A stretch of 64,000 bases of DNA, taken from Deltaproteobacteria bacterium UBA2409. Its GTDB lineage: Bacteria > Bdellovibrionota_C > UBA2361 > DDRT01. Position numbers and translations under genes: made by a program. The stretch covers positions 11,072-75,071 of the forward strand of contig DDRT01000016.1 of assembly GCA_002343185.1 (NCBI GenBank), written 5' to 3'. The notes under the pieces are model-generated. The model was not told where the DNA came from. It saw only the letters and a program-made list of their open reading frames with translations, and searched no databases. Shown in pieces: positions 1-64,000 of this stretch. Within the stretch, counting starts at the first letter, position 1. Every line of letters starts with the position of its first letter.

Positions 1-285
1 GCTCATCTCCTCAATGCTTGATCTGAAAGAAATTCCAGCATTATTAATCAAAATATCGAGCTTTCCGTAGTTTTTCTCAATTTCTGAAAAAACAGAAGCT
101 CTTTGATTAGGGTCGCAAACATCAAGTTCTCTTACAAAAAAACTATCCGTTTCTTTAAGTTCTGCGAATCGGCTCAGAGAAGAGGCTCTTGCAGTTGCAA
201 AAACTATGTAGTTATTCCTTAGAAGTTTTACGGTTTCAAGGCCTATTCCAGTGCTAGCACCAGTAACAAGTACAACGGGCTTCAT
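1..285 (-). CDS. Short-chain dehydrogenase/reductase, N-terminal part only; the gene continues past the window start
   Basis: Reverse-strand translation gives MKPVVLVTGASTGIGLE...ILINNAGI, the classical SDR Rossmann motif TGxxxGIG plus NNAG. The ATG sits at 283-285 on the minus strand and overlaps the stop of the upstream Memo-like gene. Confidence 0.7.
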   Translation of the reverse strand, partial: MKPVVLVTGASTGIGLETVKLLRNNYIVFATARASSLSRFAELKETDSFFVRELDVCDPNQRASVFSEIEKNYGKLDILINNAGISFRSSIEEMS

Positions 286-1421
286 CCAACAAGTCCTGCA
301 AAGGTTACACAACAATTTTCAGAAGCTGCCTGCCTGTATTCAACTAATTCTAGTTTAGGTGTTTTGCCAATGAGTTTAAATAGCTCGAAAATTGTATAAA
401 GAGTTGGAAATCCACACATTCTTCTTGCATCCATGTCCTCGGCAATATGATCCCACAGCTTATCTGGGTCAGGGAAGCAAGCAAGATACTCTCTGTCTTT
501 GGCCTCAATCTCTCTTAGCCAAAGATCATCTACAGCTCTCTCATCTCCAAAATCTTGACCTAAGTGTGCCATATCAACACCTGCAACTATCCCAGTATCA
601 TCGTCTATTATTGAAGCCAAAGACTTGATAAAGGTCTTATCAGGTTTAATACCATCTTCAAGATACTCATAGAAACTACCGACTAAGATTGGAACAATCT
701 TACAATCTGGTGCGATTAACTCTAAAAATGGGAGTGAAAGTTCTAATGAATGTTCTCTTAAATGAAGAAACTCATCTTGGAATATTCTATTGTCATTGCC
801 ATTTTTTAAAGACTCAATCTTTGTAGTATCTGAATAGAAAGTATGTCCTGGAAGGGTAAAGTTTTTTGTGGATACTGTATAAAGTTCTTGTGAGTACTGA
901 TGTCCTGTCCCGATTAAGATACAACTCTTCCAGGTTTGAGGTGCTATTGATCCAAAAGTTGCTCCATAAGTATCTGAGCCACGTCTATAATCAATATGTG
1001 GTGCGATTACAAAACTGGCGGTATTAAATTTCTTATCTCTATTTGTAAGGCTAGCTACGTACTCTCTTCTTGCTTCAAGCCCATCAGGATAAATTAATCC
1101 TGAAAACTGAGCAGGTCTGGTTGTTCCGTTAAGATACTCGGAGCGTTTTTTTATTCTTTCATCATTTGCTCTTAGATTTTCTAGAAGTAAGTTCTCATCT
1201 AATATTTGGTATATTCTTTTATATACTTCGTCTGTTCCATAAAGTTCTACCGACTTTGACTTAAGTTGTTCCTCAGAAGTTCTTCCATCAAAAAGTTGTA
1301 AAAGGGGTAATAGTTCGATCTTTAGTGCTAGTGGAGTAGGGGTCAAGCCCTCCCTGCACGATAAGACTAGAGCATTCTCAATTACCTTGGCTTCAAGAGC
1401 ACCTCTTAGAATCGGGTTCAT
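282..1421 (-). CDS. MEMO1 / AmmeMemoRadiSam system protein B family protein
   Basis: Memo family motifs are present: APHIDYRRGSDTYGATFG (PHxxY..G), EHSLELSLPFL and DMAHLGQDF. The ORF is 379 aa. Confidence 0.6.
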   Translation of the reverse strand: MNPILRGALEAKVIENALVLSCREGLTPTPLALKIELLPLLQLFDGRTSEEQLKSKSVELYGTDEVYKRIYQILDENLLLENLRANDERIKKRSEYLNGTTRPAQFSGLIYPDGLEARREYVASLTNRDKKFNTASFVIAPHIDYRRGSDTYGATFGSIAPQTWKSCILIGTGHQYSQELYTVSTKNFTLPGHTFYSDTTKIESLKNGNDNRIFQDEFLHLREHSLELSLPFLELIAPDCKIVPILVGSFYEYLEDGIKPDKTFIKSLASIIDDDTGIVAGVDMAHLGQDFGDERAVDDLWLREIEAKDREYLACFPDPDKLWDHIAEDMDARRMCGFPTLYTIFELFKLIGKTPKLELVEYRQAASENCCVTFAGLVG

Positions 1422-1442
1422 ATCTTAAGTCTAAAGTGTAGG

Positions 1443-2696
1443 TCAGTTTCGGGGAATAGGGGTAGTTAATGCCCTTGCCAGGATCTCAGCAGTCCATCTT
1501 CGCTCAATTACATCATCTGAGGCTCTAAGATGATCCCCATCTGAAACGAACAATTGACCCTGATGAATCTTAAGAAACCTTACCGTATCTTCAACTGGGG
1601 TGATCTTGTCCTGACGCTGGTGAAAAATATAAAGTGGCGCGGAAAGTTTCGGTTGGTTGAAAGGAGAAAGCTGTTTCGCTTTGTAGCCCCACTCATAAGC
1701 TTCACGTTCAAACTGGGGAATCTTTGGATCAGATGTAGATCTAACTAGATCTAAGAGCGGGGATCTTAAAAAGATCTGAGCTACGTTAGGATTAGCTAAA
1801 AAGACTGGTACTGCACCTGCACTTTTAGCTAAAAGAGATGTTCTTTCTGGGAGTAAGATCTGTTTTTGATAAAGTAACTTTAGTGCTAGGTTTAGATCTT
1901 GGGCTGAGACTTTGGGGTTATTTAACTTTTCTTGATAGTAATTAAAACCTAATTCTGAACCACCTCGAACATGAATTAAAACTCTAACTAGTCCCTTTTT
2001 AAGTGCTGCAAGTAAGAGAGGAGAGTAAAACTCTCGATGAATCTCGCCATAAGATCCGTATACAGAGACAAGAGCAGGTGATGGGAAGCTTGTATTTTTA
2101 CTTTTTAAAATTGTAATCGGAATCCCCTCAAGCCTTAATTGTACGGCCTCAAATGGTTCAGGAATGCTAATCGACTCAGGAGTTTCTGAAATAAAGGTTT
2201 CAAAAAATGGGCTTTGATACATTAAATAATTTTCTTCAACTACTGTTATATATACCGAAGGAGGTAAGACAAGATCCTCAATAAAAAAATTAAATCCTGA
2301 CTCAGAGCTTTTAGTGCCTACAATCTTAGTTCCTCTGAAAAACTGCCTTGGGACTGTATTTTCAGATTCTAATGGAAGTAAGATCGGTTTATTGCCCTGA
2401 AAGGTTAGATCTTGGGCAGAACCGATAAGCTTATCATTTAGATACCACTTTTTTTCTGTACCTTTTTCAATGATTTTTAGTTGATCGCCATTTTCTAATT
2501 CTCGCCACCTTATAATCTCAGCGTCCTTTGTTTCGACCTTAATAGATGCTAGGTTTATTTCGTAGACTTTTGCACTCTTGTAGTCATTGCTATTAATCAG
2601 TAGCTCATGAGCTATCTCTTTTGTTCTATCTACTGTGTTAGAGCAACCTAAATGCACAAAAAAAAGAGCCAAAGCGAATTTTCTGCTCAAGAACAT
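1443..2696 (-). CDS. Lipoprotein of the alpha/beta-hydrolase (S9 peptidase-like) fold; start moved to the internal Met
   Basis: The tracked ORF is 1443..2867. The internal start MFLSRKFALALFFVHLGCSN carries a lipobox (LGC) at 2694-2696, and the C-terminal part has alpha/beta-hydrolase-like features. The longer ORF would overlap the divergent HTH gene. Confidence 0.5.
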   Translation of the reverse strand: MFLSRKFALALFFVHLGCSNTVDRTKEIAHELLINSNDYKSAKVYEINLASIKVETKDAEIIRWRELENGDQLKIIEKGTEKKWYLNDKLIGSAQDLTFQGNKPILLPLESENTVPRQFFRGTKIVGTKSSESGFNFFIEDLVLPPSVYITVVEENYLMYQSPFFETFISETPESISIPEPFEAVQLRLEGIPITILKSKNTSFPSPALVSVYGSYGEIHREFYSPLLLAALKKGLVRVLIHVRGGSELGFNYYQEKLNNPKVSAQDLNLALKLLYQKQILLPERTSLLAKSAGAVPVFLANPNVAQIFLRSPLLDLVRSTSDPKIPQFEREAYEWGYKAKQLSPFNQPKLSAPLYIFHQRQDKITPVEDTVRFLKIHQGQLFVSDGDHLRASDDVIERRWTAEILARALTTPIPRN

Positions 2697-2745
2697 AAGC
2701 AACCATGACGATAGCCTATTTGTAGTTACCAAGGACAGGTTGTTT

Positions 2746-3396
2746 ATGTCATACGTAGTAGATCCAGATAAGTTTAAAGAAATCCTAAAAAAACGCGGCT
2801 TTAGAAGTATTTCGCACCTCTCGAGGGTTAGCGGAGTCCATCGAAATACTATCGCTGAGTATCTCACTCAGAGGAGTAGCCCTTTTCAGACAACCTTTCT
2901 TAAGGTGTCTGAACTTTTGAGGGTTGATCCAGGTGAGTTGATGCAGAATGCTCCTTCAAAGGAGGAGAAAGGCATTAGAGATATATTATCTCCAATTTGT
3001 AACGAGTTCATATCACAGAATACATCTTTGTGTGTTGTAATTCTCGAATCTCAGCTTGATGAGAAGAAGGGAAAGATGAAGTTAAAGCTTGGATTTTCTA
3101 ACGGAGATGTTCCACTAGGTCAGGCAGAGTTTGCGATCTTTAGGGTAAAACTTGATGATTACTTGAGAAGGAAAAAGATTGTAGTTGAATCTTGGAACTT
3201 GGATAGATCTTCATCGCAGTTTTTAATGACAGTTAATGATAACTTTGAATTTTTCTCTGGTAATGAAGAAAGCTTCCGTTATATAGCAGGATTTATTAGA
3301 GGGTTAAAAAGAGCTACGAAAGAAGCCCTTCCACAGTCAGCCAGGAGTGAAGCGCTTGAGGGGTTTCAACGGGAATATACCGAGGTTTTAGGGTAA
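2746..3396 (+). CDS. XRE-family helix-turn-helix regulator with an unknown C-terminal domain
   Basis: HTH segment ISHLSRVSGVHRNTIAEYL. The start was taken as the ATG at 2746 so the gene does not overlap the divergent lipoprotein gene. Confidence 0.5.
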   Translation: MSYVVDPDKFKEILKKRGFRSISHLSRVSGVHRNTIAEYLTQRSSPFQTTFLKVSELLRVDPGELMQNAPSKEEKGIRDILSPICNEFISQNTSLCVVILESQLDEKKGKMKLKLGFSNGDVPLGQAEFAIFRVKLDDYLRRKKIVVESWNLDRSSSQFLMTVNDNFEFFSGNEESFRYIAGFIRGLKRATKEALPQSARSEALEGFQREYTEVLG

Positions 3397-3675
3397 ATCC
3401 TTGATATCATTGAGCTCGTTATATTGTCTGTTCTGGTTTTAACCAGACCTTGGTTTTATAGGACTGGCTGAAGCCAGTCCAGGCATAGTTTAAAGACTGA
3501 CCAGACAGTAAAATATACTTTTAACTACATAGAAGTTGATTCCTGAGCCCTGAAAGTGTATTCTTAGGGGGTTAAGTTCTAGAGGTCGATTCTTTCATTT
3601 GTTTTCCAGCTAAATATAAAGTTTTTTTTGGATTTTGGGGATTCACCTTCTAGTGTTTTATTATGGAGTAATTAA

Positions 3676-3999
3676 GTGAAGAATATTTACGTTGGAAACA
3701 TCAACCGTCAAACATCAAAAGAAGCCCTTCAGGCTCTTTTTGCACAATATGGAAAGGTAACTAAGTGCAGTATGCCTATGGACAAAATGACTGGACAGCC
3801 AAGAGGTTTTGGTTTTGTCGAGTTTGAAATGGAATCAGAGGGCGAGGCAGCTATTAAAGCTCTTAATGGCTATGAGCTTGATGGAAGAACTTTGAGAGTG
3901 AATGAAGCTCAAGATAAGAGAGATGGTGGTGGTAACGGCGGTGGACCACGTAGAAACGGTGGCGGCGGTGGACGCAGAGATTTTAGCGGACGACGCTAG
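3676..3999 (+). CDS. rbp: RRM-type RNA-binding protein with a Gly/Arg-rich tail
   Basis: RNP1 motif RGFGFVEF and RNP2 motif IYVGNI. GTG start at 3676 with GGAG 7 nt upstream. The C-terminus is GGGNGGGPRRNGGGGGRRDF. Confidence 0.85.
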   Translation: MKNIYVGNINRQTSKEALQALFAQYGKVTKCSMPMDKMTGQPRGFGFVEFEMESEGEAAIKALNGYELDGRTLRVNEAQDKRDGGGNGGGPRRNGGGGGRRDFSGRR

Positions 4000-4930
4000 T
4001 TAGATCCAAAACCAGGCTCTTTCCCTTTTGAAAGAGCCTGGTTCCAGAATGAAGCAGAACCCTGCTTTCTTTTCCTACAAACCACTGCGATGATGAGAAT
4101 ATTGCATCCAATCTTCTTCCCAAGTAACCGTAACCATCAGCAAGATAATCTTCAATTTGCCACATAAGTGGAACTTCAATAGCTAGATCTTCAAGTCTAC
4201 AAACAGCAGCGATCGTTAAAACTCTTTCATCATCAAAGATCGCAAGTTTTTTTTCAGATGAAAGTGAGATTAACTCTCCGTTTGCTCCTAAAAGAGGATT
4301 TATATATCCATCTTTAAATAAAGCCAAAGTTGTATTCCAGTCACTTCCTTTAAATTCAAGATCATGTGTTTCTCCTAAAATTGAACCATCAGGGAGATAG
4401 CGATATGCCCTAGAGCATCCTCTAATACCTTCACTTCCAACTTCAAACTCTTCCCAAGTAATGCCAGTATGTACTCCGCACCGTCTTCTGACCAAATTTG
4501 AATTTTCAAATTTATCTAATACAGTAAAATCATCGTGTCGTGGAAGTTTATATAAACTCGGGGACTGATTAGGCCTTACAGTGATAATCCCTTGAGAGTG
4601 ATCTCTAAAATTAACCAAAATTTCAAGCTCGTAAAGAGTCGAGCTTAGTATTCTAATCGGCGTGCAATTGCCAAGGTTTTGAATCTCACCAGTTTCTTTG
4701 AATATTACACAGCAGCTAAAATCTTTGGAGCAAACAAGGTAGTTATCATCATGGTATATACAAGGTAAGCCATCTGAGTTGAATCTGACATCGTAAATTT
4801 TTCTTCCATCAAAAGAGAAAACCTCCTCCTGTAATGAGCCATCAGAGTTCCCGCTAACTACCGATAGTTTTTCGGAGCGCTCATGAAACGATTGAATCGG
4901 ATTTTTTAGATCTAGTCTAATTTGATCCAC
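3983..4930 (-). CDS. Hypothetical protein
   Basis: 315-aa ORF with no recognisable motifs. Its last ~20 codons run through the terminator hairpin and the rbp 3' end, so the true C-terminus is uncertain. Confidence 0.45.
   Translation of the reverse strand: MDQIRLDLKNPIQSFHERSEKLSVVSGNSDGSLQEEVFSFDGRKIYDVRFNSDGLPCIYHDDNYLVCSKDFSCCVIFKETGEIQNLGNCTPIRILSSTLYELEILVNFRDHSQGIITVRPNQSPSLYKLPRHDDFTVLDKFENSNLVRRRCGVHTGITWEEFEVGSEGIRGCSRAYRYLPDGSILGETHDLEFKGSDWNTTLALFKDGYINPLLGANGELISLSSEKKLAIFDDERVLTIAAVCRLEDLAIEVPLMWQIEDYLADGYGYLGRRLDAIFSSSQWFVGKESRVLLHSGTRLFQKGKSLVLDLTSVVR
4010..4044. terminator. Bidirectional rho-independent terminator hairpin between convergent genes
   Basis: aaccaggctctttc-ccttttg-aaagagcctggtt forms a perfect ~13-bp stem just after the rbp stop. 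Confidence 0.6.
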
Positions 4931-4956
4931 AGTTCATTTTATCAATGATCGAATAT

Positions 4957-6879
4957 CTAAACTAGAGAGGTTCCATCAAAATCGCCATCCTTGCCTGTTA
5001 GAATTTTTAGAATTGTAGGTGCAAGGTCTAAAATTGATGGGTTATTTCTTAAAGATGGCAGATTGCACATTAATACCCCAGGTACTAGATCAGGCTTCAT
5101 ACAGTGATCAGCAGCCCATTTATTGGTTCTAGGAGTAAATGTTGGAAGACCAAATTCTCCAAGTACTGCATTGTCACTTCCACGGTACCCTAAGCTATAA
5201 GACATTAAAATATCAGGTGCTCTATTTGTGAATTCGCCCTTGTAAGCGACACTAGATGGAATGCCCTCACCAACAAAAAGCCCTGTCTCAGGATCCTTTG
5301 TTTTAGACAGATCTGAGATTATACTGGCCATAACTTCATCTTTGTTTGAGACTGTTCCAAACCTTTCTCTGCCTTTTTGGTTGATAAATATCCCTGAAAA
5401 TCCTACTGCATAAGCTTTAGTTCTATCCCAATCAATATCTTTAAAGATCGAACCTTCTTTTTGTTTTGTAACCATATAGCCATGTTGGGTAAGCCAGCTA
5501 TTTACCTGAAATTCTCTAGTAAATGTATTAAATCCGTGATCCGAGATTACAAAGATCGTTGTATCAGAATCAACTTTTTCTAATGCCATCGAGAGCGCAA
5601 CATCCATCATCTGATAGAAGTAGCGAATACTATCTTTTAAAACAGGGCTAGCACCTGGCTCATGAAGTGGATGTGAGCTATCAAAATGTCGCCAGAGCAT
5701 ATGTTGGTTCTGATCTAGTGTTGAAAAATAAAAGAACAAAAGTCCCTCATGGAAATTTTTAATCTCATATTGGAATGCTCTTAGGTTTTCTTCTAAGAGA
5801 GAGAGTGATTGATGATAATACTCATCATCACTAAGAAGTCCATTAGCCAGTGACTTTGTGTCAGCCGGTAGTCCTAAAGTAGAAAATAGTCCCCCGGTGG
5901 CCTCACTAAGTTCTCTTGCATATTCACTCGGGTTAGAGATTGGAATTCCAGGATTTTTTGGATTTGCTAGAAGTGGGGATACATAGAGCTCAAGGTATGG
6001 CTGAACTTTTCTCACTAAAATCTTAAATATTCCTGATAAGCTAGATAGAAACGGAATCGTTTCAAAAGAGATCTCTTTCCAATTTGACCACTCACCTTCT
6101 TGAAGGATAATTGTTTCTCCACCTATTTCTAGTTTTACTGTTGGGTTTGATGGGTCTTTTACCCCTGAAATTGTAGCTACAAGTGATTCTCCTGATTTTA
6201 AAAATGGATGCGGAGGACCTGCTATTTCGAAAGAAAATTTTCCATGATTTAATCCAACCTCTATTAACCTTGCACCCGAGATATTTTCAGGTTTCTTCGC
6301 ACCCTTTTCTATTACATAAGTTGTAGTTCCGTAGCCACCGGAAAGATCAGGGGTTCCCATTCCACAAATAGCAGTCCCTAATTTAGGGCCTTCAGTAGGG
6401 AAATTTCCAGGGAGTCTATAAAATGAAGATGGCACACCTCTTTCATCAAGATAATCCCAAAGTGGTTTTCCTCCACGGTTTGGCTTTGTGCCACCACCAA
6501 GTGCTAAAGCATATTGCCCTAATGAAAACTGAGACTCAGGTGGGAGGGTTTTCGAGGTAGATAGATATAGCTCTAAGTCTCGAGCCTCTCTGTGAATAAA
6601 ATCAAAGATTCCGTGACGGCCTGGGTTGCACCCAGTAATAAAACTTGACCATGCAACAGGGCTTAGAGCTGGAAGGGTAGTCTGAAGAGTTGAGAGAATC
6701 GCTCCACGCTCTTTAAACTTTGAGAAGGTTGGCATTGAGCCTTCTTCCATAAAGCGTTTTAGGAGCTTTGGCTCCATACCATCCATTCCGATTACTAAAA
6801 CCTTCTTTTTAGTTTTAGTAGCCAATGCTTTACTTGGGGCAAAGATTAATGGTGAAAGAAGAAAACTTCTTCTTTTCAA
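4957..6879 (-). CDS. Type I phosphodiesterase / nucleotide pyrophosphatase (alkaline phosphatase superfamily), secreted
   Basis: Signal peptide, then LVIGMDGMEP and a later SDHGF metal-site motif. Paralog of the gene at 9365..11338. Confidence 0.7.
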   Translation of the reverse strand: MKRRSFLLSPLIFAPSKALATKTKKKVLVIGMDGMEPKLLKRFMEEGSMPTFSKFKERGAILSTLQTTLPALSPVAWSSFITGCNPGRHGIFDFIHREARDLELYLSTSKTLPPESQFSLGQYALALGGGTKPNRGGKPLWDYLDERGVPSSFYRLPGNFPTEGPKLGTAICGMGTPDLSGGYGTTTYVIEKGAKKPENISGARLIEVGLNHGKFSFEIAGPPHPFLKSGESLVATISGVKDPSNPTVKLEIGGETIILQEGEWSNWKEISFETIPFLSSLSGIFKILVRKVQPYLELYVSPLLANPKNPGIPISNPSEYARELSEATGGLFSTLGLPADTKSLANGLLSDDEYYHQSLSLLEENLRAFQYEIKNFHEGLLFFYFSTLDQNQHMLWRHFDSSHPLHEPGASPVLKDSIRYFYQMMDVALSMALEKVDSDTTIFVISDHGFNTFTREFQVNSWLTQHGYMVTKQKEGSIFKDIDWDRTKAYAVGFSGIFINQKGRERFGTVSNKDEVMASIISDLSKTKDPETGLFVGEGIPSSVAYKGEFTNRAPDILMSYSLGYRGSDNAVLGEFGLPTFTPRTNKWAADHCMKPDLVPGVLMCNLPSLRNNPSILDLAPTILKILTGKDGDFDGTSLV

Positions 6880-7706
6880 GGCCTCATTCCTTCAGTCATG
6901 AATACTTCAAAAACTTTTTCATGAAATACTGGGCCATGACCAAAATAACCTTCTTCTCCAAAACACTCGCCATGATCGCTCATTAGCATTATGTATGTAT
7001 TTGGCGGAGTTAGATCGTAGAGTTTACCCATTAGCTTATCTAAGTACTCAACATTAGTTTGCTGTTTATTTTTCATCCAAGCTAGCTGATCTTCGGTAAA
7101 AAACTTTTCATCTGCTTTAGTTACCTTACCAGTAAGAAGATCATCCATATGCTTAAACACACCGTGCACTCCATGGATTCTAGGTAGGTCTTCGGCGCTT
7201 TCTCCTGGAAGGGTATATGGATAGTGAGTTTCGCCAACGTTGAAGAAATAAAATGATGGATAATCACTAGAGAACTTCATCTCACTTAGCATTGCATTAA
7301 AGTCGTTATGCTTATCCATTAGCTTATAGGTATCGAAGTTATTATTAATAGCAGTTGTTTGATTGAGTACTGGTAATGAAACTCTTCCATGAGTTTTATA
7401 GCCATGCTTTTTTAGGAATCCTGGTAGAGAAAGTTGAGGTACGAATTCTTTAAATGAAATATTGGGAATTCCAAGTCTCTCGCTCCATTGGAAAAAATCA
7501 CGCCTGTAGACCTCTGAGGCAAATACATGCTTAGGGCTCTCATGAGGACTTACTCCCATTAGGTAAACATGATGTGATGGCATCGTCCAGGATGCATAGG
7601 AATAAGCGCGCCTAGCAGCTCCTAGTCTATCTATAAATGGCGTTTTAGCCGCAGCAAAGGTGTCAAACCTACAGCTATCAAAGGTAATAAGTAATAAATT
7701 GTTCAT
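6876..7706 (-). CDS. Sulfatase-like / alkaline-phosphatase-superfamily hydrolase
   Basis: N-terminal LLITFDSCRFD is sulfatase/phosphotransferase-like, and a later MSDHGE motif is present. Its stop overlaps the downstream gene start by 4 bp. Confidence 0.55.
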   Translation of the reverse strand: MNNLLLITFDSCRFDTFAAAKTPFIDRLGAARRAYSYASWTMPSHHVYLMGVSPHESPKHVFASEVYRRDFFQWSERLGIPNISFKEFVPQLSLPGFLKKHGYKTHGRVSLPVLNQTTAINNNFDTYKLMDKHNDFNAMLSEMKFSSDYPSFYFFNVGETHYPYTLPGESAEDLPRIHGVHGVFKHMDDLLTGKVTKADEKFFTEDQLAWMKNKQQTNVEYLDKLMGKLYDLTPPNTYIMLMSDHGECFGEEGYFGHGPVFHEKVFEVFMTEGMRP

Positions 7707-8428
7707 ATCTCTATCCGTTTTATTTTTGCAAAGATTAGACCTGATACTATCGAAACTATCAGAAAAACGAAAATCCAGTGTAACGAAGCTATTTCCCTGG
7801 TAGGTAGATCTAAGGTGATTTTAGATACACCATCCGGAACTACTGAACCATTACCTGGGTAGAGAAAACGCAGAGCAAAATCTTTGGTAAAAATAGGAAC
7901 AGCTCCATTTTTTAGGGCAGGATAAATAGTTAGATCGTTTAATTTTAGCTCTCCATTATTTGGAGTTACTCGCCAGGCTATTGTGCTATCTGAAAATGAT
8001 CTCACTGGGGGAGTAATCGAACTCTTGCTGGTTGGATCAATAAGGGAAACCTTTGCTCTAGGATTTTCAAGCTCAACATTCACAGTGAAAGGCTTACTTG
8101 GCTTTTCATAGCCATAGCTTTGATTCATATATCCAAAGATCCAAACTACCGGGAGACCTAAGATTAAAAATGGAGGGAGGGTTAGGGAGAGGTATTTAAA
8201 AGCCGAGATGAATAATTTTCCAAATGATCCAATTGAACTTAAAGGAGAGTCCCTAAAAACAAGTGGTTCTAAAAGTTCTGCCGAGATCATTCTTTTGATC
8301 TCGTAAATTGTTTTTTGAAAGCTAATAAACTTATAAAGCCAAACAAGAATGATTCCAAGCACTGCTGATATAGCTACTAAAGACCATGAGCTAGTAAATT
8401 GGTCAAAAAGAGTTGCAACACTACTCAA
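7703..8428 (-). CDS. Membrane protein, hypothetical
   Basis: Two to three hydrophobic helices. Joined to its neighbours by 4-bp and 8-bp overlaps. Confidence 0.45.
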   Translation of the reverse strand: MSSVATLFDQFTSSWSLVAISAVLGIILVWLYKFISFQKTIYEIKRMISAELLEPLVFRDSPLSSIGSFGKLFISAFKYLSLTLPPFLILGLPVVWIFGYMNQSYGYEKPSKPFTVNVELENPRAKVSLIDPTSKSSITPPVRSFSDSTIAWRVTPNNGELKLNDLTIYPALKNGAVPIFTKDFALRFLYPGNGSVVPDGVSKITLDLPTREIASLHWIFVFLIVSIVSGLIFAKIKRIEI

Positions 8429-8663
8429 GATAGCCTAATCCCTTAAGCTTATTTGTTATATCTTCTAACTCTTCGCTGGATACATCACCTTTCCCCGCAC
8501 TACGTAATATCTGCTCAATTCCGTCAGTCAGAATTTCATTTGCTAATTCTTCAGGGCTTGAGGCACCCTTGATTTCTGTTGCTCTAACCAGGAGATCGTA
8601 AAGAGAATCATTAATTTTCAGTTTTTTGCCAAATAAACTCATATAATTCGGTATTCTAATCAC
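8421..8663 (-). CDS. Small hypothetical protein
   Basis: 80-aa ORF leading the minus-strand operon. Confidence 0.35.
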   Translation of the reverse strand: MIRIPNYMSLFGKKLKINDSLYDLLVRATEIKGASSPEELANEILTDGIEQILRSAGKGDVSSEELEDITNKLKGLGYLE

Positions 8664-8711
8664 ATAGTTAAGTAAGAATCTACCCCAATACGGACCGCAT
8701 CTTACTAAGTT

Positions 8712-9368
8712 ATGGATGAAGGAAAGTTACATCAGATGATATTTGAGCCCGATTCCGTTGTTGGGTGGTGGGATAGATGTCACGGACCTGAGGCAAAAGA
8801 AGAAGAGAAATGGTTTTTAACAGGTAGTCAAGGAGAAGATGTCTGGAATAATCTCAAAATTACTCATCGACTCACCCCTGGATCTACTGTTTTGAATATT
8901 GGTGTGGGTCTTGGCTATTGCACTAAGAAATTGGCTGCTCAAGGATGTAGAGTCTCCGCGTTAGATATTTCAGAATATGCGCTAAAAAAAGTTGAGAGTG
9001 TTTGCGAGGGATGTTACACCCATGAAAAGCTCGATACACTTCCTTCGAGTTATTTCGATACTGCGATCTCAAATCTTGTCGCTCAGCATATGAATAACGA
9101 AGATTTATTTGTTCAGTTATTTCATGTTCTAAGATCTCTTAAGTCGGGTGGTATATTTGCAATTCAATTTGCATATTCACTTTCCAGACGCTTCGAGATT
9201 TCAGATGAATCAGAGGTAAGTCAAAAGGGTGGAGGTGTGTGTCGTAGTCTTGGAATGATTGAACAGCTTATATACCGTGCTGGTGGGGATATTTTGTTGG
9301 CGCTCAATGCTAACGTTTGGCCTGAAGCAGGCTCTGGTTGGTTTGTAGTCCACGCTACCAAGCGTTAA
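8712..9368 (+). CDS. Class I SAM-dependent methyltransferase
   Basis: Motif I LNIGVGLGYCT followed by a post-I acidic residue (ALDIS). Confidence 0.65.
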   Translation: MDEGKLHQMIFEPDSVVGWWDRCHGPEAKEEEKWFLTGSQGEDVWNNLKITHRLTPGSTVLNIGVGLGYCTKKLAAQGCRVSALDISEYALKKVESVCEGCYTHEKLDTLPSSYFDTAISNLVAQHMNNEDLFVQLFHVLRSLKSGGIFAIQFAYSLSRRFEISDESEVSQKGGGVCRSLGMIEQLIYRAGGDILLALNANVWPEAGSGWFVVHATKR

Positions 9369-11338
9369 TTTTGCCAGATGGATGTACCCTCCATGTGTGA
9401 AGATTTCCTAACACCCCACAGACTTAGAATGCTTGGTGCAAGATCTAAAATCGATGGATCGTGTATCTCAAATTTTTTGTTACTTAAGAGAATCCCGGGA
9501 ATTAATTCAGGCGCTATGTGATGATCGCCACTCCAGGCTTTAATGTTGTCAGTGAATACTTCTTCTCCAATTGCTCCAGTTACACATTCCCATGATACTC
9601 TGTAGCCTGGCTTATATCCTAGGATTAGGTCGGGAGCATTTTTAGTGTAAAGGCCTTTGTAAATCTCTTTGGATCGATAGATTTCGTGAAAAACACTTTT
9701 TCCGTTATCTCTGAGCGCTTTTAATTTACCTGCTATCTCTTCTTCAAGCTTCTCACTATCTTCAATTATACCTAAGCGCTCACGTCCTTTTTTATTTATA
9801 TAGATCCCAGTAAGGCCAAGTCCGTAGGCTTTGGTTTTTCCCCAATCTACCCCTTGAAGGTAATCTGTATCTTTCACCCCATCTTTTAAAACCAAATATC
9901 CCTCTTTATGGAGCCAGGCATTTACATGAAATGATCTTCTAAATGAGTCAAACCCATGATCTGAAAGAACTATTAATATATCGTTAGGTTTTAAATCTTT
10001 TTTAGTTTCAGCTATCACCTGATCCATTCTCTTATAGACATTTAGGATCGTATTTTGGAATTTTTCTCTATCTTCAAGTGGAGCAGGGTGATCATTTTCA
10101 GTATATCTCCAGAACATATGTTGTATCCTATCTGTACCGTCAAAGACGCATATAATAAGCCCATCTTTTGTTCTTTTAAGAATATTCCTTAACATCTTTT
10201 CTCGCTCTTCTTCGTTGCTCAAGGCCTGCTTTAGAAATGTCTCATCGTTAAGAGCGAACTCATTTCTTGCCCATGTGTCTTCTAAGAAGCCTAATGTTCC
10301 AAATTTGCCCTGTAGTTTAGAAAGATAACTTCCAAACACTTTTGGAGCACTGACAGGCATTATCTGATTTTCAGGATCGATGTTAATAGGCGATACATAG
10401 ATACTGAGATTCGGTGATATCTCTTGAATGCAAATCTTGCAGATTCCAAGTAAGTTCTTTGAAAATTTTACAGATATCCAGGGAGAAAACTCATGAAGTA
10501 TAAGTTCCCCAGTAAAATCACCCAAAGTTATTTTTACTTTATCACCAATTCTTTCAGCAGTTAGCGATAGTTTTGTTTCAAGTGGACCAAAGACTTGGCC
10601 TGAATATATATTCTGATCAGAATTTATTAATTCTCTGATCTCACCCGAGGTAGCCGATACAATTCTATCTCTGTCAGTAGTAAGAAGCTGAAATGTGCCT
10701 TGAGAGCCTCTTATGTCGGGTGTACACATCGCAGAGAGGATATTTCCGAAAAAAGGCTCAGCTGGAAATGAGATTGGAACTCTTATTACATGTGAGAATA
10801 TTCCGAATTTACCTAAAATATCCCAAAATGGTTTTGATTTGCGGGTCAGCTTATAAAAACTTTTTTTGCCAAATAATGTTTTTTTCTCCTCGATATCGGT
10901 ACTAACTAATTTTGGTAGATAAGTTCTTTGATCTCTTGAAAGAAAATCAAATACATTGTGAGCTCCAGGGTTTACTCCTGTTTGAAAAGAACTCCATGCG
11001 ACAGGAGAAAGAGAAGGGTTGGTGGTTTTAAGAGGAGCAAAGGTTCCTTCATCTCCTAGTTTCTTAAAATTCGGCAGATGCCCTTCGTCGATAAATCGCT
11101 TAGTAAGCCTGTAATCCATCCCATCAAAACCTAAAACTACTACTTTTCTATTTTTACTTTCTTTTGGAAGTTTTCTTCTTCTGATGCTTCTGAGTATTAG
11201 TCGAATGGGAAGAATCAAGATACCGAAAAAAGCACCTATAATTGCTATCAATATCACAGAAGATGAGCCAACGAGTGCAATACCAGCTCCAGGACCAATG
11301 TAGGTAAGAAAAAGTGAGTTGAGAAGCGAATAGAACAT
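9365..11338 (-). CDS. Type I phosphodiesterase / nucleotide pyrophosphatase family protein with an N-terminal membrane anchor
   Basis: VVVLGFDGMDY...SDHGFDSF...SGDHH. Paralog of the gene at 4957..6879. Confidence 0.7.
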   Translation of the reverse strand: MFYSLLNSLFLTYIGPGAGIALVGSSSVILIAIIGAFFGILILPIRLILRSIRRRKLPKESKNRKVVVLGFDGMDYRLTKRFIDEGHLPNFKKLGDEGTFAPLKTTNPSLSPVAWSSFQTGVNPGAHNVFDFLSRDQRTYLPKLVSTDIEEKKTLFGKKSFYKLTRKSKPFWDILGKFGIFSHVIRVPISFPAEPFFGNILSAMCTPDIRGSQGTFQLLTTDRDRIVSATSGEIRELINSDQNIYSGQVFGPLETKLSLTAERIGDKVKITLGDFTGELILHEFSPWISVKFSKNLLGICKICIQEISPNLSIYVSPINIDPENQIMPVSAPKVFGSYLSKLQGKFGTLGFLEDTWARNEFALNDETFLKQALSNEEEREKMLRNILKRTKDGLIICVFDGTDRIQHMFWRYTENDHPAPLEDREKFQNTILNVYKRMDQVIAETKKDLKPNDILIVLSDHGFDSFRRSFHVNAWLHKEGYLVLKDGVKDTDYLQGVDWGKTKAYGLGLTGIYINKKGRERLGIIEDSEKLEEEIAGKLKALRDNGKSVFHEIYRSKEIYKGLYTKNAPDLILGYKPGYRVSWECVTGAIGEEVFTDNIKAWSGDHHIAPELIPGILLSNKKFEIHDPSILDLAPSILSLWGVRKSSHMEGTSIWQN

Positions 11339-11398
11339 GAGTGAAGAAATATTGCATATTTATTACGGAGAGGGGAGAGGTGAGGGTGTTTTCTACTT

Positions 11399-11470
11399 GG
11401 GGGTCAGGCCGGAAGGCCTGACCAGTCAGGTGATAGTGTTTGCCTGGTCAGGCCTTCCGGCCTGACCCCC
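11399..11470. repeat. REP-like palindromic doublet (GGGGGTCAGGCCGGAAGGCCTGACC, then its inverse after a spacer)
   Basis: Two inverted copies of a 22-nt imperfect palindrome, followed by degenerate gcctgac repeats. The same family recurs at 17653 and 62124. Confidence 0.8.
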
Positions 11471-11507
11471 AACAGCCTGACTCCCAAGTAGCCTGACCCT
11501 CAAGATA

Positions 11508-12800
11508 CTAATTTATATACCCCAACGTCTCAAGTTTCTTCATAGTCTCTTCGGGAATTTCCACTGAATCAACTTCGCGCTTTATTGTAGAATTTTTTGC
11601 AGCAGATTTAAGATAATCATACAGCTCATTTTCAAGCGCAGGATCTGTGAGTGGTGAAAACTCAAGCGGATCTTTCACCCTATCAAATAGCCCTCTAGTA
11701 AAATATGATTCACTTTCTTCAAATGGATTCTGTAGGTCAGTGATTAATCTATGGCCATCTGAAACAGAAAAAGCTCGCTGATTGAAGGTTCTATAAACTT
11801 CAGAGTAAACCCCAAGTCTTTTACTAAGAGCATCTTTATCAAGAAGCGATATACCTTGAAGCTTTGTTGGTGGAGTAATTCTAGTTCGCTCTAGAATGGT
11901 TGGAACGATATCGATATGACTTACAGCATATTCAATCACTTCGTTTTTGTTATCTAACTTAATAATTAGGGGAACTAATGTTTCTTCTTGGTGGAGCATT
12001 TTCCCATGTCCTAAAGATCCACGTTCTCGAAACTGCTCTCCGTGATCTGAGACGATATATATATCAGTGTTTTTATATAGATTATTTTCTTTAAGGTACT
12101 CAAAGAATAATTTTAACTGATCGTCTGTATACCTTATCTCACCATCATAGGCTCTAATTACGTTATTTAGCTCAGGGGTATACGTTCTATTTTTAAGATC
12201 TCCTTTAAACATTGTGTCATAAGGGGCTGGTGGCTCGTAAGGATTATGGGGATCAAACAGGAGAGTAAACAAAAAGAAAGGCTCCCCTTTATCCCATGAA
12301 CTAATAAGCTCTCGACTTTTCTTTAGAATAACTTCAGCTTTTGCTTTATAAAAATAATGAAACTCGTCATACCCTTGATCGAAACCAAACTCCTTTGTAA
12401 TCCATGGATTAGAAGAAACAATCCCTGTCTGATACCCAGAATCCTGAAGTAATTCGGAGATTAGAGATAAGTCAGTAGATAAAACGCTTCCTCTATTTAA
12501 TGCTACATTTCTGCTTTGATGTGGTAGATGCCCGTGACCTGATGGATATAGACCTGTCATTATTGAGGCAACAGAGGGTGGAGTCCAGGGTGCAACAGCG
12601 AAAGCTTTTCTAAAATCGAGAAAATTTTTAGCAAGTGAGTCCATGAAAGGAGTTGTCTCTCTTTCATAACCTCTGTATGAAAAATGATCTGCCCGTAAGG
12701 TATCGATCATTATAATTATTACATTTGGTTTTTTAGTGAATCGAGTGTAGGCAAATATAGAAATACCTAAAATTATCAATACTAATGCAATTTTTTTCAT
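11508..12800 (-). CDS. Sulfatase (alkaline phosphatase superfamily), secreted
   Basis: Signal peptide, then NVIIIMIDTLRADHFS (sulfatase N-terminal metal/nucleophile region) and a later SDHGE motif. Confidence 0.7.
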   Translation of the reverse strand: MKKIALVLIILGISIFAYTRFTKKPNVIIIMIDTLRADHFSYRGYERETTPFMDSLAKNFLDFRKAFAVAPWTPPSVASIMTGLYPSGHGHLPHQSRNVALNRGSVLSTDLSLISELLQDSGYQTGIVSSNPWITKEFGFDQGYDEFHYFYKAKAEVILKKSRELISSWDKGEPFFLFTLLFDPHNPYEPPAPYDTMFKGDLKNRTYTPELNNVIRAYDGEIRYTDDQLKLFFEYLKENNLYKNTDIYIVSDHGEQFRERGSLGHGKMLHQEETLVPLIIKLDNKNEVIEYAVSHIDIVPTILERTRITPPTKLQGISLLDKDALSKRLGVYSEVYRTFNQRAFSVSDGHRLITDLQNPFEESESYFTRGLFDRVKDPLEFSPLTDPALENELYDYLKSAAKNSTIKREVDSVEIPEETMKKLETLGYIN

Positions 12801-12841
12801 TGAAGGTACAATCTTACATAGATCTGCAGCATCCGAAAACC

Positions 12842-14554
12842 CTAACCAATTTCAAGATCTCGAGGCAATACAATAGTATTAATCAAAAGGTCATTGGTAA
12901 TAGCTAATGGAATTTTTAATGGATCTGTTCCTTCGGAGCTACCTAAAATTAGAAGATCGGGCTTTGATTCTATAATCTCCTTTTGTATTGCTTGGATAGT
13001 GCTACCAGAGATTACTTTTTGAGTTGATTGCACTTTCATTGCACGTAATGTAGAGGTTGCAGATTCAAGCAGTGTTTCAACGTATGAACTCATTTCTCTA
13101 GAAATATGGATTATTGTGATTTTTGCACCTAGGAGTCTTGCAATGCGCCCTGCAAAAAGAACGCTTTGTTTTGCAGATGTTCCACCAGCAGTAGGAAGTA
13201 GGATATTTTTTATTGAAGAACTTGCACCTTTTTCAACCATTAAAACTGGTAGTTCACTTAGAACTTCTCTAACAAGGGCTAGCTCAGATCTAGGAATTAA
13301 GGCGAGCTCAAACATACCGTGTTGAACTTCTTCGAGAAGATCCTCTTTTGAAGGAGATATCCGGGCTTCTCGCGCATTTAGATCTTGAGGTAAAGGAGAG
13401 CCTATGAAGCCTATTTTACCTTTTGTTTGAAGAGTTATAGATCTTCCTAGAGAGATCGTTTCCTCAGAACAAACACAGATTAAAGAAAGAGTTGTAGGGC
13501 TTAAGATCGGCGTAGAAGCCAAACTTAGCTCTACTGAGGATTCTTGAGATTTACTTAGGGAGAAGTAAGAGATCGATGGAAATTCATCAACTTTAAGTGC
13601 TCGCTGTCCGACTACCCTGGAGCCCTGAAGCGATGGAACAGATACTGTTACTTTATATTTCCCTCCTATGTAAGTCTCTTCTTCAATTATGCATCTTCCA
13701 AGGGTAACACCTCTTTTTTCAAGATTAACACTTTCAGGACGGATTAAGAGTCTAATTGGCCCACCCTCAACATAGTCATCCTTTGATACGGGTAAACTAA
13801 GTTCTCCAAAAGTTGCTAACCCCTCTTTTACTCGTCCAGCTAGTATAACTCCCCCACCAAGAAGAGAGGCAGCTGCTACTGATTTTGGTGAATTATAGAG
13901 CTCTTCAGGGGTTCCTACCTCCATTAAGTGACCACTATCAATTATTCCGATTCTATCGGCCAATTCGCAGGCTTCTTCTCTATCGTGAGTGACCATGATT
14001 GTGGTGATTCCAAGTTTTCTCTGAAAAGCTTTTAGCTCAGCTCTCACTTCACTGCGTATTTGTGGATCAAGTGCACCCAAAGGTTCATCAAGAAGAAGTA
14101 CTTTTGGATCTAGTGCCATAGCTCTAGCCAGAGCGACTCTTTGCCTTTGACCTCCAGAGAGTTGATGAGGGAACCTGTCTTCAAGGCCAGTTAATCCTAC
14201 AGCTGAGATTAGCTCCTTTCCTTTAATATGTCTGATCGAGCTTGATATCTTTCTAATCTTTAATCCATAAGTAACATTCTGAAAGACCGTTTGATTAGGA
14301 AATAAGGCATAGCTTTGAAAAACCATACCGATATTTCTTTTTTGAGGAGGAAGATTAGAAACCTCTTTGTTGTCTATTAAAATTGATCCTGAGTCGATCG
14401 TTTCAAGCCCAGCAATGGCTCTCAAGAGTGTACTTTTTCCAGATCCACTTTTTCCTAGGAGAACAAAAAGCTCTCCCTCCCTCAAGTTTAGAGAAACCCT
14501 GCTTAGTACAACATCTCTGTTAAAGGTCTTAGAAATTGAGTTTAAAGAGATCAT
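12842..14554 (-). CDS. ABC transporter ATP-binding protein (CysA/ModC type) fused to a C-terminal UspA-like domain
   Basis: Walker A GKSGSGKST, signature LSGGQRQRV and Walker B LLLDEP. The C-terminal ~150 aa look like a universal-stress-protein fold (…TIIHISRE…DLLILGSSEG). Confidence 0.7.
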   Translation of the reverse strand: MISLNSISKTFNRDVVLSRVSLNLREGELFVLLGKSGSGKSTLLRAIAGLETIDSGSILIDNKEVSNLPPQKRNIGMVFQSYALFPNQTVFQNVTYGLKIRKISSSIRHIKGKELISAVGLTGLEDRFPHQLSGGQRQRVALARAMALDPKVLLLDEPLGALDPQIRSEVRAELKAFQRKLGITTIMVTHDREEACELADRIGIIDSGHLMEVGTPEELYNSPKSVAAASLLGGGVILAGRVKEGLATFGELSLPVSKDDYVEGGPIRLLIRPESVNLEKRGVTLGRCIIEEETYIGGKYKVTVSVPSLQGSRVVGQRALKVDEFPSISYFSLSKSQESSVELSLASTPILSPTTLSLICVCSEETISLGRSITLQTKGKIGFIGSPLPQDLNAREARISPSKEDLLEEVQHGMFELALIPRSELALVREVLSELPVLMVEKGASSSIKNILLPTAGGTSAKQSVLFAGRIARLLGAKITIIHISREMSSYVETLLESATSTLRAMKVQSTQKVISGSTIQAIQKEIIESKPDLLILGSSEGTDPLKIPLAITNDLLINTIVLPRDLEIG

Positions 14555-15327
14555 TTCTTCTCACTCCAGCTGACTAGTGCCAAGAATAAAATGAATGATA
14601 AAATGGCTAAAACAGATGCTACAGCATTTGCTCCAGCTATATTTCCAGCTTCAAACTGAGCGAAAATATAAAGTGGAGAGGTTTGAGTTAAAAAACGTAA
14701 ATTGCCGCTTACCATAACTGTTGCACCAAACTCTCCAAGTGAGTGAGCAAAGGTTAAAAGAGTTCCTGAAATTAGACCTCCAGAAATTCCTGGTAACGTT
14801 ATCAATCTAAATGTTTGCCATGATGATGCACCAAGAGTAGCAGAAGCTTCTTCAATCGTTTTATCAGATTCATCTAAAACTGGTTTTACAGCACCTATCA
14901 TGTATGGAAGGGTTACAAAAAGGTGCGCAAGAAGAACCCCTGCTGGTTTGAACATTGGATGGTAGTCAAAAAGGCCACCCAATAATCCTATTGGCCCCCA
15001 TAGAAGAAGAAGAGAAGTTCCAACTACTACAGTTGGAATTGCTACTGGTAAATTGACAAGAACAAGCAAGAATCGATTACCCTTAAAATTATACCGAGAG
15101 AGGACATATGCAATATATGTCCCAAAGAAGAGATTGATAATTGAAGTTATCGTTGCAATTACAAGTGAGAATTGAAGTGCAAAAAGTGCAGCTGGAGTTG
15201 TAAGAGCATTCCAGAAAGCAGTAATGCCACCTTCAAGTGCAAAATAGACCATGGCAAAAAGAGGCATTACTAGTAGAGGGACTATTATTAAAAGCAGAAT
15301 AGGGATGTGGAGCAGTGCTTTATTCAT
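14551..15327 (-). CDS. ABC transporter permease, CysTW/ModB family
   Basis: Six predicted TM helices and an EAA-like loop (EEASATLGASSWQTFRLITLPG). Confidence 0.7.
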   Translation of the reverse strand: MNKALLHIPILLLIIVPLLVMPLFAMVYFALEGGITAFWNALTTPAALFALQFSLVIATITSIINLFFGTYIAYVLSRYNFKGNRFLLVLVNLPVAIPTVVVGTSLLLLWGPIGLLGGLFDYHPMFKPAGVLLAHLFVTLPYMIGAVKPVLDESDKTIEEASATLGASSWQTFRLITLPGISGGLISGTLLTFAHSLGEFGATVMVSGNLRFLTQTSPLYIFAQFEAGNIAGANAVASVLAILSFILFLALVSWSEKK

Positions 15328-16180
15328 TTAGAAATGGATCTATGACAGAAGTAAACATTTCTTTCCACTCATAATGAGGCAATGGCAATGGCAGCTCATT
15401 AGGGAGGGGCTCAGCACCTCTAAATCCTTTCCCTCTATATATATCTTGAGAGGAAAATAAGAGATCTAGGAGTTTTTTAGTATTTTCGAAGTTTTTTTGA
15501 TTAATCTCTCTTTTTATTGGAATAACGTGGTGTTCTGTATATATAGTTCTCGGAGGATATACGATATCGAACTTTTTTCTATCTACTTCAACTTCGTACG
15601 TCACTAAAACGTCACCAAAACCTTGTGCAAGCTGTGTTAGGGCTGCTCGTGAAGATGATGCGAAGGATACAGTATTATTTTTTAAGTTTATGAGATCTGC
15701 TTTTGGATTCCTGGAGTTCGAAAGTGAGTAAGATGTAACAGCTAGTAGTGCCCATTTTGCCCCACCAGAAAGAGCCGGATCAGCTTGAATTACTTTTATG
15801 TCAGTTCTGTCTATTAGATCGTCAAAATCTTCAATTTTTTTTGGATTTCCTTTTTGAACTGCAAAAACGAGAGGACTTCTATTTAATACCCCTCTATGGG
15901 GAAGGGTAAATGAATTATCTGAAAGATGGGAAAGCCTTTCCTTGTCCCAGGGTGCTGCAACTATTGCTATCTGTGCTGGAACCCCCATTAAGATCTGATT
16001 AGTAATAGTGCCAGAGCCTGCAAATGAAGTGATCAGTTCTGCTCCATCGAACTTAGGGGAGATATCATTGTTAATTACTTCACCCAATATACTAAAGCCA
16101 ATTAAAATTACGGTATCACGTCTAGGTAACGGTAATGAGACTAATGCTATTAGAATTATAAGGGCTAGAACTAACCTCAC
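15320..16180 (-). CDS. Periplasmic substrate-binding protein, sulfate/molybdate-binding family
   Basis: Signal peptide and a VLVTYEVEVD segment resembling the Sbp/ModA YENE region. First gene of the operon, with 8-bp and 4-bp overlaps. Confidence 0.55.
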   Translation of the reverse strand: MRLVLALIILIALVSLPLPRRDTVILIGFSILGEVINNDISPKFDGAELITSFAGSGTITNQILMGVPAQIAIVAAPWDKERLSHLSDNSFTLPHRGVLNRSPLVFAVQKGNPKKIEDFDDLIDRTDIKVIQADPALSGGAKWALLAVTSYSLSNSRNPKADLINLKNNTVSFASSSRAALTQLAQGFGDVLVTYEVEVDRKKFDIVYPPRTIYTEHHVIPIKREINQKNFENTKKLLDLLFSSQDIYRGKGFRGAEPLPNELPLPLPHYEWKEMFTSVIDPFLNE

Positions 16181-16315
16181 TAAGAGAATCTACTAATTAC
16201 ATTAGGTGATTACCATAGTTAGACCTCTAAAAACCTTTGATTTTAGTGATATAAGAGATTTTTTGATCTCAGAAGATCAATCTTAAATCCTGTCAGTCGA
16301 TAGCATTTAGTAGCT

Positions 16316-16921
16316 ATGTTAGAGAAATTCAAGGTTACAGATCTCGATTCAAGTATGATTAATGCGGCAGCCCCTTGGGTCATGGTCGAGCGATTACGCG
16401 TTGAAGCCAAAAATAGAGAGATTCTAAAATATGCGATTGAGGCATTTCCTGATGGTGATTTGAAATTATTTACAGATCTATTAGTTGCACGAGCCCTCCT
16501 CTCTACTCAAAGCCTTCCCCGTTGGGCTGAGGTTTTTGATCTTTCCGGAGTCGATTCCACAGTAAGTGGTGCCCAGTTTGAGGATGCCCCAGGAGTAGGA
16601 AGATATTTAGTTGTTCCTGGCGCAGTGGTTTGTCAGATAAAAGAGGGTGAAAACGACGAGTTCGCACTTTTCAATGGGATTAATGATCTTAGAGAAAAGG
16701 TGGGAGAAGGACGAGATTGGATCTTTGACCTGGCATCTGTAAAAAAAGTCTCAACTGGACTACTTGGTTATTTAGTTGGGCTTCAGTCAGAACTGAAGCG
16801 ATCTGACAGAAGAGTTATTCTTCTATGGTTATCAAAGGGGGCTGTTCCAGATCAATTTTTAGAATCTATGAAGAATCGGTTCTCATTACTTAAGAAGGGG
16901 ACATTCTTACTTTCAACTTAG
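16316..16921 (+). CDS. Hypothetical protein with a C-terminal STAS-like domain
   Basis: C-terminal DLASVKKVSTGLLGYLVGL...VILLWLSKG resembles an anti-sigma-antagonist/STAS fold. Confidence 0.4.
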   Translation: MLEKFKVTDLDSSMINAAAPWVMVERLRVEAKNREILKYAIEAFPDGDLKLFTDLLVARALLSTQSLPRWAEVFDLSGVDSTVSGAQFEDAPGVGRYLVVPGAVVCQIKEGENDEFALFNGINDLREKVGEGRDWIFDLASVKKVSTGLLGYLVGLQSELKRSDRRVILLWLSKGAVPDQFLESMKNRFSLLKKGTFLLST

Positions 16922-17604
16922 AAGAGCCATTTCTTTTGATATAGTAGCTTTCTAATCGGGGTCTTAATCACAACTAGCAATAATCCTATCGAGAACAAGC
17001 ACCATACAGCTGGCCACTCGTTCCAGTTATCTGTAGTCATCTTTGCTAAAAGAGGGCCCACAAGTATGTGATAAAGGGTGAATCTCCAGGATCCATAAAG
17101 AATCGGTAAAATAAATGCAGGAATTGCGTAACCTAATCCTACTATTTTAAGACCGTTTAGCGGGATCTCCCACGCTATATGCCATGTTCCGCTAACTGAA
17201 CATGTTCTTGTTCCGCACATAGCATCATTTACCTGAACACATGTTCCGGCCCAATCAAATGGAATTAACCTAAATAGAAAGGTTATAGAGCCGATAAAGC
17301 AGATAGTGTAAACCCAAGGGGTTATCTTCTCTCTCGTTTCTTTATTGATAAAGTGGAGTGAAAACATGTTTATGAAAAATGGCTGAAACGCTATGTGAAA
17401 TGCTCCAAGAAAAGTAAGAACTTGATTTAGGGGGAGATCGCAAAGATTAATTACTGCGTAAGTTACAGCTTGAAGAAGCTCCATTGCAGAAAAGTACGCT
17501 AGGGGAAGCCATAGATTTCTATCTTCTCCTTTTTTTGCAACATATGCTGTGCTTGCTAGCCCAACTGTTGCTAGGACTGCAGATGCCTCACCAGACCAAC
17601 ACAT
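16918..17604 (-). CDS. Integral membrane protein, hypothetical
   Basis: At least five hydrophobic helices. Confidence 0.4.
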   Translation of the reverse strand: MCWSGEASAVLATVGLASTAYVAKKGEDRNLWLPLAYFSAMELLQAVTYAVINLCDLPLNQVLTFLGAFHIAFQPFFINMFSLHFINKETREKITPWVYTICFIGSITFLFRLIPFDWAGTCVQVNDAMCGTRTCSVSGTWHIAWEIPLNGLKIVGLGYAIPAFILPILYGSWRFTLYHILVGPLLAKMTTDNWNEWPAVWCLFSIGLLLVVIKTPIRKLLYQKKWLF

Positions 17605-17652
17605 TTATCTTAAGTAACCGATTTGTGTGGTTTGTCCTAGAGATCATTCTTC

Positions 17653-17725
17653 GGGGGTCAGGTCGGGAGGCCTGACCAGACAAATGCTAGCGTCTGTCTG
17701 GTCAGGCCTCCCGGTCTGACCCCCG
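17653..17725. repeat. REP-like palindromic doublet of the same family as the one at 11399
   Basis: GGGGGTCAGGTCGGGAGGCCTGACC ... GGTCAGGCCTCCCGGTCTGACCCCC, lying just past the ppa stop. Confidence 0.8.
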
Positions 17726-17727
17726 AT

Positions 17728-18336
17728 CTAATATCCTATATATTCTCTATAATCCAAAACAGAAGCCTCTATAATACTTATTGCTTCTTTTTGCCCATAG
17801 ATCTCCTCAATCTTGACCGGATTTTTCGTTTCACCAGGAGCAAGTTTATAAGTCATAAAGTAATGCTTTAGTCTGTCTAAGATTGAGCCTGGTAGATCCT
17901 CAATCGAAGCAGTGTTGTAATATGCGCCGTCTCCATCAAGAACTCCTAAAAGCTTATCGTCAGCTTCTCCTTTGTCTATGATTCTAATTCCACCAATTGG
18001 TCTTGCTTTTAAAAGAATATTTCCATGGACAATCGGACGTTCTGTAATCACACAGAAATCTAAAGGGTCACCATCTCCTTTAGTAGCTGCTTTTGAAAAT
18101 GAAGCAACCTTATCTCCACTGTAAGTTTTTGGGAGAAATCCATATGGTGCAGGGCAATAGTTTGAGAATCTTTGAGGTCGATCGATCTTAAGAAGACCGG
18201 AGTCTTTGTCTATTTCGTATTTCATTACATCTGTTGGAATAACCTCAACAAACACTACAACTTCGCTTGGAAATTTTTTACTTTGCTCTACTCCGTGCCA
18301 TGGGTGTGCTACGGAGCTAGGATTTTTGGTTCCCAT
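17728..18336 (-). CDS. ppa: Inorganic pyrophosphatase (family I)
   Basis: HPWHG, VVVFVEVIP and KYEIDKDSG match the PPase signature region. Confidence 0.9.
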   Translation of the reverse strand: MGTKNPSSVAHPWHGVEQSKKFPSEVVVFVEVIPTDVMKYEIDKDSGLLKIDRPQRFSNYCPAPYGFLPKTYSGDKVASFSKAATKGDGDPLDFCVITERPIVHGNILLKARPIGGIRIIDKGEADDKLLGVLDGDGAYYNTASIEDLPGSILDRLKHYFMTYKLAPGETKNPVKIEEIYGQKEAISIIEASVLDYREYIGY

Positions 18337-18941
18337 GTTCCCCCACGTTTTTCAAACTTTAATCTATGATGCAGCCTACTAGGCTGTCCCTGCCAGAACT
18401 CAAAAACAAGAGGCTCTAGCCTAAAACCACCCCAAAATGGGGGACATGGAATATCTCCACTAAAAGATCCTTCAAGTTCTCTGACTCTCTTTAAGAGAAA
18501 CTTATGATTTGGAACTTCAGAGCTTTGAGGTGATGCCCAGGCTGCTACCTGAGCAGACCTTGGTCTTTCTCTAAAATATTCCTCATTAGTTTTTCTTGAA
18601 GTTTGCTTCACCTTACCTTCAATTCTAATCTGCCGTTCAAGCTCGCCCCAGTAGAACAAAATTGAGGCATATGGATTTCTTAAAAGCTCTTCTGCTTTTT
18701 TACTCTCGTAGTTTGTAAAAAAGACAAACCCCTGTTTATCCCATGACTTTAGAAGAACCATCCTGACTCGTGGAAATCCCCCTTCAGTAGTAGTCGCAAG
18801 AGCCATTGCATTAGGCTCTGGATTGTCTTTAGCTTGAGAAAGCCAACGCTTAAAAAGAGCAAATGGGTCTTTGCCGCTAGGAGGTGTTCTATTTACCACG
18901 TAGTCTGATTTGACTCTCGTAAGGTAAGGTTTTGAAGCCAC
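18309..18941 (-). CDS. pdxH: Pyridoxamine 5'-phosphate oxidase
   Basis: RMVLLK...GFVFFTNYESKK and a C-terminal EFWQG...RLHDR-like motif, at PdxH length. Confidence 0.85.
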   Translation of the reverse strand: MASKPYLTRVKSDYVVNRTPPSGKDPFALFKRWLSQAKDNPEPNAMALATTTEGGFPRVRMVLLKSWDKQGFVFFTNYESKKAEELLRNPYASILFYWGELERQIRIEGKVKQTSRKTNEEYFRERPRSAQVAAWASPQSSEVPNHKFLLKRVRELEGSFSGDIPCPPFWGGFRLEPLVFEFWQGQPSRLHHRLKFEKRGGTWEPKILAP

Positions 18942-19369
18942 GAAATTTCACCTCGAGAAAAAAGAGTTGGAAGTACAACGACAACCATATCGATTCGAAT
19001 GGTTTCTGGAAAGTAGTTGTGTGAATCTATGAATTTCTTTAAAGAGCTTTTAATTCGGTGTAATTGCGGGTCTTTTAACCTAGATCTAATCTCATTCGGA
19101 GTTCTTTTAAGTGTTTTTACCTCAACAGCAACTAGAGTTCTTCTGTGAAGTGCTATAATATCGATTTCAGCTCCGCCTGTTTTATCTCTCCAGGCTATGA
19201 TTTTTAGACCTTTCCCCCTTAGAAATTTTAAGGCTCTATATTCCCCGATAAATCCCAAAAAAAGTCTTTTAGAACCGAAAACTCTGCCTATGAACAGCCG
19301 ACCTGCCAAAGCGGTGAAGAGCTTCTTTATGCGCCTTAGTAGGGTATCCGAAATGCTTTGCAAATCCAT
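18893..19369 (-). CDS. yraN: YraN-family (UPF0102) endonuclease-like protein
   Basis: GEYRALKFLRGKGLKIIAWRDKT...EIDIIA...LVAVEVKT. Confidence 0.75.
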   Translation of the reverse strand: MDLQSISDTLLRRIKKLFTALAGRLFIGRVFGSKRLFLGFIGEYRALKFLRGKGLKIIAWRDKTGGAEIDIIALHRRTLVAVEVKTLKRTPNEIRSRLKDPQLHRIKSSLKKFIDSHNYFPETIRIDMVVVVLPTLFSRGEISWLQNLTLRESNQTTW

Positions 19370-19829
19370 ATTCAGGAAATTTTTTGTCTAAGATCTCCAT
19401 AAGGCTGTCTCTTGTGACCTTTGCCAGTATTGACGCAGCGCTGATGCATGGGACTATTTTATCACCTCCGATTATAGTCTTCTGTTCGGTTAAAGTAGGA
19501 ATTTGTTTATTCCCATCGACTAAAATGAGGCTTGGAGCTAAGTATTCAGCTGCTTTTGCCATTCCCCAAAGCGAGGCTCTTAAAATATTTAATTTATCGA
19601 TTCTTCTGGCCCCTACAGCAATAATTTTGTAACCAAGAGCCACCTCTTTTATAAGAGAATAAGCTTCGAGTCTTTTTTTGTAAGAAAGTGCTTTTGAGTC
19701 ACATATTAAAGGGTGCTCAAAACCGTCTGGGAGTAGTACAGCCGCAGTAACCACTGGTCCTGCCAGTGGACCACGACCTGCCTCATCAACGCCTACGATT
19801 CTCGATTCTGATAATTTTCGATGGACCAT
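19269..19829 (-). CDS. rnhB: Ribonuclease HII
   Basis: IVGVDEAGRGPLAGPVVTAAV, the N-terminal catalytic motif of RNase HII. Confidence 0.9.
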   Translation of the reverse strand: MVHRKLSESRIVGVDEAGRGPLAGPVVTAAVLLPDGFEHPLICDSKALSYKKRLEAYSLIKEVALGYKIIAVGARRIDKLNILRASLWGMAKAAEYLAPSLILVDGNKQIPTLTEQKTIIGGDKIVPCISAASILAKVTRDSLMEILDKKFPEYGFAKHFGYPTKAHKEALHRFGRSAVHRQSFRF

Positions 19830-20109
19830 AAACCATGGATAGTAAGAATAAAATTACTGGATAAGCAGCCACCCTGCTAAACCAAGATGGGATACCGATT
19901 GCTTCTAGTGTTGGTAGAACCCCGGGAAGAAGGTGCTTGTCTATTAAGTATCCTAGGATACCAGCGATTCCGAGGAAGATAATTTGACTAATAAGATCTT
20001 TCGGGTGAAAGGCATGTTTTTTTCCACTCCACATCTCTAGCTTAGTGAAGATAAGAAGCAGGATAAACAGACAAGGAATTCCAAACCATAGAAAATAAAG
20101 AAGATACAT
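19786..20109 (-). CDS. Small membrane protein, hypothetical
   Basis: Three hydrophobic segments. The 3' end overlaps the rnhB start by 44 nt, so its status is uncertain. Confidence 0.35.
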   Translation of the reverse strand: MYLLYFLWFGIPCLFILLLIFTKLEMWSGKKHAFHPKDLISQIIFLGIAGILGYLIDKHLLPGVLPTLEAIGIPSWFSRVAAYPVILFLLSMVYGPSKIIRIENRRR

Positions 20110-20158
20110 AGGGTATTGTTAAACCTCCATGGGTCATACTAATCTTTAGTTAGGGCTC

Positions 20159-20530
20159 GTGGAAGTTTATAAATTTTTTTATCCACATTTTAACCCACTT
20201 CACTTTAGTACTCCGCTACGCCAGCAGGAGCTGGGGGAGCTTTCGCAAAGTGCTGTCCTATTAAGGCGGGCATTAGAGTTTGCAGTCCATAGAAACTCTG
20301 GACTTGAGCGAAGAAGAGTAAGTCAGGAACAGCTTGAGTCAGCCTTAAAAGCTCTCAGATATATTGAGCGAATTTTGCTCTCTGTTGAGGACGCTCACCC
20401 AGGAGACTCAGATCAAGATCTTGAGCAGTTAGCCAGTGAAAGAAAAGAATTACCAGGCTGGAAATCTTGGGCATCAATTCTTGAATCAGAACTAAAGAAA
20501 TCTCCAAATAAACCTGCTAAAGTTGCTTGA
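20159..20530 (+). CDS. Hypothetical protein, translationally coupled to the LOG-family gene
   Basis: 123-aa charged, helical ORF. Its TGA overlaps the downstream ATG (ATGA). Confidence 0.45.
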   Translation: MEVYKFFYPHFNPLHFSTPLRQQELGELSQSAVLLRRALEFAVHRNSGLERRRVSQEQLESALKALRYIERILLSVEDAHPGDSDQDLEQLASERKELPGWKSWASILESELKKSPNKPAKVA

Positions 20531-21231
20531 TGGCTGATGGATCCAGAGGAAAAGCGAGAAAACATCTAAATGAGAGGCTTGCTGCGCTTCATCAAAGGGC
20601 AATGCAGATTGAGGAGCAGTTAAAGAACCTTGATTCATGCAGATTTTATAGGGCATGTATATTTGGAAGTGCAAGAATCAAGGGTGATTCAGAGGAGTAC
20701 AATGAAGCATTTGAGCTTGCCAGATATTTTGCTTGGGCGGGGATTGATGTTTTAACTGGTGGCGGACATGGGTTGATGGAAGCTGCAAATAAAGGAGCTC
20801 AGTTAGGTAGGAGTGAGCAAAAAACAAAGAGCCTTTCCTTTGGAATTTCAATACAACTACCACATGAGCCTGAGCCAAATATGCATCTTGATATTAAGAG
20901 GCATCACTATAAATTTTCTTCAAGGCTTGATGATTTTATAAGATTATCTAATGCGATAGTTTGTTTGCCTGGAGGAATTGGGACTCTCTTAGAGCTTGCA
21001 TTTTCCTGGCAGTTAATTCAGGTCAAGCACATAAAGCCAAGACCACTCATATTGCTGGATAAAATGTTTTGGGGAGGATTTATCGATTGGATGAAGGGCG
21101 AAGTTCTTACAAGGTCACTTGTTTCTCAGCATGACTTTGATTCGATTGTGATTGTAGATACCCCTCAGGAAGCCTTTGAGGTTGTGAGTAAGGATTTTGA
21201 AGGATGGAGAAAGGTTTGTGAGATAGGGTAG
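20527..21231 (+). CDS. LOG-family protein (TIGR00730 Rossmann fold; nucleotide 5'-monophosphate nucleosidase-like)
   Basis: ACIFGSAR...DVLTGGGHGLMEAANKGA...PGGIGTLLEL: the GGGxGxMxA and PGGxGTxxE motifs of the LOG family. Confidence 0.8.
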   Translation: MMADGSRGKARKHLNERLAALHQRAMQIEEQLKNLDSCRFYRACIFGSARIKGDSEEYNEAFELARYFAWAGIDVLTGGGHGLMEAANKGAQLGRSEQKTKSLSFGISIQLPHEPEPNMHLDIKRHHYKFSSRLDDFIRLSNAIVCLPGGIGTLLELAFSWQLIQVKHIKPRPLILLDKMFWGGFIDWMKGEVLTRSLVSQHDFDSIVIVDTPQEAFEVVSKDFEGWRKVCEIG

Positions 21232-21267
21232 GGTACTACTGAATTGATAAAACGCGCCTTGGCGCCT

Positions 21268-22512
21268 ACATGGAGGGGGGCTACTTTTATTCATAAACCT
21301 CCTTGTATTGTTAAATCTTGGATTAACGTAAGAGACATTAGTGCTCAACTATAGTGAAGTGGGTTTTAGTTTTTAGAGAGGCTTTGTTTGCGCCTTGGAG
21401 TTGGTGCAAATTACCTAATTGAAGGCCTTTAGTATAATCCTAGATACTTAACTAGGAACCTTTGTAATGATTTATATATTAAGAAAGAACAGACAATTCT
21501 GGTCTAATCATATTGATAGCTCTTGGCAGGGTAGGTAAAAACACGCCCGGTGGAAATTCCAAATGGAAGCCTTTTCGAACGGCTTGATATGCCTGCTTGG
21601 CCTGTTCTACTAGTGAACGATAAAAACTAATGAATCTTTTTCTAAGTTTCGGGATTGTGGATAGGCAGATCGTTCTTCTGCCAAATGCCTTTGGAATATA
21701 TGGCCTTCTTAGGCTCTCTCTTTGTGAAGACACAATTTTTATAGGCTCAAGCCGTGAAAGATAAATATTAATTCTATCTTGAATCTTTTTTAGCACATCC
21801 AGATCCGACATTCGAGCAGTGTTTGCAAAGCAGTCCTTAAACGAAAGAAGATCTACTTCTAAATCGATCTCATGGTTGTTTAGATCAAGCAGCCGAGCAC
21901 TCTTTTCTTTTTCTTCTTTCCATGGCTTATCTGGGTCATTTAAGGGACTTATTGAGCTTCTTGCAATTGCTACACACTTTCTTTTGTTTACCTGAAAGCT
22001 TGAGACCCCTCTATAAGACTCAATACTACTTGACAGCTTATCTTTTACTGGATTCGTTAAAATATAGGCTATTCGATTAAATATCTCCTCCGAGTCTAAT
22101 ACTACTGGAGAATCGTATCCTTCTTCCCAAATCGTCTTCTTCCTTCTACCGAGAAGCCTATTAATCCCATGCGCAGTCTCTTGTTTTACGTATCCCACAA
22201 AGCCACAAAAATCCTCGGGATTTATTACTTTCAGTAACATATGAAAATGATTAGTAGAAAAGCAAAAACAGATTATATCTACAGGATACAACTCTTTCGC
22301 CTTAGCTAGTGATGACCAGATAATCAAATTAACAAAAGAATAGGGCAGAAGTGGTAGCCCTTCTTCCGTTCTCGATGTCACCATCACTATATCGCGATTC
22401 CTATACACCTTTCTTAAACGAGGCATATTATTCCTATCGCAATATCTACGATTTTGTTTACTACAAAAGTAGCCCCCCTCCAGCCACTACGGCCCCCCTC
22501 CAGCCACTACGC
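21268..22512 (-). mobile_element. IS200/RAYT-like element: a Y1 (HuH) transposase gene flanked by inverted hairpin repeats
   Basis: Left flank acatGGAGGGGGGCTACtttt at ~21268-21295. Right flank aaaaGTAGCCCCCCTCCagccactacg at ~22455-22492, whose 20-mer is tandemly duplicated to 22512. The two flanks are reverse complements of each other. Confidence 0.65.
21479..22426 (-). CDS. Y1 HuH transposase (IS200/IS605 / REP-associated tyrosine transposase-like) with a C-terminal extension
   Basis: HuH motif STNHFHMLLKV and the catalytic Tyr region RIAYILTNPVKDKL. The 315-aa length exceeds typical RAYTs. Confidence 0.7.
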   Translation of the reverse strand: MPRLRKVYRNRDIVMVTSRTEEGLPLLPYSFVNLIIWSSLAKAKELYPVDIICFCFSTNHFHMLLKVINPEDFCGFVGYVKQETAHGINRLLGRRKKTIWEEGYDSPVVLDSEEIFNRIAYILTNPVKDKLSSSIESYRGVSSFQVNKRKCVAIARSSISPLNDPDKPWKEEKEKSARLLDLNNHEIDLEVDLLSFKDCFANTARMSDLDVLKKIQDRINIYLSRLEPIKIVSSQRESLRRPYIPKAFGRRTICLSTIPKLRKRFISFYRSLVEQAKQAYQAVRKGFHLEFPPGVFLPTLPRAINMIRPELSVLS

Positions 22513-22927
22513 GGCGTAGCTTCAAGTTTTACAAAAACAATTTGTCTTGGAGATCTAGTTTGTTTCATTCAGCGACGTATGTTTTTTTTTGAGCAGCTTC
22601 ATTTTTAAGCCATTAGCCCCATTACTTTCGATGTGAAAATAGAGAGGCAACTGTCCCCATTCACACCTAAAGATATTTGCAGATTTCAAAGAGAGTGAAC
22701 ATATTTAGAGCCACCCTCCTTTGGAGATCTCTAATACTTAATTATCCACATGTTTTCAAATACTTATAAAATATTAGAAAATTTATTTTTAAAGGAGTCT
22801 GGTTCCAGAATTCACTCCTCTTCCAATCAAACTCTTTTACTTTCATATACCTACGTAGAGGACTATGATTTATGCATGCTTCGAGTTAGGCTCTCACTAA
22901 TAATTTTAGGTTCCTGTAAAATAATTT

Positions 22928-23437
22928 ATGGCCTCAAACAATATTACTTCTTATGTTGCCGCTACTCCTATTCTACTCACTCCCAATGATGGAGAACGAT
23001 TCTCTATAATCGGCGGTGGTGTTCGTATACTTATTGATGGTGCCTCATCCGGTGGCCGCTGCTGTATGTTTGAATGTCCGATACCTCCTGGAGATGGACC
23101 GCCCCTTCATAAACACGAGCACGAAGACGAATTATTTTATGTTCTTCAAGGGAAAATTAAGTTTTCAGTTGATGGGGAAATATTTATTGGAGAACCAGGT
23201 TCATTTGCATGTGCCCCACGAGGCTCGGTACATTCATTTCGTAACATAGGAGCACAAACTGCACTTCTGCTTGTAACGTGCACACCTTCAGGGTTAGAGA
23301 TTCCATTTAGAGCAGTCCGCGACCCAGAACCTGGAGATACTCGTGATAAACTATCTCCAGAAGAAGTAATGTCTGAGTTTTATAAACATGGAATAACATT
23401 TGTAGGTCCGCCTTTGACTGACGAACATGACGAATGA
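22928..23437 (+). CDS. Cupin-domain protein
   Basis: PLHKHEHEDELFYVLQG ... GSVHSFRN: cupin motifs 1 and 2. Confidence 0.65.
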   Translation: MASNNITSYVAATPILLTPNDGERFSIIGGGVRILIDGASSGGRCCMFECPIPPGDGPPLHKHEHEDELFYVLQGKIKFSVDGEIFIGEPGSFACAPRGSVHSFRNIGAQTALLLVTCTPSGLEIPFRAVRDPEPGDTRDKLSPEEVMSEFYKHGITFVGPPLTDEHDE

Positions 23438-23463
23438 TCCCATAAAAATGCTAGGCTCATAAA

Positions 23464-24252
23464 ATGAATTTAAATACAATAAAATTTGATGATGGTGATG
23501 CTTACGAGCAATACATGGGAATATGGAGCAAGCTGGTAGGTGATATATTTTTAAAGTGGCTATCTCCAGCTCCAGGATTGCAATGGCTTGATGTAGGTTG
23601 CGGTAACGGAGCATTTACCGAAAATATTGTTGAAAGTTGTTCTCCCTCTTCTGTTCATGGGATTGACCCATCAATAGAGCAGATTGATTTTGCTCGCTCT
23701 CGACTTGATTCGACTCTCACAAAGTTTACTCAAGGAGATGCTATGGATTTGCCATTTCAGGATCAATCATTCGATATAGCCATTATGCCACTAGTAATTT
23801 TCTTCGTACCGGAGCCAGAGAAAGGAGTTTCTGAAATGGTTCGAGTGGTTCGTCCAGGAGGGATTGTTTCAGCTTATGCGTGGGACATGATGGAAGGTGG
23901 ATTCCCGTATATGAACTTGATTGACGAAATTCGGTTGATGGGAATTGATGTTCCAGTTCCCCCTAATCCTGACGCATCCCGTTTAGAAACTATGAAAAGA
24001 CTTTGGATAAATTCTAGTCTTGTTTCAGTTGAAGAAACGGAGATCACTGTTCAGCGTTCATATTCAGATTTTGATGAATATTGGTCAATTGTTCTAAGGG
24101 GACCAAGTGTTGGATCAAGCCTAAAAGCCATGCCCTATGATGAATTAACAAATCTTAAAGATAGAATGCGCAAAGTTCTACCTTTCAACTCATCCGGACG
24201 TATTACTCTTAGTGCGCGTGCAAATGCAATTAAAGGGTCTGTTCCAGGTTAA
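23464..24252 (+). CDS. Class I SAM-dependent methyltransferase
   Basis: Motif I WLDVGCGNGAF, a DxxxE-like motif and FDIAIM. Confidence 0.7.
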   Translation: MNLNTIKFDDGDAYEQYMGIWSKLVGDIFLKWLSPAPGLQWLDVGCGNGAFTENIVESCSPSSVHGIDPSIEQIDFARSRLDSTLTKFTQGDAMDLPFQDQSFDIAIMPLVIFFVPEPEKGVSEMVRVVRPGGIVSAYAWDMMEGGFPYMNLIDEIRLMGIDVPVPPNPDASRLETMKRLWINSSLVSVEETEITVQRSYSDFDEYWSIVLRGPSVGSSLKAMPYDELTNLKDRMRKVLPFNSSGRITLSARANAIKGSVPG

Positions 24253-24447
24253 ATCTTGCAGATAGAACTCTCAATCCGATGAAGTGCAGGCTCAACTGAG
24301 GGTGCTTGTATACTGGATGTATTATTATTTGGAGTCATCCTCTTATTGGATCTCCAATTCTTAATTCCCACTCATACGTTCAAGTGCTTACAAATTTATG
24401 GAAGAACTATTATTAGAGGTTGACTACAAAATCCGCAGATACCTGCC

Positions 24448-25683
24448 TCAAGATAGATTCTGATAAAGTCCACGACATGGCTCGATCATATATCGTCTAA
24501 TAACATCAAAAGTATATTCACTAGGATGAAAACCATTAAATAGATCTTGACCAGATCTCTTGTGAAAACCTTCTTCAATGGTTGCAGAGTATGCTCTATC
24601 AGCAACTGTTCTGAATGCTGCAATCAGACCATCATAAGTTGGATCCGTGAGTCTGATTTTATCTCGATCAACAACAAAAGTAGGACTATCTGTTGGGTCT
24701 TTAGATGGATTCCAAAGGACTGTATCGAAAATCATTGAAGTAGCAAGGACATCAAAATCACCTTCGCCCCCCGGTCTATGAATGTCCATACCAAACATTG
24801 TACAGCAACTTGCAGCAACGATTTTACCAGGATGTATTCCTATCGATACCTTTTCTAATGGAGCACGCACACCGGGATAGGTTCCAAAAATCCAATCAGC
24901 TGCCCAGTATTCCATTCCACTTGCCCAATATTCTTCTATCGCTCGATCTCTAATTGTTGAAACCCTACCCTCTTCAAGTCGCCTTCTAAATCCAAAACCG
25001 CTTGAGTGGCCAATATCATGTAGTCCATAGTCAAGAGCCCTTGCTAAGTCTCCCTCAACTCCCTGAACAGCCGATATAAGAAGTTCCGCAGTTTCTTCAT
25101 CGAAAATTCTTCTAATACATTCTGCGCCAATATTATCAAAGCGCCTGCGCTGCTCTGTTAAATTTAGAAGTGCAGGCCCTCCTCTGCCTCTATCAAACTG
25201 CCAAGAATCAGGAACAATGAAGGCTTCACCTGATTCGCCTCCAATAAGGCCATAATTCCAGTTCTCATGATATGGAGTTACCTTGGAAGGATTTTCTCCA
25301 AGAAACATCCGCATGTACCCTCTAAGATCAAAAAATTGTTTTGCAGCAATTCTCATTCCCTCAATTTTGGCAAGAATACCATGATCAACTTTGCCAGATA
25401 GAGCACTTAGGGTGCTTATAACTTCTCCGCCACGCCGCTGAATAAATGGCCCTGCTAAAATAAAATCCCCATTATCAGAGTTGACAAACGAACTAGTTAC
25501 GAAACGATTTTCGATTGATTTCCATGTATTCTTCCTAATTGCATATAGAAGCTCTCTTTTGTAACCATTAGGTAGATCCTCCGTGCTGTTAAGAACTATT
25601 TGATAAAGTTCCTCATGTTGTGGAATCGCATTGCCTAAATGTCTTGGGCTAAATCGTATACTTGCTGTATGAATTGCAACCAC
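24448..25683 (-). CDS. Hypothetical protein (possible metal-dependent hydrolase)
   Basis: 411-aa ORF. LHDIGHSSGFGF suggests a metal-binding site, but no family could be assigned. Confidence 0.4.
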   Translation of the reverse strand: MVAIHTASIRFSPRHLGNAIPQHEELYQIVLNSTEDLPNGYKRELLYAIRKNTWKSIENRFVTSSFVNSDNGDFILAGPFIQRRGGEVISTLSALSGKVDHGILAKIEGMRIAAKQFFDLRGYMRMFLGENPSKVTPYHENWNYGLIGGESGEAFIVPDSWQFDRGRGGPALLNLTEQRRRFDNIGAECIRRIFDEETAELLISAVQGVEGDLARALDYGLHDIGHSSGFGFRRRLEEGRVSTIRDRAIEEYWASGMEYWAADWIFGTYPGVRAPLEKVSIGIHPGKIVAASCCTMFGMDIHRPGGEGDFDVLATSMIFDTVLWNPSKDPTDSPTFVVDRDKIRLTDPTYDGLIAAFRTVADRAYSATIEEGFHKRSGQDLFNGFHPSEYTFDVIRRYMIEPCRGLYQNLS

Positions 25684-25857
25684 AATTATTTCCGATTAAG
25701 AGACATAGTACGTTCTGTTTATTTTATCATCTTTGAGATCTATGTCTTGCTAAGTAATTTATAACAACGGGACATGCAAAAACCTCAATAACTTCAGCTC
25801 CTTAACTTTACCTGAACCATACAGGTAATTGACTAAGATCAGTTAGATAAGGGTTTT

Positions 25858-28695
25858 GTGAGGTTATTCTTAAGTATAGTTTTGTTATTTATTTTTGAAG
25901 CTTCTGCGCAAAAGTTAAGCCCTAACTTCCTAAAAAAATATAACTTAAAAGCCACCTGCCAAAATGGAAAATTTGGTGCAGTTTACAAAAACCGCTTTAA
26001 AAGAATTCATAAGTTTAAGCATAAATTTAAATCTCAGCGCGCATACAAGAAAGCTAAAAAGAAGGGAAAGATCTTATGTGCAACTGTAAACTTTGTAGAA
26101 ACCCCAAAAGCCACTCCAGATCCGACACCAACAATAACTCCAACAGCTACTCCAACCGAAGATCTTAATATTACCTGTGATGATTCGTTGCCAGCAGAAA
26201 CCCCGATAGCAAGAGAACTTGAAGAGGGGAATATAATTCGTGACCCTTGGAGATATAATAAATCTGCCCCTCAGCCTACACCAACTCCCCCATCTCCTCC
26301 GGCAGGATTTTCTCATCAACTTGATGGGCAAAATAAAATTTTAAAGTATACAGGTTCATTTGAGACTGAAGAGCTTGAGGGATACATGAAAATCCCACTT
26401 TCTATTGATGGTCTTGAAAATGGGGAAAACTATCTCATTTCTTATCGACATAAAGTAGAAAATGTTCATTGTTACAACTCACTTAAGTATCCTGGCCATA
26501 ATGCCAATGCTTACATAGCAGATACAAAGGGGATCTACTGTGGAATACCTTCAGCATATCTTGTTATTAGACGAAATGGAGCAGTCTGGGGAGAGTATCT
26601 AAGGCTTACAACCTTACCACGCTGGGACGGTGGATACACCTGGAATGAAAGACGAGATTGGGCTGAGGAAAAAATGTTATTTAGATTACCAAAAACAGGC
26701 ACAATTACTCTTGAGCTAAGGCTTGAAATGAAAGGCTTTAATGGAGATTTTTTAATCGATAATGTAGCTATCTCACGCGAATCTCTTGGATTTGAAATGC
26801 AGCTTGATGGGGGGGAATTTTCTACTAATGAAAAAAATTACAACTTTCGTGATGTAAGGATAGTAAAAGCAAGTCCAAAGTGTGTTGAAACAGATAACCT
26901 ATCTATTGAAACAGCAGGAATTCATTTTAAAACTGAAATGGATTCTTTGGTTGTAACTCGAGATGGAAGAAAGATCTCGAAACTTCAATTTGAAAGTGGA
27001 GCGTTGGTAGGTCTTAAAATCAGATCAAAGCCTCCGCAAGATACAGCAGGGAACGTTATACTCTCAAATGATAAAGTAGCTCTTAAAATCGGAGCGGATG
27101 GAATGGTAGTTGGTAAGGCTAAAGAAGATATAGCTATTTCAGTAACAGGGAATGAAGATAATCGCTCAGATAATTCCTGTCCTGAATGTTATAAGAAATT
27201 TTATTTTAACTATGAGGCTGGGGTTGTTTTTGAATCTAATATTGAGTCCTATGATGGATTTCTTTTCTCTCAGATTTTTCCATATCAGGACGTGACTGCC
27301 TTGAAGGTAAATGCCTACTCCTCTGCTATACCAGCCCCAACTCCTTCAGGCCCTTCTTATAGTGATCGATATGGTGATTGGAGATATAACGAACAATATT
27401 TAAGAGATGTAATCGAACGTCCACTACCAGAGGTAATTTATGTACCTGATAATTGGACTAGTCTTCCACAGGGCGCTAAAACTCCATCAAGAACCTGGGA
27501 GCTCAATTATCAGATTCCAAAAAGAGGTCAGTTTATTCTATCAGCATTCCCTGTTAGAACGATTGACCCTAAAGCGATGTGTGGTGAAAGATTTCAAAGT
27601 GGCCTTTCGGTTGATCCGAAAAATTCAGATTCAGGGACCAATTTTATTAACAGGTACTTAGAGGCATCAAGAGTTGCACCAAATCACCTAAATATACTCT
27701 TTTTAAATTGGACTAAGTATTCAAGAGCAATAAACGATAATATTCCTCAGTATTATTTTATGGAGTACTATCTTGATGGAACTACCAGAAGATTTAGGTA
27801 TGTAGCTCCAGATCCTTTAGCTTTAGATTGCCCTTCAAGCTCTACTTTTCTTGGAGTTTGTAAAAGGAAATTCCAAAAGGGCTCAGACATTCATGGGCCA
27901 TATTACGTTACACAAGAACTGGATCTGCAAGGTGTTTCTGAGGAGTTGCATGTAATAAATTTCTTACAACAATCAGAAGACCCAATATTCTATATTGGGC
28001 TTCAATTTTTCTACTCAAAGAACCCAGAGGTTATCTTAGAAAATTTACAGGAGATCTTTGATCGATATAAACCTTTTGGTTTAAAGGGATTTTATTTTGA
28101 TGGAGCTATTCCTGCAGAACCTCTTAAAACTCTAGAAGTTTTAAGAGGAACAAGAAGAATCGTAGGGGAAGAAGGAGTTGTAATTCACCACTATTCTAAG
28201 CCAAATGAATTACTTCCACAGACAGACCATTATTTTATCCCTTCACTAACAGCAAGTCTAAATGCGAGGCTTTTAGGTGAGGGGGTTAAAAAAGAGTGGG
28301 ATCTGAGAGGTTCAGTTGGTTGCCCTAAAGTTTGGGGTTTGATGTACGGAGGTAAAGGTACAGTTGTTTCAGCATTAATGCCTGAATTAAGGGGAGTTGA
28401 TTTCTGGAAAACAACTGATAGCGAATTCTTTTATTCTTCAGTGCCTCCAAGAGATCAAACAAGAGCGCAACTCAATTGTGGAGGACAGATCTTTGCTCCA
28501 ATTCACAACGAACCGCTTTCGGCTACGTCTAGTCGGAAAGTTTTTGCCTTTATTGAAAAATCAAAATCAGGAATTAACGCTACAGGGTCTCCACTTAGAG
28601 ACAAAGCTTGCATGCCTACTGAAGCTTCAGACCCACAATGCCCAAATAATGGAGAGGATGGATATTGGTCAGGGCTACAGCTTAGATGTAACTAG
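25858..28695 (+). CDS. Large secreted protein, hypothetical
   Basis: GTG start with signal peptide MRLFLSIVLLFIFEASA, then a basic K/R-rich stretch and a TPxPTP linker. 945 aa. Confidence 0.55.
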   Translation: MRLFLSIVLLFIFEASAQKLSPNFLKKYNLKATCQNGKFGAVYKNRFKRIHKFKHKFKSQRAYKKAKKKGKILCATVNFVETPKATPDPTPTITPTATPTEDLNITCDDSLPAETPIARELEEGNIIRDPWRYNKSAPQPTPTPPSPPAGFSHQLDGQNKILKYTGSFETEELEGYMKIPLSIDGLENGENYLISYRHKVENVHCYNSLKYPGHNANAYIADTKGIYCGIPSAYLVIRRNGAVWGEYLRLTTLPRWDGGYTWNERRDWAEEKMLFRLPKTGTITLELRLEMKGFNGDFLIDNVAISRESLGFEMQLDGGEFSTNEKNYNFRDVRIVKASPKCVETDNLSIETAGIHFKTEMDSLVVTRDGRKISKLQFESGALVGLKIRSKPPQDTAGNVILSNDKVALKIGADGMVVGKAKEDIAISVTGNEDNRSDNSCPECYKKFYFNYEAGVVFESNIESYDGFLFSQIFPYQDVTALKVNAYSSAIPAPTPSGPSYSDRYGDWRYNEQYLRDVIERPLPEVIYVPDNWTSLPQGAKTPSRTWELNYQIPKRGQFILSAFPVRTIDPKAMCGERFQSGLSVDPKNSDSGTNFINRYLEASRVAPNHLNILFLNWTKYSRAINDNIPQYYFMEYYLDGTTRRFRYVAPDPLALDCPSSSTFLGVCKRKFQKGSDIHGPYYVTQELDLQGVSEELHVINFLQQSEDPIFYIGLQFFYSKNPEVILENLQEIFDRYKPFGLKGFYFDGAIPAEPLKTLEVLRGTRRIVGEEGVVIHHYSKPNELLPQTDHYFIPSLTASLNARLLGEGVKKEWDLRGSVGCPKVWGLMYGGKGTVVSALMPELRGVDFWKTTDSEFFYSSVPPRDQTRAQLNCGGQIFAPIHNEPLSATSSRKVFAFIEKSKSGINATGSPLRDKACMPTEASDPQCPNNGEDGYWSGLQLRCN

Positions 28696-29547
28696 GCTTT
28701 TCATATATTCAAGTAGCCTGTCTTTAATCTCAGGCATCTTAAGAGCATAAGCAATATTAGCCTGGATAAATCCAAACTTATCACCTGCGTCGTATCTATC
28801 ACCCTTAAAAAGATAACCAACAAATCCTTCTTCTTTCATAAGACGTGCCATGGCATCAGTAAGTTGAATCTCCCCGCCTTTTCCAGGGGTTTGTCTTTCA
28901 AGGATCTCAAAGATCTTAGGGGTAAGAATATATCGCCCAACAATTGCATATCTTGATGGGGCTTCCTCAAGAGCCGGTTTTTCCACCATCTTATTAAGAT
29001 CTAAAACACCAGGTTCTAATTCTGCTCCAGCAGCGCAACCAAACTTTGAAATATCCTCATCAGAAACCTTCATTAAAGCTACAACAGATTTCCCGTATTT
29101 ATTGTAAACATCGATCATCTGCTTTGTGCATGGCACTTCTGCATCTACTAAGTCATCACCAAGAAGAACAGCAAAAGGCTCATCACCAACTATATCTTTT
29201 GCGCATAAAACTGCGTGGCCTAACCCCCTTGGGCTTTGCTGTCTTGTTGAAACGATCTTAACAAGTCCACTTGCTTCATTAAGAAGTCTTGCAAGGTCAT
29301 ATTTACCTTCACTTTCAAGTTTTGCCTGAAGTTCGGAGTTAAGATCAAAGTGATCAACTATGCCGGTTTTCCCTTTTCCTGTTACAAGAACTACAGTTTC
29401 GATACCTGCCTGATGAACTTCTTCAACTATGTATTGAATTGTTGGAGTGTCAACAATTGGGAGAAGCTCTTTTGGCACTGACTTTGTAGCCGGAAGAAAT
29501 CTTGTGCCTAAACCTGCTGCTGGAACTATCGCCTTTTTTACTTTCAT
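28675..29547 (-). CDS. galU: UTP--glucose-1-phosphate uridylyltransferase
   Basis: KAIVPAAGLGTRFLPATKSVPKELLPIVD, the N-terminal signature of GalU. Confidence 0.9.
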   Translation of the reverse strand: MKVKKAIVPAAGLGTRFLPATKSVPKELLPIVDTPTIQYIVEEVHQAGIETVVLVTGKGKTGIVDHFDLNSELQAKLESEGKYDLARLLNEASGLVKIVSTRQQSPRGLGHAVLCAKDIVGDEPFAVLLGDDLVDAEVPCTKQMIDVYNKYGKSVVALMKVSDEDISKFGCAAGAELEPGVLDLNKMVEKPALEEAPSRYAIVGRYILTPKIFEILERQTPGKGGEIQLTDAMARLMKEEGFVGYLFKGDRYDAGDKFGFIQANIAYALKMPEIKDRLLEYMKSLVTSKL

Positions 29548-29625
29548 AAGGGGGACATATTAGCCAAAAAATAAGGAAACTTCCAATAAGAGTCTCCGAT
29601 AGAACTAAAGAGAAGGAGAAAAGAA

Positions 29626-30756
29626 ATGACAGACCCAATATCACATAAAATCTATATAATTCATGACCATAAGTTTGGTGGAAGAAGAAATAAATGTAGG
29701 CAAGATAGATGGGAAAATAGATGTGGAAATAGGTGGCAAAAACAAGAATGGCAGAAACAAAATGGTTGCGAAAAACCTGTTCTCCCATCAAAAGATGAGT
29801 GTCTAGAAAAGGCAAAAGCTGACAAAGCAGAGTGCTTACCACCAAAGGTTGATTGTTGTCCCAAGGAGCCACCTGTAAAGGTTGATAAGTGCCCAAAAGA
29901 GCCTGTGCCAGCAGCGGATACAACTGAAAAAGTTGTTAATAGTCTCACCGATCAAGAAAAACGCCGATTAGGAAGAATACTTTCAGCTAAACGTGGGGAA
30001 GATGTAGTTGTCACAGATAAAACCAGAGTTTCTGAAGAAGATCTGTATGCTTTAGCAGTAATGAATAAAATTAATCCTAAACTAAAGCGAAAATTTATCG
30101 ATAACCTTGCAGATGCGAGAGTCGAAATGAAGAAGGAGGGGGTCAAAGAATTTTTTCCAGCAGTCGATAAAGCTATGAGACAGCTTATAAAAGATGGAGA
30201 AATTACTAAAAAGGAATTCACTGAGCTAAAACAATTCGCCCTAGGAAAAGCTCAACTTGATGGTAGAAAAGCGGAGCTATCTACCACCAAGCAAGAACTT
30301 GGTGACGGTTCGACAGGAAGTGTAATTGATACATTTAGAAATAACTCAGAAGCTACGATGCGTCAGGTTAGGCGTCATAGATGGCTTCAAGATAAATGGG
30401 AGAAGGAAACTGGAATCACTTCACAGATAAAAACTCCCAAGGAAAAATCTACTCATTCATTAGAAGGTAGTGGAGAATTTCTTTGGAAACCAGTTTCTGA
30501 GTCAGACGGAAAACTAGTGGTGTTAATCCCATCTGCATTGACCGGTATGGTAGCAGGAGTTTCAATTCAAACTGAAAATGGCAAAGTGATTGATGAAGGA
30601 AGATTTAAAGGGGTTGGAAACGGAGGAAGAGAACATTTTAGATTCTCAAATGCTGGAGGCTCTTATCCAGATGGGGTGGTAGTTGTAATCAAGCTTAATG
30701 ATGGATCTGAGAAGCGAATAGTTATTAAGGAAACCAGCGATCGGTTTACTGAATAA
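29626..30756 (+). CDS. Hypothetical protein with a Cys/Lys/Trp-rich N-terminal region
   Basis: 376-aa ORF containing CCPKEPPVKVDKCPKEP-type repeats and no signal peptide. Confidence 0.45.
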   Translation: MTDPISHKIYIIHDHKFGGRRNKCRQDRWENRCGNRWQKQEWQKQNGCEKPVLPSKDECLEKAKADKAECLPPKVDCCPKEPPVKVDKCPKEPVPAADTTEKVVNSLTDQEKRRLGRILSAKRGEDVVVTDKTRVSEEDLYALAVMNKINPKLKRKFIDNLADARVEMKKEGVKEFFPAVDKAMRQLIKDGEITKKEFTELKQFALGKAQLDGRKAELSTTKQELGDGSTGSVIDTFRNNSEATMRQVRRHRWLQDKWEKETGITSQIKTPKEKSTHSLEGSGEFLWKPVSESDGKLVVLIPSALTGMVAGVSIQTENGKVIDEGRFKGVGNGGREHFRFSNAGGSYPDGVVVVIKLNDGSEKRIVIKETSDRFTE

Positions 30757-30921
30757 ACGTTGCTTGCCGGTAAATTTAGACCGACTGCTTAAAAAAATAT
30801 GCTACTATTTTGTAACGTGTAAATATTTCTGATGTCTAAATAACTGAAAATATTCACTAATCAGAGATAGTCACATCTAAAAACCTCAACTAAAAAATAT
30901 AATGGCCGACTAAACTCCTGT

Positions 30922-32208
30922 ATGAGGATCGGTTCAAATATCTCATCTTTGGTTGCACAAAGACGCCTTAATGAGGCTACAGGAACACTCAGTCAAGTTT
31001 CAGAACGATTATCCTCAGGACTAAGAATCAACAGAGCCAGTGATGATGCAGCAGGGCTTTCAATTGCTGAAGGACTAAATGCCAATAGAAGAGTCGCAAC
31101 AGTAGCGATGCGAAATGTAAGTGATGGACAGTCTCTCCTCTCCATAGCTGATGGAGCATTAACACAGCAAACTTCGGTTATAACCAGAATGCAGGAACTA
31201 GCAGCACAATCAGCAAATGGAACTTTCTCAACATCACAAAGACTTTCACTTGATAAAGAATTTCAGGCTATAAAAGCTGAATTTTTTAGAATATCCCAGA
31301 CCACGATGTTTAATGGGTTATCCCTGCTTGATGGTAATGGGCTATCAAATAGATTCAATATTCAGCTTGGATTAACTGGAAGAGAAGAGCAGCTTGGAGT
31401 CTTGATTGATACAAGGGGAAGCCTAAGGGGTAGAGTTGATCTCACTGTATCAGGGGTAAATGGAGGTACGCAGGCAACTGCTGATTGGATTGCAAGCCTC
31501 TATGGTAGATCTACTCATACTGAAGCTCAGCTATTTCAGAGTGGTTTTGATGGACAGGTTATTATGACTACATCTGTTGATGATATGGGTAGAACCAGGG
31601 ATACAGCGGTATTTGTAAGTAGAAAAGCTAACGGGGTAGCTGGTGAGCAGATCTTCATGAGAGCTTTTGTTCGATCCTTAGATAATCCAACTCTATGGGA
31701 AGGAGAAGTTGACATCGCTGACTACGCAGCATTTTCCGGTGGATTATATTCAGTAAATCCGAACGGAACGGTTGGAGCAAATAATGTTTTAACACTGAGT
31801 GATGGAACGTATGGGGATTTTAGTGTGAATTTTGGAAATCTAGTCTTTTATGATGGAGTGAATGGAACTAATTCTTCTGAGGCAGCATTGCAAGCTTTAG
31901 ATGTAACTAATACAGACAGAAGCAGATATGCACTCGATGAGTTATCCAAACACTTAGCATCAGCTGCTCAGCTTAGAGGAAATATTGGAGCGTATATGCA
32001 ACGACTATCAGTTGCTTTTAATAACCTGTCTACCTCAAGAGAAGCTTTTACTGCTGCGGAATCTAGAATCAGAGATACTGACATTGCTGCCGAGAGTGCA
32101 GAATATCTGAGACTTCAGATACTACAAAGTGCAGCGGTAAGTGTACTAAAGACCGCAAACCTTGTACCGGAACTAGCATTGAAGCTAATAAACACAGATT
32201 TAGTATAG
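30922..32208 (+). CDS. fliC: Flagellin
   Basis: Conserved N-domain (LSSGLRINRASDDAAGLSIAEGL) and C-domain (LQILQSAAVSVLKTANLVPE) around a variable centre. Confidence 0.9.
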   Translation: MRIGSNISSLVAQRRLNEATGTLSQVSERLSSGLRINRASDDAAGLSIAEGLNANRRVATVAMRNVSDGQSLLSIADGALTQQTSVITRMQELAAQSANGTFSTSQRLSLDKEFQAIKAEFFRISQTTMFNGLSLLDGNGLSNRFNIQLGLTGREEQLGVLIDTRGSLRGRVDLTVSGVNGGTQATADWIASLYGRSTHTEAQLFQSGFDGQVIMTTSVDDMGRTRDTAVFVSRKANGVAGEQIFMRAFVRSLDNPTLWEGEVDIADYAAFSGGLYSVNPNGTVGANNVLTLSDGTYGDFSVNFGNLVFYDGVNGTNSSEAALQALDVTNTDRSRYALDELSKHLASAAQLRGNIGAYMQRLSVAFNNLSTSREAFTAAESRIRDTDIAAESAEYLRLQILQSAAVSVLKTANLVPELALKLINTDLV

Positions 32209-32211
32209 ATA

Positions 32212-33903
32212 TTATTGGTGCTTAAACTTATGAAGCATACAATTTGTCTCGATAAAGAATCTATTAGTTCTTGGAGCTTTAAAAGAATATCGGTTCGATT
32301 CGTCGTTCAAAGTTCTATTACGAAGTACTTTCCCATTTGAGTTTTTAATCTTAACCCACTTAGCACCTTTAATTAATATTTTATTTCTACTTCTCCTGAA
32401 TGTTACTTTATATTTCGAATTACATGATGGAGTTAATCTCGGGCCTCCGGAACCAGGGGGCTCATCTAATGTAGGGTTCTTCGATAGCGCCAATATGATA
32501 ATATCGTCTGGAATCTGAAGACCTTGAATACCATTACTATTCTCATAGCTTTCTAGAGGAAATTCGCTAATATATGGGCGTATGATGTCTATATTCCATA
32601 AATCTTCAAAGTTCACATTGATTGTTCTAAAGATATTAGCTGGCTCATTCGTTGGATCGGTACGCAAGTACCTCAGTACCAGGAAATATCTTCCATCGCT
32701 TCTCTGGTAAAGTGAATGCTTTATGCCGTCAGGACTGGGTGGAAAATTTGGAGAGGTTAGTCTGTAGTTAACAGAGCCTGGTTCAAAAGAACTTGCTGAA
32801 TCTTCAAATAAGGCCAAAAGATTTTTCAATGAATAAAATACCGGTTTTGGCTCATAGTTAGGATTTAATAATCCAAAGCTGCCTTGCATCGGGTTAGAAG
32901 CAGTTGGGAATCCTTCCTGGGATAGCAGTTCATAAATATAAACACTATCAACTTTTGGATGTTCGATAAAGTCAAAGTATGACACTAGAGTGTTCCAAGC
33001 CTGCCTTTCTTCTGATTGCCAGGAGTTGTCATTAGGATTACTTTTCTCTGTATAATAACCGAACTCAGTGATGTCAAAGCGTTTCTGGTCGAATAGGTCA
33101 AGTCTTGATGGAAATTCCCTGTGAAATATTCTTACTCCAGCTGGTCTAATAAAGTCGTACAGATTTGCAGTTTGATTATCAAGGTACTGATTTATTGGTC
33201 GCATTGACTCAGTCAATCCTATTGATTCATAAAGTGGAACGTGAACTAGGGGTGGGCCATGAACCGGAATGTTTCTAATGTCAGCATTAGAGTGTGATTT
33301 TACCCCTTGATACAGTCCTCTTGAGTATTCTATCAGTTGCTGAACCCAGTCTGAACCCCTACAAAAGCGAGTTCTTTCTATCCAGCTCAGTCCTGAAGGA
33401 ATGGTTCTTGTGTCGTGAGGACAGGTTGATGCACCTGAAAATATATTATCATACTCGTTTCTTCCTAAAATTTTTTTTATCTTTATTCCACCGGGGAAAA
33501 CTTTACTTCTAAAGGTTCCACCAATTTTATGCAGCTCAATTTTTTGTAGCTCAGCCAAACCGTCCGAGAATGAGATGTTTTGCTCTGGGCTCATACCAAT
33601 CAAAGATACAGCGATTCCAGAATCAGATAGCGCTCTTAACTTAAGTGAGTATCGGTGAAATGAGGAAATATCTATGTTGGGATCGTTACCAGTTCTGTCC
33701 CTGATATTTTTTATTCCCAACTCCACTAGCCTAGCTTTTAAAATTTCGAAAACTTGCGAATCGGGTGCATGACCATAGGAGTAGTATTGAAAATGTGTGT
33801 TTATTCCAAGTGAGTCTACCACATTCTTTGACCATCGAGCTTGCACTGGCTCAGACTGAGCTATAATTGGAATTAGAGCTAATAAAAAACGTAAGAGAAT
33901 CAT
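32212..33903 (-). CDS. Secreted hydrolase-like protein (possible glycoside hydrolase); start trimmed to the signal-peptide Met
   Basis: Signal peptide MILLRFLLALIPIIAQSEPVQA. The tracked ORF 32212..33960 starts earlier at a non-signal Met. A homologous fragment lies at 43716..43906. Confidence 0.45.
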   Translation of the reverse strand: MILLRFLLALIPIIAQSEPVQARWSKNVVDSLGINTHFQYYSYGHAPDSQVFEILKARLVELGIKNIRDRTGNDPNIDISSFHRYSLKLRALSDSGIAVSLIGMSPEQNISFSDGLAELQKIELHKIGGTFRSKVFPGGIKIKKILGRNEYDNIFSGASTCPHDTRTIPSGLSWIERTRFCRGSDWVQQLIEYSRGLYQGVKSHSNADIRNIPVHGPPLVHVPLYESIGLTESMRPINQYLDNQTANLYDFIRPAGVRIFHREFPSRLDLFDQKRFDITEFGYYTEKSNPNDNSWQSEERQAWNTLVSYFDFIEHPKVDSVYIYELLSQEGFPTASNPMQGSFGLLNPNYEPKPVFYSLKNLLALFEDSASSFEPGSVNYRLTSPNFPPSPDGIKHSLYQRSDGRYFLVLRYLRTDPTNEPANIFRTINVNFEDLWNIDIIRPYISEFPLESYENSNGIQGLQIPDDIIILALSKNPTLDEPPGSGGPRLTPSCNSKYKVTFRRSRNKILIKGAKWVKIKNSNGKVLRNRTLNDESNRYSFKAPRTNRFFIETNCMLHKFKHQ

Positions 33904-34224
33904 TTTAAACCAAAGTAAAACCTTTGATGTATATCTTGAGCAGGCAGAACAACAGTTCAAAGATAATCGACTATCGGTATTGTGTATTCAAATTATCTCG
34001 ATAATGTGACAATCATATAAGAAGATTTCTTAATCTCGATCAATAAACCATGCGCGAGTCAGCTTTGAGCTTGAAAAGCTCAAGACGTGTGATCATAGTA
34101 TGGGCTTCTTGGCGAAGCCGCGTTCGCCCAAGCTACAGTTAAAGTTACTATCATTAGCTATATAGTTGTAGTTTTTAGGGCTAATAATTTCCCGTCAAAG
34201 TTGTATATAGCCCAAGATAAAAAC

Positions 34225-37200
34225 TTATAATCTAGCCTTCAGCTTCTTACTGGAAAGTGGACTTTCTTTTGAGTGAATTCCTGTAGGTAAATGATAATAT
34301 TGATATGTAACCTCAACTTTAGATCTCTTTCTAGGTCGTTTAATTTCGTAAAATTCTCCCCGAAACTCTACATTTAAAGTCTTCTTCTTTTTCCCTTTTA
34401 CTTTGAGTACTATTTCAACTCTGTTTGTAATATCACTGCCTCTAAATTGCTTGATAATAACCCTGATTTTGTCTCTCCTAGTCTTAATTTTAGCCTTCTC
34501 AGGTGTTGTATCTGGTAAAAGTTCATAATCTCTGGGCTCTCTGCAGCTGGAGTTACCGGTTTCTTCAACGCCACAACCACATAATCCAGGCTCAGACTTT
34601 AAAGGGTCATTAGGACATCGATCTAGGCAGTCTGGAATTAAGTCTCCATCAGAGTCATTGTCAGGTATACCACAGCCACATAGACCAGGTTTTAATTTTA
34701 GCGGGTCATCTAAGCATTCATCTACACACCCCATACACATTCTACTACTGTTTCCTACTCCTGTTTTTGAATGGCCACCCCGCGATTGTTCCCAAGGTTC
34801 TGCTTCACAGCCACAGGATCCCGAATCCCATTTATATAGGTTCATCCGTTGAGATAGACCTAGAATTTTATGAAATCCAGTTCCGTCTCTTATAAGTGCA
34901 AGAGAGAGGCTAGCAGAGCCGGAGTCCATCATTTGTGTACTTATTAATCTGCCTTGATGGTCTAATATAAGCACCTCATTCATTCCATGAGCCAAGGTGC
35001 CATATCTGAAAACAGGAACAGCTATCTCTAAGGTTCTATAGTCATCGTCTAAGTTTGCTAGTAGAGGTTCTCCGACCGTTAGGGGATAATCCAATATTTG
35101 ATACTCAGATAGATCCTCAGCCTCTATGCAAAAAGGAAAGTTCTCCATCGGTAATCCATTATTCTCGTAGACATAGACGCAATTGTTTGCAAAAAAAACA
35201 AGTTCTATAGAACCATCACCATCTAAATCACCTGCTGATATCGTATTGTCGAGTTCGTCATTTGAAGGGTGTGGAATTAAAATAGGAAAGTTGGGCAATT
35301 CTGTACCTGTAGGGCTCAAAGAATGCACCTTAAGAGAACGCTCTGATGATAATTTTTCTAGAAAAAGAATATCGTTAACTCCGCTTCCGTCTATATCGAA
35401 AGCGGTCGGAGAAAAGATTCTGCCCTCGAATCGCTTTGGAAAGCCATGAGCAGTTTCTCCTCTACTATCTATAACCCATAGATCTCCTTTAGTATCTGTC
35501 AGAGATCCAGAACAAGTTCCTCCTCCGATACAAGATCTAGTGGCGATTACGATCTCTTTTCCAAAAGACGGTAGAAGGTCGAGAACCAAAGGGGCTGGAA
35601 TCAGATTTCCTAAGGTGGATCCAAATGGAGGCAAAGGAGGTAGTTCTTTTGGAAAACCAAAAAGTTCGCTTCCATCTGGCCTCATGACATGAAGCCGAAG
35701 TGCGTTAGAAGTAAAGATCATTTCATCTAACCCATCATGATCTATATCAGAGACTGCTATAGAGGAGATCTCTCTATTTTCTACCTCAATTGGGCTACGT
35801 AGGGATGAGCCATCAATATTGAAAATATGGATTCTTCCACAAATATCTCCCGCGACAATCTCTTTAACTCCATCGTTGTTGAAATCAGAAAAGGTAATTC
35901 CTCTGTTAAAATCAGATACAGATAACTCTCGCTCGCAGCTAGGAACTACTTTTGGCCATCCTGGAAGAGGAACACCATCTGAGTTTAAAATCATAATTAG
36001 ACTCCCGTTTGCAAACCCTAACTCATCAACACCGTCATTATTAAGATCGGCAACGGTTGGTTGATTTTTGGCTAAACATGAAAAAGTAGCCCAATAACCC
36101 ACCTCTGACGCTATGCATGGAAGAGAAGTATTTAAAGGAAAATTAGGCATTAATTGGGTGTCTAAATATACTTCAGTGTTGGTTTCGTGAGTTCCAGAGT
36201 TACCTACAACTCTTAGTTTTATGATCCAAAAGCCACTTTTTATCCCTTCTACTTCGAACGGTTTCCATATGCCCAAGACTCCGTTTTCAACCTTAGATGG
36301 TTTATTTGATTCTAAAGTAAAGCAAATCTCAGAGTTTTTAGGACATACAGAAAGATCATAGTGTAGAAAATCAGAACCACTAGCGCTGCCGATTATTCGA
36401 ATTTCCTTTTTTCCACTTAGTGGATACCAACTATTCACATCTTCTCGGTCATAATTTCTGGGAGAGTAAATATTAGTGCCGTCAATAAATAAAATTGCAT
36501 AATCTTCTGAAATGACTTCATTTTCTGAGGAATCTAAACTATATACCTTGAGTCTTAACCAGATGAATGAATCCTCTACGGCGACAGGTAATGAAATTCT
36601 CCCAAGTATCCCATCGTCGACCGCATCTCTACCTTCACTGAGAATTTGCCAGTCCGAATCAAGTTTCATTGCCAACTCATATTTCAGAAATCCATGAGCC
36701 TTTGCTGTTCCTGTAATTGGATATTCGCCTCCTGTGATTCGACCACGAGTCTTGATCTTTGCTAGAGACATATGTTCAGCTGCTCTTGTCGCAGCTTCAG
36801 CATCCATTAATCCAAATCCTTGAGAAAATACGCCACGCCCTAACGACTCAGGAAGTTTTCTAGCAGTCCGTCGCATTAGATCTTTGATCTCGAATGGACT
36901 GAGAAATGGGTTTTTCTGAAGAATCAAAGCAGCTACTCCTGCGACGTGGGGAGATGACATTGAAGTTCCGGAAAAGCCTATTCTTCCCGGAGAGCAGGTC
37001 GATGGATCATTAAGTAAGGAGCTTTTTGGGGCACATACTATTGCCCCAGGAGCAACTAGGTCAGGTTTTAGATATCTCTCATTAGTATCTTCGTAGTTAT
37101 AGCTAGGGCCAATTGAGCTAAAAGGAGTAACCTCATCTTCTGTTGGAGTTTGGTCTCCCCATAAATTTTGACCAGGATAGTTTTGCTTGAATGTAGCACC

Positions 37201-38184
37201 GACAGTTATGGCATTTATTGAAGACCCAGGAGAGGAGATAGAATAGCCGCCAAAATGCCCGGAATTCCCTGCTGCTACAACAGCGACAACTCCTGCAGAG
37301 ACAAGATTGTCCACGGCCTGTGAGAGAATGCTTTCCGATCCTCCAGGACCTCCTAAGCTTAAATTTACAATATCAAGTCTGTCACTTAAACTCCCGTCAC
37401 GGTTTGGGTCGAGAGAGTAGTCAAGACCAGCCAGTATTGAGGATAAATATCCCAGTCCATCATCTCCTAACACCTTAATTGCGTAAAGTGTTGCTTCTGG
37501 AGCTACCCCTGAATACCCTTGCTCAATTCCTGCTGCTATCCCTGCAACGTGAGTTCCATGCCCGTTTTTGTCATCAGGGATTGGATCGTTATAAACAAAG
37601 TCATACCCTCCTCCAAACTTTTGACATCCTTCAAAGGTTGTGCAAGCACCGAAAGCTGGATGTGAATGATCAACTCCTGTATCAATAATACCTATTCTTA
37701 TATTACGACCCTTTATGGGGTTACCGAAGTTGTCATTTAGATTCCAGGCTTGTGCTATCTTCGTGCGTTGAAGAGATTCCTCCAGGGTTATGTGATAAAT
37801 TTCATCTTCAATTATATTTAGACCATCTCTTTTTAACTCTGAAATTTTACTTTCAGTTGTCTCGATAAATAAAGCAACGCTTGCCAGCTTGGTCGAACCT
37901 TTTATTGAACTCTCCCCAACTTTTTCTGATACCTTGGAAGTGAGGTGTTCAATTTCAGAGACTACAGAACGCTGTAAGACGGGTGAATTATTGAAGTTCT
38001 TCACAAGTGGATTCGAGCTCCCCAATATTATATATCTCTTCGATGGTGTTTTGTTAACTTTGATCTGTTGAATCTCAGGGTTCTCTGGATGTCGGGGAGT
38101 ATTGCTGGTTAAGTCAGGGAAGGTCTGGGCGTATAAAAATCCTAAAAACAGATTCTGAACAAGAAAAAACCTAAAATAACTCAT
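34225..38184 (-). CDS. Giant secreted subtilisin-like (S8) serine protease with FG-GAP/VCBS-like repeats and C-terminal TSP3-like Cys-rich repeats
   Basis: Asp triad site GIIDTGVD, His site HGTHVAG and Ser site GTSMSSPHVAG. Repeated DxDxDG and GLCGCG motifs in the C-terminal region. Signal peptide present. Confidence 0.8.
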   Translation of the reverse strand: MSYFRFFLVQNLFLGFLYAQTFPDLTSNTPRHPENPEIQQIKVNKTPSKRYIILGSSNPLVKNFNNSPVLQRSVVSEIEHLTSKVSEKVGESSIKGSTKLASVALFIETTESKISELKRDGLNIIEDEIYHITLEESLQRTKIAQAWNLNDNFGNPIKGRNIRIGIIDTGVDHSHPAFGACTTFEGCQKFGGGYDFVYNDPIPDDKNGHGTHVAGIAAGIEQGYSGVAPEATLYAIKVLGDDGLGYLSSILAGLDYSLDPNRDGSLSDRLDIVNLSLGGPGGSESILSQAVDNLVSAGVVAVVAAGNSGHFGGYSISSPGSSINAITVGATFKQNYPGQNLWGDQTPTEDEVTPFSSIGPSYNYEDTNERYLKPDLVAPGAIVCAPKSSLLNDPSTCSPGRIGFSGTSMSSPHVAGVAALILQKNPFLSPFEIKDLMRRTARKLPESLGRGVFSQGFGLMDAEAATRAAEHMSLAKIKTRGRITGGEYPITGTAKAHGFLKYELAMKLDSDWQILSEGRDAVDDGILGRISLPVAVEDSFIWLRLKVYSLDSSENEVISEDYAILFIDGTNIYSPRNYDREDVNSWYPLSGKKEIRIIGSASGSDFLHYDLSVCPKNSEICFTLESNKPSKVENGVLGIWKPFEVEGIKSGFWIIKLRVVGNSGTHETNTEVYLDTQLMPNFPLNTSLPCIASEVGYWATFSCLAKNQPTVADLNNDGVDELGFANGSLIMILNSDGVPLPGWPKVVPSCERELSVSDFNRGITFSDFNNDGVKEIVAGDICGRIHIFNIDGSSLRSPIEVENREISSIAVSDIDHDGLDEMIFTSNALRLHVMRPDGSELFGFPKELPPLPPFGSTLGNLIPAPLVLDLLPSFGKEIVIATRSCIGGGTCSGSLTDTKGDLWVIDSRGETAHGFPKRFEGRIFSPTAFDIDGSGVNDILFLEKLSSERSLKVHSLSPTGTELPNFPILIPHPSNDELDNTISAGDLDGDGSIELVFFANNCVYVYENNGLPMENFPFCIEAEDLSEYQILDYPLTVGEPLLANLDDDYRTLEIAVPVFRYGTLAHGMNEVLILDHQGRLISTQMMDSGSASLSLALIRDGTGFHKILGLSQRMNLYKWDSGSCGCEAEPWEQSRGGHSKTGVGNSSRMCMGCVDECLDDPLKLKPGLCGCGIPDNDSDGDLIPDCLDRCPNDPLKSEPGLCGCGVEETGNSSCREPRDYELLPDTTPEKAKIKTRRDKIRVIIKQFRGSDITNRVEIVLKVKGKKKKTLNVEFRGEFYEIKRPRKRSKVEVTYQYYHLPTGIHSKESPLSSKKLKARL

Positions 38185-38339
38185 AAACCATCCTCTAAAG
38201 TAGTGACTGAAAACTACATTAGAGGCTTATCTTTATTTAAGTGTAATTGATCCTGAATAAGACTACTCTAACGAAATTGTAACATCTTTAATTGACGGTC
38301 TTTTGAACCAAGTAGTGGCTTAGGCTCAGATATGTCCAT

Positions 38340-39188
38340 ATGAAAGTGCAATCTGAGAAATTTGCTGATGGGGATGGGCTGATTCTTAGAAGTTTTAGTG
38401 AGATAGTCGATCAGAGCATTAGAAACCGAGCTACAAGCCTTGGTTTTCGCTCTGGAGAGTGGCGAGATAGAGTTAGCGATTCAGCTCAGGTTGACCAGAC
38501 AATCTCTGAAATCGAAGGTCTTATTGAAGAAACATCTTTGAATCAAGTTCTAAAGCTGGACGGGTCACTTTCGCAGCACGGGTTAGTCAGACTAATTGAT
38601 ATAGTTTGGGATCGGAGAAGAAGTGGGGTGATGGGAACTTCTGAGGCGATTTTTACTGAGCTGGCCTTAAAACTAGAGAAGCTATTCAAACTAGTAGAGA
38701 AGCCTCCGTTAGAGAAGACCGCGGATATGGAAAAAAACTCCTCTACTAATCCTGACTCAGCGACCGATACACCTCAGTCGATGGTTTTAAAGTTCCAAAA
38801 TTTAATGGATAAGCACGCGAAAAGTGATGTTAAATTTCGAGCCTATGATTTAGTCAGAATTTGTAATGAAGAAGGCGTTGATCCACGATTAGCTTTTCTA
38901 ATGTTCTGGAGGGAGAGTCACTGGGGAACAGCGGGAAGGGCTAAAAGAACCTTTAATCCAGGAAATGTTGGTAATACTGATTCTGGTGCTCATAGATATA
39001 TGGGTCGAGCAGGTGACGATGTTGGTCAAAGATTTTTAGATGGAATAAGAGACTGGTGTAGATTTATGAAGCAGGGATATGAAACTACTCTTGAGGGATT
39101 CATAGAATCTGGAGGTATACGCACTAAGGGAGGAAATATAGGAGCAAGCTACGCAAGAAATAACTATTCAAGAGCATTGCCCCCTTAG
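38340..39188 (+). CDS. Glucosaminidase-domain (FlgJ/Acm-like peptidoglycan hydrolase) protein, paralog A
   Basis: C-terminal FLMFWRESHWGTAG...TFNPGNVGN...ASYARNNYS matches PF01832-type ESGWG / NNxxGI / Y..Y motifs. No signal peptide. Confidence 0.55.
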   Translation: MKVQSEKFADGDGLILRSFSEIVDQSIRNRATSLGFRSGEWRDRVSDSAQVDQTISEIEGLIEETSLNQVLKLDGSLSQHGLVRLIDIVWDRRRSGVMGTSEAIFTELALKLEKLFKLVEKPPLEKTADMEKNSSTNPDSATDTPQSMVLKFQNLMDKHAKSDVKFRAYDLVRICNEEGVDPRLAFLMFWRESHWGTAGRAKRTFNPGNVGNTDSGAHRYMGRAGDDVGQRFLDGIRDWCRFMKQGYETTLEGFIESGGIRTKGGNIGASYARNNYSRALPP

Positions 39189-39281
39189 CAAGAAGGCTGG
39201 GGCTGATGGAATAGCGCACCCCTTACCGAAGCCTCAACCATTGCTAAGTTAATCAGCAGTATGTTCGTGCTTGTTTCCATG

Positions 39282-40379
39282 TTAGAACGATTTAAGAAAC
39301 CTGTGTAACATTTTAGAAATCCCAGGAATTCGTTCTTTTACTACTTTAAGATATTCTACAAGATTAGTTGGTAAATTTCCTTCTCGAGCAACCAATAATT
39401 TATCAATATATATGGCTAGTCTTAACTTTTGCCTTGGAAGTTTTAATAAAGCTTCTAGTAATTTGTAACATTTTTGATCTCCTCGACTTATCAACACTTC
39501 CAACTCTGAAGTTAAAAGGCTAAAGGCTAGCTTTGGACGCTTACTAAAAATCTCAATAGCATTATTCAAGCTCCTAGCATCATAAACTCTAAGTTTTGAA
39601 ACAAGAGCAGATAGTAGGTTCCTAAATCCCTTGCCATTTAAGTCGGTGAATGACAAAAGACTAGGAGTTCCTGAAAAAGAATCACTATCTAAAACATCCG
39701 CTGTAATATTATTGAGAAATACCTCCTGAACTAAATGTTGGTAAATCCCAGAGCCTAATCTTAACTCTAAATCATAAATTCTCATCCAGTGAATAAAATT
39801 TTCAGGAGGAAGTTTTGCAGCAGCAAAAATTGTAGCCTTTATAACTTCATTATTAAATGAGCTTTTCCCACATTTTAGCTCTTCTTCATGAACCCATATG
39901 ACGATATCCCTGGCAACCCTACGTTCTAAAAACTCTTCACTTTGTGCTAGCTCAAACAACATCTTACATCCATCTGTTCTAGTTTGTTTATTATCACTTT
40001 TAAGTGAATTTTTAAGAAAATCTTGAAATTCAGGAGTTAAAGCTGGGTAGTTCAGAACAGTAGCTATACCCTCGAGCCAATCTCTGAGCATTGTTAAGTA
40101 TATTGCACTCTCTTCACTATTAGCTAGTGATTCATTTCTTTTCTCAATTACATAAGGAATAGCTCTTTTCACTAGTTGAGCAGCTTGAATAATTGAAGGA
40201 GCATTTTTGTCATTAGGATCTACTGCTCTAGCAAGTTTTCCAAGACATTCTCTGGCTTCCATGCAATTAGAAAGGAGATCGATACCGGCTCGTAACAGCT
40301 CTGGATCTGTTGGAGAAACTCTTCTTAGGGCAGCTTCAAGATAACTACATGATATGGTTGACCGCTCAGGATTAAACAT
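39282..40379 (-). CDS. Alpha-helical (HEAT/ARM-like) repeat protein, hypothetical
   Basis: 365 aa of amphipathic helical repeats with no TM segment or signal peptide. Confidence 0.4.
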   Translation of the reverse strand: MFNPERSTISCSYLEAALRRVSPTDPELLRAGIDLLSNCMEARECLGKLARAVDPNDKNAPSIIQAAQLVKRAIPYVIEKRNESLANSEESAIYLTMLRDWLEGIATVLNYPALTPEFQDFLKNSLKSDNKQTRTDGCKMLFELAQSEEFLERRVARDIVIWVHEEELKCGKSSFNNEVIKATIFAAAKLPPENFIHWMRIYDLELRLGSGIYQHLVQEVFLNNITADVLDSDSFSGTPSLLSFTDLNGKGFRNLLSALVSKLRVYDARSLNNAIEIFSKRPKLAFSLLTSELEVLISRGDQKCYKLLEALLKLPRQKLRLAIYIDKLLVAREGNLPTNLVEYLKVVKERIPGISKMLHRFLKSF

Positions 40380-40618
40380 ATAATTGATATTAATTTTTAA
40401 TCAAAAGAGTATATATATTTTCTCAAAAAAACTGCTCTATCACGAAAATGTTATTTAGAAGCTGATTTATTCTGAGAATGGACAATTGAACGGCCTTTGG
40501 AAAAATAGGCAACCCAGACACCCAAGCCGCAGACCGAATTTTGGGGGCAAGGGAAAAATCCGGTTTGTAGCTTGTATTTATTCTGAACTAATAGAGAGTC
40601 TATTACATTACAAACTAC

Positions 40619-43087
40619 TTAACCCCTTAGTATTCTGATTCTAGCAGCCTTGCTCTGTCTGTATTCATTATTAGAAAGTCTTACTAGATATCTGATTTTC
40701 CATTTACCAGGTGATAATTTAAACCTGACCGACCGTCTTGAGGTTTCCTTGACTATTTCCGCTGGAGAATTGCCTGACTTCGAAGCAGTCACTGTATAGA
40801 GCGCGTTACTAAACTTTCTCATAGAAACTAAAACCTTGCGTCTTGTGAGAGAGTTTAGGCTAGGTGCAGGAAGAGTCGTAGGAACTGGAGTAGGAGCTAT
40901 TAATAGGAGATCGGAGCTGATTTTCATCAGAAACGCATCTAACATCCCGTTGTGTGACGAATCATAACAACCTGAGGTTGTAGGAAGACCTCCATATGCA
41001 TAACCCGATACAACAATATGGCCTAGCGAATTAATTAAAAGCGAAGTTCCCACTTGCTGATACCCGTTTCCGAACAGCGTGGATGACTTCAATTGAGTTA
41101 AGTCTGAACTGAAGCGACTTATTAATACATCGGCATACTGACCACTATGTTGAGTATCATACGCTCCTTCGCTAGTAGGAAAACCAGTGCTCTGTGTGAA
41201 TCCGGTTATAAAAATTTCTCCAGCGCTAGAAATTTGAAGACCCGTCGCGCTTTCGAGAGGGTAGCCATCACGAGCGGGGCCTCCCAAGAAGGTAGATGAA
41301 AGCAATGAAGAAAGTGAAGGGCTCAGTTTACTAATGACTATATCATAACCTCCGTTATGCGAGTTATCGAACGCTCCCGCAGTTGTTGGGTAGTCACTAG
41401 AAGAGGACGAACCAGCAATAATCACATTATCCGAAACATCTAACTTTAGTGAATCGAGACCGAAATCTTCAGTTCCCAGACCACCAAGGAGGGTAGATGC
41501 ACTCAGAGAAGAAAGATCGCCTGTTAGTATGCTAATAAAGATATCAGAATATCCATTATGAGATGTGTCAAAGGAACCTACTGTGGTTGGAAAATCTGTT
41601 GCAATGGTGGTGCCCCCCACTATAATATTCCCGTTGGAACCTACAACAATTGAATACACATGCGTAGTTGCAGGTGGACCATATGAAGAGATGCTTCCTC
41701 CTAGATACGTTGAGGCAACTAAAGCAGTAAGGTCTGGGTTTAGCTTTGAGATAAAACCACTTGCAGCGCCATTCAGGGAAGAATCATAGGGTGAATTTAT
41801 CATGGGAAGATCAGTACTTGATGTTATTCCAGCTATTACAACATTCCCGGAGGAGTCGAAAGTTAGCGCATGTGCAACATCGCCAAGGGTACCGCCAAAG
41901 TATGTAGAAGCTATTAACGATGATAAATCCGAGCTTAGCTTACTAACAAACGCATCAGACGTGCCATCTAGCGTATTATCGTAGGCTCCAGCAGTTGTTG
42001 GAAAGTCAGGGCTACTGGTGTTCCCTGTTACAACAATTTCTCCAAGCGTATTTGCCTTTATGGCAAATGGTAGAGTGGTTGACGAGCCCCCAAAGAATGT
42101 GGAAGCAACCAAAGATGTCAAGTCAGAATTGAATTTACTGATGAACATATAAGACGATGTTGTGCTGTACGCGCCGACCGTCGTGGGGTAATCTAAACTG
42201 GCTGTTTCCCCTGTAATAAATATGTTATCAGAACTATCTAAGGTCATCGCATAAGGTATGTCATTCATCGATCCTCCAACATAGGTAGAGGCAAGCAGCG
42301 GATCAATTATCAACTCAAGGTCTTTTCTATAATCACCAATCTTGAAAGAGTAGCCACCGGGTTGAATCTGATACTCAGCGACAACATCAACCTTACGGCC
42401 GTCGATTTTTTGATATGCGAGAGGTTTTGTAAAATAAATATCGCCTAGCTTAGTACCTACGACCAGTTCGCCTGACTTATTATCGATAGATAGCTTATCG
42501 GCACCTTGAAAATTTAAAACAATCTTTTCTGGTTCTCCTCCGGGCTTAACAGTAAAGATCTTTTCGACGTTATTGCCGCTTGCGGACAAAGTTAACTCTA
42601 TGTTCTTCCATAGTTCACCAACAGTCACCGATTTAAAAGTTTTGAGATTGTTTTTCCAATTTTCTTTGGGGCCAATAAACGCGCTTACTTTAGTTTCTCC
42701 CTCAGAAATTCCCTTTGGGTCAATTTGATTGTCACAATTTATGAAATTTTCTTCCAGTGCAACCGCTTGATACGAATTTCCTGATTTATTATGCAGATCT
42801 TTGAGTGAACGAATAGAGGGCAGGTTGTAAACCAACGAATCATTAGTGACAAAAATCGTTCCAGCAGAAGTCGTCGCATAATACTTAACGTCTCGGTGCA
42901 TTTGACCCTGGTTTTCTATAAAGGGTATGCGAATATTTGCTATCGTATCCGGTGAAAATTTATTTTTTCTCACAAAATCCGATTTTGTGTTGATAGTGGA
43001 ATCCTCTTTATGACTTTGTGTACTGCAACTTACAACAAATATTGTAACCGAAAAAAATACTACATTGAGTACAAGTCTATTTTTCAT
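40619..43087 (-). CDS. Lipoprotein with many beta-propeller (SBBP-type) repeats
   Basis: Lipobox FVVSC. More than ten repeats of the form SSDLSSLxASTYxGG...D.A.ALT.DSSGN..I.G.T.S.DFPTT, typical of PF06739-like repeats. Confidence 0.6.
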   Translation of the reverse strand: MKNRLVLNVVFFSVTIFVVSCSTQSHKEDSTINTKSDFVRKNKFSPDTIANIRIPFIENQGQMHRDVKYYATTSAGTIFVTNDSLVYNLPSIRSLKDLHNKSGNSYQAVALEENFINCDNQIDPKGISEGETKVSAFIGPKENWKNNLKTFKSVTVGELWKNIELTLSASGNNVEKIFTVKPGGEPEKIVLNFQGADKLSIDNKSGELVVGTKLGDIYFTKPLAYQKIDGRKVDVVAEYQIQPGGYSFKIGDYRKDLELIIDPLLASTYVGGSMNDIPYAMTLDSSDNIFITGETASLDYPTTVGAYSTTSSYMFISKFNSDLTSLVASTFFGGSSTTLPFAIKANTLGEIVVTGNTSSPDFPTTAGAYDNTLDGTSDAFVSKLSSDLSSLIASTYFGGTLGDVAHALTFDSSGNVVIAGITSSTDLPMINSPYDSSLNGAASGFISKLNPDLTALVASTYLGGSISSYGPPATTHVYSIVVGSNGNIIVGGTTIATDFPTTVGSFDTSHNGYSDIFISILTGDLSSLSASTLLGGLGTEDFGLDSLKLDVSDNVIIAGSSSSSDYPTTAGAFDNSHNGGYDIVISKLSPSLSSLLSSTFLGGPARDGYPLESATGLQISSAGEIFITGFTQSTGFPTSEGAYDTQHSGQYADVLISRFSSDLTQLKSSTLFGNGYQQVGTSLLINSLGHIVVSGYAYGGLPTTSGCYDSSHNGMLDAFLMKISSDLLLIAPTPVPTTLPAPSLNSLTRRKVLVSMRKFSNALYTVTASKSGNSPAEIVKETSRRSVRFKLSPGKWKIRYLVRLSNNEYRQSKAARIRILRG

Positions 43088-43533
43088 AATCTTTTCAGCA
43101 CAGTAAGTGCTCCAGACGTTAGATCTGTTACAGAGCCCCAAGTAGCTTCATCACCAAATATTGTTGCTGTTCTGGTTTGTATGTGTCCACGTCTCCAAAT
43201 GGCAACAGCAGCTGAACCGTCGCTGGATATTGCAACCTTAGGTAAGTCAGCATTAGCTCCAGATGCAGTTAAATTAGTAACATCTCCCCAATTTGCGGAA
43301 CCTCCGGAGATTGTTGCGACAGCAGACTGTATTATGAAATGCGAATCTAATTGTATACTCCATACTGCTATTGCCTTTGTTCCGTCTGCTGACATAGAGA
43401 TATGAGGAGAATCAGTTGGGACAGAAAGACCGCTTTCTGAAATTGTAGTTGCAGGAGACCAGGCTACCAAGCCGGAAGTTTGTGCGCTGACCTGGTGCAC
43501 CAATGCTAAAATTATAAAAATAATAGCTCTCAC
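43084..43533 (-). CDS. Small secreted protein, hypothetical
   Basis: Signal peptide MRAIIFIILALVHQVSAQ. ATGA overlap with the downstream lipoprotein gene. Confidence 0.45.
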   Translation of the reverse strand: MRAIIFIILALVHQVSAQTSGLVAWSPATTISESGLSVPTDSPHISMSADGTKAIAVWSIQLDSHFIIQSAVATISGGSANWGDVTNLTASGANADLPKVAISSDGSAAVAIWRRGHIQTRTATIFGDEATWGSVTDLTSGALTVLKRL

Positions 43534-43715
43534 GCATTGGTGGTATCATCTAAGATAAAGTTCGTAAAGCCAAAAATCGTAACTATTTTGTGATATATCA
43601 AAATAGAAACTTAGTTCTGGAGAGTAAAACCCAACTTTAACTTTTTCTCTCGGTGACCGCGTACTATTTGAAATTATTGATTATTTGATAGGTTGGTAAT
43701 CCTAGCAGGGTGGCT

Positions 43716-43906
43716 CTAAATGATGGTGCCATGAACGGAGATAGAATTAATGAGTGGATTAGGATGAGTTTTTACGGAATTATACAGACCTTTTTGATAT
43801 TCAATTAACTGCTCAGGCCAATCAGATCCCCTACAAAAGTTTGTCCTTTGAACCCAGGTCAATCCAGAAGGGGACTGATTCTGAAATAGGCTAAAAGTTT
43901 GATAAA
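43716..43906 (-). pseudogene. Internal fragment homologous to the hydrolase-like gene at 32212..33903
   Basis: Minus-strand translation QNQSPSGLTWVQRTNFCRGSDWPEQLIEYQKGLYNSVKTHPNPLINSISVHGTII* aligns with IPSGLSWIERTRFCRGSDWVQQLIEYSRGLYQGVKSHSNADIRNIPVHG of the 582-aa protein. It has no start codon and is bounded by stops. Confidence 0.7.
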
Positions 43907-44340
43907 TTGAGAGAAGTTAGTCTTTAGAGGTTCGTATGGTGTTTTATTTGGTTTATTTTGGCGATTTTGCCTTTCTGAGCCACCAAATACTGAAGAAAGC
44001 CGAAATTTAGAGGGATCTCTCCCCTAAACCAGAGCAATAGGCACTGAAGTTACTGAGATTAGAGTTTTACAATTGTGCACCAGAGCTTGCATGATGCCTT
44101 GAAACTGCACCTTCAGGGTGGTTCTGAATCTGGTGATTTTCGGTGATAGATTAGCTCCGGAGGTCTTCGACAACGTATGAGGACGCTTCATTCCCATACA
44201 CAGTTTACGTTACAGACTCGCCATTATTGGTTCATTTATACGGCTCAGAAAAGTTAAATCTGACTATATAACGGAATTGTGATGATCAGCCCTGCTAGAT
44301 TACTATATGTCAACTAGTTCGAAAAATGTTCTCGTGATAA

Positions 44341-44688
44341 TCAATATTTTGCGGGCTCTTGAGGTTTAAGCTGCTCACCACTTGATTCAAAACCCCAGTA
44401 AGGATCTTTCAAACATTGCTCAGGTGTTGGGCAGATCAGTTTGTAGGTTATTGGATTCATCGAAATTGGAACAGGTATTGGCCTGCAAATCACTGTAGCG
44501 CAGATAGTATCACCACACTTGATCACACCATGACAAACGGCGATATCTCCTTCCTTGTCTACCCCATAATCTCCGCTCCATTGTAATGGGGAATCGCACC
44601 GACAAGGATCATCAGAACGGTTTGGCAGGGCATGGGTCTGGGGTACAATGAAAAGAGAAATCAGAGTTAAGATTAAAATGTTTTTCAT
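44341..44688 (-). CDS. Small Cys-rich secreted protein
   Basis: Signal peptide plus 9 Cys in a 115-aa ORF. Confidence 0.45.
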   Translation of the reverse strand: MKNILILTLISLFIVPQTHALPNRSDDPCRCDSPLQWSGDYGVDKEGDIAVCHGVIKCGDTICATVICRPIPVPISMNPITYKLICPTPEQCLKDPYWGFESSGEQLKPQEPAKY

Positions 44689-44700
44689 ATTTTCTCCTCA

Positions 44701-44994
44701 CTAATCGGCACAGCGTTTCTTATAGTTTTTGTAGTCTAAGCTACAAGGCGGGGGTGGTTCGTTGTTTAATCCTCCAATCAATGAACAGACCTTCCCATCG
44801 CACATTGCGGTTCCCCAGCATAGCTTCTGATCGTTATCTTTTCCTAACATTACTTCTGGTGGGTTTGGCCAACTATCGCATTGGGGCTCAGAGCTTGGCG
44901 CTGCAAAAGCAGGCCTAACTACGCTTGAATCTTTGTGATTATAGATTAGAAAAAGAAAGATCAATGCCGTCGAGACTAGGGTGATTAATTTCAT
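44701..44994 (-). CDS. Small Cys-rich secreted protein
   Basis: Signal peptide plus 7 Cys in a 97-aa ORF. Tandem with the preceding gene. Confidence 0.45.
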   Translation of the reverse strand: MKLITLVSTALIFLFLIYNHKDSSVVRPAFAAPSSEPQCDSWPNPPEVMLGKDNDQKLCWGTAMCDGKVCSLIGGLNNEPPPPCSLDYKNYKKRCAD

Positions 44995-45158
44995 AAGAAT
45001 CTATCTCCTTAAAGGGAAAGCTAACTTGAATTGGGGGGGGGGTCAATAGAAAAGTTAAGGAGATAACTTCATTTGGTGCATATTTCTCACAAATTTGTAA
45101 TCCCTCAATCTTCATGAAATCAGAACCAAATCTTATCTAAACCCTTGATAAGTTAGGT

Positions 45159-46106
45159 ATGGTGCAGGTGACAGAGAATCAAATCAAGGAATTCAAAGAA
45201 GAATCTTCATTCCGTTCTTTTCCCGAGATCGTAGATCATGGGATTAAAAACCGGGCAACAAACCTTGGTTTTAGATCTGGAGAGTGGCGTGAAAGGATTA
45301 AAGACACAGAAAGTGCCAATAAGTTAGTTCAGGAGATTGCAACTTTAATTAAGGATACTCCATTTCAACATGTACTTAAGCTAGACGGAACGCTCTCACA
45401 GCACGGCTTAGTTCGCCTCATAGACATGATCTGGGATCGAAGAAGAAGCGGTATTGTTGGAAACAATGAAGAGCTTTTTACAGCAATTGCACTGAAAGTT
45501 GAGAAGTTATTTGATTTTGTTGCTGAAGATGCTATTAACTCTGAAAAAGTTTCCAATAATAAATCTCCAGATACTCAATCGGCAGAACCAGAAAAATTCT
45601 CAAGATCTGACATTCAAAAAACTAAACAGAAAGAGACAGAGTCACCTGATCTATCAAATTATGACAAGAAACTAATCTCTATTATGCAACCACTTATGGA
45701 TCGATATACTAAGGGGTCAGCCCCATTTAAGGCAAAAGATCTTGTGGATATATGTAATGAAGAAGGCGTGGACCCTAGACTTGCTTTTTTGATGTTCTGG
45801 AAGGAAAGCCATTGGGGAACAGCAGGAAGGGCGAAGAGAACCTTTAATCCAGGAAATGTTGGTAATACTGATTCTGGTGCTCATAGATATATGGGTCGAG
45901 CAAGTGACAATGCAGGACAAAGATTCCTGGATGGGATAAGAGGCTGGTGTAGATTTATGAAGCAGGGATATGAAACTACTCTTGAGGGATTCATAGAATC
46001 TGGAGGTAAACGCACTAAGGGAGGAAATATAGGAGCAAGTTATGCAAGAAATAACTATTCAAGAGCACTTGCTCCTTTGGCAAGAAAGTTAGGACTAATG
46101 GAGTAG
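45159..46106 (+). CDS. Glucosaminidase-domain (FlgJ/Acm-like peptidoglycan hydrolase) protein, paralog B
   Basis: Same architecture as 38340..39188. The 3' ~230 bp are near-identical at the nucleotide level, including 65-bp and 67-bp perfectly identical blocks. Confidence 0.55.
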   Translation: MVQVTENQIKEFKEESSFRSFPEIVDHGIKNRATNLGFRSGEWRERIKDTESANKLVQEIATLIKDTPFQHVLKLDGTLSQHGLVRLIDMIWDRRRSGIVGNNEELFTAIALKVEKLFDFVAEDAINSEKVSNNKSPDTQSAEPEKFSRSDIQKTKQKETESPDLSNYDKKLISIMQPLMDRYTKGSAPFKAKDLVDICNEEGVDPRLAFLMFWKESHWGTAGRAKRTFNPGNVGNTDSGAHRYMGRASDNAGQRFLDGIRGWCRFMKQGYETTLEGFIESGGKRTKGGNIGASYARNNYSRALAPLARKLGLME

Positions 46107-46320
46107 ATTAGCCATCAGCTGTTATCATCCATAACGCAAGATTATATCCTCAAAAGGCGGGCTTTTGACCTATCTAATGTTTCAAAAACAAGGAAACGTA
46201 AGGTTATAATTATTAGTATTCGCCTTTACTATCAGCAGATTCACCCGTAAATATTCTTTTCGAGTTTTGAACGAGGTATCCAAATGGTTAGAAGTTTTGA
46301 ATAAGTTAATCAATCTAAAG

Positions 46321-47712
46321 TTATAATATTGGATCTATTAATACTATCTCAAATCTGGTGCCGTGTTCTTTTGTGCTTATGACCTTGATCTCCCCACCAT
46401 GAGCCTCAACTATCTTTTTAGTCACTGCTAAGCCGAGTCCACTTCCTGCCTTGTCTTTTTCGCGAGATCTGTCAGCTCGAAAAAACTTCTCAAATATATA
46501 AGGTAAGTCGCTATCTGAAATTCCTACTCCATCATCTTTCACTAGTATAGATACTCGACCATTATTATCTTCAAGGGAAAGCTCTACTGAGCCGCCACTT
46601 GGTGTGTAAATAATAGCATTCTCTACCAGATTCGAGATTGCTCGTTCTAGAAGAGAAGGATCTGCGGTTATAATAAAATTCGAAGAGGGAGGAAGTATAG
46701 TTAGCTGAACATTTTTTTCTTCTGCTTGCACAGAGAACTTTGCCGTTATGTCGGATAAGAGCTCAGCTAATGAAAACTGGGAAAGCTCTAATTTTTCAGC
46801 AATCTCCTCAAGTCTGGCAATCTCAAATAACCCATCTATTAACTTTTGTAAGACACTGCAATTTCGAAGGATGATAGATAAAGTGTCAGAAAGGCTTGAA
46901 TCAACTTTTCCTGATAGGAGTTCCGAGTATCCTTTAATAGCAGCAAGAGGAGTTCTTAGATCATGAGAGATTCCGGCAATTAGCTCTCTTCTTAGCGCAT
47001 CGCGCTCTTTTAGTTTAGAAACAAAACCATTGATTCTATGGGACATCTGAGAGAATGAATGTGTTAGCTCGCTTACCTCGTCACTTGAAGTATCATGCAG
47101 GTCTACTATTTTTTGATGGTGTTCAAAAGTCTTTACTGCATTATTTAGTCGTGTAAGTCTAGAAATTAGAACCTTACTTAGAAGAAAAACAATTACTGCC
47201 GATATTAGAAATGCAATTAAGCTTTGAATAGCAACTTGGCTAATAGTTGTGGAAAGTGATTTTGAGATCCTTTCTTCAATTATGATATATAGATCTCGAT
47301 CTGTATCTACGGAAGACTGAACAGCTGGGAGCTCTTTGGCGTTGGTACGAGGGTCAGTTGCGAATGAAATATCTCCCGATTTTTTTACTATTTTAATTCT
47401 GTTTGACTTTAAGATAGTTTTGTCAATTGAGCTGATTAAGATCTCTCCGTTCTTGTCTGTTAGGTAAGGGGAAAATCTCTTGTTAAGTTTAGAAAATCTT
47501 AGAAAAATCTGATAAATTGCTATCAAGTCTTGATGTTCCTTTACCTGATCGACAAGATCATTGGCTAATGGCGTAGATTCTCTTAGGTCGGCTTCATTTA
47601 ATGCTTGATTTAATGCATTCGTTCCGATCAAAAGTGATAGAAACGTCACTAAAAGAGTTACTAAGGAGAAGTAAACTGTTAGCTTGAATGCTAATGAATG
47701 GGTGAGCCTCAC
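46321..47712 (-). CDS. Sensor histidine kinase (HisKA + HATPase_c)
   Basis: H-box ISHDLRTPL, N-box NLVENAIIYT, G1 DDGVGI and G2 GSGLGLA. Two TM segments. Confidence 0.85.
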   Translation of the reverse strand: MRLTHSLAFKLTVYFSLVTLLVTFLSLLIGTNALNQALNEADLRESTPLANDLVDQVKEHQDLIAIYQIFLRFSKLNKRFSPYLTDKNGEILISSIDKTILKSNRIKIVKKSGDISFATDPRTNAKELPAVQSSVDTDRDLYIIIEERISKSLSTTISQVAIQSLIAFLISAVIVFLLSKVLISRLTRLNNAVKTFEHHQKIVDLHDTSSDEVSELTHSFSQMSHRINGFVSKLKERDALRRELIAGISHDLRTPLAAIKGYSELLSGKVDSSLSDTLSIILRNCSVLQKLIDGLFEIARLEEIAEKLELSQFSLAELLSDITAKFSVQAEEKNVQLTILPPSSNFIITADPSLLERAISNLVENAIIYTPSGGSVELSLEDNNGRVSILVKDDGVGISDSDLPYIFEKFFRADRSREKDKAGSGLGLAVTKKIVEAHGGEIKVISTKEHGTRFEIVLIDPIL

Positions 47713-47744
47713 TGCCTAAGTTTCAATTCTTAGAGCTTTAACTG

Positions 47745-48443
47745 TCAACACACAGCTTCATTGAATTTATAACCTTTTCCCCAAACAGTCATGACATATT
47801 TTGGCTCAGATGGATTATCTTCTACTTTAAGTCTTAATCGATTAATATGAGTATTCACGGTATGTTCATATCCATGAAATTTATATCCCCAGACCTCAGA
47901 CAAAAGCTCTTCTCGGCTAAAAACCTTACCTGGGGATCTAGCCATAAAGGTGAGGAGTTTAAGTTCGATCTGAGTCAGCCCTAAATCCTTGCCGTTCAGG
48001 TATGCCGACATTTTCTCAGCATCAATCGTGAGTGGACCAAGAGACAGCTTTGTTGTGAGGATTTTAGTCTCCTTCTGAGATCGTCTCAAGAGTGCTCGTA
48101 CTCTTGCTGTGAGTTCATTGATTGAGAATGGTTTTGCCAGATAATCATCTGCCCCCGCCTCGAAACCTTCTAGCTTGTCTTCCTGCGTGTTACGTGCAGT
48201 GAGAAATAAAACAGATGAAGATGTTCCAGAAGATCTTATATCTTTGCAGATTGAGAGTCCTTCAGCATCAGGCAACATTCTATCAAGCACTATTACGTCG
48301 AACAGATCTTCATTAAGCTGGTGATGTGCTTCATGTGCAGATTTAGCAACAGAAACATTAAAGCCCTCACTTACCAGGTGTTGTCTGATAAGCTCAGAAA
48401 TATCTTTATCATCTTCAACTACGAGAATTTTGTATGAATTCAT
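47745..48443 (-). CDS. OmpR-family response regulator
   Basis: Receiver domain (ILVVEDD...DVIVLDRMLPD) plus a winged-helix C-terminus (LTQIELKLL...RLR). Confidence 0.85.
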   Translation of the reverse strand: MNSYKILVVEDDKDISELIRQHLVSEGFNVSVAKSAHEAHHQLNEDLFDVIVLDRMLPDAEGLSICKDIRSSGTSSSVLFLTARNTQEDKLEGFEAGADDYLAKPFSINELTARVRALLRRSQKETKILTTKLSLGPLTIDAEKMSAYLNGKDLGLTQIELKLLTFMARSPGKVFSREELLSEVWGYKFHGYEHTVNTHINRLRLKVEDNPSEPKYVMTVWGKGYKFNEAVC

Positions 48444-48630
48444 AAGTAAACCTCTAAAAAAACAAAAAAGTTACAAGTAAGGATCCTATGACAGATACAA
48501 TTTGTCTCAAATTTTATCATTCCTAACTCATCGAATTCACTTGTTATTAATATGTTAACTTTAATGTGTGCTCTAAAAAATGATATTTTGTGAACTTTTT
48601 TAGTATTTTATTCGGATATGAGGGTTGTAA

Positions 48631-49095
48631 ATGAGGGTTAATAATAAAAAGTTTGTAAGCACTCAAAAAGGTGCGGCATTTGTTGAAGCAACAGTGTTTG
48701 TTTCTATCCTTTTTATTATTCTCTTAAGCGGACTCAGTATGACTCAATCACTGAGAGACCGAGGTAGAGCGAATGAGGCACTTTACAGATCTGCTTTAAA
48801 AATTATCCGTTTAACTTCAGACAGCTCTCGGACTAGTTTACCGGATCGCATCGATCTGAGATGTTCAATACTAAAAGACTTAATTAAGGATGAGTTAAGG
48901 CGGGAGTCTGTCGAAGAGGCAGATATTAAAATACTTGCATCTGGGTCTTCATCGGTTGTCCAACAGATAATAGCTGTTGAGATCCCCCCTAAAGGCTTTT
49001 TTGGGGCACAAGAGCTAAGGTTGCAGGTTTCAACCCAAAATCATCTCTCTCCTGTTGACTGTTCTGCCTATGGTAGCATTCAGACAGGTTTATGA
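48631..49095 (+). CDS. TadE-like pseudopilin
   Basis: N-terminal QKGAAFVEATVFVSILFIILL matches the TadE/TadF prepilin motif, with G followed by E at +5 and a hydrophobic helix. Confidence 0.55.
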   Translation: MRVNNKKFVSTQKGAAFVEATVFVSILFIILLSGLSMTQSLRDRGRANEALYRSALKIIRLTSDSSRTSLPDRIDLRCSILKDLIKDELRRESVEEADIKILASGSSSVVQQIIAVEIPPKGFFGAQELRLQVSTQNHLSPVDCSAYGSIQTGL

Positions 49096-49523
49096 AGGTT
49101 GGTGAAAAAGGCGGGGTATTAGCTGAGACAGCAATAATTCTTCCTTTGATAATATTTCTTATCTTTTTTTTAATAGAGATGAGTTTTATCTTACTCCAGT
49201 TTATTGCAGTACGAGAGGGCTTATCGATAGCAGCAAGAGATATCTCTTTACCTAAGAAAACTTCTGATGAAAATCAAATTTGTAACGAAATTGTGAATAC
49301 CAGGCTTACTGATCAGATGAGAGCATTTAAGCAGAAGGTTAGAACGGGGCAGTTCTTGTCTGTAGTTAAGCGGGTAAGCCCTAGTGAGATAGCCATCTAC
49401 GTTGATGTGAACGTTTACTGCTTTATATGCGGAGTTATTTATGAAGAAACTCCATTTAATTGGAGGTTTGAAGAACCGGTGATATTGCAAGATGAGGAGC
49501 CGCCCTGCGATGTTGATAACTAA
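49092..49523 (+). CDS. TadE/TadF-like pseudopilin
   Basis: EKGGVLAETAIILPLIIFLIFFLIE: Gly-Glu prepilin-like N-terminus. Overlaps its neighbours by 4 bp and 32 bp. Confidence 0.5.
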   Translation: MKVGEKGGVLAETAIILPLIIFLIFFLIEMSFILLQFIAVREGLSIAARDISLPKKTSDENQICNEIVNTRLTDQMRAFKQKVRTGQFLSVVKRVSPSEIAIYVDVNVYCFICGVIYEETPFNWRFEEPVILQDEEPPCDVDN

Positions 49524-51147
49524 AAAAGAAAGTGGCTTTGCTCTAATAGTTTTGGTTCCCGTAATTCTTCTTTCAATAATACTTATTTTTGGGGTAGTAA
49601 CTTTTTTTTACTATTCGACAAAAAGAAATGAACTCCAGAAGGCTTTAGATATAAGTCTTTTAAATGCTGCTCAGGTAATATGTTCTTCTAAGGAGTGTTG
49701 GACTAAATCGAGGGAAGTATTACTTGAATCGTTAATAGCAAATGCACATTCCTTAGATCTTAGCTTTATTGATCTAAGCGAGTTAGATGATGATGGATTT
49801 GATCAGACATTCTGGCGTGATGAAAATACTAGAATTTCTCTGGAGCGTATAAGGTGGAAGAACGACGGCACGAAAGAAATTTTAGAGAAAGCTTGGCAGG
49901 AGGTGAATCCAGGTATTCCCACTCATCTTGTAATGTATGGTCTGAAGGTGTCGATTGAAACACGCTTAAACGAGGCTCAGGTTTTCCCATTTGATCTTAC
50001 TATAAGAGCGAAAGCTTCAGTTGCAGCTCGACCTTTAAAAGCTCCATGTGTGGCACCATTTGCGATCAAAGCCTGTGCACTTTTAAATAATACTGGGGAT
50101 CTAGATCTTCCAAATCTCTGTACCTCTGATAAGCGTTTTGGCCCTTCTTCAGGATATTGCAATAATGGAGAGAGATGCGGAAATGTATCAGAATTTGACT
50201 ATGATTTTTTAAATGACAGTGCATTTAACGGGATATATCCTGATACACTTTTCCCACCGTTGACGGTGAAATATGAAGCTCCAGAGGATAAAGCTTGCTT
50301 TTATGCAACACCTAGAAACCAAGATTCAGTTAAGGATCAAAATCTGATCGGACTTCCAGGGGGATCTGTGATCCCAAATGAGGCACTTATCAGCTTTATT
50401 GTTTCAAATAATGATGGTTGTATTCAGGCAGAAATTGGACAGGTTTTTAAACCTGTCCATGATGGTCTAGAGCAGAGCGGAACTGCCGAAGTAATATGGA
50501 ATCAGATCGCTAATCAGTCAGTGGGAGGAGTGACAGATAATTTGCATCGTCCAATTAGAGAGCTAACCGATCGAGATGAATTTAATTTGAACCGAAATCT
50601 GTTTTTTGATGAGAGTCCTTATGATCCGACAGGAGCCTGTCTTTTGAGTGCTAATAGATATCCTAGTTATGGAGTCTATAACTCTTTTAGATCTGGTTTT
50701 GGGTTTTGGCCAGATTTTATCTCAAGATCTAAATTATCCCCAGCAGGAGAAACAATCTGTCCTTGGCAGGATGAGAAATTTAACTCGACATTTTGGAAAG
50801 CTACTGTTCCTGTTGTTGCGGAGCGATATGGAGCCCCCTGTAAGGGCATATTAGGTTCTACAGAAGACCCAATTGTTACTACGTCAACGGAACTTGAAGT
50901 TGTTGGTTTCGCACGTGTGCATATTTACGATGTAGGAACTGGAGCAGCAATATTCCCGACTAATCTTACAGCTGAGGCAATGGAGTGCTCAAAGCTCAAA
51001 GTCGAACGATTTCATCCTAGGCTACCATTTGGATTTAGAGATCAGACTGGAGATTTAGTTTCCTCTGTTCAGGTTAGGGGAAAAATAGCGTGTGATGCAA
51101 AGATTTTTGGTGGTGTGGATCAAGGGCTTCCGCTTTTGATTGAGTAG
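49492..51147 (+). CDS. TadG-like pilus-assembly protein
   Basis: N-terminal hydrophobic pseudopilin-like helix (SGFALIVLVPVILLSIILIF) followed by a ~500-aa extracellular domain. The start may be the Met at 49510. Confidence 0.45.
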   Translation: MRSRPAMLITKKESGFALIVLVPVILLSIILIFGVVTFFYYSTKRNELQKALDISLLNAAQVICSSKECWTKSREVLLESLIANAHSLDLSFIDLSELDDDGFDQTFWRDENTRISLERIRWKNDGTKEILEKAWQEVNPGIPTHLVMYGLKVSIETRLNEAQVFPFDLTIRAKASVAARPLKAPCVAPFAIKACALLNNTGDLDLPNLCTSDKRFGPSSGYCNNGERCGNVSEFDYDFLNDSAFNGIYPDTLFPPLTVKYEAPEDKACFYATPRNQDSVKDQNLIGLPGGSVIPNEALISFIVSNNDGCIQAEIGQVFKPVHDGLEQSGTAEVIWNQIANQSVGGVTDNLHRPIRELTDRDEFNLNRNLFFDESPYDPTGACLLSANRYPSYGVYNSFRSGFGFWPDFISRSKLSPAGETICPWQDEKFNSTFWKATVPVVAERYGAPCKGILGSTEDPIVTTSTELEVVGFARVHIYDVGTGAAIFPTNLTAEAMECSKLKVERFHPRLPFGFRDQTGDLVSSVQVRGKIACDAKIFGGVDQGLPLLIE

Positions 51148-51293
51148 ACTACTAGGTGTAGACAATATCAGGACTTGATACTCAAAAATCAACTGCTTTT
51201 GATATGCTTAAACGGCAATCCTAACATAAATGTTAAATCTTAGCCTTGAAGCAGAGAATACCATTAAGCTGATCATTGGCTTTAAGGATGGTT

Positions 51294-52202
51294 ATGAAAT
51301 ATCTTTTACTTTTGGTTTTAGTATGTAGTGTCTATGCTGATATTGAGGCACTTGAGGCACAGGCAGTAAAACGGAATCTGGTTCTTTGTATGCTTCCTAG
51401 AGATATCTCTGGACAGAAGCAAAGAAGAATTGTTGGTCTAAAGGTTCCTGACAGGTTCTTGAAAAAATCGGGGATTGAAAAATTTAAATGTCCAATTAAA
51501 GGTTCTATAAGAGTTACAACTAAAAACTTCGACCTACTTGGACTGTCTGATGCAGAGCAGAATGCGCTCACTACCATAATTAATAACTATCTTATTACTG
51601 GCTCTCCGGGTGGAATCGGACCTCAAGGACCAAAAGGAGATCGTGGTGAGAGAGGACCGCAGGGAGAGAGAGGAGAAACAGGTGCACGTGGAGAGAAAGG
51701 AGATAGGGGGGAAACTGGCCCAGCAGGTGCAGCAGGGCCACAGGGAGCAACTGGCCCACAGGGGCCGGCAGGACCACAAGGCCCACAGGGAGCCACAGGA
51801 CCACAAGGCCCACAGGGGCCGGCAGGCCCACAGGGAGCCACAGGACCACAAGGCCCACAGGGTATTCAAGGTCCACGTGGTCAAGGTATGAACTTGACGA
51901 CTTGTAGGAGGAGATTATTTCAGGGAACCTATGCCCCGGGTATTGTAGGGTACGAAGGAGGAAACTCAACATGGGCTCAGTGCGTAAGTGGTGAATATCT
52001 GAATAACTATAGTTTTTCAGTTATGTCACAAAATGGACGTGTTGTTCCTGTAGTAACTGATATAGCTATTCATGCTCCGTCTCAAGGAAACTCAAATGCA
52101 TATCCAACTGGAGTTACAGTTAACGGAGAACCTGTTTCGTCCACAAGTCCTAATGCTCAGTGGAAGTATGTAGTAAATGCTTATTGCTGCTCGATTGAGT
52201 AA
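51294..52202 (+). CDS. Secreted collagen-like triple-helix repeat protein with a C-terminal globular domain
   Basis: AAGGA RBS 5 nt before the ATG at 51294. Signal peptide [15 protein letters not shown]. About 31 uninterrupted G-X-Y triplets ([22 protein letters not shown]...). C-terminal ~100-aa domain ending CCSIE. Confidence 0.75.
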
Positions 52203-53806
52203 TGAGAATTGAGCAATTTGGATCAGATCAGTTTAGATCCTTAGCAAAGGGTCAAGCTGATCTACTCCCTTCATTCATAGAGTTTGTATCATATTTGGCG
52301 TCTGCCCCACTAGAAGGAAGGAAAAGTTCCGAACACTGGAAACCGGCTGTAGATTTATTGAAAAGATTATTGCAAGAGTCTTCACTTAGTCCTGAGGAAC
52401 TTCTTCAAATTGCTCAAGCTTCGAAGCAAATTATTTCAGGATATAAATTTAGGCCTCTTAGGTCTCTAGCATTTAAAATTTATGGGGGACTTAAAACTGC
52501 TTCCAAGGATAATTTACCTGTGTATCTCGAGGCGTTCGCTGAGCTTTTAGCCCAAGGAACCTCTATGGATGAAGAGCTATTCAATCGAATAAAGAAAGCC
52601 ATAGATAATGATTTGGACTGCTTTAAGATCTTAAGAGCTTATGACCAGTGTCTTAGAATAATTCAAGTACGATATGAGCCATCGAACAAAGATCAAGATC
52701 TTATCTTATTTTGTTTTGAGAGAATCGAGAACTCTTCAGATGTAAATCTAGAGGATTCTTTAAATGGAATAAAATGCGCTGCTACGATCTACTCTAGAAA
52801 ATTTCTAGAAGAACGGGAGAATAAATTCGTTTTAAGTTTACTAAAATTGATACAAAAAGAGCATCTTGAGTCTATAGATGATTTTATCAAATTTTTAGAA
52901 GGAACATCGAAATTCAATCTCAACATATTACTAAGGGAGCTGGAAAATGGATTTGAGTGGTTTAAAAGTACTTTAGAGAATGGAGTTAAATTATTAAAAG
53001 AAAGCAACAGTATCTCCCTCCAGGATGTATCAATACTTTTTAAATCATTTAAGAGGTTCCAAGAGCAAAGACTATTTCATCCTGATAGAGATTTAATTCT
53101 AAGACTTGAGGATCACCTACTATCTCATAGCCCACCATCAGCTCTTCATATTGAATCTCTTTATGCCTGCTCAGTTATAGGATTAGGTGGTGAGAGACTG
53201 GCAGAAATGATAACCGCCCGGAATGATTGGAGCTTTTTAAAAAGGTTAATTACAGTTGCTGAAGGCGCTCAAGCTTTATATCACTTTGGTTATACAGAGC
53301 AAGCTAAGGCATTCTGCGAACTTGCAGATACATTTTCTATAGAGTGTTTTACTTCACATAATGATCACTCAAGCATGATGCTCGGAAGAGTCGCCTCGGC
53401 ATTGAATTATCAGTTTGGTGAAGAAAAAACGAATTATCTGGAAATAATGATATGGCGGGAAAGATCAAAATTATTGAGACAAATCTCTTCGACTGAAAGT
53501 GAGGTCCTTAGATGTTTTATTAAACTCGGTCTGCCTCATAATTGCGAGGTTATAGTAGGAATGTTCTTCTTTGATTTTGAAGTCATTTTCGAAGGGAAAA
53601 AAATATTGATAGAAATAGGAAGTAAGGATCTTCATTATCCAAGAGGTGATAAGCGACTTGGAAGAGTTACCTCGGATAGGATGAAGATGGATTTAGCTAA
53701 TAGATTAGGATTGAGAGTTTTGGAGATAGATTCAGAGGAATTTATCAAAACTGACCCAGAGTCTAGAACGGAGTACTTAGAATGGCGACTAAGAGATATT
53801 GATTAA
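52202..53806 (+). CDS. Helical-repeat protein with a C-terminal RAP/Vsr(DUF559)-like PD-(D/E)XK-fold domain
   Basis: C-terminal FDFEVIFEGKKILIEIGSKDLHYPRGDKRLGRVTSDRMKMDLANRLGLRVLEIDSEEF...EYLEWRL matches the RAP/DUF559 pattern (D..h...IE.dG..H....G.t..K.r.L...G..V..I...E...L...E...YL). TAATG overlap with the collagen-like gene. Confidence 0.5.
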   Translation: MRIEQFGSDQFRSLAKGQADLLPSFIEFVSYLASAPLEGRKSSEHWKPAVDLLKRLLQESSLSPEELLQIAQASKQIISGYKFRPLRSLAFKIYGGLKTASKDNLPVYLEAFAELLAQGTSMDEELFNRIKKAIDNDLDCFKILRAYDQCLRIIQVRYEPSNKDQDLILFCFERIENSSDVNLEDSLNGIKCAATIYSRKFLEERENKFVLSLLKLIQKEHLESIDDFIKFLEGTSKFNLNILLRELENGFEWFKSTLENGVKLLKESNSISLQDVSILFKSFKRFQEQRLFHPDRDLILRLEDHLLSHSPPSALHIESLYACSVIGLGGERLAEMITARNDWSFLKRLITVAEGAQALYHFGYTEQAKAFCELADTFSIECFTSHNDHSSMMLGRVASALNYQFGEEKTNYLEIMIWRERSKLLRQISSTESEVLRCFIKLGLPHNCEVIVGMFFFDFEVIFEGKKILIEIGSKDLHYPRGDKRLGRVTSDRMKMDLANRLGLRVLEIDSEEFIKTDPESRTEYLEWRLRDID

Positions 53807-54496
53807 TTTTGACCTAAAACTTACTGAAATGGAATCTTCGGTATCGCTCGGATTGATAATTACAAGATTGTTCTCGAAGATAAACGCTATATTTTTTGCA
53901 GACTTCTTAGACTTAGCCAATGACTGAGATAAAAGTAGGCTTAAATCAGTTTTTGATGACAAAAAAACCCTATAGTCGCAAAGTGGATGCCCGGCTGCTG
54001 TTTCAAGATCCAGCAGAAGTTTGTCAGCCGAGCTGTTTGGATCTACCTTTAAATTTATGGTTTTGCCCCTAACAATTAATCTGATAACTGCACTATTTTT
54101 TTGATTATAACAAAATTGGATTGAGCGGGATATTCCTTCAATTAGTAAAGTTCTCTCTGAAATAAGATCAGAATCCAGCCCTACTAAATATGTTCCGATA
54201 ACCCTCTCTGATGTTGTATATACAGCTTCTAATTTATGTGCTTTAAGAATCCTGCCAGCTGTTTTTACAGCAAGATACTTCTCCTGAATACTCTCGACTA
54301 AATCAGATCGACCTAATGCTTTTAGAATAGAAATTGCTTCATTAGCTCTCTCAAGGTCACCTGTTGAAAGGGTTTCCCTTTTGATTAGATACGCTAACCT
54401 CTCAAGATATACAGACTTCGGGCAGTTTTTTGCCACCTCGATAAGTTCCTCGACCGTTGAATAATCCGTTAATGAAAGTGATCCCTTCATGATCAT
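53789..54496 (-). CDS. Hypothetical protein, paralog of 54630..55364
   Basis: Shares domain order and motifs with the divergent neighbour (…LGRSDLVESIQEKYLAVKTAGRILKAHKLE… vs …AGREDLLHQLQGKFKAVKSLEILLKEDELV…). The C-terminal region may be a beta-grasp-like fold. Confidence 0.45.
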   Translation of the reverse strand: MIMKGSLSLTDYSTVEELIEVAKNCPKSVYLERLAYLIKRETLSTGDLERANEAISILKALGRSDLVESIQEKYLAVKTAGRILKAHKLEAVYTTSERVIGTYLVGLDSDLISERTLLIEGISRSIQFCYNQKNSAVIRLIVRGKTINLKVDPNSSADKLLLDLETAAGHPLCDYRVFLSSKTDLSLLLSQSLAKSKKSAKNIAFIFENNLVIINPSDTEDSISVSFRSKLINIS

Positions 54497-54629
54497 AAGA
54501 TCTTAACCCATAATTTATATGATCCATTTAACATCGGTAAATCACAATAATGTTAACCACAATTGTAACCAGAATGTTATGAGACTTTATCAAAATTTTC
54601 GCCATCTCCTCTAGGAGAGAGAGGTTTTT

Positions 54630-55364
54630 ATGAGTGCAAAACTAGGTTTATCAGAAATGGTTGATCCCCGTACATCTTTATTCGAATTATTAAAAGTCTA
54701 CAACCAGATAAAATCAAACGGCGAAGATTCAATTCGTAGAAAGCTTTTAGAAAGCATGGGTATCATTCTTCGGAGGGACATATTATCAAGAAGGGAATTC
54801 GATTTAGTTGAGTATTTTGAAGAGCTGTTCAAAAGAGCAGGACGAGAGGATCTTCTGCATCAGCTACAGGGGAAATTTAAAGCTGTAAAAAGCCTTGAGA
54901 TTCTTCTAAAAGAAGATGAGCTTGTTCTACGAAGAGCATCTTCAATGTGTGAGCATCAGATTGGAGAGATAGGGGAGAAGTCTATTTTTATATCCGAGAA
55001 AACATTAATTAAAGAAAAGCTGAGAAAATCCATAATTTACTCGAAATCAAATCAGGCTAATATAATAGTTAATATTGCTGTAAGCTCTGATGTAGTTCAG
55101 GTTCGAATACACCCTGGTGATTCAGTGCCCGCATTGATTAGGCAGATCGAGACTAGAAATAAACTTTCATCATTAAGAGTTACCGTCCCTATGGGTTATA
55201 GAATTGGATACATGCTTGAAGATATAAAACTATTTGCAATAGGAGCATCAGTTCAGGTTGCGGTAATAGTTGATGATAGCCTTATCTTTGTTGATCCGGA
55301 CTCAGATACTAAAGAGATTGCAGACAAATTCGAAAAAAGGGAGAGAGTTAGGCTTTCTCCATAA
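54630..55364 (+). CDS. Hypothetical protein, paralog of 53789..54496
   Basis: See the paralog entry. Transcribed divergently from a shared 133-bp intergenic region. Confidence 0.45.
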   Translation: MSAKLGLSEMVDPRTSLFELLKVYNQIKSNGEDSIRRKLLESMGIILRRDILSRREFDLVEYFEELFKRAGREDLLHQLQGKFKAVKSLEILLKEDELVLRRASSMCEHQIGEIGEKSIFISEKTLIKEKLRKSIIYSKSNQANIIVNIAVSSDVVQVRIHPGDSVPALIRQIETRNKLSSLRVTVPMGYRIGYMLEDIKLFAIGASVQVAVIVDDSLIFVDPDSDTKEIADKFEKRERVRLSP

Positions 55365-56304
55365 TCACAGTTCTAGTTGGATATGCAAAAGAAATACCTT
55401 CAAGCTCAAATTTTTCAGCTATTGCAATATTTATTCTTTCTTGAGCATCAAGGTACTCTTTAAAATCTTGTGAGAGGACATAGTAGGTCACTTCGAATAT
55501 TAAAGCTGAATCACCAAACGATACAAAGTTTACCCTTTCAGTTCTTGTTTCAGGGTCATCATCTACGATCTTTCTCAACCATCCAGAGATTAACTTTACT
55601 TTCTCAAGGGGGGTTTCGTATCTTACGCCAATTCTAAATGTGATCCGTCTTTCATTCATTCTTTTTAAGTTTTGAATGACCGATTTTAGAATTTCAGTAT
55701 TCGACATTATAACTTCTTCCCCGCCTAGCTCTCGGATTCTTGTCGTTTTAATCCCGATTTTTTCAACAACCCCAGTAAGGGTGCCAATCCGGATTGTTTC
55801 TCCAACAACAAAAGGTCTATCGAGAATTATTGATAAAGAAGCAAGAAGATCTCCAAGTACGTTCTGTACAGCTAGCGCTATCGCGATACCTCCGATACCT
55901 AGCCCGGCTATAAGAGCAGTAACATCTACTTTTGCATTCTCAAGAATTAAAAGAGCTACAACAGCCCATATTAAAACCTTTACAGCAAGCACCATCAGAG
56001 AGTGTGCTGATCTATGAGTTGGGTCTTTGTTTAAGTGTGTATCAAGAAAAGTAACAGCAAGATGACTTGCCCAAAGCCCACCCTGAACGAAGGTAACAAA
56101 AAAGAAAGCTTTTAAAAGATATGGGTAAAGTGAAGTCTCAAGGCTTCCAATCAGAAGTGACAAAGCCCCAAGCCAGATTAAGGAGGTGCTTCTAATGAAG
56201 CCAGAAAGTACTTGAATTCGGCTTAGAATCTTTAAGAAAAAAAACAACCCTAAAAAAACCCCTAGCGTAATCCCTATACTTTTACCCCAAAGTTCATAAT
56301 CCAC
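55348..56304 (-). CDS. Small-conductance mechanosensitive channel (MscS family)
   Basis: Three TM helices followed by the MscS beta-domain region (GETIRIGTLTGVVEKIGIKTTRIR). Confidence 0.8.
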   Translation of the reverse strand: MDYELWGKSIGITLGVFLGLFFFLKILSRIQVLSGFIRSTSLIWLGALSLLIGSLETSLYPYLLKAFFFVTFVQGGLWASHLAVTFLDTHLNKDPTHRSAHSLMVLAVKVLIWAVVALLILENAKVDVTALIAGLGIGGIAIALAVQNVLGDLLASLSIILDRPFVVGETIRIGTLTGVVEKIGIKTTRIRELGGEEVIMSNTEILKSVIQNLKRMNERRITFRIGVRYETPLEKVKLISGWLRKIVDDDPETRTERVNFVSFGDSALIFEVTYYVLSQDFKEYLDAQERINIAIAEKFELEGISFAYPTRTVIMEKA

Positions 56305-56344
56305 AGCGTTTGGTTAACCTCCAAAGATAAGGTAATATACCAGT

Positions 56345-56968
56345 ATGACAGATTTAGCTCCATCTTTGCCCTTTGTAAAAGCAATCGGGGATTTTATAAA
56401 CAACTCCTTTACTGGGAGAAATAACATCAGAGAAGCCTTTCTACTTGAATGGGGGTTAAAAAGTCTTGTAAGTGCCACTGAAAGTGATCCAGCTGATCCA
56501 AGACTTAGAGCTCAACGTTTGATGGAAGCTAGTGCCTCCCTAAAAGAAACGGCCAAGCTACTAGCAAAAGAGCTTGGTTTGTCACATTCTATGACAATGA
56601 GCTTGATTAAAAGTGGCGATATACTTAGAGAATCTCGCTGGCAGGGCACTGTTCAAGAATATATCCGTAAGTCATTTGCCAAAGAAGTGAGCACATTCAA
56701 TGGTCGCTCTGAAAGAGGGGAAGCTTTTATTTCAGTTTGTACTGCTTTGGTGTCGTTAGAGGCAAATAAACCCCTAGATGTTGTTATGGATCATGTTGCT
56801 CAAGCTCACTTTGCGTTATCTCCTGATAAAAAAGGAAGAGAGTATGATTTTGGTAGAGTCTCTGGATCTATGCTAAACGAAGTCAAAGGTTTGCAGTCAA
56901 AAGCTACGATGAGAGAGATTAAAGCTCAGGAACAACGAGATCTTGAGGATAGCCTCGCTACTCGCTAA
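56345..56968 (+). CDS. Hypothetical protein
   Basis: 207-aa soluble ORF with no recognised motifs. Confidence 0.4.
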   Translation: MTDLAPSLPFVKAIGDFINNSFTGRNNIREAFLLEWGLKSLVSATESDPADPRLRAQRLMEASASLKETAKLLAKELGLSHSMTMSLIKSGDILRESRWQGTVQEYIRKSFAKEVSTFNGRSERGEAFISVCTALVSLEANKPLDVVMDHVAQAHFALSPDKKGREYDFGRVSGSMLNEVKGLQSKATMREIKAQEQRDLEDSLATR

Positions 56969-56970
56969 CC

Positions 56971-57972
56971 CTACCTTGCACTATATATCTGAGTGCTAAA
57001 AGAAGCCCCTGCAAGCTGCCCGTCTTTTATTAATGATTCATCAAGCAGTGCTAAACTAAAAGGTATCGATTCACCTGCAGCTAGAGTGAATTTTTTCAGG
57101 GTACTCCTTCCTTGAAGAGTCTTAATCATATCCCTAGAAAGTGATTTTACCTTTGTTTCACTTAAGGGGGATGCGGCAGAGATCTCGGTTTCAGCAAGAA
57201 TCGCCCCTTTCTTATCGAAAAGGAAACCTCGAATAATAATTTCACTAAGAGGGGTTTTGCCGTGATTGACCAAAGTTCCAGAGATAATTGGAACTTGTTC
57301 CCCGTTATCAAGGTCAGTCAGCTCTAGTTTTGCCTTTGTGATCACAAGCTCAGGAGGTGCAGGCATCGGGGTGTTGTCGCTTGTAATTGAATCTGCAATT
57401 GATGGTGAGCTAACGATGATGTAGCTAAAAACAGCGAGGAGTCCGATAAAGAAAATCATAATTCCGGCCATTACGCCGCAGCTCTGCCACTCATTAAGAG
57501 GGGGTTTTCTTTTTGGTGCTTCAGAAAGTGCAACCTGAGTAAACGATCTCTTCTCGGCTTTTTCATGTTGAATTTTTGGTTTTGAAATAGCTTCTTCGAT
57601 AGGCAATATATCGCAAAGCCCCTTATATGTTGGCTCACTTGGATAGTCACCAAATAAAAACTCTATCTGAGCCGGTTCGGTAACACTTTTTTCTATTGAA
57701 GATCTTAATGATCTTGGTTCTTCAAACTTTTCAATTGGAGGAGATGGAACGAATGAAGGATCGGTTTTTTTTGGAATTCTTAATGAAGGCTTTTCTCCCG
57801 AGAAGGTGTGATCGCATTTTGAGCAATGAAACTGAGGATCTGAAATTCCGAAAAGTTTTTCCTGCTCAAGTGAAAACTTAGTCTGACAACTTGGGCACTG
57901 AACAATAACCGTTTGAGCAGTTCTCTCTGGGGTAGGTAGCGGTTGTAGTTCTTCAGCGTAATTTAGCTTCAC
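56971..57972 (-). CDS. MJ0042-type zinc-ribbon / DUF3426-like membrane protein
   Basis: N-terminal CPSCQTKF...FHCSKCDHTF zinc ribbon, a central TM helix and a C-terminal beta-rich domain. Confidence 0.55.
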   Translation of the reverse strand: MKLNYAEELQPLPTPERTAQTVIVQCPSCQTKFSLEQEKLFGISDPQFHCSKCDHTFSGEKPSLRIPKKTDPSFVPSPPIEKFEEPRSLRSSIEKSVTEPAQIEFLFGDYPSEPTYKGLCDILPIEEAISKPKIQHEKAEKRSFTQVALSEAPKRKPPLNEWQSCGVMAGIMIFFIGLLAVFSYIIVSSPSIADSITSDNTPMPAPPELVITKAKLELTDLDNGEQVPIISGTLVNHGKTPLSEIIIRGFLFDKKGAILAETEISAASPLSETKVKSLSRDMIKTLQGRSTLKKFTLAAGESIPFSLALLDESLIKDGQLAGASFSTQIYSAR

Positions 57973-58137
57973 AAGTTTTCAGAAATAAAACAGAAGTTTA
58001 AAAGCCTAACCTCCTGTATTTGTTTAATTGTATAGAACTTTTTAGCTCCAGGCTACCCCAAAATTTTGAAGCAATGAAACTTTCATACTAGCCATTCTAG
58101 TGAGACTTAACGTAGCTTAACCGGATGAGGTTTTTTT

Positions 58138-59421
58138 ATGTCAGAAGATTCACTATTTGCAGAAGCAGAAAAGCAGTTAGATAAGGCTCTAGCGATATAT
58201 AAAGTCGATCCTGAAACAGAGCTAAGGCTTAAAATCCCCCAGCTTTCAGTTCAGGTGGGCATCCCTGTAAGGATGGACGATGGAAGCCTTCAAATTTTTA
58301 AGGGCTACCGTGTCAGATACAACACCCTCCTTGGGCCAAGTAAAGGAGGCATTAGGTATCATCATACAGTTACATTTGATGAGGTAAAATCATTAGCCTT
58401 TTGGATGACCTTCAAGTGCGCCGTAGTTGGGCTTCCTTACGGAGGTGGTAAGGGTGGTGTAACAGTCGATCCCCGCGCTCTCTCTCAGATGGAGCTTGAA
58501 AGACTTTCAAGAGGATACATAGCTCAGATTGCTAACTTTATTGGACCAGATTTAGACATTCCTGCTCCGGATGTTTACACCAATAGTACCATCATGGGCT
58601 GGATGGTGGACGAGTTTAGTAAGATTAAGCGTGATTGGACGCCAGGAGTTATTACCGGAAAACCTATCTCTTTAGGAGGCTCTCTTGGTAGAGATGATGC
58701 AACTGGAAGAGGTGGCTTTTATGTTTTTGAGATTCTAAGAGAAAAGCTTGGTCTCGCACAGTCTAAGATTGCAATTCAGGGTTTTGGAAATGCTGGAACC
58801 CATTTTGGAAAATTGGCTCAAAGTGTTGGTCACAAAATAGTGGCTGTTTCAGATTCAAAGAGTGCAATCTATTGTGAGCAGGGTATAGATGTAGCAAGTG
58901 TTGAAAGATTTAAAAAAGAAACAGGAAAACTAAAAGCTGTTGTATATAAGGGTGATGTTGCATCCGAAGTTTCTCATCAAGAGATCACTCATGAAGAACT
59001 TTTAGCACTTCAGGTTGATTGCTTAGCTCCTGCTGCACTTGAAAAAGCTATTACTGGACAGAATGCTGCTAGTATTAAGGCAAAGGTGATTCTTGAGCTA
59101 GCAAACGGACCAGTTACCCCTGAAGCCGACGGAATCTTAGAAAAGAAAGGGGTAGTAGTTCTGCCAGATATTCTGGCCAATGCTGGTGGAGTAACTGTTA
59201 GTTACTTTGAATGGGTGCAAAACAAAGAGGGTTACTACTGGGAACTTGAGGATGTTCATACAAAACTAAAAGCAAAAATGGAGAAAGCAGCGTTAGAGAT
59301 CTACAACATTCATAAAGATAGTAGTTGCTCAATGAGAACTGCTGCCTACGTTGCCGCTCTAAAACGACTCGATGCAGCATCCCAGGCAAGAGGAACAGCT
59401 GCCTTATTTAGAAGAATATGA
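58138..59421 (+). CDS. gdhA: NAD(P)-dependent Glu/Leu/Phe/Val-family dehydrogenase
   Basis: Catalytic Lys region GGGKGG, the GFGNAG dinucleotide-binding motif and ELDH_GLFV-type overall architecture at 427 aa. The sequence fits a glutamate dehydrogenase, but the substrate is not established. Confidence 0.85.
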   Translation: MSEDSLFAEAEKQLDKALAIYKVDPETELRLKIPQLSVQVGIPVRMDDGSLQIFKGYRVRYNTLLGPSKGGIRYHHTVTFDEVKSLAFWMTFKCAVVGLPYGGGKGGVTVDPRALSQMELERLSRGYIAQIANFIGPDLDIPAPDVYTNSTIMGWMVDEFSKIKRDWTPGVITGKPISLGGSLGRDDATGRGGFYVFEILREKLGLAQSKIAIQGFGNAGTHFGKLAQSVGHKIVAVSDSKSAIYCEQGIDVASVERFKKETGKLKAVVYKGDVASEVSHQEITHEELLALQVDCLAPAALEKAITGQNAASIKAKVILELANGPVTPEADGILEKKGVVVLPDILANAGGVTVSYFEWVQNKEGYYWELEDVHTKLKAKMEKAALEIYNIHKDSSCSMRTAAYVAALKRLDAASQARGTAALFRRI

Positions 59422-60101
59422 GGTATGTTATTGGTAAGCGCGCAGTTGGATCGCTTATAAAAAATTCTCCTCATAGAATCGAAAAGTTACTTGTTGATGG
59501 TGATCTACCTAAGGGTTTTCCTAAAGACTTAAAAGTTGAACCACTAAACTTGAAAGATTTTGCTGGTCTAAACCATCAGGGAATAGTTGCATTAGTTACC
59601 CCGTCTCCCTACATAGAGCTATCAGATATTCATGAAGGACCTGTAGTTGCTCTTGATGGGGTATTAGATCCTCACAACGTTGGGGCAATATTAAGAACCG
59701 CATCTTGCTTTGGAGCTAAAGCGGTAATCTGGTCAAAAAATAGATCCCCAGGAATTACTCCAACTGTTTCAAAAGTAAGTGCAGGAGGAAGTGAGCTGAT
59801 CCCACTCTGCCAAGTTTCTAATTTGGCACAGGCTTTAAAAAAGCTAAAAGACAAAGGATTTTGGATAGTTGTAAGCACCATGGATGGAGCTGACCTAAGA
59901 CAGACAGAGATTCCTGCCCCTTGGGTTTTGGTTCTTGGTTCTGAGGATGAAGGGGTATCTAGGTTAGTTTCAGAGCTTGCAGATTTTAATCTAACGATTC
60001 CAACAGATCCCGAAGGGGTAGAATCACTCAATGTAGGAGCAGCCGCTTCTGTCCTTTTATACGAACTCACTCGACAGAGTTTTCAATCTAAAGTACCCTA
60101 A
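59418..60101 (+). CDS. TrmH/SpoU-family RNA 2'-O-methyltransferase (RlmB-like)
   Basis: SpoU motifs LDGVLDPHNVGAILRTA and LVLGSEDEGVS...IP. ATGA overlap with the preceding dehydrogenase gene. Confidence 0.75.
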   Translation: MRYVIGKRAVGSLIKNSPHRIEKLLVDGDLPKGFPKDLKVEPLNLKDFAGLNHQGIVALVTPSPYIELSDIHEGPVVALDGVLDPHNVGAILRTASCFGAKAVIWSKNRSPGITPTVSKVSAGGSELIPLCQVSNLAQALKKLKDKGFWIVVSTMDGADLRQTEIPAPWVLVLGSEDEGVSRLVSELADFNLTIPTDPEGVESLNVGAAASVLLYELTRQSFQSKVP

Positions 60102-60108
60102 GCATGTA

Positions 60109-60858
60109 GTGACACCCCTTTTTTCCGTACAAATCCCTCAGTTTGAAGGCCCAATTGACCTTTTGCTGCATCTTGTAAAGTTAAACGAACTCCCGATTGA
60201 AAAACTGTCACTTGCTCAAATTGCATCTCAATATTTTGCCTGTCTTGAGGAGATGAGAGGTTACGATCTTGATATTGCTGGCGAGTATCTAGTGATCGCG
60301 GCGACATTGCTTTCTATAAAATCATCTGTTCTTCTTCAAGAGCCAGTTGAGTTAGTTATAGATGATGAAGGCAATCTAGTTGATCCACATGAAGAGCTTT
60401 TACGCAGACTAAGAGAAGCAGCAGTTTATCATGAGGCTGCAAGGGTATTTGGCGAAACACCGATGCTTGGGCATGAAGTTTTCGTTAAAGAAGGCGTAAT
60501 GCATCTTAGTACTTCCGAAGCTCCATTAATGAAACATTCATTAGATATTCTTGAACGTGCCTTTGTTAAGGTAATAAAGCGAGCACGTGAACTAGGCAGA
60601 ACTCTTACGTTTTCATTTGATCCAGTGTCGATTTTAGATCGGATGATGATGATAGTTTCAAAGGTTAAAGAAACTGGAACCCAAGTTTTTTCACGTCTTA
60701 TTAGTGACAAACAAAGCAAAGCCGAGATTGTAGGAACTTTCGTTGCGATTTTAGAGCTTGCTAAAAGAGGTGCTGTTTCAATCTCTCAAGAAGGTGCACT
60801 AGAGGAGATTGTAGTTTCTCAAGGGGAAGTTGTTTATAAAGAGGTCGCAAACTTATGA
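60109..60858 (+). CDS. scpA: Segregation and condensation protein A
   Basis: FEGPIDLLLHLV...Y...LEEM...LDIAGEYLVIAATLL, at ScpA length and position upstream of scpB. Confidence 0.8.
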   Translation: MTPLFSVQIPQFEGPIDLLLHLVKLNELPIEKLSLAQIASQYFACLEEMRGYDLDIAGEYLVIAATLLSIKSSVLLQEPVELVIDDEGNLVDPHEELLRRLREAAVYHEAARVFGETPMLGHEVFVKEGVMHLSTSEAPLMKHSLDILERAFVKVIKRARELGRTLTFSFDPVSILDRMMMIVSKVKETGTQVFSRLISDKQSKAEIVGTFVAILELAKRGAVSISQEGALEEIVVSQGEVVYKEVANL

Positions 60859-61379
60859 ACCCAGCTGCTCTTGAGGCTATATTATTCTCCACTGGTGAAG
60901 TTGTAACCATAGAACAGCTTACATCTGTGTTCGAAGTGACAGAAGAAGAAGTAAAATCAGCTTTAGATGAGCTAGCAAGAAATATCTCAGAAAGAAACGG
61001 TGGCGTTGAACTGTTAAAGGTAAATAAAGGGTATCAGCTCAGAACTAAACCAGAATTTGCCGAGATAATCTTAAAACTGCGAGAGCAAAAACCTAGAAAA
61101 CTTAGTAATGCAAGTCTTGAAACACTTGCGGTTGTCGCTTACAGGCAACCTGTTACTAAACATGATATCGACACAATTAGAGGGGTTGATGTAGGGCCAA
61201 CATTAAAGACTTTACTTGAAAGAGAGTTAGTTGAAGTTATTGGCCATAAGCCTACCGTTGGAAATCCATCTCTTTATGCTACTACTGATAAGTTTCTAGA
61301 ACTTTTTGGAATTAACTCACTCTCAGAACTTCCTAACTTAAGAGAAGTAAGGGAGATCGAAGAGAATGAGCTCGGTTAG
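60855..61379 (+). CDS. scpB: Segregation and condensation protein B
   Basis: LEAILF...GEVVTIEQL ... SLETLAVVAYRQPVTKHDIDTIRGV: ScpB winged-helix repeats. Confidence 0.8.
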   Translation: MNPAALEAILFSTGEVVTIEQLTSVFEVTEEEVKSALDELARNISERNGGVELLKVNKGYQLRTKPEFAEIILKLREQKPRKLSNASLETLAVVAYRQPVTKHDIDTIRGVDVGPTLKTLLERELVEVIGHKPTVGNPSLYATTDKFLELFGINSLSELPNLREVREIEENELG

Positions 61380-62094
61380 ACTTCAAAAATATCTATCAGA
61401 AGCTGGAGTTGCCTCAAGACGCGCAGCAGAAGAGCTAATTACTGCTGGTAAGGTAAGAGTTAACGAAAGAGTTGTAACTAAACTAGGAACTACTGTTGAT
61501 CCAATAAAAGACGTAGTTAGAGTAAGAAATAAGATCGTAAAACCTGCAAAAAAAGGACTGATTCTTTTTCACAAGCCAAAAGGGGTTGTTTCAACAATGA
61601 GTGATCCTGAAGGGCGGCCTTGCTTAGCTGATTATCTAACCAAGCACTATCGATCCTACTTTCCTGTTGGAAGACTCGATTACGATTCAACTGGACTTCT
61701 GATATTAACAAATGATGGTGAGCTCGCTGAAAGACTGCTGCACCCACGCTTTGGAGCAGAAAGAGTTTACGAAGTTAGAGTTGCTGGGGTTATAAGGGAG
61801 CAGGATCTAAAAAAACTTTCTAGAGGCGTTAGACTAGAGGATGGTGTTGTTAAAGCAAATGCAGAGCTAATATCAAGCGATAGAGATTCGTCCTGGCTAA
61901 AAGTAAAGATCTCCGAGGGAAGAAACAGAGTGATAAGGAGAATGATGGAGAAACTTCATCATCCAGTTCTAAAACTCAAAAGAATTTCTCATGGGCCAAT
62001 TCAGATCGGTAAAATCAAGATCGGTGAGATTAGAGCTCTATCGGAAAGAGAGTATCAAGGTTTGCGCAATACAGTGCTAGGTAGAAGAGTTTAG
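61366..62094 (+). CDS. rluB: Ribosomal large-subunit pseudouridine synthase (RsuA/RluB family) with an S4 domain
   Basis: S4 domain RLQKYLSEAGVASRR and the catalytic region HKPKGVVST...GRLDYDSTGLLILTNDG. Confidence 0.8.
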   Translation: MSSVRLQKYLSEAGVASRRAAEELITAGKVRVNERVVTKLGTTVDPIKDVVRVRNKIVKPAKKGLILFHKPKGVVSTMSDPEGRPCLADYLTKHYRSYFPVGRLDYDSTGLLILTNDGELAERLLHPRFGAERVYEVRVAGVIREQDLKKLSRGVRLEDGVVKANAELISSDRDSSWLKVKISEGRNRVIRRMMEKLHHPVLKLKRISHGPIQIGKIKIGEIRALSEREYQGLRNTVLGRRV

Positions 62095-62123
62095 AGTTCG
62101 GGTGGCACTTCGTTTTTTTACTT

Positions 62124-62151
62124 GGGGGTCAGGCCGGCAGGCCTGACCCCC
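62124..62151. repeat. Single REP-like palindrome (GGGGGTCAGGCCGGCAGGCCTGACCCCC)
   Basis: Same family as the elements at 11399 and 17653. Lies 30 bp past the rluB stop. Confidence 0.8.
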
Positions 62152-62160
62152 AAGCTAACA

Positions 62161-62489
62161 TTTTCCCTGCGGGGCAGTCGGTTCAAATCACTAAAAATTC
62201 TTTGGGGTGAACGCGCGATGAGCGCGAGAGGGGCGAAGCCCCTGGGCATGAGCGCCTAGCGGCAAAAATTAAAAATTGCGGGGGCCGCGTTTTCGATTCG
62301 CTGTGCGAATCGAGATTTGAAGCTATATTTTCCCTGCGGGGCAGTCGGTTCAAACCGGAATGGATGAATTAATTGAAAAAAATTGCGGGGGCCGCGTTTT
62401 CGATTCGCTGTGCGAATCGAGATTTGAAGCTATATTTTCCCTGCGGGGCAGTCGGTTCAAACCGGAATGGATGAATTAATTGAAAAAAA
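62161..62489. repeat. Tandem array of 107-bp repeats carrying tRNA-end-like fragments: two full units at 62276-62382 and 62383-62489, plus a diverged partial unit at 62161-62275
   Basis: Each unit starts with ttgcgggggccg, identical to the first 12 nt of the tRNA-fMet 3' end on this strand. Each also contains the hairpin tcgattcgc-tgt-gcgaatcga and a T-arm-like ccctgcggggcagtcggttcaaaccgg. The third unit runs into the real tRNA at 62490. Confidence 0.8.
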
Positions 62490-62563
<74 letters not shown>

Positions 62564-62633
62564 ATAATTTTTGGTAGCGAGTTGCTCCGTGCAATCGCAA
62601 AGCGATGGAACGGTTCCCGAAGGGACAGAGCAG

Positions 62634-62659
62634 GCTACCTGGCTGCTCTACCCCGCGAT
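62634..62659 (-). repeat. Duplicated 5' fragment of tRNA-fMet (acceptor 5' strand plus D-arm), ~70 bp upstream of the intact gene
   Basis: gctacctggctgctctaccccgcgat is identical at 26/26 to 62540-62565. The adjoining sequence does not fold into a tRNA. Confidence 0.75.
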
Positions 62660-62742
62660 GTAGAGTTGGAGGCTACCATAAATGAAATTGTTGCTCAAAT
62701 AACTGGATTTTAGTGGTTAATTTCGGCTAGGCTATCCTCCTC

Positions 62743-64000
62743 ATGCTGGTTTCATTATCGCCTATAGACGGTTCAGAGGTTGGAAAAGTAAATGTAACCA
62801 CAAAATCCGAATATGATGATGTAGTAAGACGATCTCATGCAACTTTTGAGTGCTGGAGAATGCATCCAGCACCAAAAAGAGGTGAACTTATCCGGGAGAT
62901 CGCCGATAAGGTCAGAGAACATAAGGAAGAGTTAGGGCTATTAATTACTACCGAGATGGGCAAGATTCGCTCAGAAGGTTTAGGGGAAGTTCAGGAGGTA
63001 ATAGATATTGCTGATTTCGCTGTAGGGCTTTCAAGACAGCTTTACGGAAAGACTATGCATTCCGAAAGACCACAGCACAGAATGTATGAGCAGTGGCACC
63101 CTCTAGGTCCAGTTGGTGTGATAACAGCATTTAATTTTCCAATGGCTGTTTGGGCATGGAATGCTTTCATAGCAGCTGTTTGTGGAGATACGGTTGTTTG
63201 GAAGCCATCAGAGCTTACTCCAATATCTGCTCAGAGATTGAACGAGATCTGTTCGGAAGTTGCAACGCGTCATGGGTTTTCGGATCTTTTTCAGGTCGTT
63301 TATGGTGAAGCTGAAATTGGAAAATGGATCGCGCAAGACCATAGGATCCCACTTGTTTCTGCAACAGGATCAATACCAATGGGGAGATCTGTTGGGGAAG
63401 TTGTAGCTAAAAGATTTGGTAAAAGCCTGCTTGAGTTGGGTGGAAACAATGGAGTTATTATTCTTAAAGATGCAGATCTTAATCTCGCTCTAAATTCCGT
63501 TGTATTTGGTGTAGTTGGTACAGCTGGTCAAAGGTGTACATCAACTAGACGAGTTTTTTTAGAGAATGAAGTTTTCGATCAGTTTGCAAAAAAACTGATT
63601 GAAAGTTTTCAGAAAATTCACCCAGGCGATCCAAGAAGGGATGGTACATTGTTAGGACCACTTGTTTCTAAGCGAGCAGTAGACTCCTATAAAGCTGCAA
63701 TTGAAAGAGCAATCAAAGAAGGCGGAGAGCTTCTTTATGGTGGAGAAGTGTTTAAAGATTTTTATGTCAAACCTACTATCATAAAAGCCGATTCCTCGAT
63801 GTCGATAGTAAAGGAAGAGACCTTTGCACCAATTGTTTATCTCTTCAAAGTACAAAGCATTTCAGAGGCAATAGAGCTAAATAACAGTGTACCTCAAGGG
63901 TTAAGCTCAAGCTGTTTTACAACAAATATTCTAAGTGCAGAGCGCTTCTTATCACATCAGGGTAGTGACTGTGGAATTGCTAATATTAATATAGGTACCA
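62743..64000 (+). CDS. Aldehyde dehydrogenase, ALDH7 (alpha-aminoadipic / piperideine-6-carboxylate semialdehyde dehydrogenase)-like; 3' end beyond the window
   Basis: VGVITAFNFPMAVWAWNAFIA, catalytic-Glu region LELGGNNGVII, catalytic-Cys region GTAGQRCTSTRRVF and ETFAPIVYLFK. The frame is open to the window end. The start at 62743 is the first ATG after an in-frame stop. Confidence 0.8.
   Translation, partial: MLVSLSPIDGSEVGKVNVTTKSEYDDVVRRSHATFECWRMHPAPKRGELIREIADKVREHKEELGLLITTEMGKIRSEGLGEVQEVIDIADFAVGLSRQLYGKTMHSERPQHRMYEQWHPLGPVGVITAFNFPMAVWAWNAFIAAVCGDTVVWKPSELTPISAQRLNEICSEVATRHGFSDLFQVVYGEAEIGKWIAQDHRIPLVSATGSIPMGRSVGEVVAKRFGKSLLELGGNNGVIILKDADLNLALNSVVFGVVGTAGQRCTSTRRVFLENEVFDQFAKKLIESFQKIHPGDPRRDGTLLGPLVSKRAVDSYKAAIERAIKEGGELLYGGEVFKDFYVKPTIIKADSSMSIVKEETFAPIVYLFKVQSISEAIELNNSVPQGLSSSCFTTNILSAERFLSHQGSDCGIANINIGT

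Follow-up and report, generated by a model that had tools for sequence, protein, structure and literature searches.

A RAYT-like Y1 HUH gene between hairpin-free, GTAG-tagged inverted repeats: a probable TIRtron-type unit

The 64,000-nucleotide stretch analyzed here (64 kb; hereafter the window) carries a RAYT-like/TIRYT-like class-2 Y1 HUH gene at 21479–22426 on the minus strand, recognized from the ORF list and from Pfam and NCBIfam matches. Its 315-aa product contains HFHMLL at residues 60–65 and YILTNPV at residues 121–127, and this ORF bears out an earlier note's reading of the two motifs as the HuH and catalytic-tyrosine signatures of a Y1 enzyme. Pfam Y1_Tnp matches the protein at 28 bits (cut-off 23); NCBIfam REP_Tyr_transpos reaches 54.8 bits, under its equivalog cut-off of 80, and transpos_IS200 reaches 17 bits, under its cut-off of 55. 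The gene is single copy within the 76–131-kb contigs of three assemblies that carry it. Because the GC content of the gene region (0.37–0.40) equals that of its surroundings (0.35–0.45) and the context is the same in all three assemblies, the unit looks resident in the source genome rather than recently acquired. Searches of plasmid and viral sequences for the protein family returned no match.

The homologue search recovered 98 full-length homologues, and the median protein length in the family is 325 aa; many members lie on 1.1–2-kb contigs. Family conservation, Foldseek, and hhalign delimit an N-terminal catalytic core (aa 1–139; 22010–22426, minus strand). Within it, family conservation marks the HuH residues N59-H60-F-H62 (nt 22241–22249, minus strand) and the catalytic Tyr121 (nt 22064–22066, minus strand); a YPGVSSW-type tail motif follows the tyrosine at residues 138–144. 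The HuH and Tyr catalytic residues are kept in 98–100% of the family, in which the HuH motif reads NHFH and the tyrosine motif Y[IL]Y[LT]NP (N 93%, P 89%).

Structure and profile comparisons place this core in the RAYT branch. The AF2 model of the protein has a pLDDT of 92.6. A PDB profile search ranked E. coli TnpA_REP first, and Foldseek of the core put 4er8_A on top (E 4e-7, target TM 0.75, rmsd 2.1), with IS608 and ISDra2 weaker. PDB 4ER8 is reportedly the E. coli TnpA_REP structure of Messing 2012. A HUH plus YxxxNP core with the TnpA_REP fold is therefore what the 315-aa protein contains. The family HMM scored 23 TIRYTs at 25–64 bits and the E. coli RAYT at 24.7 bits, and hhalign aligned the core to the TIRYTs over 138 columns (probability 99.2%, E 1.5e-19). 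The catalytic core is closest to the TIRYTs and, among solved structures, closest to E. coli TnpA_REP. Of the initial description as an IS200/RAYT enzyme, the Y1 HUH nature and the RAYT branch are supported, with YxxxNP rather than the YxxxQ of IS200 and with TnpA_REP as the best solved structure.

The remainder of the protein is a family-specific C-terminal region (aa 140–315; 21482–22009, minus strand) without known relatives in Pfam, cluster, Foldseek, and hhalign comparisons. The extension expected from the letters alone is present and conserved, but it measures about 175 aa rather than ~150. This half of the protein is conserved over 129 sequence clusters, in which it is confined to a ~300–340-aa architecture or fragments thereof. 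A Pfam scan of the region matched 0 of 81 family members, as did the HTH models Bac_DnaA_C, HTH_23, and HTH_28 (0/81); a Foldseek fold search against PDB and BFVD found no match, and hhalign against the TIRYT HTH tail detected no homology (probability 9.6%). In the AF2 model, the beta3 strand (aa 60–66) is joined almost directly to a helix at aa 70–91, and the protein aligns to 4er8 without a large gap.

An inverted repeat brackets the gene, its two copies at 21271–21288 and 22465–22482 being complementary at 18 of 18 positions. A repeat search placed the downstream copy 190 nt past the stop codon (sense strand, AAAAGTAGCCCCCCTCCA) and the inner copy 38 nt before the ATG (sense strand, TGGAGGGGGGCTACTTTT), the latter conserved in orthologues. 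The promoter-side copy has its core duplicated in tandem: Two 20-nt units, GCCCCCCTCCAGCCACTACG, occupy 22472–22511, and the outer one contains a partial 11-nt repeat copy at 22492–22502. Reverse-complementary flanks with a tandem duplication on the right had been proposed at the outset and are found as proposed. The flanks had also been called hairpin repeats, which they are not: When either strand of each flank was folded as DNA, z against shuffles ran from +0.35 to −0.83, with no hairpin in the repeats, which carry a GTAG tag and lack a palindrome. A GC-rich hairpin outside each repeat was considered as a hidden REP and rejected; it is present in the window and not conserved at other loci.

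An ordinary IS200/IS605 insertion sequence is a very improbable account of the locus. The Pfam Y1_Tnp match and the short contigs that hold many family members would suit it, but motif and model scores already contradict it: The tyrosine motif is YxxxNP and not the YxxxQ of IS200 (PMC6006769, Table 1), and transpos_IS200, whose cut-off is 55, reaches 17 bits. Subterminal hairpins are absent, the protein has 315 aa and not about 150, long contigs contain one copy of the gene each, and the family has no plasmid or viral matches.

Repeat searches bear on whether the flanking sequences belong to a dispersed family. A 13-mer of the repeat, allowing up to two mismatches, has 3 matches in the 64-kb window against 0.5 expected, namely the two flanking copies and one 2-mismatch match at 1683, apparently by chance; at up to three mismatches, the 18-mer has nothing there beyond the two flanking copies. 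The 20-kb flanks of the homologous loci L149, L150, L152, L160, and L161 contain no further copies. A 17-mer scan of species-representative genomes, among whose matches the source locus does not figure, gave 23 single matches in unrelated taxa, none beside a homologue, and clustered copies in none of the genomes matched. A 16-mer scan of metagenome contigs yielded at least 120 matches, and only one of those listed, locus L121, is a true relative.

The label REPIN-like, applied to the locus before these searches, keeps its support in the inverted, GTAG-tagged arrangement and loses it in the missing palindrome and fold and in the lack of recurrence within 64 kb or in the 20-kb flanks of the five homologous loci. 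A classical REPtron, in which the flanking repeats would be part of a dispersed REP/REPIN family mobilized by the enzyme, is improbable. The inverted, GTAG-tagged repeats fit it, and so do the contigs of L004, sister species, and one ENA assembly that break at the repeat boundary, as expected at a multi-copy sequence. These breaks may, however, stem from tandem arrays or strain variation. The repeats neither form a palindrome nor fold, extra copies are missing from the window at 3 mismatches and from the five 20-kb flanks, and no species-representative genome matched, a set without the source locus, has a clustered 17-mer.

Between the inner repeat and the gene lies a 5' leader (22427–22464, minus strand) with a promoter-like motif, TAAACAAA-N14-TGCGATAGGA, just downstream of the repeat; alignment of the upstream regions of nine loci shows a conserved AAACAAA...GCGATA motif after the inner repeat copy. 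Because a consensus promoter scan did not call TAAACAAA-N14-TGCGATAGGA, its promoter role stays putative. On the other side, a 190-nt 3' spacer (21289–21478, minus strand) runs from the stop codon to the downstream repeat, and locus comparison shows its length to be conserved across the family and its sequence not. We found no structured RNA or conserved sequence in this ~200-nt spacer (fold z −1.6 to +2.1). On the minus strand just outside the repeat, at 21254–21265, sequence and fold reveal GCGCC-AA-GGCGC, a short GC hairpin with GTTTTAT after it. This hairpin is probably the gene's terminator, and other loci do not conserve it.

The site recurs across homologous loci. Homologues down to 34% identity share a GTAG-tagged TGGAG-N5-CTACT, with one copy ~200 nt after the stop codon and, in most loci, inverted and often tandem copies just upstream of the promoter-like motif. 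The downstream motif lies on the same strand at +153 to +231 nt in L004, L005, L121, L150, L152, L160, and L161. Orthologues at 81% and 77% conserve no island beyond the gene other than the repeat, and the inner copy is kept although the adjoining DNA has diverged. At 40% identity, L121 has an identical 18-mer upstream and GTAGGCCCCCTCCA downstream; L150, L152, L160, and L161 have GTAG/GTGG-N6-TCCA at +204 to +231 with lineage-specific cores, and these cores match between the two flanks in L150, L160, and L161. The flanking inverted-repeat arrangement recurs in L004, L005, L121, L150, L160, and L161, and the window, L004, and L160 have tandem arrays on the promoter side, with tandem units recurring at a period of ~20–30 nt. 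Orientation is not universal, as the upstream copies of L149 and L152 are direct. The N5 core correlates partially with protein phylogeny; strict covariation was considered and rejected because the correlation is only partial.

Genomic contexts of the homologues are wholly different between lineages. L121 carries a 5'-truncated pseudogene copy that retains both repeats, and in L152 a defence-like gene is enclosed between repeat copies. The Logan contig L004 stops exactly at the repeats, contigs of sister species and of one ENA assembly are broken there too, and an odd junction was seen at the repeat boundary. NODE_179 shows a duplication of ~165 nt at its end. The truncated copy, the enclosed gene, the assembly breaks, and the junction are possible signs of a very low-copy mobile or recombining unit, the bolder reading set out below. 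Synteny via neighboring genes revealed no empty site or transposition footprint of the unit: Contigs with an orthologue of the neighboring LOG gene all end 31–48 nt past the stop codon, and the neighboring cupin gene has no orthologue above 75% identity.

The same observations can be read as those of a domesticated host gene whose protein works in nontransposition single-strand DNA processing. The repeats would then be operators or mRNA elements, with the promoter-side and 3' copies serving autoregulation or 5'–3' transcript pairing. Consistent with it are the single copy, the composition like that of the surroundings, and the stable context; upstream copies that adjoin the conserved promoter-like motif; a 3' copy within the transcribed 3' region, ahead of the terminator-like hairpin; tandem units with a ~20–30-nt period; and the housekeeping-like character of RAYT genes in general (PMC5581495). 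We consider this account unlikely, though less so than a REPtron, given that HuH and Tyr are conserved in 98–100% of members, that GTAG is a known RAYT substrate signature, that the 5'-truncated pseudogene copy retains both repeats, and that contexts differ completely between lineages.

Elsewhere the window holds a second palindromic family, the GGGGGTCAGGCC elements. One, at 11397–11510, comprises an inverted doublet of GGGGGTCAGGCCGGAAGGCCTGACC (11397–11472) and two degenerate tandem half-units (fold and repeat search); this element begins directly behind the stop codon of the gene that ends at 11508 and folds as DNA at −40.5 kcal/mol (z −11.3). Another 76-nt inverted doublet at 17651–17726 (repeat search; fold z −11.7) lies 2 nt past the stop codon of the gene at 17728–18336 (minus strand), and a single perfect hairpin at 62121–62154 (repeat search; fold z −9.1) lies 27 nt past that of the gene at 61366–62094 (plus strand). 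Each copy thus sits 2–36 nt after a stop codon. With inverted REP units, a short spacer, one hairpin, and an extragenic position (z −9 to −12), these are genuine REPIN-like hairpins directly after stop codons. The two doublets and the single hairpin agree with the earlier note's second, unrelated palindromic family. The 64-kb window contains no second Y1 gene.

As the sole Y1 gene in the window, the 315-aa protein might be thought to act in trans on the GGGGGTCAGGCC family, the flanking repeats being diverged relatives of it. Support comes from GGGGTCAG, which matches the published TIRYT repeat consensus GGGGWSAS (PMC3733652) alongside a TIRYT-like core, and from a loose by-eye likeness between TGGAGGGGGGCTACTT and the reverse complement of 11488–11505, TTGAGGGTCAGGCTACTT. 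That likeness, however, needs a 2-nt gap and joins G-rich strings, so it could be chance. The GGGGTCAGG element is absent near every homologue, no GGGGWSAS pair flanks the gene itself (the sole GGGGWSAS near the gene, at 22651, has no inverted partner), and the site conserved family-wide is TGGAG-N5-CTACT. We give trans action little credence.

The locus is probably best explained as a TIRtron-type unit in which the repeats are the enzyme's own cis sites. Under this TIRtron reading, a single-copy gene would encode a class-2 Y1 HUH single-strand DNA endonuclease/transposase bracketed by those sites, with a RAYT-like core nearest the TIRYT group fused to the family-specific ~175-aa C-terminal region. 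The putative cis site is a 15–18-nt bipartite TGGAG-N5-CTACT(TTT) whose opposite strand bears the GTAG characteristic of RAYT substrates. It is present once ~200 nt past the stop codon and at least once, inverted, immediately upstream of the promoter-like motif. By analogy with TnpA_REP, the enzyme may bind these sites with GTAG as the guide or recognition element. Nicking near them via Tyr121 might enable, or might once have enabled, the 1.24-kb unit or its deleted derivatives to excise and re-insert, and occupancy of the promoter-side copies could autoregulate the gene. A bolder version is tentative: The family may constitute an undescribed class-2 Y1 HUH subclass in which the ~175-aa region swaps hairpin reading for a linear, bipartite, GTAG-tagged site, with gene, fixed ~200-nt 3' spacer, and repeats forming a unit that is self-contained, mobile or recombining, and present in very few copies.

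For domesticated transposases of bacteria, the textbook example is the RAYT-like enzymes. For their REP-less branches (TIRYTs and subclasses 2.1 and 2.3), we know of no established substrate logic or function. The family offers a clean, conserved, testable enzyme–site pair, the pairing itself being putative: The site is short, linear, and GTAG-tagged with a lineage-variable 5-nt core, and the enzyme has a large domain whose fold is without a match. If confirmed, the pair would show how Y1 enzymes can read hairpin-free sites and could mark an intermediate between inverted-repeat-bounded elements and REP/REPIN systems.

Among known systems, the second family most resembles REPINs (Bertels & Rainey 2011, PMC3116915), which likewise consist of two inverted REP units and a short spacer forming one long hairpin and lie extragenically, just after stop codons, as do the several copies in these 64 kb; unlike REPINs, it has no consistent GTAG tag and no adjacent RAYT within the window. 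The gene's own locus shares with E. coli TnpA_REP and its REPtron the best solved-structure match, YxxxNP, a GTAG in the cis site, inverted flanks, and single copy, here within the contigs of three assemblies. GTAG has a role in TnpA_REP recognition and cleavage-site choice (Corneloup 2021, PMC8266576). In contrast to TnpA_REP and the REPtron, no palindromic stem-loop stands next to GTAG here, the 64-kb window and the homologue flanks gave no sign of a dispersed family, the protein is twice as long, and its equivalog score is 54.8 against a cut-off of 80. IS200/IS605 TnpA (IS608, ISDra2) has its HUH/Tyr fold in common with the present enzyme, and the two are expected to share single-strand DNA chemistry, but it differs in tyrosine motif, in its subterminal hairpins, and in giving much weaker structural and profile matches; the present gene, moreover, is not multi-copy in the 76–131-kb contigs of three assemblies.

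TnpA_Y1 subclass 2.3 (Quentin et al. 2018, PMC6006769) is like the family in a median of 325 aa, the lack of REPs, and a long subclass-specific C-terminal tail. Its own features are a 55-aa insertion, conserved in position between beta3 and alphaC, together with NHYH and YVDLNP. In the present family beta3 runs nearly straight into the next helix, and NHFH and Y[IL]Y[LT]NP stand in place of those motifs.

The closest precedent is the TIRYT group with its TIRtrons. Di Nocera et al. 2013 (PMC3733652) gave the name TIRtron to a RAYT-like gene that has terminal inverted repeats, and not REPs, on its two sides, and TIRYTs fall largely in TnpA_Y1 subclass 2.1 (Quentin et al. 2018, PMC6006769). Like them, the present locus has a RAYT-like Y1 gene between non-REP terminal inverted repeats, at low copy in the contigs of three assemblies. 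The cores are homologous (hhalign 99.2%), sharing NH[YF]H, W-E, YxxxNP, and the SS tail, and both proteins have a C-terminal extension. TIRYTs are reportedly also, for the most part, the Group 1 RAYTs of Bertels et al. 2017. The repeats differ, since the majority of published TIRYT repeats contain GGGGWSAS (PMC3733652) and those of this locus read TGGAG-N5-CTACT and are GTAG-tagged. So do the proteins: The C-terminal region here spans ~175 aa, has no HTH/Bac_DnaA_C (0/81), and is not homologous to the tail of TIRYTs; median lengths are 325 aa here and 238 aa there. The arrangement has thus already been described as a TIRtron, whereas the C-terminal domain itself is undescribed; the locus is probably not a REP/REPIN system, and it adds incrementally to a known class rather than founding a new kind of system.

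The Y1 gene (21479-22426, minus strand) encodes a 315-aa protein with HFHMLL at residues 60-65 and YILTNPV at residues 121-127. The ORF, its motifs, the inverted repeats that flank it and a second repeat family elsewhere in the window are all as the earlier note described, and its assignment of the protein to the RAYT family is borne out by fold, profile and motif matches to the RAYT/TnpA_REP side. The protein scored 28 bits on Pfam Y1_Tnp, above the cut-off of 23; of the NCBIfam models, REP_Tyr_transpos gave 54.8 bits against a cut-off of 80, and the IS200 model just 17 bits against a cut-off of 55. A confident AlphaFold model (pLDDT 92.6, pTM 0.89) had as its top PDB match 4er8_A, E. coli TnpA_REP in complex with a REP hairpin (E 4e-7, target TM 0.75, rmsd 2.1), followed by IS608 and ISDra2 TnpA (E ~5e-4, rmsd 5-9); a profile search of PDB sequences gave the same ranking. 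Reference sequences for TIRYTs, the RAYT-like enzymes encoded between terminal inverted repeats, and for RAYTs were taken from Additional file 5 of Di Nocera et al. 2013 (PMC3733652). An HMM of the Y1 family scored 25-64 bits against TIRYTs and 24.7 bits against the E. coli RAYT, and hhalign matched the family to the TIRYT alignment over 138 core columns (probability 99.2%, E 1.5e-19).

The gene is bracketed by an 18-nt inverted repeat, TGGAGGGGGGCTACTTTT, of perfect complementarity, with one copy past the stop codon (21271-21288) and an inner copy on the promoter side (22465-22482), where a 20-nt unit repeated twice in tandem (22472-22511) yields a second, partial 11-nt copy. Elsewhere in the 64-kb window, the 18-mer has no further copies with three mismatches allowed, and its degenerate form TGGAG-N5-CTACT, with one mismatch, occurs at chance level. 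The earlier note had taken these flanks for REPIN-like hairpin repeats, a reading for which we find no support: when modelled as single-stranded DNA, the two flanks could not be told from shuffled sequence on either strand (z +0.35 to -0.83). The two flanking copies of the 13-mer thus form an inverted pair across 1.2 kb and are not hairpin repeats. A small GC hairpin does lie just beyond each repeat copy in the window; as a family feature these hairpins were ruled out, being without conservation at homologous loci, and the one at 21254-21265, after which the gene's strand has a T-run, is most simply the Y1 gene terminator.

Comparison with homologues showed the repeats to be part of a recurrent layout. 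In two orthologues (L004, 81%; L005, 77%), nucleotide similarity to the window runs from the stop codon to a point just upstream of the inner repeat and no further, and the sole conserved island outside the gene is the repeat. At L121 (40% identity), the upstream 18-mer is identical to that of the window and GTAGGCCCCCTCCA lies 202 nt past the stop. The same design with other cores recurs in four further loci (34-40% identity): AGTAGGGTGGCTCCA at L150, AGTAGCCCGGC(T/A)CCA at L152 and L160, and GGTGGGTGGTTCCA at L161, with a same-core inverted partner on the promoter side at L150, L160 and L161. The downstream copy lies on the gene's sense strand in 8/8 loci, and its distance from the stop is held at 153-231 nt down to 34% identity, across a 3' spacer (window 21289-21478 and its equivalents in the 7 other loci) with no conserved sequence, notable ORF or RNA-structure signal. 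On the promoter side, copies are found between -38 and -200, arrayed in tandem in the window, L004 and L160, and the inner copy is followed by a conserved (T)AAACAAA-N13-14-GCGATA with promoter-like spacing, at which a simple consensus promoter scanner made no call. Read on the opposite strand, the family-wide site TGGAG-N5-CTACT is AGTAG-N5-CTCCA and thus contains GTAG, the tetranucleotide that tags RAYT substrates and in TnpA_REP guides recognition and cleavage-site choice (PMC8266576).

Exceptions to this orientation are L149, whose upstream copies are direct, and L152, where an opposite-strand gene of 351 aa is enclosed by a direct copy lying 1174 nt upstream. At no locus examined did a locus's own motif have extra copies within 20 kb of the gene, and the genomic contexts of distant homologues are mutually unrelated. 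In L152 (8827-11294) and L153 (JGI 3300036355 / 3300036184; 34% identity), GTAGCCCGGCTCCA stands direct, 1174 nt upstream of and 204 nt past the gene. The enclosed 351-aa gene matches PDC-S11, a candidate defence family in PADLOC (E 1e-18), and the downstream copy and the first repeat of a CRISPR array that adjoins type I-F-like cas genes are ~50 nt apart. L121 (JGI Ga0136611_10216066, 1-1300) came up by chance, among the matches listed in a 16-mer metagenome scan. It is a 5'-truncated pseudogene, without a start codon and without the first ~60 codons, the HuH motif included, that has kept both flanking repeats. About 50 nt separate the upstream repeat from the truncation, and the copy has the look of a decaying or non-autonomous derivative.

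The identical Y1 gene occurs in the same context in three assemblies, within contigs of 128 kb (NCBI), 77 kb (JGI) and 131 kb (ENA), two of which match the window base for base across 20.9 kb. At 0.37-0.40, the GC content across the gene region is in line with its neighbourhood, and no plasmid or viral relatives were found. Shared context, matching GC and the lack of such relatives are the behaviour of a RAYT-type gene, not of IS elements (PMC5581495). A 17-mer scan of species-representative genomes gave 23 isolated matches in unrelated taxa, the source locus not among them.

The Logan contig L004 terminates exactly at the repeats, and in two sister species (LOG protein 92% / 89% identical; three samples each) six Logan contigs (L154-L159) all end 48 or 31 nt past the stop of the neighbouring LOG gene, the position at which the repeats start in the window (21231-21271). 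On the unit's other side, the cupin gene has no orthologue above 75% identity; together with the contig ends, this places the unit at a synteny break. The ENA contig L003 (ERZ761607 NODE_179, 131 kb; 11157-11218) equals the window until 7 nt past the downstream repeat (window 21264) and ends 62 nt past the repeat; there the gene's 3' spacer (window 21373-21428) appears a second time, aberrantly, as the last 55 nt, joined at the microhomology AGGC. This end could be the junction of a tandem duplication or of a circle, or else a chimeric tip of the contig. Such contig ends hint at something repeated or polymorphic at the boundary and are compatible alike with mobility, strain variation or assembly artefacts.

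The second palindromic family, GGGGGTCAGGCC, has three elements in the window: inverted doublets of 76 nt at 11397-11472 and 17651-17726, and a single hairpin at 62121-62154. These elements do fold as single-stranded DNA (z -9 to -12), forming REPIN-like hairpins 2-36 nt past stop codons. They include GGGGTCAG, a fit to the GGGGWSAS consensus of TIRYT repeats, so that the family, judged by sequence, may go with a different TIRYT-type gene elsewhere in the genome; the 64-kb window holds no second Y1 gene. That they are trans substrates of the Y1 enzyme is less likely. Directly 3' of the first doublet, two degenerate tandem half-units (GCCTGACTCCCAA and GTAGCCTGACCCTCAA; 11473-11510) recall the tandem repeat-core arrays beside the Y1 gene, and a tRNA gene (62490-62563, minus strand; Rfam 60 bits) lies ~340 nt from the single hairpin. 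In the sister species (L154, L157), the orthologous intergenic region lacks these elements, bar one arm-like stretch: L154 (1-60) starts, 131 nt past a sulfatase stop, with GCCTCCCGGCCTGAATCCC, which resembles the REPIN arm GCCTCCCGGTCTGACCCCC (17700-17726). A 228-aa DUF5765 gene (16918-17604, minus strand) adjoins the 17651-17726 element; it is absent from L154, L157 has a 340-aa gene in its place, and the site is a small variable spot next to the REPIN.

A search of 5.8 billion proteins returned 98 relatives of the Y1 protein, mostly of 305-350 aa and covering 97% of the query, which makes the C-terminal half a feature of the whole family. In an 81-sequence alignment, the (near-)invariant residues comprise N59, H60, H62, W100, Y121, N125 and S143, and further R156, W196, F200, P245, R262, W283, G286, P292, G294 and P298. 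The C-terminal region (residues 140-315) has Pfam matches in 0/81 members; hhalign detected no homology between it and the HTH tail of TIRYTs (probability 9.6%), and Foldseek found nothing matching it in PDB or BFVD. Exhaustive phmmer against 1.8 billion representatives confined it to the ~300-340-aa architecture or fragments (129 clusters). Modelled by itself, the region reached pTM 0.51, compared with 0.89 for the full protein, which suggests that it packs against the core and would not be a free-standing domain.

The best-supported reading of the locus is a TIRtron-type unit (Di Nocera et al. 2013), a RAYT-like gene between terminal inverted repeats, not REPs. By the chemistry of the family, the flanking repeats would serve as the enzyme's own cis sites: the enzyme would bind them, Tyr121 would nick under the guidance of GTAG, and the unit could thereby be mobilised, while the promoter-side copies might mediate autoregulation of the gene. 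The arrangement has already been named, and it is the protein variant that is new, of moderate interest to HUH-enzyme specialists. Published TIRYTs have a GGGGWSAS repeat and an HTH C-terminus, whereas the repeat here is the GTAG-tagged TGGAG-N5-CTACT and the C-terminal region is large and without detectable relatives. Subclass 2.3 of Quentin et al. 2018 shares the median length of 325 aa but has a 55-aa core insertion and motifs that are not those of the Y1 family, and membership was rejected on these grounds. Differing from both, the Y1 family is filed as a new variant inside class-2 TnpA_Y1.

Follow-up and report, generated by a model that had tools for sequence, protein, structure and literature searches.

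FlgJ of Salmonella and E. coli (PDB 5dn4/5dn5), a protein of about 300 aa without a signal peptide, carries a C-terminal GH73 domain behind a flexible linker. The GH73 autolysins LytB of S. pneumoniae, Auto of L. monocytogenes and Ecd09610 of C. difficile are wall enzymes of Gram-positive bacteria that carry wall-binding repeats and are exported through Sec. One structural account describes Glu184 of FlgJ as the general acid, followed by a mobile hairpin, and reports inhibition of Auto by an N-terminal helix (PMC4752226). Delivery of the Tge effectors, which are peptidoglycan glycoside hydrolases, involves no Sec signal, and known T6SS effectors have an immunity gene encoded alongside (PMC4832377). 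Paralogs within one genome can also be more similar to each other than to their orthologues over a defined tract, as in the concerted evolution of tufA/tufB and of rRNA operons (PMC6053082).

The locus analysed here lies within a 64,000-nt stretch of DNA (the window) of an uncultured bacterium, probably related to Oligoflexia, and contains two paralogous forward-strand genes, A (38340-39188; 282 aa) and B (45159-46106; 315 aa), whose proteins are 64% identical across 289 aa (BLASTP, E = 1e-137). The ORF coordinates in the earlier note were exact, both ORFs are maximal, and the architecture that it described, a diverged N-domain joined to a C-terminal hydrolase domain, was seen in both proteins. 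The N-domain is an all-helical orphan (A, aa 16-120, 38385-38699; B, aa 18-122, 45210-45524; both + strand) that aligns between the two proteins. AlphaFold2 gave pLDDT values of 81-95 for residues 21-120 in the model of full-length B and a mean pLDDT of 77.7 when the B N-domain was modelled alone. Neither Pfam nor PHROG matched the N-domain of A or B, comparison of the B N-domain with PDB folds returned nothing meaningful (best E = 2.6, probability ≤0.13), and an exhaustive search recovered zero relatives of this domain. A disordered, indel-rich linker follows in B (45546-45641, +; aa 130-161; pLDDT <50), and the linker DNA of A and B is 46% identical with several indels. The GH73-like C-domain spans aa 152-282 in A, including a conserved preceding helix (38793-39185, +), and aa 166-306 in B (45654-46076, +), with putative catalytic residues Glu192 in A (38913-38915, +) and Glu216 in B (45804-45806, +) and a Tyr motif, YARNNY, at aa 295-300 of B.

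B is the ancestral-type copy: like orthologues P0002 and P0004, it retains a C-terminal tail reading PLARKLGLME, and about 85 nt upstream of B are conserved with the P0002 locus. A is a diverged paralog lacking the last 9 codons, a truncation that sequence comparison traces to a 1-nt deletion plus a TAG codon. Right after the A stop lies an out-of-frame relic of the ancestral tail (39188-39214, +; ARRLGLME and a stop), and B residues 302-315 match 39170-39211 with 71% identity (tblastn). The N-domain dN of 0.30 against a saturated dS indicates purifying selection, under which both genes remain.

The C-domain is best described, at the profile level, as a divergent GH73/FlgJ-type peptidoglycan glycosidase domain, with weak but consistent evidence from folds. 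A and B themselves scored 20.3 and 13.2 bits against PF01832, both under the gathering score of 30.2, whereas relatives detected with the profile passed it; the FlgJ-type hydrolase label proposed earlier thus stands for the profile and not for A or B singly in Pfam. The C-domain profile search retrieved 63 proteins, PF01832 matched 43 of 52 aligned sequences (A, B and the orthologues included; best E = 9.8e-13), and the best matches of the exhaustive search exceeded the gathering score. Against PDB sequences, the family profile matched Salmonella FlgJ (5dn4) best, over the whole domain at a marginal E = 0.04; the alignment brings the ES and YATDPNY motifs into register. The ES motif is invariant (alignment A6), as is the putative general-acid motif E-S-x-x-G, which aligns with FlgJ together with the Y-A-x-x-x-Y motif close to the C-terminus (YA(T)xxxY). 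Glu184 and the hairpin of FlgJ correspond to the invariant Glu of the family and to a loop of low pLDDT in the AlphaFold2 model of B (residues 235-244), although the hairpin region of A and B is much shorter. The best Foldseek matches of the C-domain were the GH73 enzymes LytB, Auto and Ecd09610 and phage glucosaminidases, with probabilities of 0.99-1.0 and poor E-values of 0.1-0.35. Unlike these three wall enzymes, to which sequence identity is 14-17%, A and B lack Sec export and wall-binding repeats. Comparable to the inhibitory helix of Auto, a conserved helix (B residues 167-184) directly precedes the domain throughout the wider family. A and B are presumably catalytically competent. Their own family is tiny, a single cluster at 50% identity in a set of 1.84 billion representatives, and adjacent pairs are frequent among more distant signal-less relatives.

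The two genes share a direct repeat of 87% identity (38834-39133 and 45725-46024, offset 6891), and their last part contains a 231-nt tract (38946-39176 in A, 45837-46067 in B; both +) with 13 mismatches (94.4% identity), whereas the 112 nt immediately 5' are 75% identical and the N-domain DNA is 64% identical, in agreement with the earlier description of nearly identical final ~230 bp below diverged upstream regions. Exact identical runs at this offset measure 66, 65, 30 and 24 nt. One of the two perfect blocks noted previously is indeed 65 nt (39053-39117 and 45944-46008); the other, given as 67 bp with coordinates off by one, is 66 nt without mismatches (block 1, 38946-39011 and 45837-45902). 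The 65-nt run opens block 2 (39053-39176; 124 nt, three mismatches to B), and the two blocks are separated by an unconverted forward-strand patch (39012-39052 and 45903-45943) with 10 mismatches in 41 nt, a background level of divergence that includes four amino-acid differences (G/S, D/N, V/A and D/G). The longest identical stretches between A and B, 66 and 65 nt, far exceed chance expectation: orthologue pairs share no more than 29 nt, and shuffling the A-B mismatch positions 2000 times gave no more than 36 nt.

Synonymous divergence between A and B (pS, Nei-Gojobori) was 0.73 in the N-domain, 0.77 in the linker and 0.81 in the first 33 C-domain codons, where the two proteins are nearly identical, and only 0.17 across the last 78 codons. 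At codons for the same amino acid, 60 of 106 differed synonymously to the left of 38946 and 7 of 71 to the right (Fisher p = 8e-11), and a maximum chi-square breakpoint fell at the same position (p = 8e-11; matched in none of 5000 permutations); orthologue pairs showed no comparable synonymous break. Quartet-informative sites favoured (B,O2) in the N-domain and linker (30 : 17 : 7) and (A,B) in the tract (14 : 3 : 1). Diverged homologous DNA flanks the tract on both sides, including the relic tail after the A stop, whose divergence from the B tail indicates that the tract ends inside homology. The sharp pS break, the tract internal to homology and the incongruent tree signal bear out the 3' gene conversion proposed in the earlier note, although its description as recent needs qualification, as the 66-nt and 124-nt tracts are split by 41 nt at background divergence. 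As in concerted evolution, a short internal tract is involved, and the two copies lie a few kb from each other as direct repeats. In contrast to concerted evolution, conversion affected just two patches totalling about 190 nt, and the remainder of the gene is at synonymous saturation, suggesting sporadic conversion rather than long-lasting homogenization.

Could the blocks reflect stronger purifying selection, or an embedded nucleotide-level element, at the 3' end? The C-domain is the best-conserved part of the protein across family members, as such an account would have it. However, over the same 78 codons B and P0002 have a pS of 0.64, indicating that nucleotide-level constraint is absent there, and orthologue synonymous sites in general are almost saturated (pS 0.62-0.66). 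The first 33 C-domain codons are equally conserved in protein, yet have the A-B pS of 0.81 given above, Rfam found no match, and promoter-like or terminator-like sites were not in excess. On these sequence comparisons, an origin without conversion is already contradicted, and we consider it extremely improbable. A collapsed or chimeric repeat, to which metagenome assemblies might give rise, is just as hard to credit. Three contigs of different lengths, assembled separately (NCBI, JGI), agree at every position of the locus over 20.8 kb; they may stem from related samples and thus indicate reproducible assembly rather than population-level independence, and the blocks are in frame within intact ORFs. 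With 13 differing sites in the tract and 66-nt blocks shorter than a read, collapse is neither needed nor expected. A different allele combination, which could speak for an artefact, occurred in an ENA contig (L010) of 2.2x coverage that is possibly a low-k assembly chimera: its B carries the A allele at 46009, 46040 and 46043, all three mismatches of block 2, and it is identical at every other position of 2018 nt. If genuine, this variant adds to the case for conversion.

Downstream of A, on the reverse strand, are genes for a 365-aa helical protein without a signal peptide or family match (39282-40379), for which Pfam gave no support to the earlier label HEAT-like, an 822-aa lipoprotein (40619-43087; lipobox VVSC) with a DUF7948 domain and SBBP beta-propeller repeats (Pfam E = 1.3e-51 and 3.5e-10), and a 149-aa secreted repeat protein (43084-43533) whose gene end overlaps the lipoprotein gene start by 4 nt, suggesting that the two probably form an operon. 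Two reverse-strand genes nearer to B encode Cys-rich proteins of 115 aa (44341-44688) and 97 aa (44701-44994) with hydrophobic, signal-like N-termini; they are weakly alike (26% identity over 46 aa, E = 0.02) and have no Pfam or PHROG family match. The lipoprotein, the small secreted protein and the Cys-rich pair are as the earlier note described them, whereas its hydrolase pseudogene falls in an 807-nt stretch with no credible gene (43534-44340), the six frames of which are full of stop codons and in which tblastn with A and B, Pfam and Rfam found no match. Nor was the idea of a mobile cassette supported: G+C is uniform across the intervening 6 kb, no integrase or IS was found, and no repeats flank this DNA besides A and B themselves. 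Deletion or amplification driven by these repeats likewise lacks support, the arrangement being the same in every assembly found, over the identical 20.8 kb, and two metagenome scans having yielded nothing. Beyond B, and convergent with it, lie reverse-strand genes for a histidine kinase (46321-47712), a neighbour that the P0004 locus has too, and an OmpR-type response regulator (47745-48443).

The absence of a signal peptide from both hydrolases, observed previously, was confirmed from the maximal ORFs and low Kyte-Doolittle values. Within the N-terminal ~50 residues, 12-residue means peaked at 0.84 (A) and 0.11 (B); all 19-residue windows stayed at or below 0.82, and neither protein has a membrane segment. 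Seven more distant relatives (320-375 aa) all lack signal peptides and membrane segments. A and B would exit the cytoplasm independently of Sec. Our preferred guess, though one of low probability, is a role like that of FlgJ, which after flagellar type III export opens the wall for the rod. FlgJ is the best PDB sequence match, the 282-315 aa of A and B follow its order of non-catalytic N part, linker and C-terminal GH73 domain, the N-terminus is polar, of low confidence and without a Sec signal, and a flagellin gene lies 6 kb upstream of A (30922-32208), and another lies 2.5 kb from the P0075/P0072 pair. However, the N-domain, a folded helical bundle, does not resemble the FlgJ rod-binding domain (Pfam, hhalign), the paralog pair lies outside any flagellar rod operon, flagellar neighbours are absent at the P0002 and P0004 loci, and the family is much too rare for a core flagellar component. 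It is doubtful that A and B instead act in the cytoplasm on imported muropeptides, as NagZ does, although such a role would explain the missing export signal throughout the wider family; the seven signal-less relatives have housekeeping or metabolic genomic contexts. This reading is purely inferential, the recycling genes ampG, nagZ and anmK were not seen nearby, and characterized GH73 enzymes are known to act on the polymeric wall outside the cytoplasmic membrane.

Endolysins lack signal peptides, which fits the rather unlikely proposal that A and B are domesticated phage lysins, with a C-domain derived from a virion-associated or endolysin GH73 and released through lysis or a holin-like partner. 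An NPGNVGN-type half-domain is encoded on 25 viral contigs, in one example at the C-terminal end of a virion-type protein of 1416 aa, and the best BFVD folds were a tape-measure protein and phage glucosaminidases. Phage GH73 proteins share with A and B the most conserved motif, NPGNVGNTDSGA, and the first half of the domain; they match only about half of it, and their own N-terminal parts are unrelated. Unlike them, A and B have no PHROG match, no prophage genes were recognized within the window, and the two genes are chromosomal, conserved in three lineages and under purifying selection. Least probable of these readings, and in our view very unlikely, are contact-dependent or type VI effectors resembling Tge2, whose immunity factors would be the small Cys-rich secreted proteins. 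Tge2 (PDB 4kt3), itself of lysozyme-like/GH73-like fold and without a Sec signal, is among the fold matches of the C-domain, if weakly (E = 4.6, probability 0.13), and the two Cys-rich genes adjoin B. These genes are missing from the P0002 and P0004 loci, leaving no adjacent conserved immunity gene, A is adjoined by a cytoplasmic-type protein, and VgrG, Hcp and PAAR were not recognized among the window ORFs scanned, with no T6SS genes in view.

Whatever the export route, we propose that A and B encode a two-domain peptidoglycan glycosidase, comprising a helical N-domain, a linker and a divergent GH73 C-domain with Glu192 (A) or Glu216 (B) as putative general acid. A would be the duplicate, from a duplication that appears older than the split from the P0002 lineage, and a later 1-nt deletion would have cost it its last 9 codons. 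Non-reciprocal homologous recombination between the direct copies, with either one as potential donor, would then have overwritten 66 nt and 124 nt in the 3' half of the catalytic domain, leaving the 41-nt patch and the remainder of the gene at saturated synonymous divergence. This account as a whole, of GH73-type paralogs with a truncated A and two short gene-converted 3' stretches, is in our view very likely correct, and it would make the locus a clean case of an ordinary process, gene conversion, rather than a new kind of system.

Comparison of the two glucosaminidase-like genes of the window, gene A (38340-39188, 282 aa) and its paralog B (45159-46106, 315 aa), revealed a paralogous, intact and selectively constrained gene pair whose catalytic domain has undergone short-tract gene conversion in its 3' half. 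Both genes lie on the forward strand, with the coordinates that an earlier sequence-only note had assigned to them, and their proteins share 64% identity over 289 residues. A repeat finder returned a 300-nt direct repeat (38834-39133 vs 45725-46024, 87% identity, spacing 6891). At this same offset of 6891 lie exact blocks of 66 nt (38946-39011 and 45837-45902) and 65 nt (39053-39117 and 45944-46008), and further exact blocks of 30 nt (39119-39148) and 24 nt (39153-39176) follow. The two long blocks had been described in the earlier note, which gave the first as 67 nt and was one base off. The near-identical 3' stretch reported there was recovered as a tract at 38946-39176 with 94.4% identity (13 mismatches in 231 nt), as was the divergence upstream of it: nucleotide identity between A and B is 75% in the 112 nt 5' of the tract, 64% in the N-domain and 46% in the linker. 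No orthologue pair contains an identical run longer than 29 nt, compared to 66 and 65 nt between A and B, and when the A-B mismatch positions were shuffled 2000 times the longest identical run did not exceed 36 nt. A search of the window for a third gene copy found none.

Three contigs from separate assemblies, GCA_002344365.1 DDTP01000005 (NCBI, 128 kb), JGI 3300006417 (77 kb) and JGI 3300013771 (77 kb), match the window at every base over 20.8 kb, and all of them carry both copies in the same arrangement. Repeat collapse is neither needed nor likely as an explanation, given that 13 sites of the tract distinguish the copies and that a sequencing read is longer than any of the identical blocks. 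The three contigs clearly represent one strain and therefore establish reproducibility rather than population sampling.

To place the tract in an evolutionary context, A and B were aligned by codon with the only two orthologue-type relatives existing in the databases, P0002 (71% identical to B; Logan runs SRR22184561-64) and P0004 (46% identical to B; SRR18313619), and synonymous divergence was calculated per region as Nei-Gojobori pS. Between A and B, pS was 0.73 in the N-domain, 0.77 in the linker and 0.81 in the first 33 codons of the C-domain, where the proteins are almost identical yet pS is saturated, and fell to 0.17 in the last 78 codons. Since the same 78 codons showed pS values against P0002 of 0.64 (B) and 0.66 (A), their synonymous sites are not pinned by protein-level selection. 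In a breakpoint test restricted to codons at which A and B do not differ in amino acid, synonymous differences occurred at 60 of 106 codons to the left of position 38946 and at 7 of 71 to the right (maximum chi-square 39.5; Fisher p = 8e-11; 0 of 5000 permutations). No such break was found by this test for B-P0002 or B-P0004, and A-P0002 showed only a weak break (136 of 5000 permutations) located elsewhere.

The sequence behind the stop codon of A indicates how the tract is bounded on its 3' side. One frame off, the codons GCA AGA AGG CTG GGG CTG ATG GAA TAG encode ARRLGLME*, an out-of-frame relic of the tails in use in B (ARKLGLME*) and P0002 (ARRLGLMD*), and this relic differs from the B tail at 8 of 29 nt, a divergence like that of the rest of the gene. 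Its presence implies that the whole gene was duplicated and that A was shortened later; the last nine codons of A were lost after duplication through a 1-nt deletion that brought TAG into frame. Because the relic is diverged, homologous DNA of old divergence lies at either end of the tract, and such an internal tract fits conversion rather than a recent partial duplication. Tree signal in the quartet also flips at the tract boundary, with orthologues pairing outside and paralogs inside: the N-domain plus linker contained 30 sites supporting (B,P0002), 17 supporting (A,B) and 7 supporting (A,P0002), whereas the corresponding counts in the tract were 3, 14 and 1. Taken together, the drop in pS, the breakpoint, the diverged flanks and the quartet switch bear out the gene conversion proposed in the earlier note, a process well known between bacterial paralogs (PMC6053082). 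In the N-domain, dN was 0.18 for B-P0002 and 0.30 for both A-B and A-P0002, and A was no more distant from the outgroup P0004 (0.58) than was B (0.64), showing no rate excess. These alignments argue that the duplication probably predates the split of B and P0002, as opposed to A simply evolving faster.

The tract itself is a mosaic in which a perfect 66-nt block is followed by a 41-nt patch (39012-39052) with 10 mismatches, equal to background divergence and including four amino-acid differences, and then by a 124-nt block with three mismatches, implying that conversion happened twice or that the patch escaped a single event. Triplet sites within the tract (9 vs 6) were too even to tell donor from recipient. 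A low-coverage ENA contig spanning the B locus (ERZ761604, coverage 2.2, 2018 nt, window 44163-46180) has just three differences from the window, at 46009, 46040 and 46043. These are the sites at which A and B mismatch within the 124-nt block, and at all of them the contig carries the A allele, so that the second block becomes a perfect 124 nt. This contig represents either a strain whose second tract is perfect, which would mean that conversion still goes on and is polymorphic, or a low-k assembly chimera formed at the 24-nt identical block. Although the process is familiar, the pair provides a clean, quantifiable example of short-tract conversion between protein-coding paralogs of an uncultured bacterium, and its two boundaries, unconverted patch and possible polymorphic variant make it a useful teaching or benchmark case.

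Of the two copies, B appears to occupy the ancestral locus, because it has upstream DNA in common with P0002 and a kinase neighbor in common with P0004. Approximately 85 nt 5' of B (45078-45158) are conserved with the P0002 locus (positions 7910-7992 of contig L005), while the genes further upstream differ; the conserved DNA includes a perfect palindrome, ACAAATTTGT (45089-45098), and a shared block, CCCTTGATAAGTTA, directly before the start codon, with weaker echoes 5' of A and P0004. This stretch may be an operator or promoter. A scan of the locus for promoters and terminators returned no excess over shuffled sequence. On the opposite strand, a histidine kinase gene follows P0004, as it does B. 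P0004 starts about 120 nt past the apparent 3' end of a tRNA gene (…GTTCGAGCCTCGTCTTCCGCTCCA; positions 1-30 of its contig, L009), a context unlike that of both A and B. All four P0002 contigs stop at the same base, 76 nt past the P0002 stop codon, which suggests a repeat or strain breakpoint downstream and possibly a second copy in that genome. Promoter homopolymer tracts are classic slipped-strand phase-variation switches; the 164-nt divergent gap between B and a 97-aa Cys-rich gene (start 44994, reverse strand) contains a run of ten Gs (45033-45042), which has the same length in all four assemblies covering it.

Five genes, all on the opposite strand, lie between A and B. The beta-propeller lipoprotein (822 aa, DUF7948/SBBP), the small secreted protein (149 aa, repeat type, its gene overlapping the lipoprotein gene by 4 nt) and the two small, secreted and weakly similar Cys-rich proteins were as first described. 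The 365-aa protein is helical and lacks a signal peptide; it had no family match, so that the label HEAT-like was not supported. A supposed hydrolase pseudogene corresponds to an 807-nt gap (43534-44340) without a recognizable pseudogene or RNA, and nothing marks the block, termed a cassette in the earlier note, as mobile; G+C content is even across the locus (38-42%). Because paired genes adjoin in relatives, the simplest reading is that the five genes may have come to lie between the members of an older pair by insertion or by rearrangement. Only one arrangement of A and B is found in the data, which neither support nor contradict repeat-mediated deletion. Neither an exact search with the shared 65-mer nor a protein-pattern scan gave a match in the metagenome_contigs collection, which evidently lacks these contigs.

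Directly upstream of A, positions 34225-38184 on the reverse strand encode a secreted S8 subtilase of 1319 aa, whose FG-GAP matches are faint and below threshold and whose C-terminal region is rich in Cys and contains repeated CGCG…D-x-D-x-D-G motifs. Further away, a 315-aa ORF (21479-22426, reverse strand) resembles a REP-associated tyrosine transposase over its first 139 residues, below the cut-off (54.8 vs 80 bits), and a Pfam Collagen match (51276-52202; precomputed table for contig L004) falls among unannotated genes downstream of the two-component system. The gene order GDH-RlmB-ScpA is common to the window and "MAG: Oligoflexia bacterium SSF28" (59, 39 and 51% identity), and GDH-RlmB is also found in "MAG: bacterium 6_bin.32"; a scan with glutamate dehydrogenase (GDH) returned matches of at most 64% identity, mostly from unrelated phyla. 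Gene order is thus the only hint at an Oligoflexia-like lineage.

The C-domain had been assigned to the FlgJ-like muramidases, with a search against PF01832 (Glucosaminidase, GH73) suggested as a check. As single sequences neither protein reached the gathering score of 30.2 (B, 20.3 bits, E = 9.6e-4; A, 13.2 bits, E = 0.15), and the match covered only positions 3-54 of the 123 in the profile, its first half; homology was instead recovered through profile relatives. A profile search with the C-domain found 63 further proteins. Of the 52 sequences aligned, A, B and the orthologues among them, 43 matched PF01832 at E ≤ 0.01 (best 9.8e-13). In an exhaustive search, most of the best hits scanned exceeded the Pfam gathering threshold, with top hits at 35-86 bits. 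Among PDB sequences, a profile built from A, B, the orthologues and seven distant relatives matched Salmonella FlgJ (5dn4/5dn5) best (E = 0.04), aligned over the whole domain with the ES motif and YATDPNY in register. Residues invariant in these 11 sequences include, in B numbering, E216, S217, G220, N230, N233, G235, N236, Y295 and Y300. Among them, E216 and S217 of the E-S-x-x-G motif, which holds the predicted general acid/base Glu, align with the ES of FlgJ, and the two tyrosines (YARNNY) align with YATDPNY. In the FlgJ structural study (PMC4752226), Glu184 is the putative general acid/base, and a mobile hairpin carries its partner, Glu223. Loop 235-244, the putative counterpart of this hairpin, was modeled by AlphaFold2 with low confidence (mean pLDDT of the whole model 75.7). 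In Foldseek searches the best-ranked PDB structures were those of the GH73 enzymes LytB, Auto and Ecd09610 (probability up to 0.99, weak at E = 0.35), whereas among viral structures phage glucosaminidases and a tape-measure protein ranked highest (probability 1.0, weak at E about 0.1). These predicted structural matches are consistent with GH73, if weak. Profile-level homology to GH73 is solid, and on this sequence evidence both A and B carry a divergent GH73 domain with its predicted catalytic Glu. The enzymes would act on peptidoglycan by cutting its glycan strand.

Varied accessory domains are common among GH73 enzymes. The N-domain of A and B is confidently modeled as a bundle of helices (pLDDT 81-95 when the full-length protein was modeled), joined to the C-domain by a disordered, indel-rich linker. 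It had no PHROG match, no PDB fold match and only one chance-level hit in a PDB sequence search; the sole Pfam match to the N-terminal half at E ≤ 1 was a weak one to TAF10 in B (E = 0.14). Neither protein has a hydrophobic N-terminus or membrane segment, and both lack a Sec signal, in agreement with the missing signal peptide recognized in the earlier note. A and B would reach peptidoglycan by a Sec-independent route.

One such route, FlgJ-like flagellar type III export, ranks first among the candidate routes and roles but is itself rather unlikely. Flagellin genes near A (6 kb upstream, the only flagellar gene near the pair) and near two distant relatives, P0075 and P0072 (2.5 kb), give a weak hint of a flagellar link. 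Unlike FlgJ, A and B lie outside a flagellar rod/hook (flg) operon, with an S8 peptidase, proteins of no known function and a two-component system as neighbors. The rod-binding domain PF10135 is absent from the Pfam matches of the N-terminal half, and in hhalign comparisons with E. coli FlgJ the A/B-family profiles aligned only at the catalytic motif, showing no similarity to its rod-binding domain. As a side observation, the flagellin 2.5 kb from P0075 and P0072 (L119, 1665-3551) is a 628-aa "giant" form with FG-GAP repeats between Flagellin_N and Flagellin_C. Over the first 150 residues of this giant form, the flagellin of the window (30922-32208, 428 aa) shows 53% identity to it.

A role in cytoplasmic muropeptide processing, which would fit proteins lacking a signal peptide, is unlikely, and domestication of a phage lysin is still more doubtful. 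The NPGNVGN half-domain does occur on 25 viral contigs, one of which encodes a 1416-aa virion-type protein with the half-domain at its C-terminus; however, no PHROG match was found for A, B or the intervening genes scanned (all but the 822-aa lipoprotein), and no phage genes were recognized among the window ORFs scanned. We regard a T6SS or contact-dependent effector as very improbable. Genes for known T6SS effectors adjoin an immunity gene (PMC4832377), and this option was marked down because no small periplasmic neighbor is conserved when the loci of A, B, P0002 and P0004 are compared; T6SS components were likewise not recognized among the window ORFs scanned.

The family is tiny. Its members form five clusters in a collection of 5.8 billion proteins, and of 1.84 billion representatives at 50% identity only one matched at E < 1e-30; B had no match in the representative set of GTDB genomes. 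The exhaustive search added the seven distant relatives (P0069, P0072, P0075, P0080, P0082, P0087 and P0184), proteins of 320-375 aa with a long non-catalytic N-terminal part, in all of which a conserved helix precedes the catalytic domain and none of which has a signal peptide. At three of the five loci inspected, two such genes lie side by side: P0069 adjoins a 321-aa protein that keeps the IESHMG...NFGNDDAG motifs, P0075 and P0072 are 44% identical, and P0080 (JGI 3300059473) has a 208-aa Glucosaminidase-positive neighbor. P0087 and P0082 are single genes. Likeness within pairs, including those at L116 10001-11985 and L119 6001-8308, ranges from this 44% overall identity down to similarity only around the catalytic motif. 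Conversion was sought and not found between P0075 and P0072, whose longest identical run is 12 nt, and the window shares no neighbors with the wider-family loci beyond the GH73 genes and, in one locus, flagellin.

A speculative reading, to which we give a low probability, is that A and B are the most compact members of an undescribed group of Sec-independent two-domain GH73 hydrolases that act as paralog pairs. The N-domain would then be a new module for export, targeting or auto-inhibition, serving for example flagellar type III export or, in an Oligoflexia-like bacterium, wall remodeling during predation, and conversion would keep the catalytic halves compatible. The residual interest of the pair lies in its combination of a very rare subfamily, a GH73 domain missed by Pfam, an orphan N-domain, the lack of an export signal and recurrent pairing. 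If the export route proves new or the paired enzymes cooperate, these proteins would add to how Gram-negative wall hydrolases cross the inner membrane.
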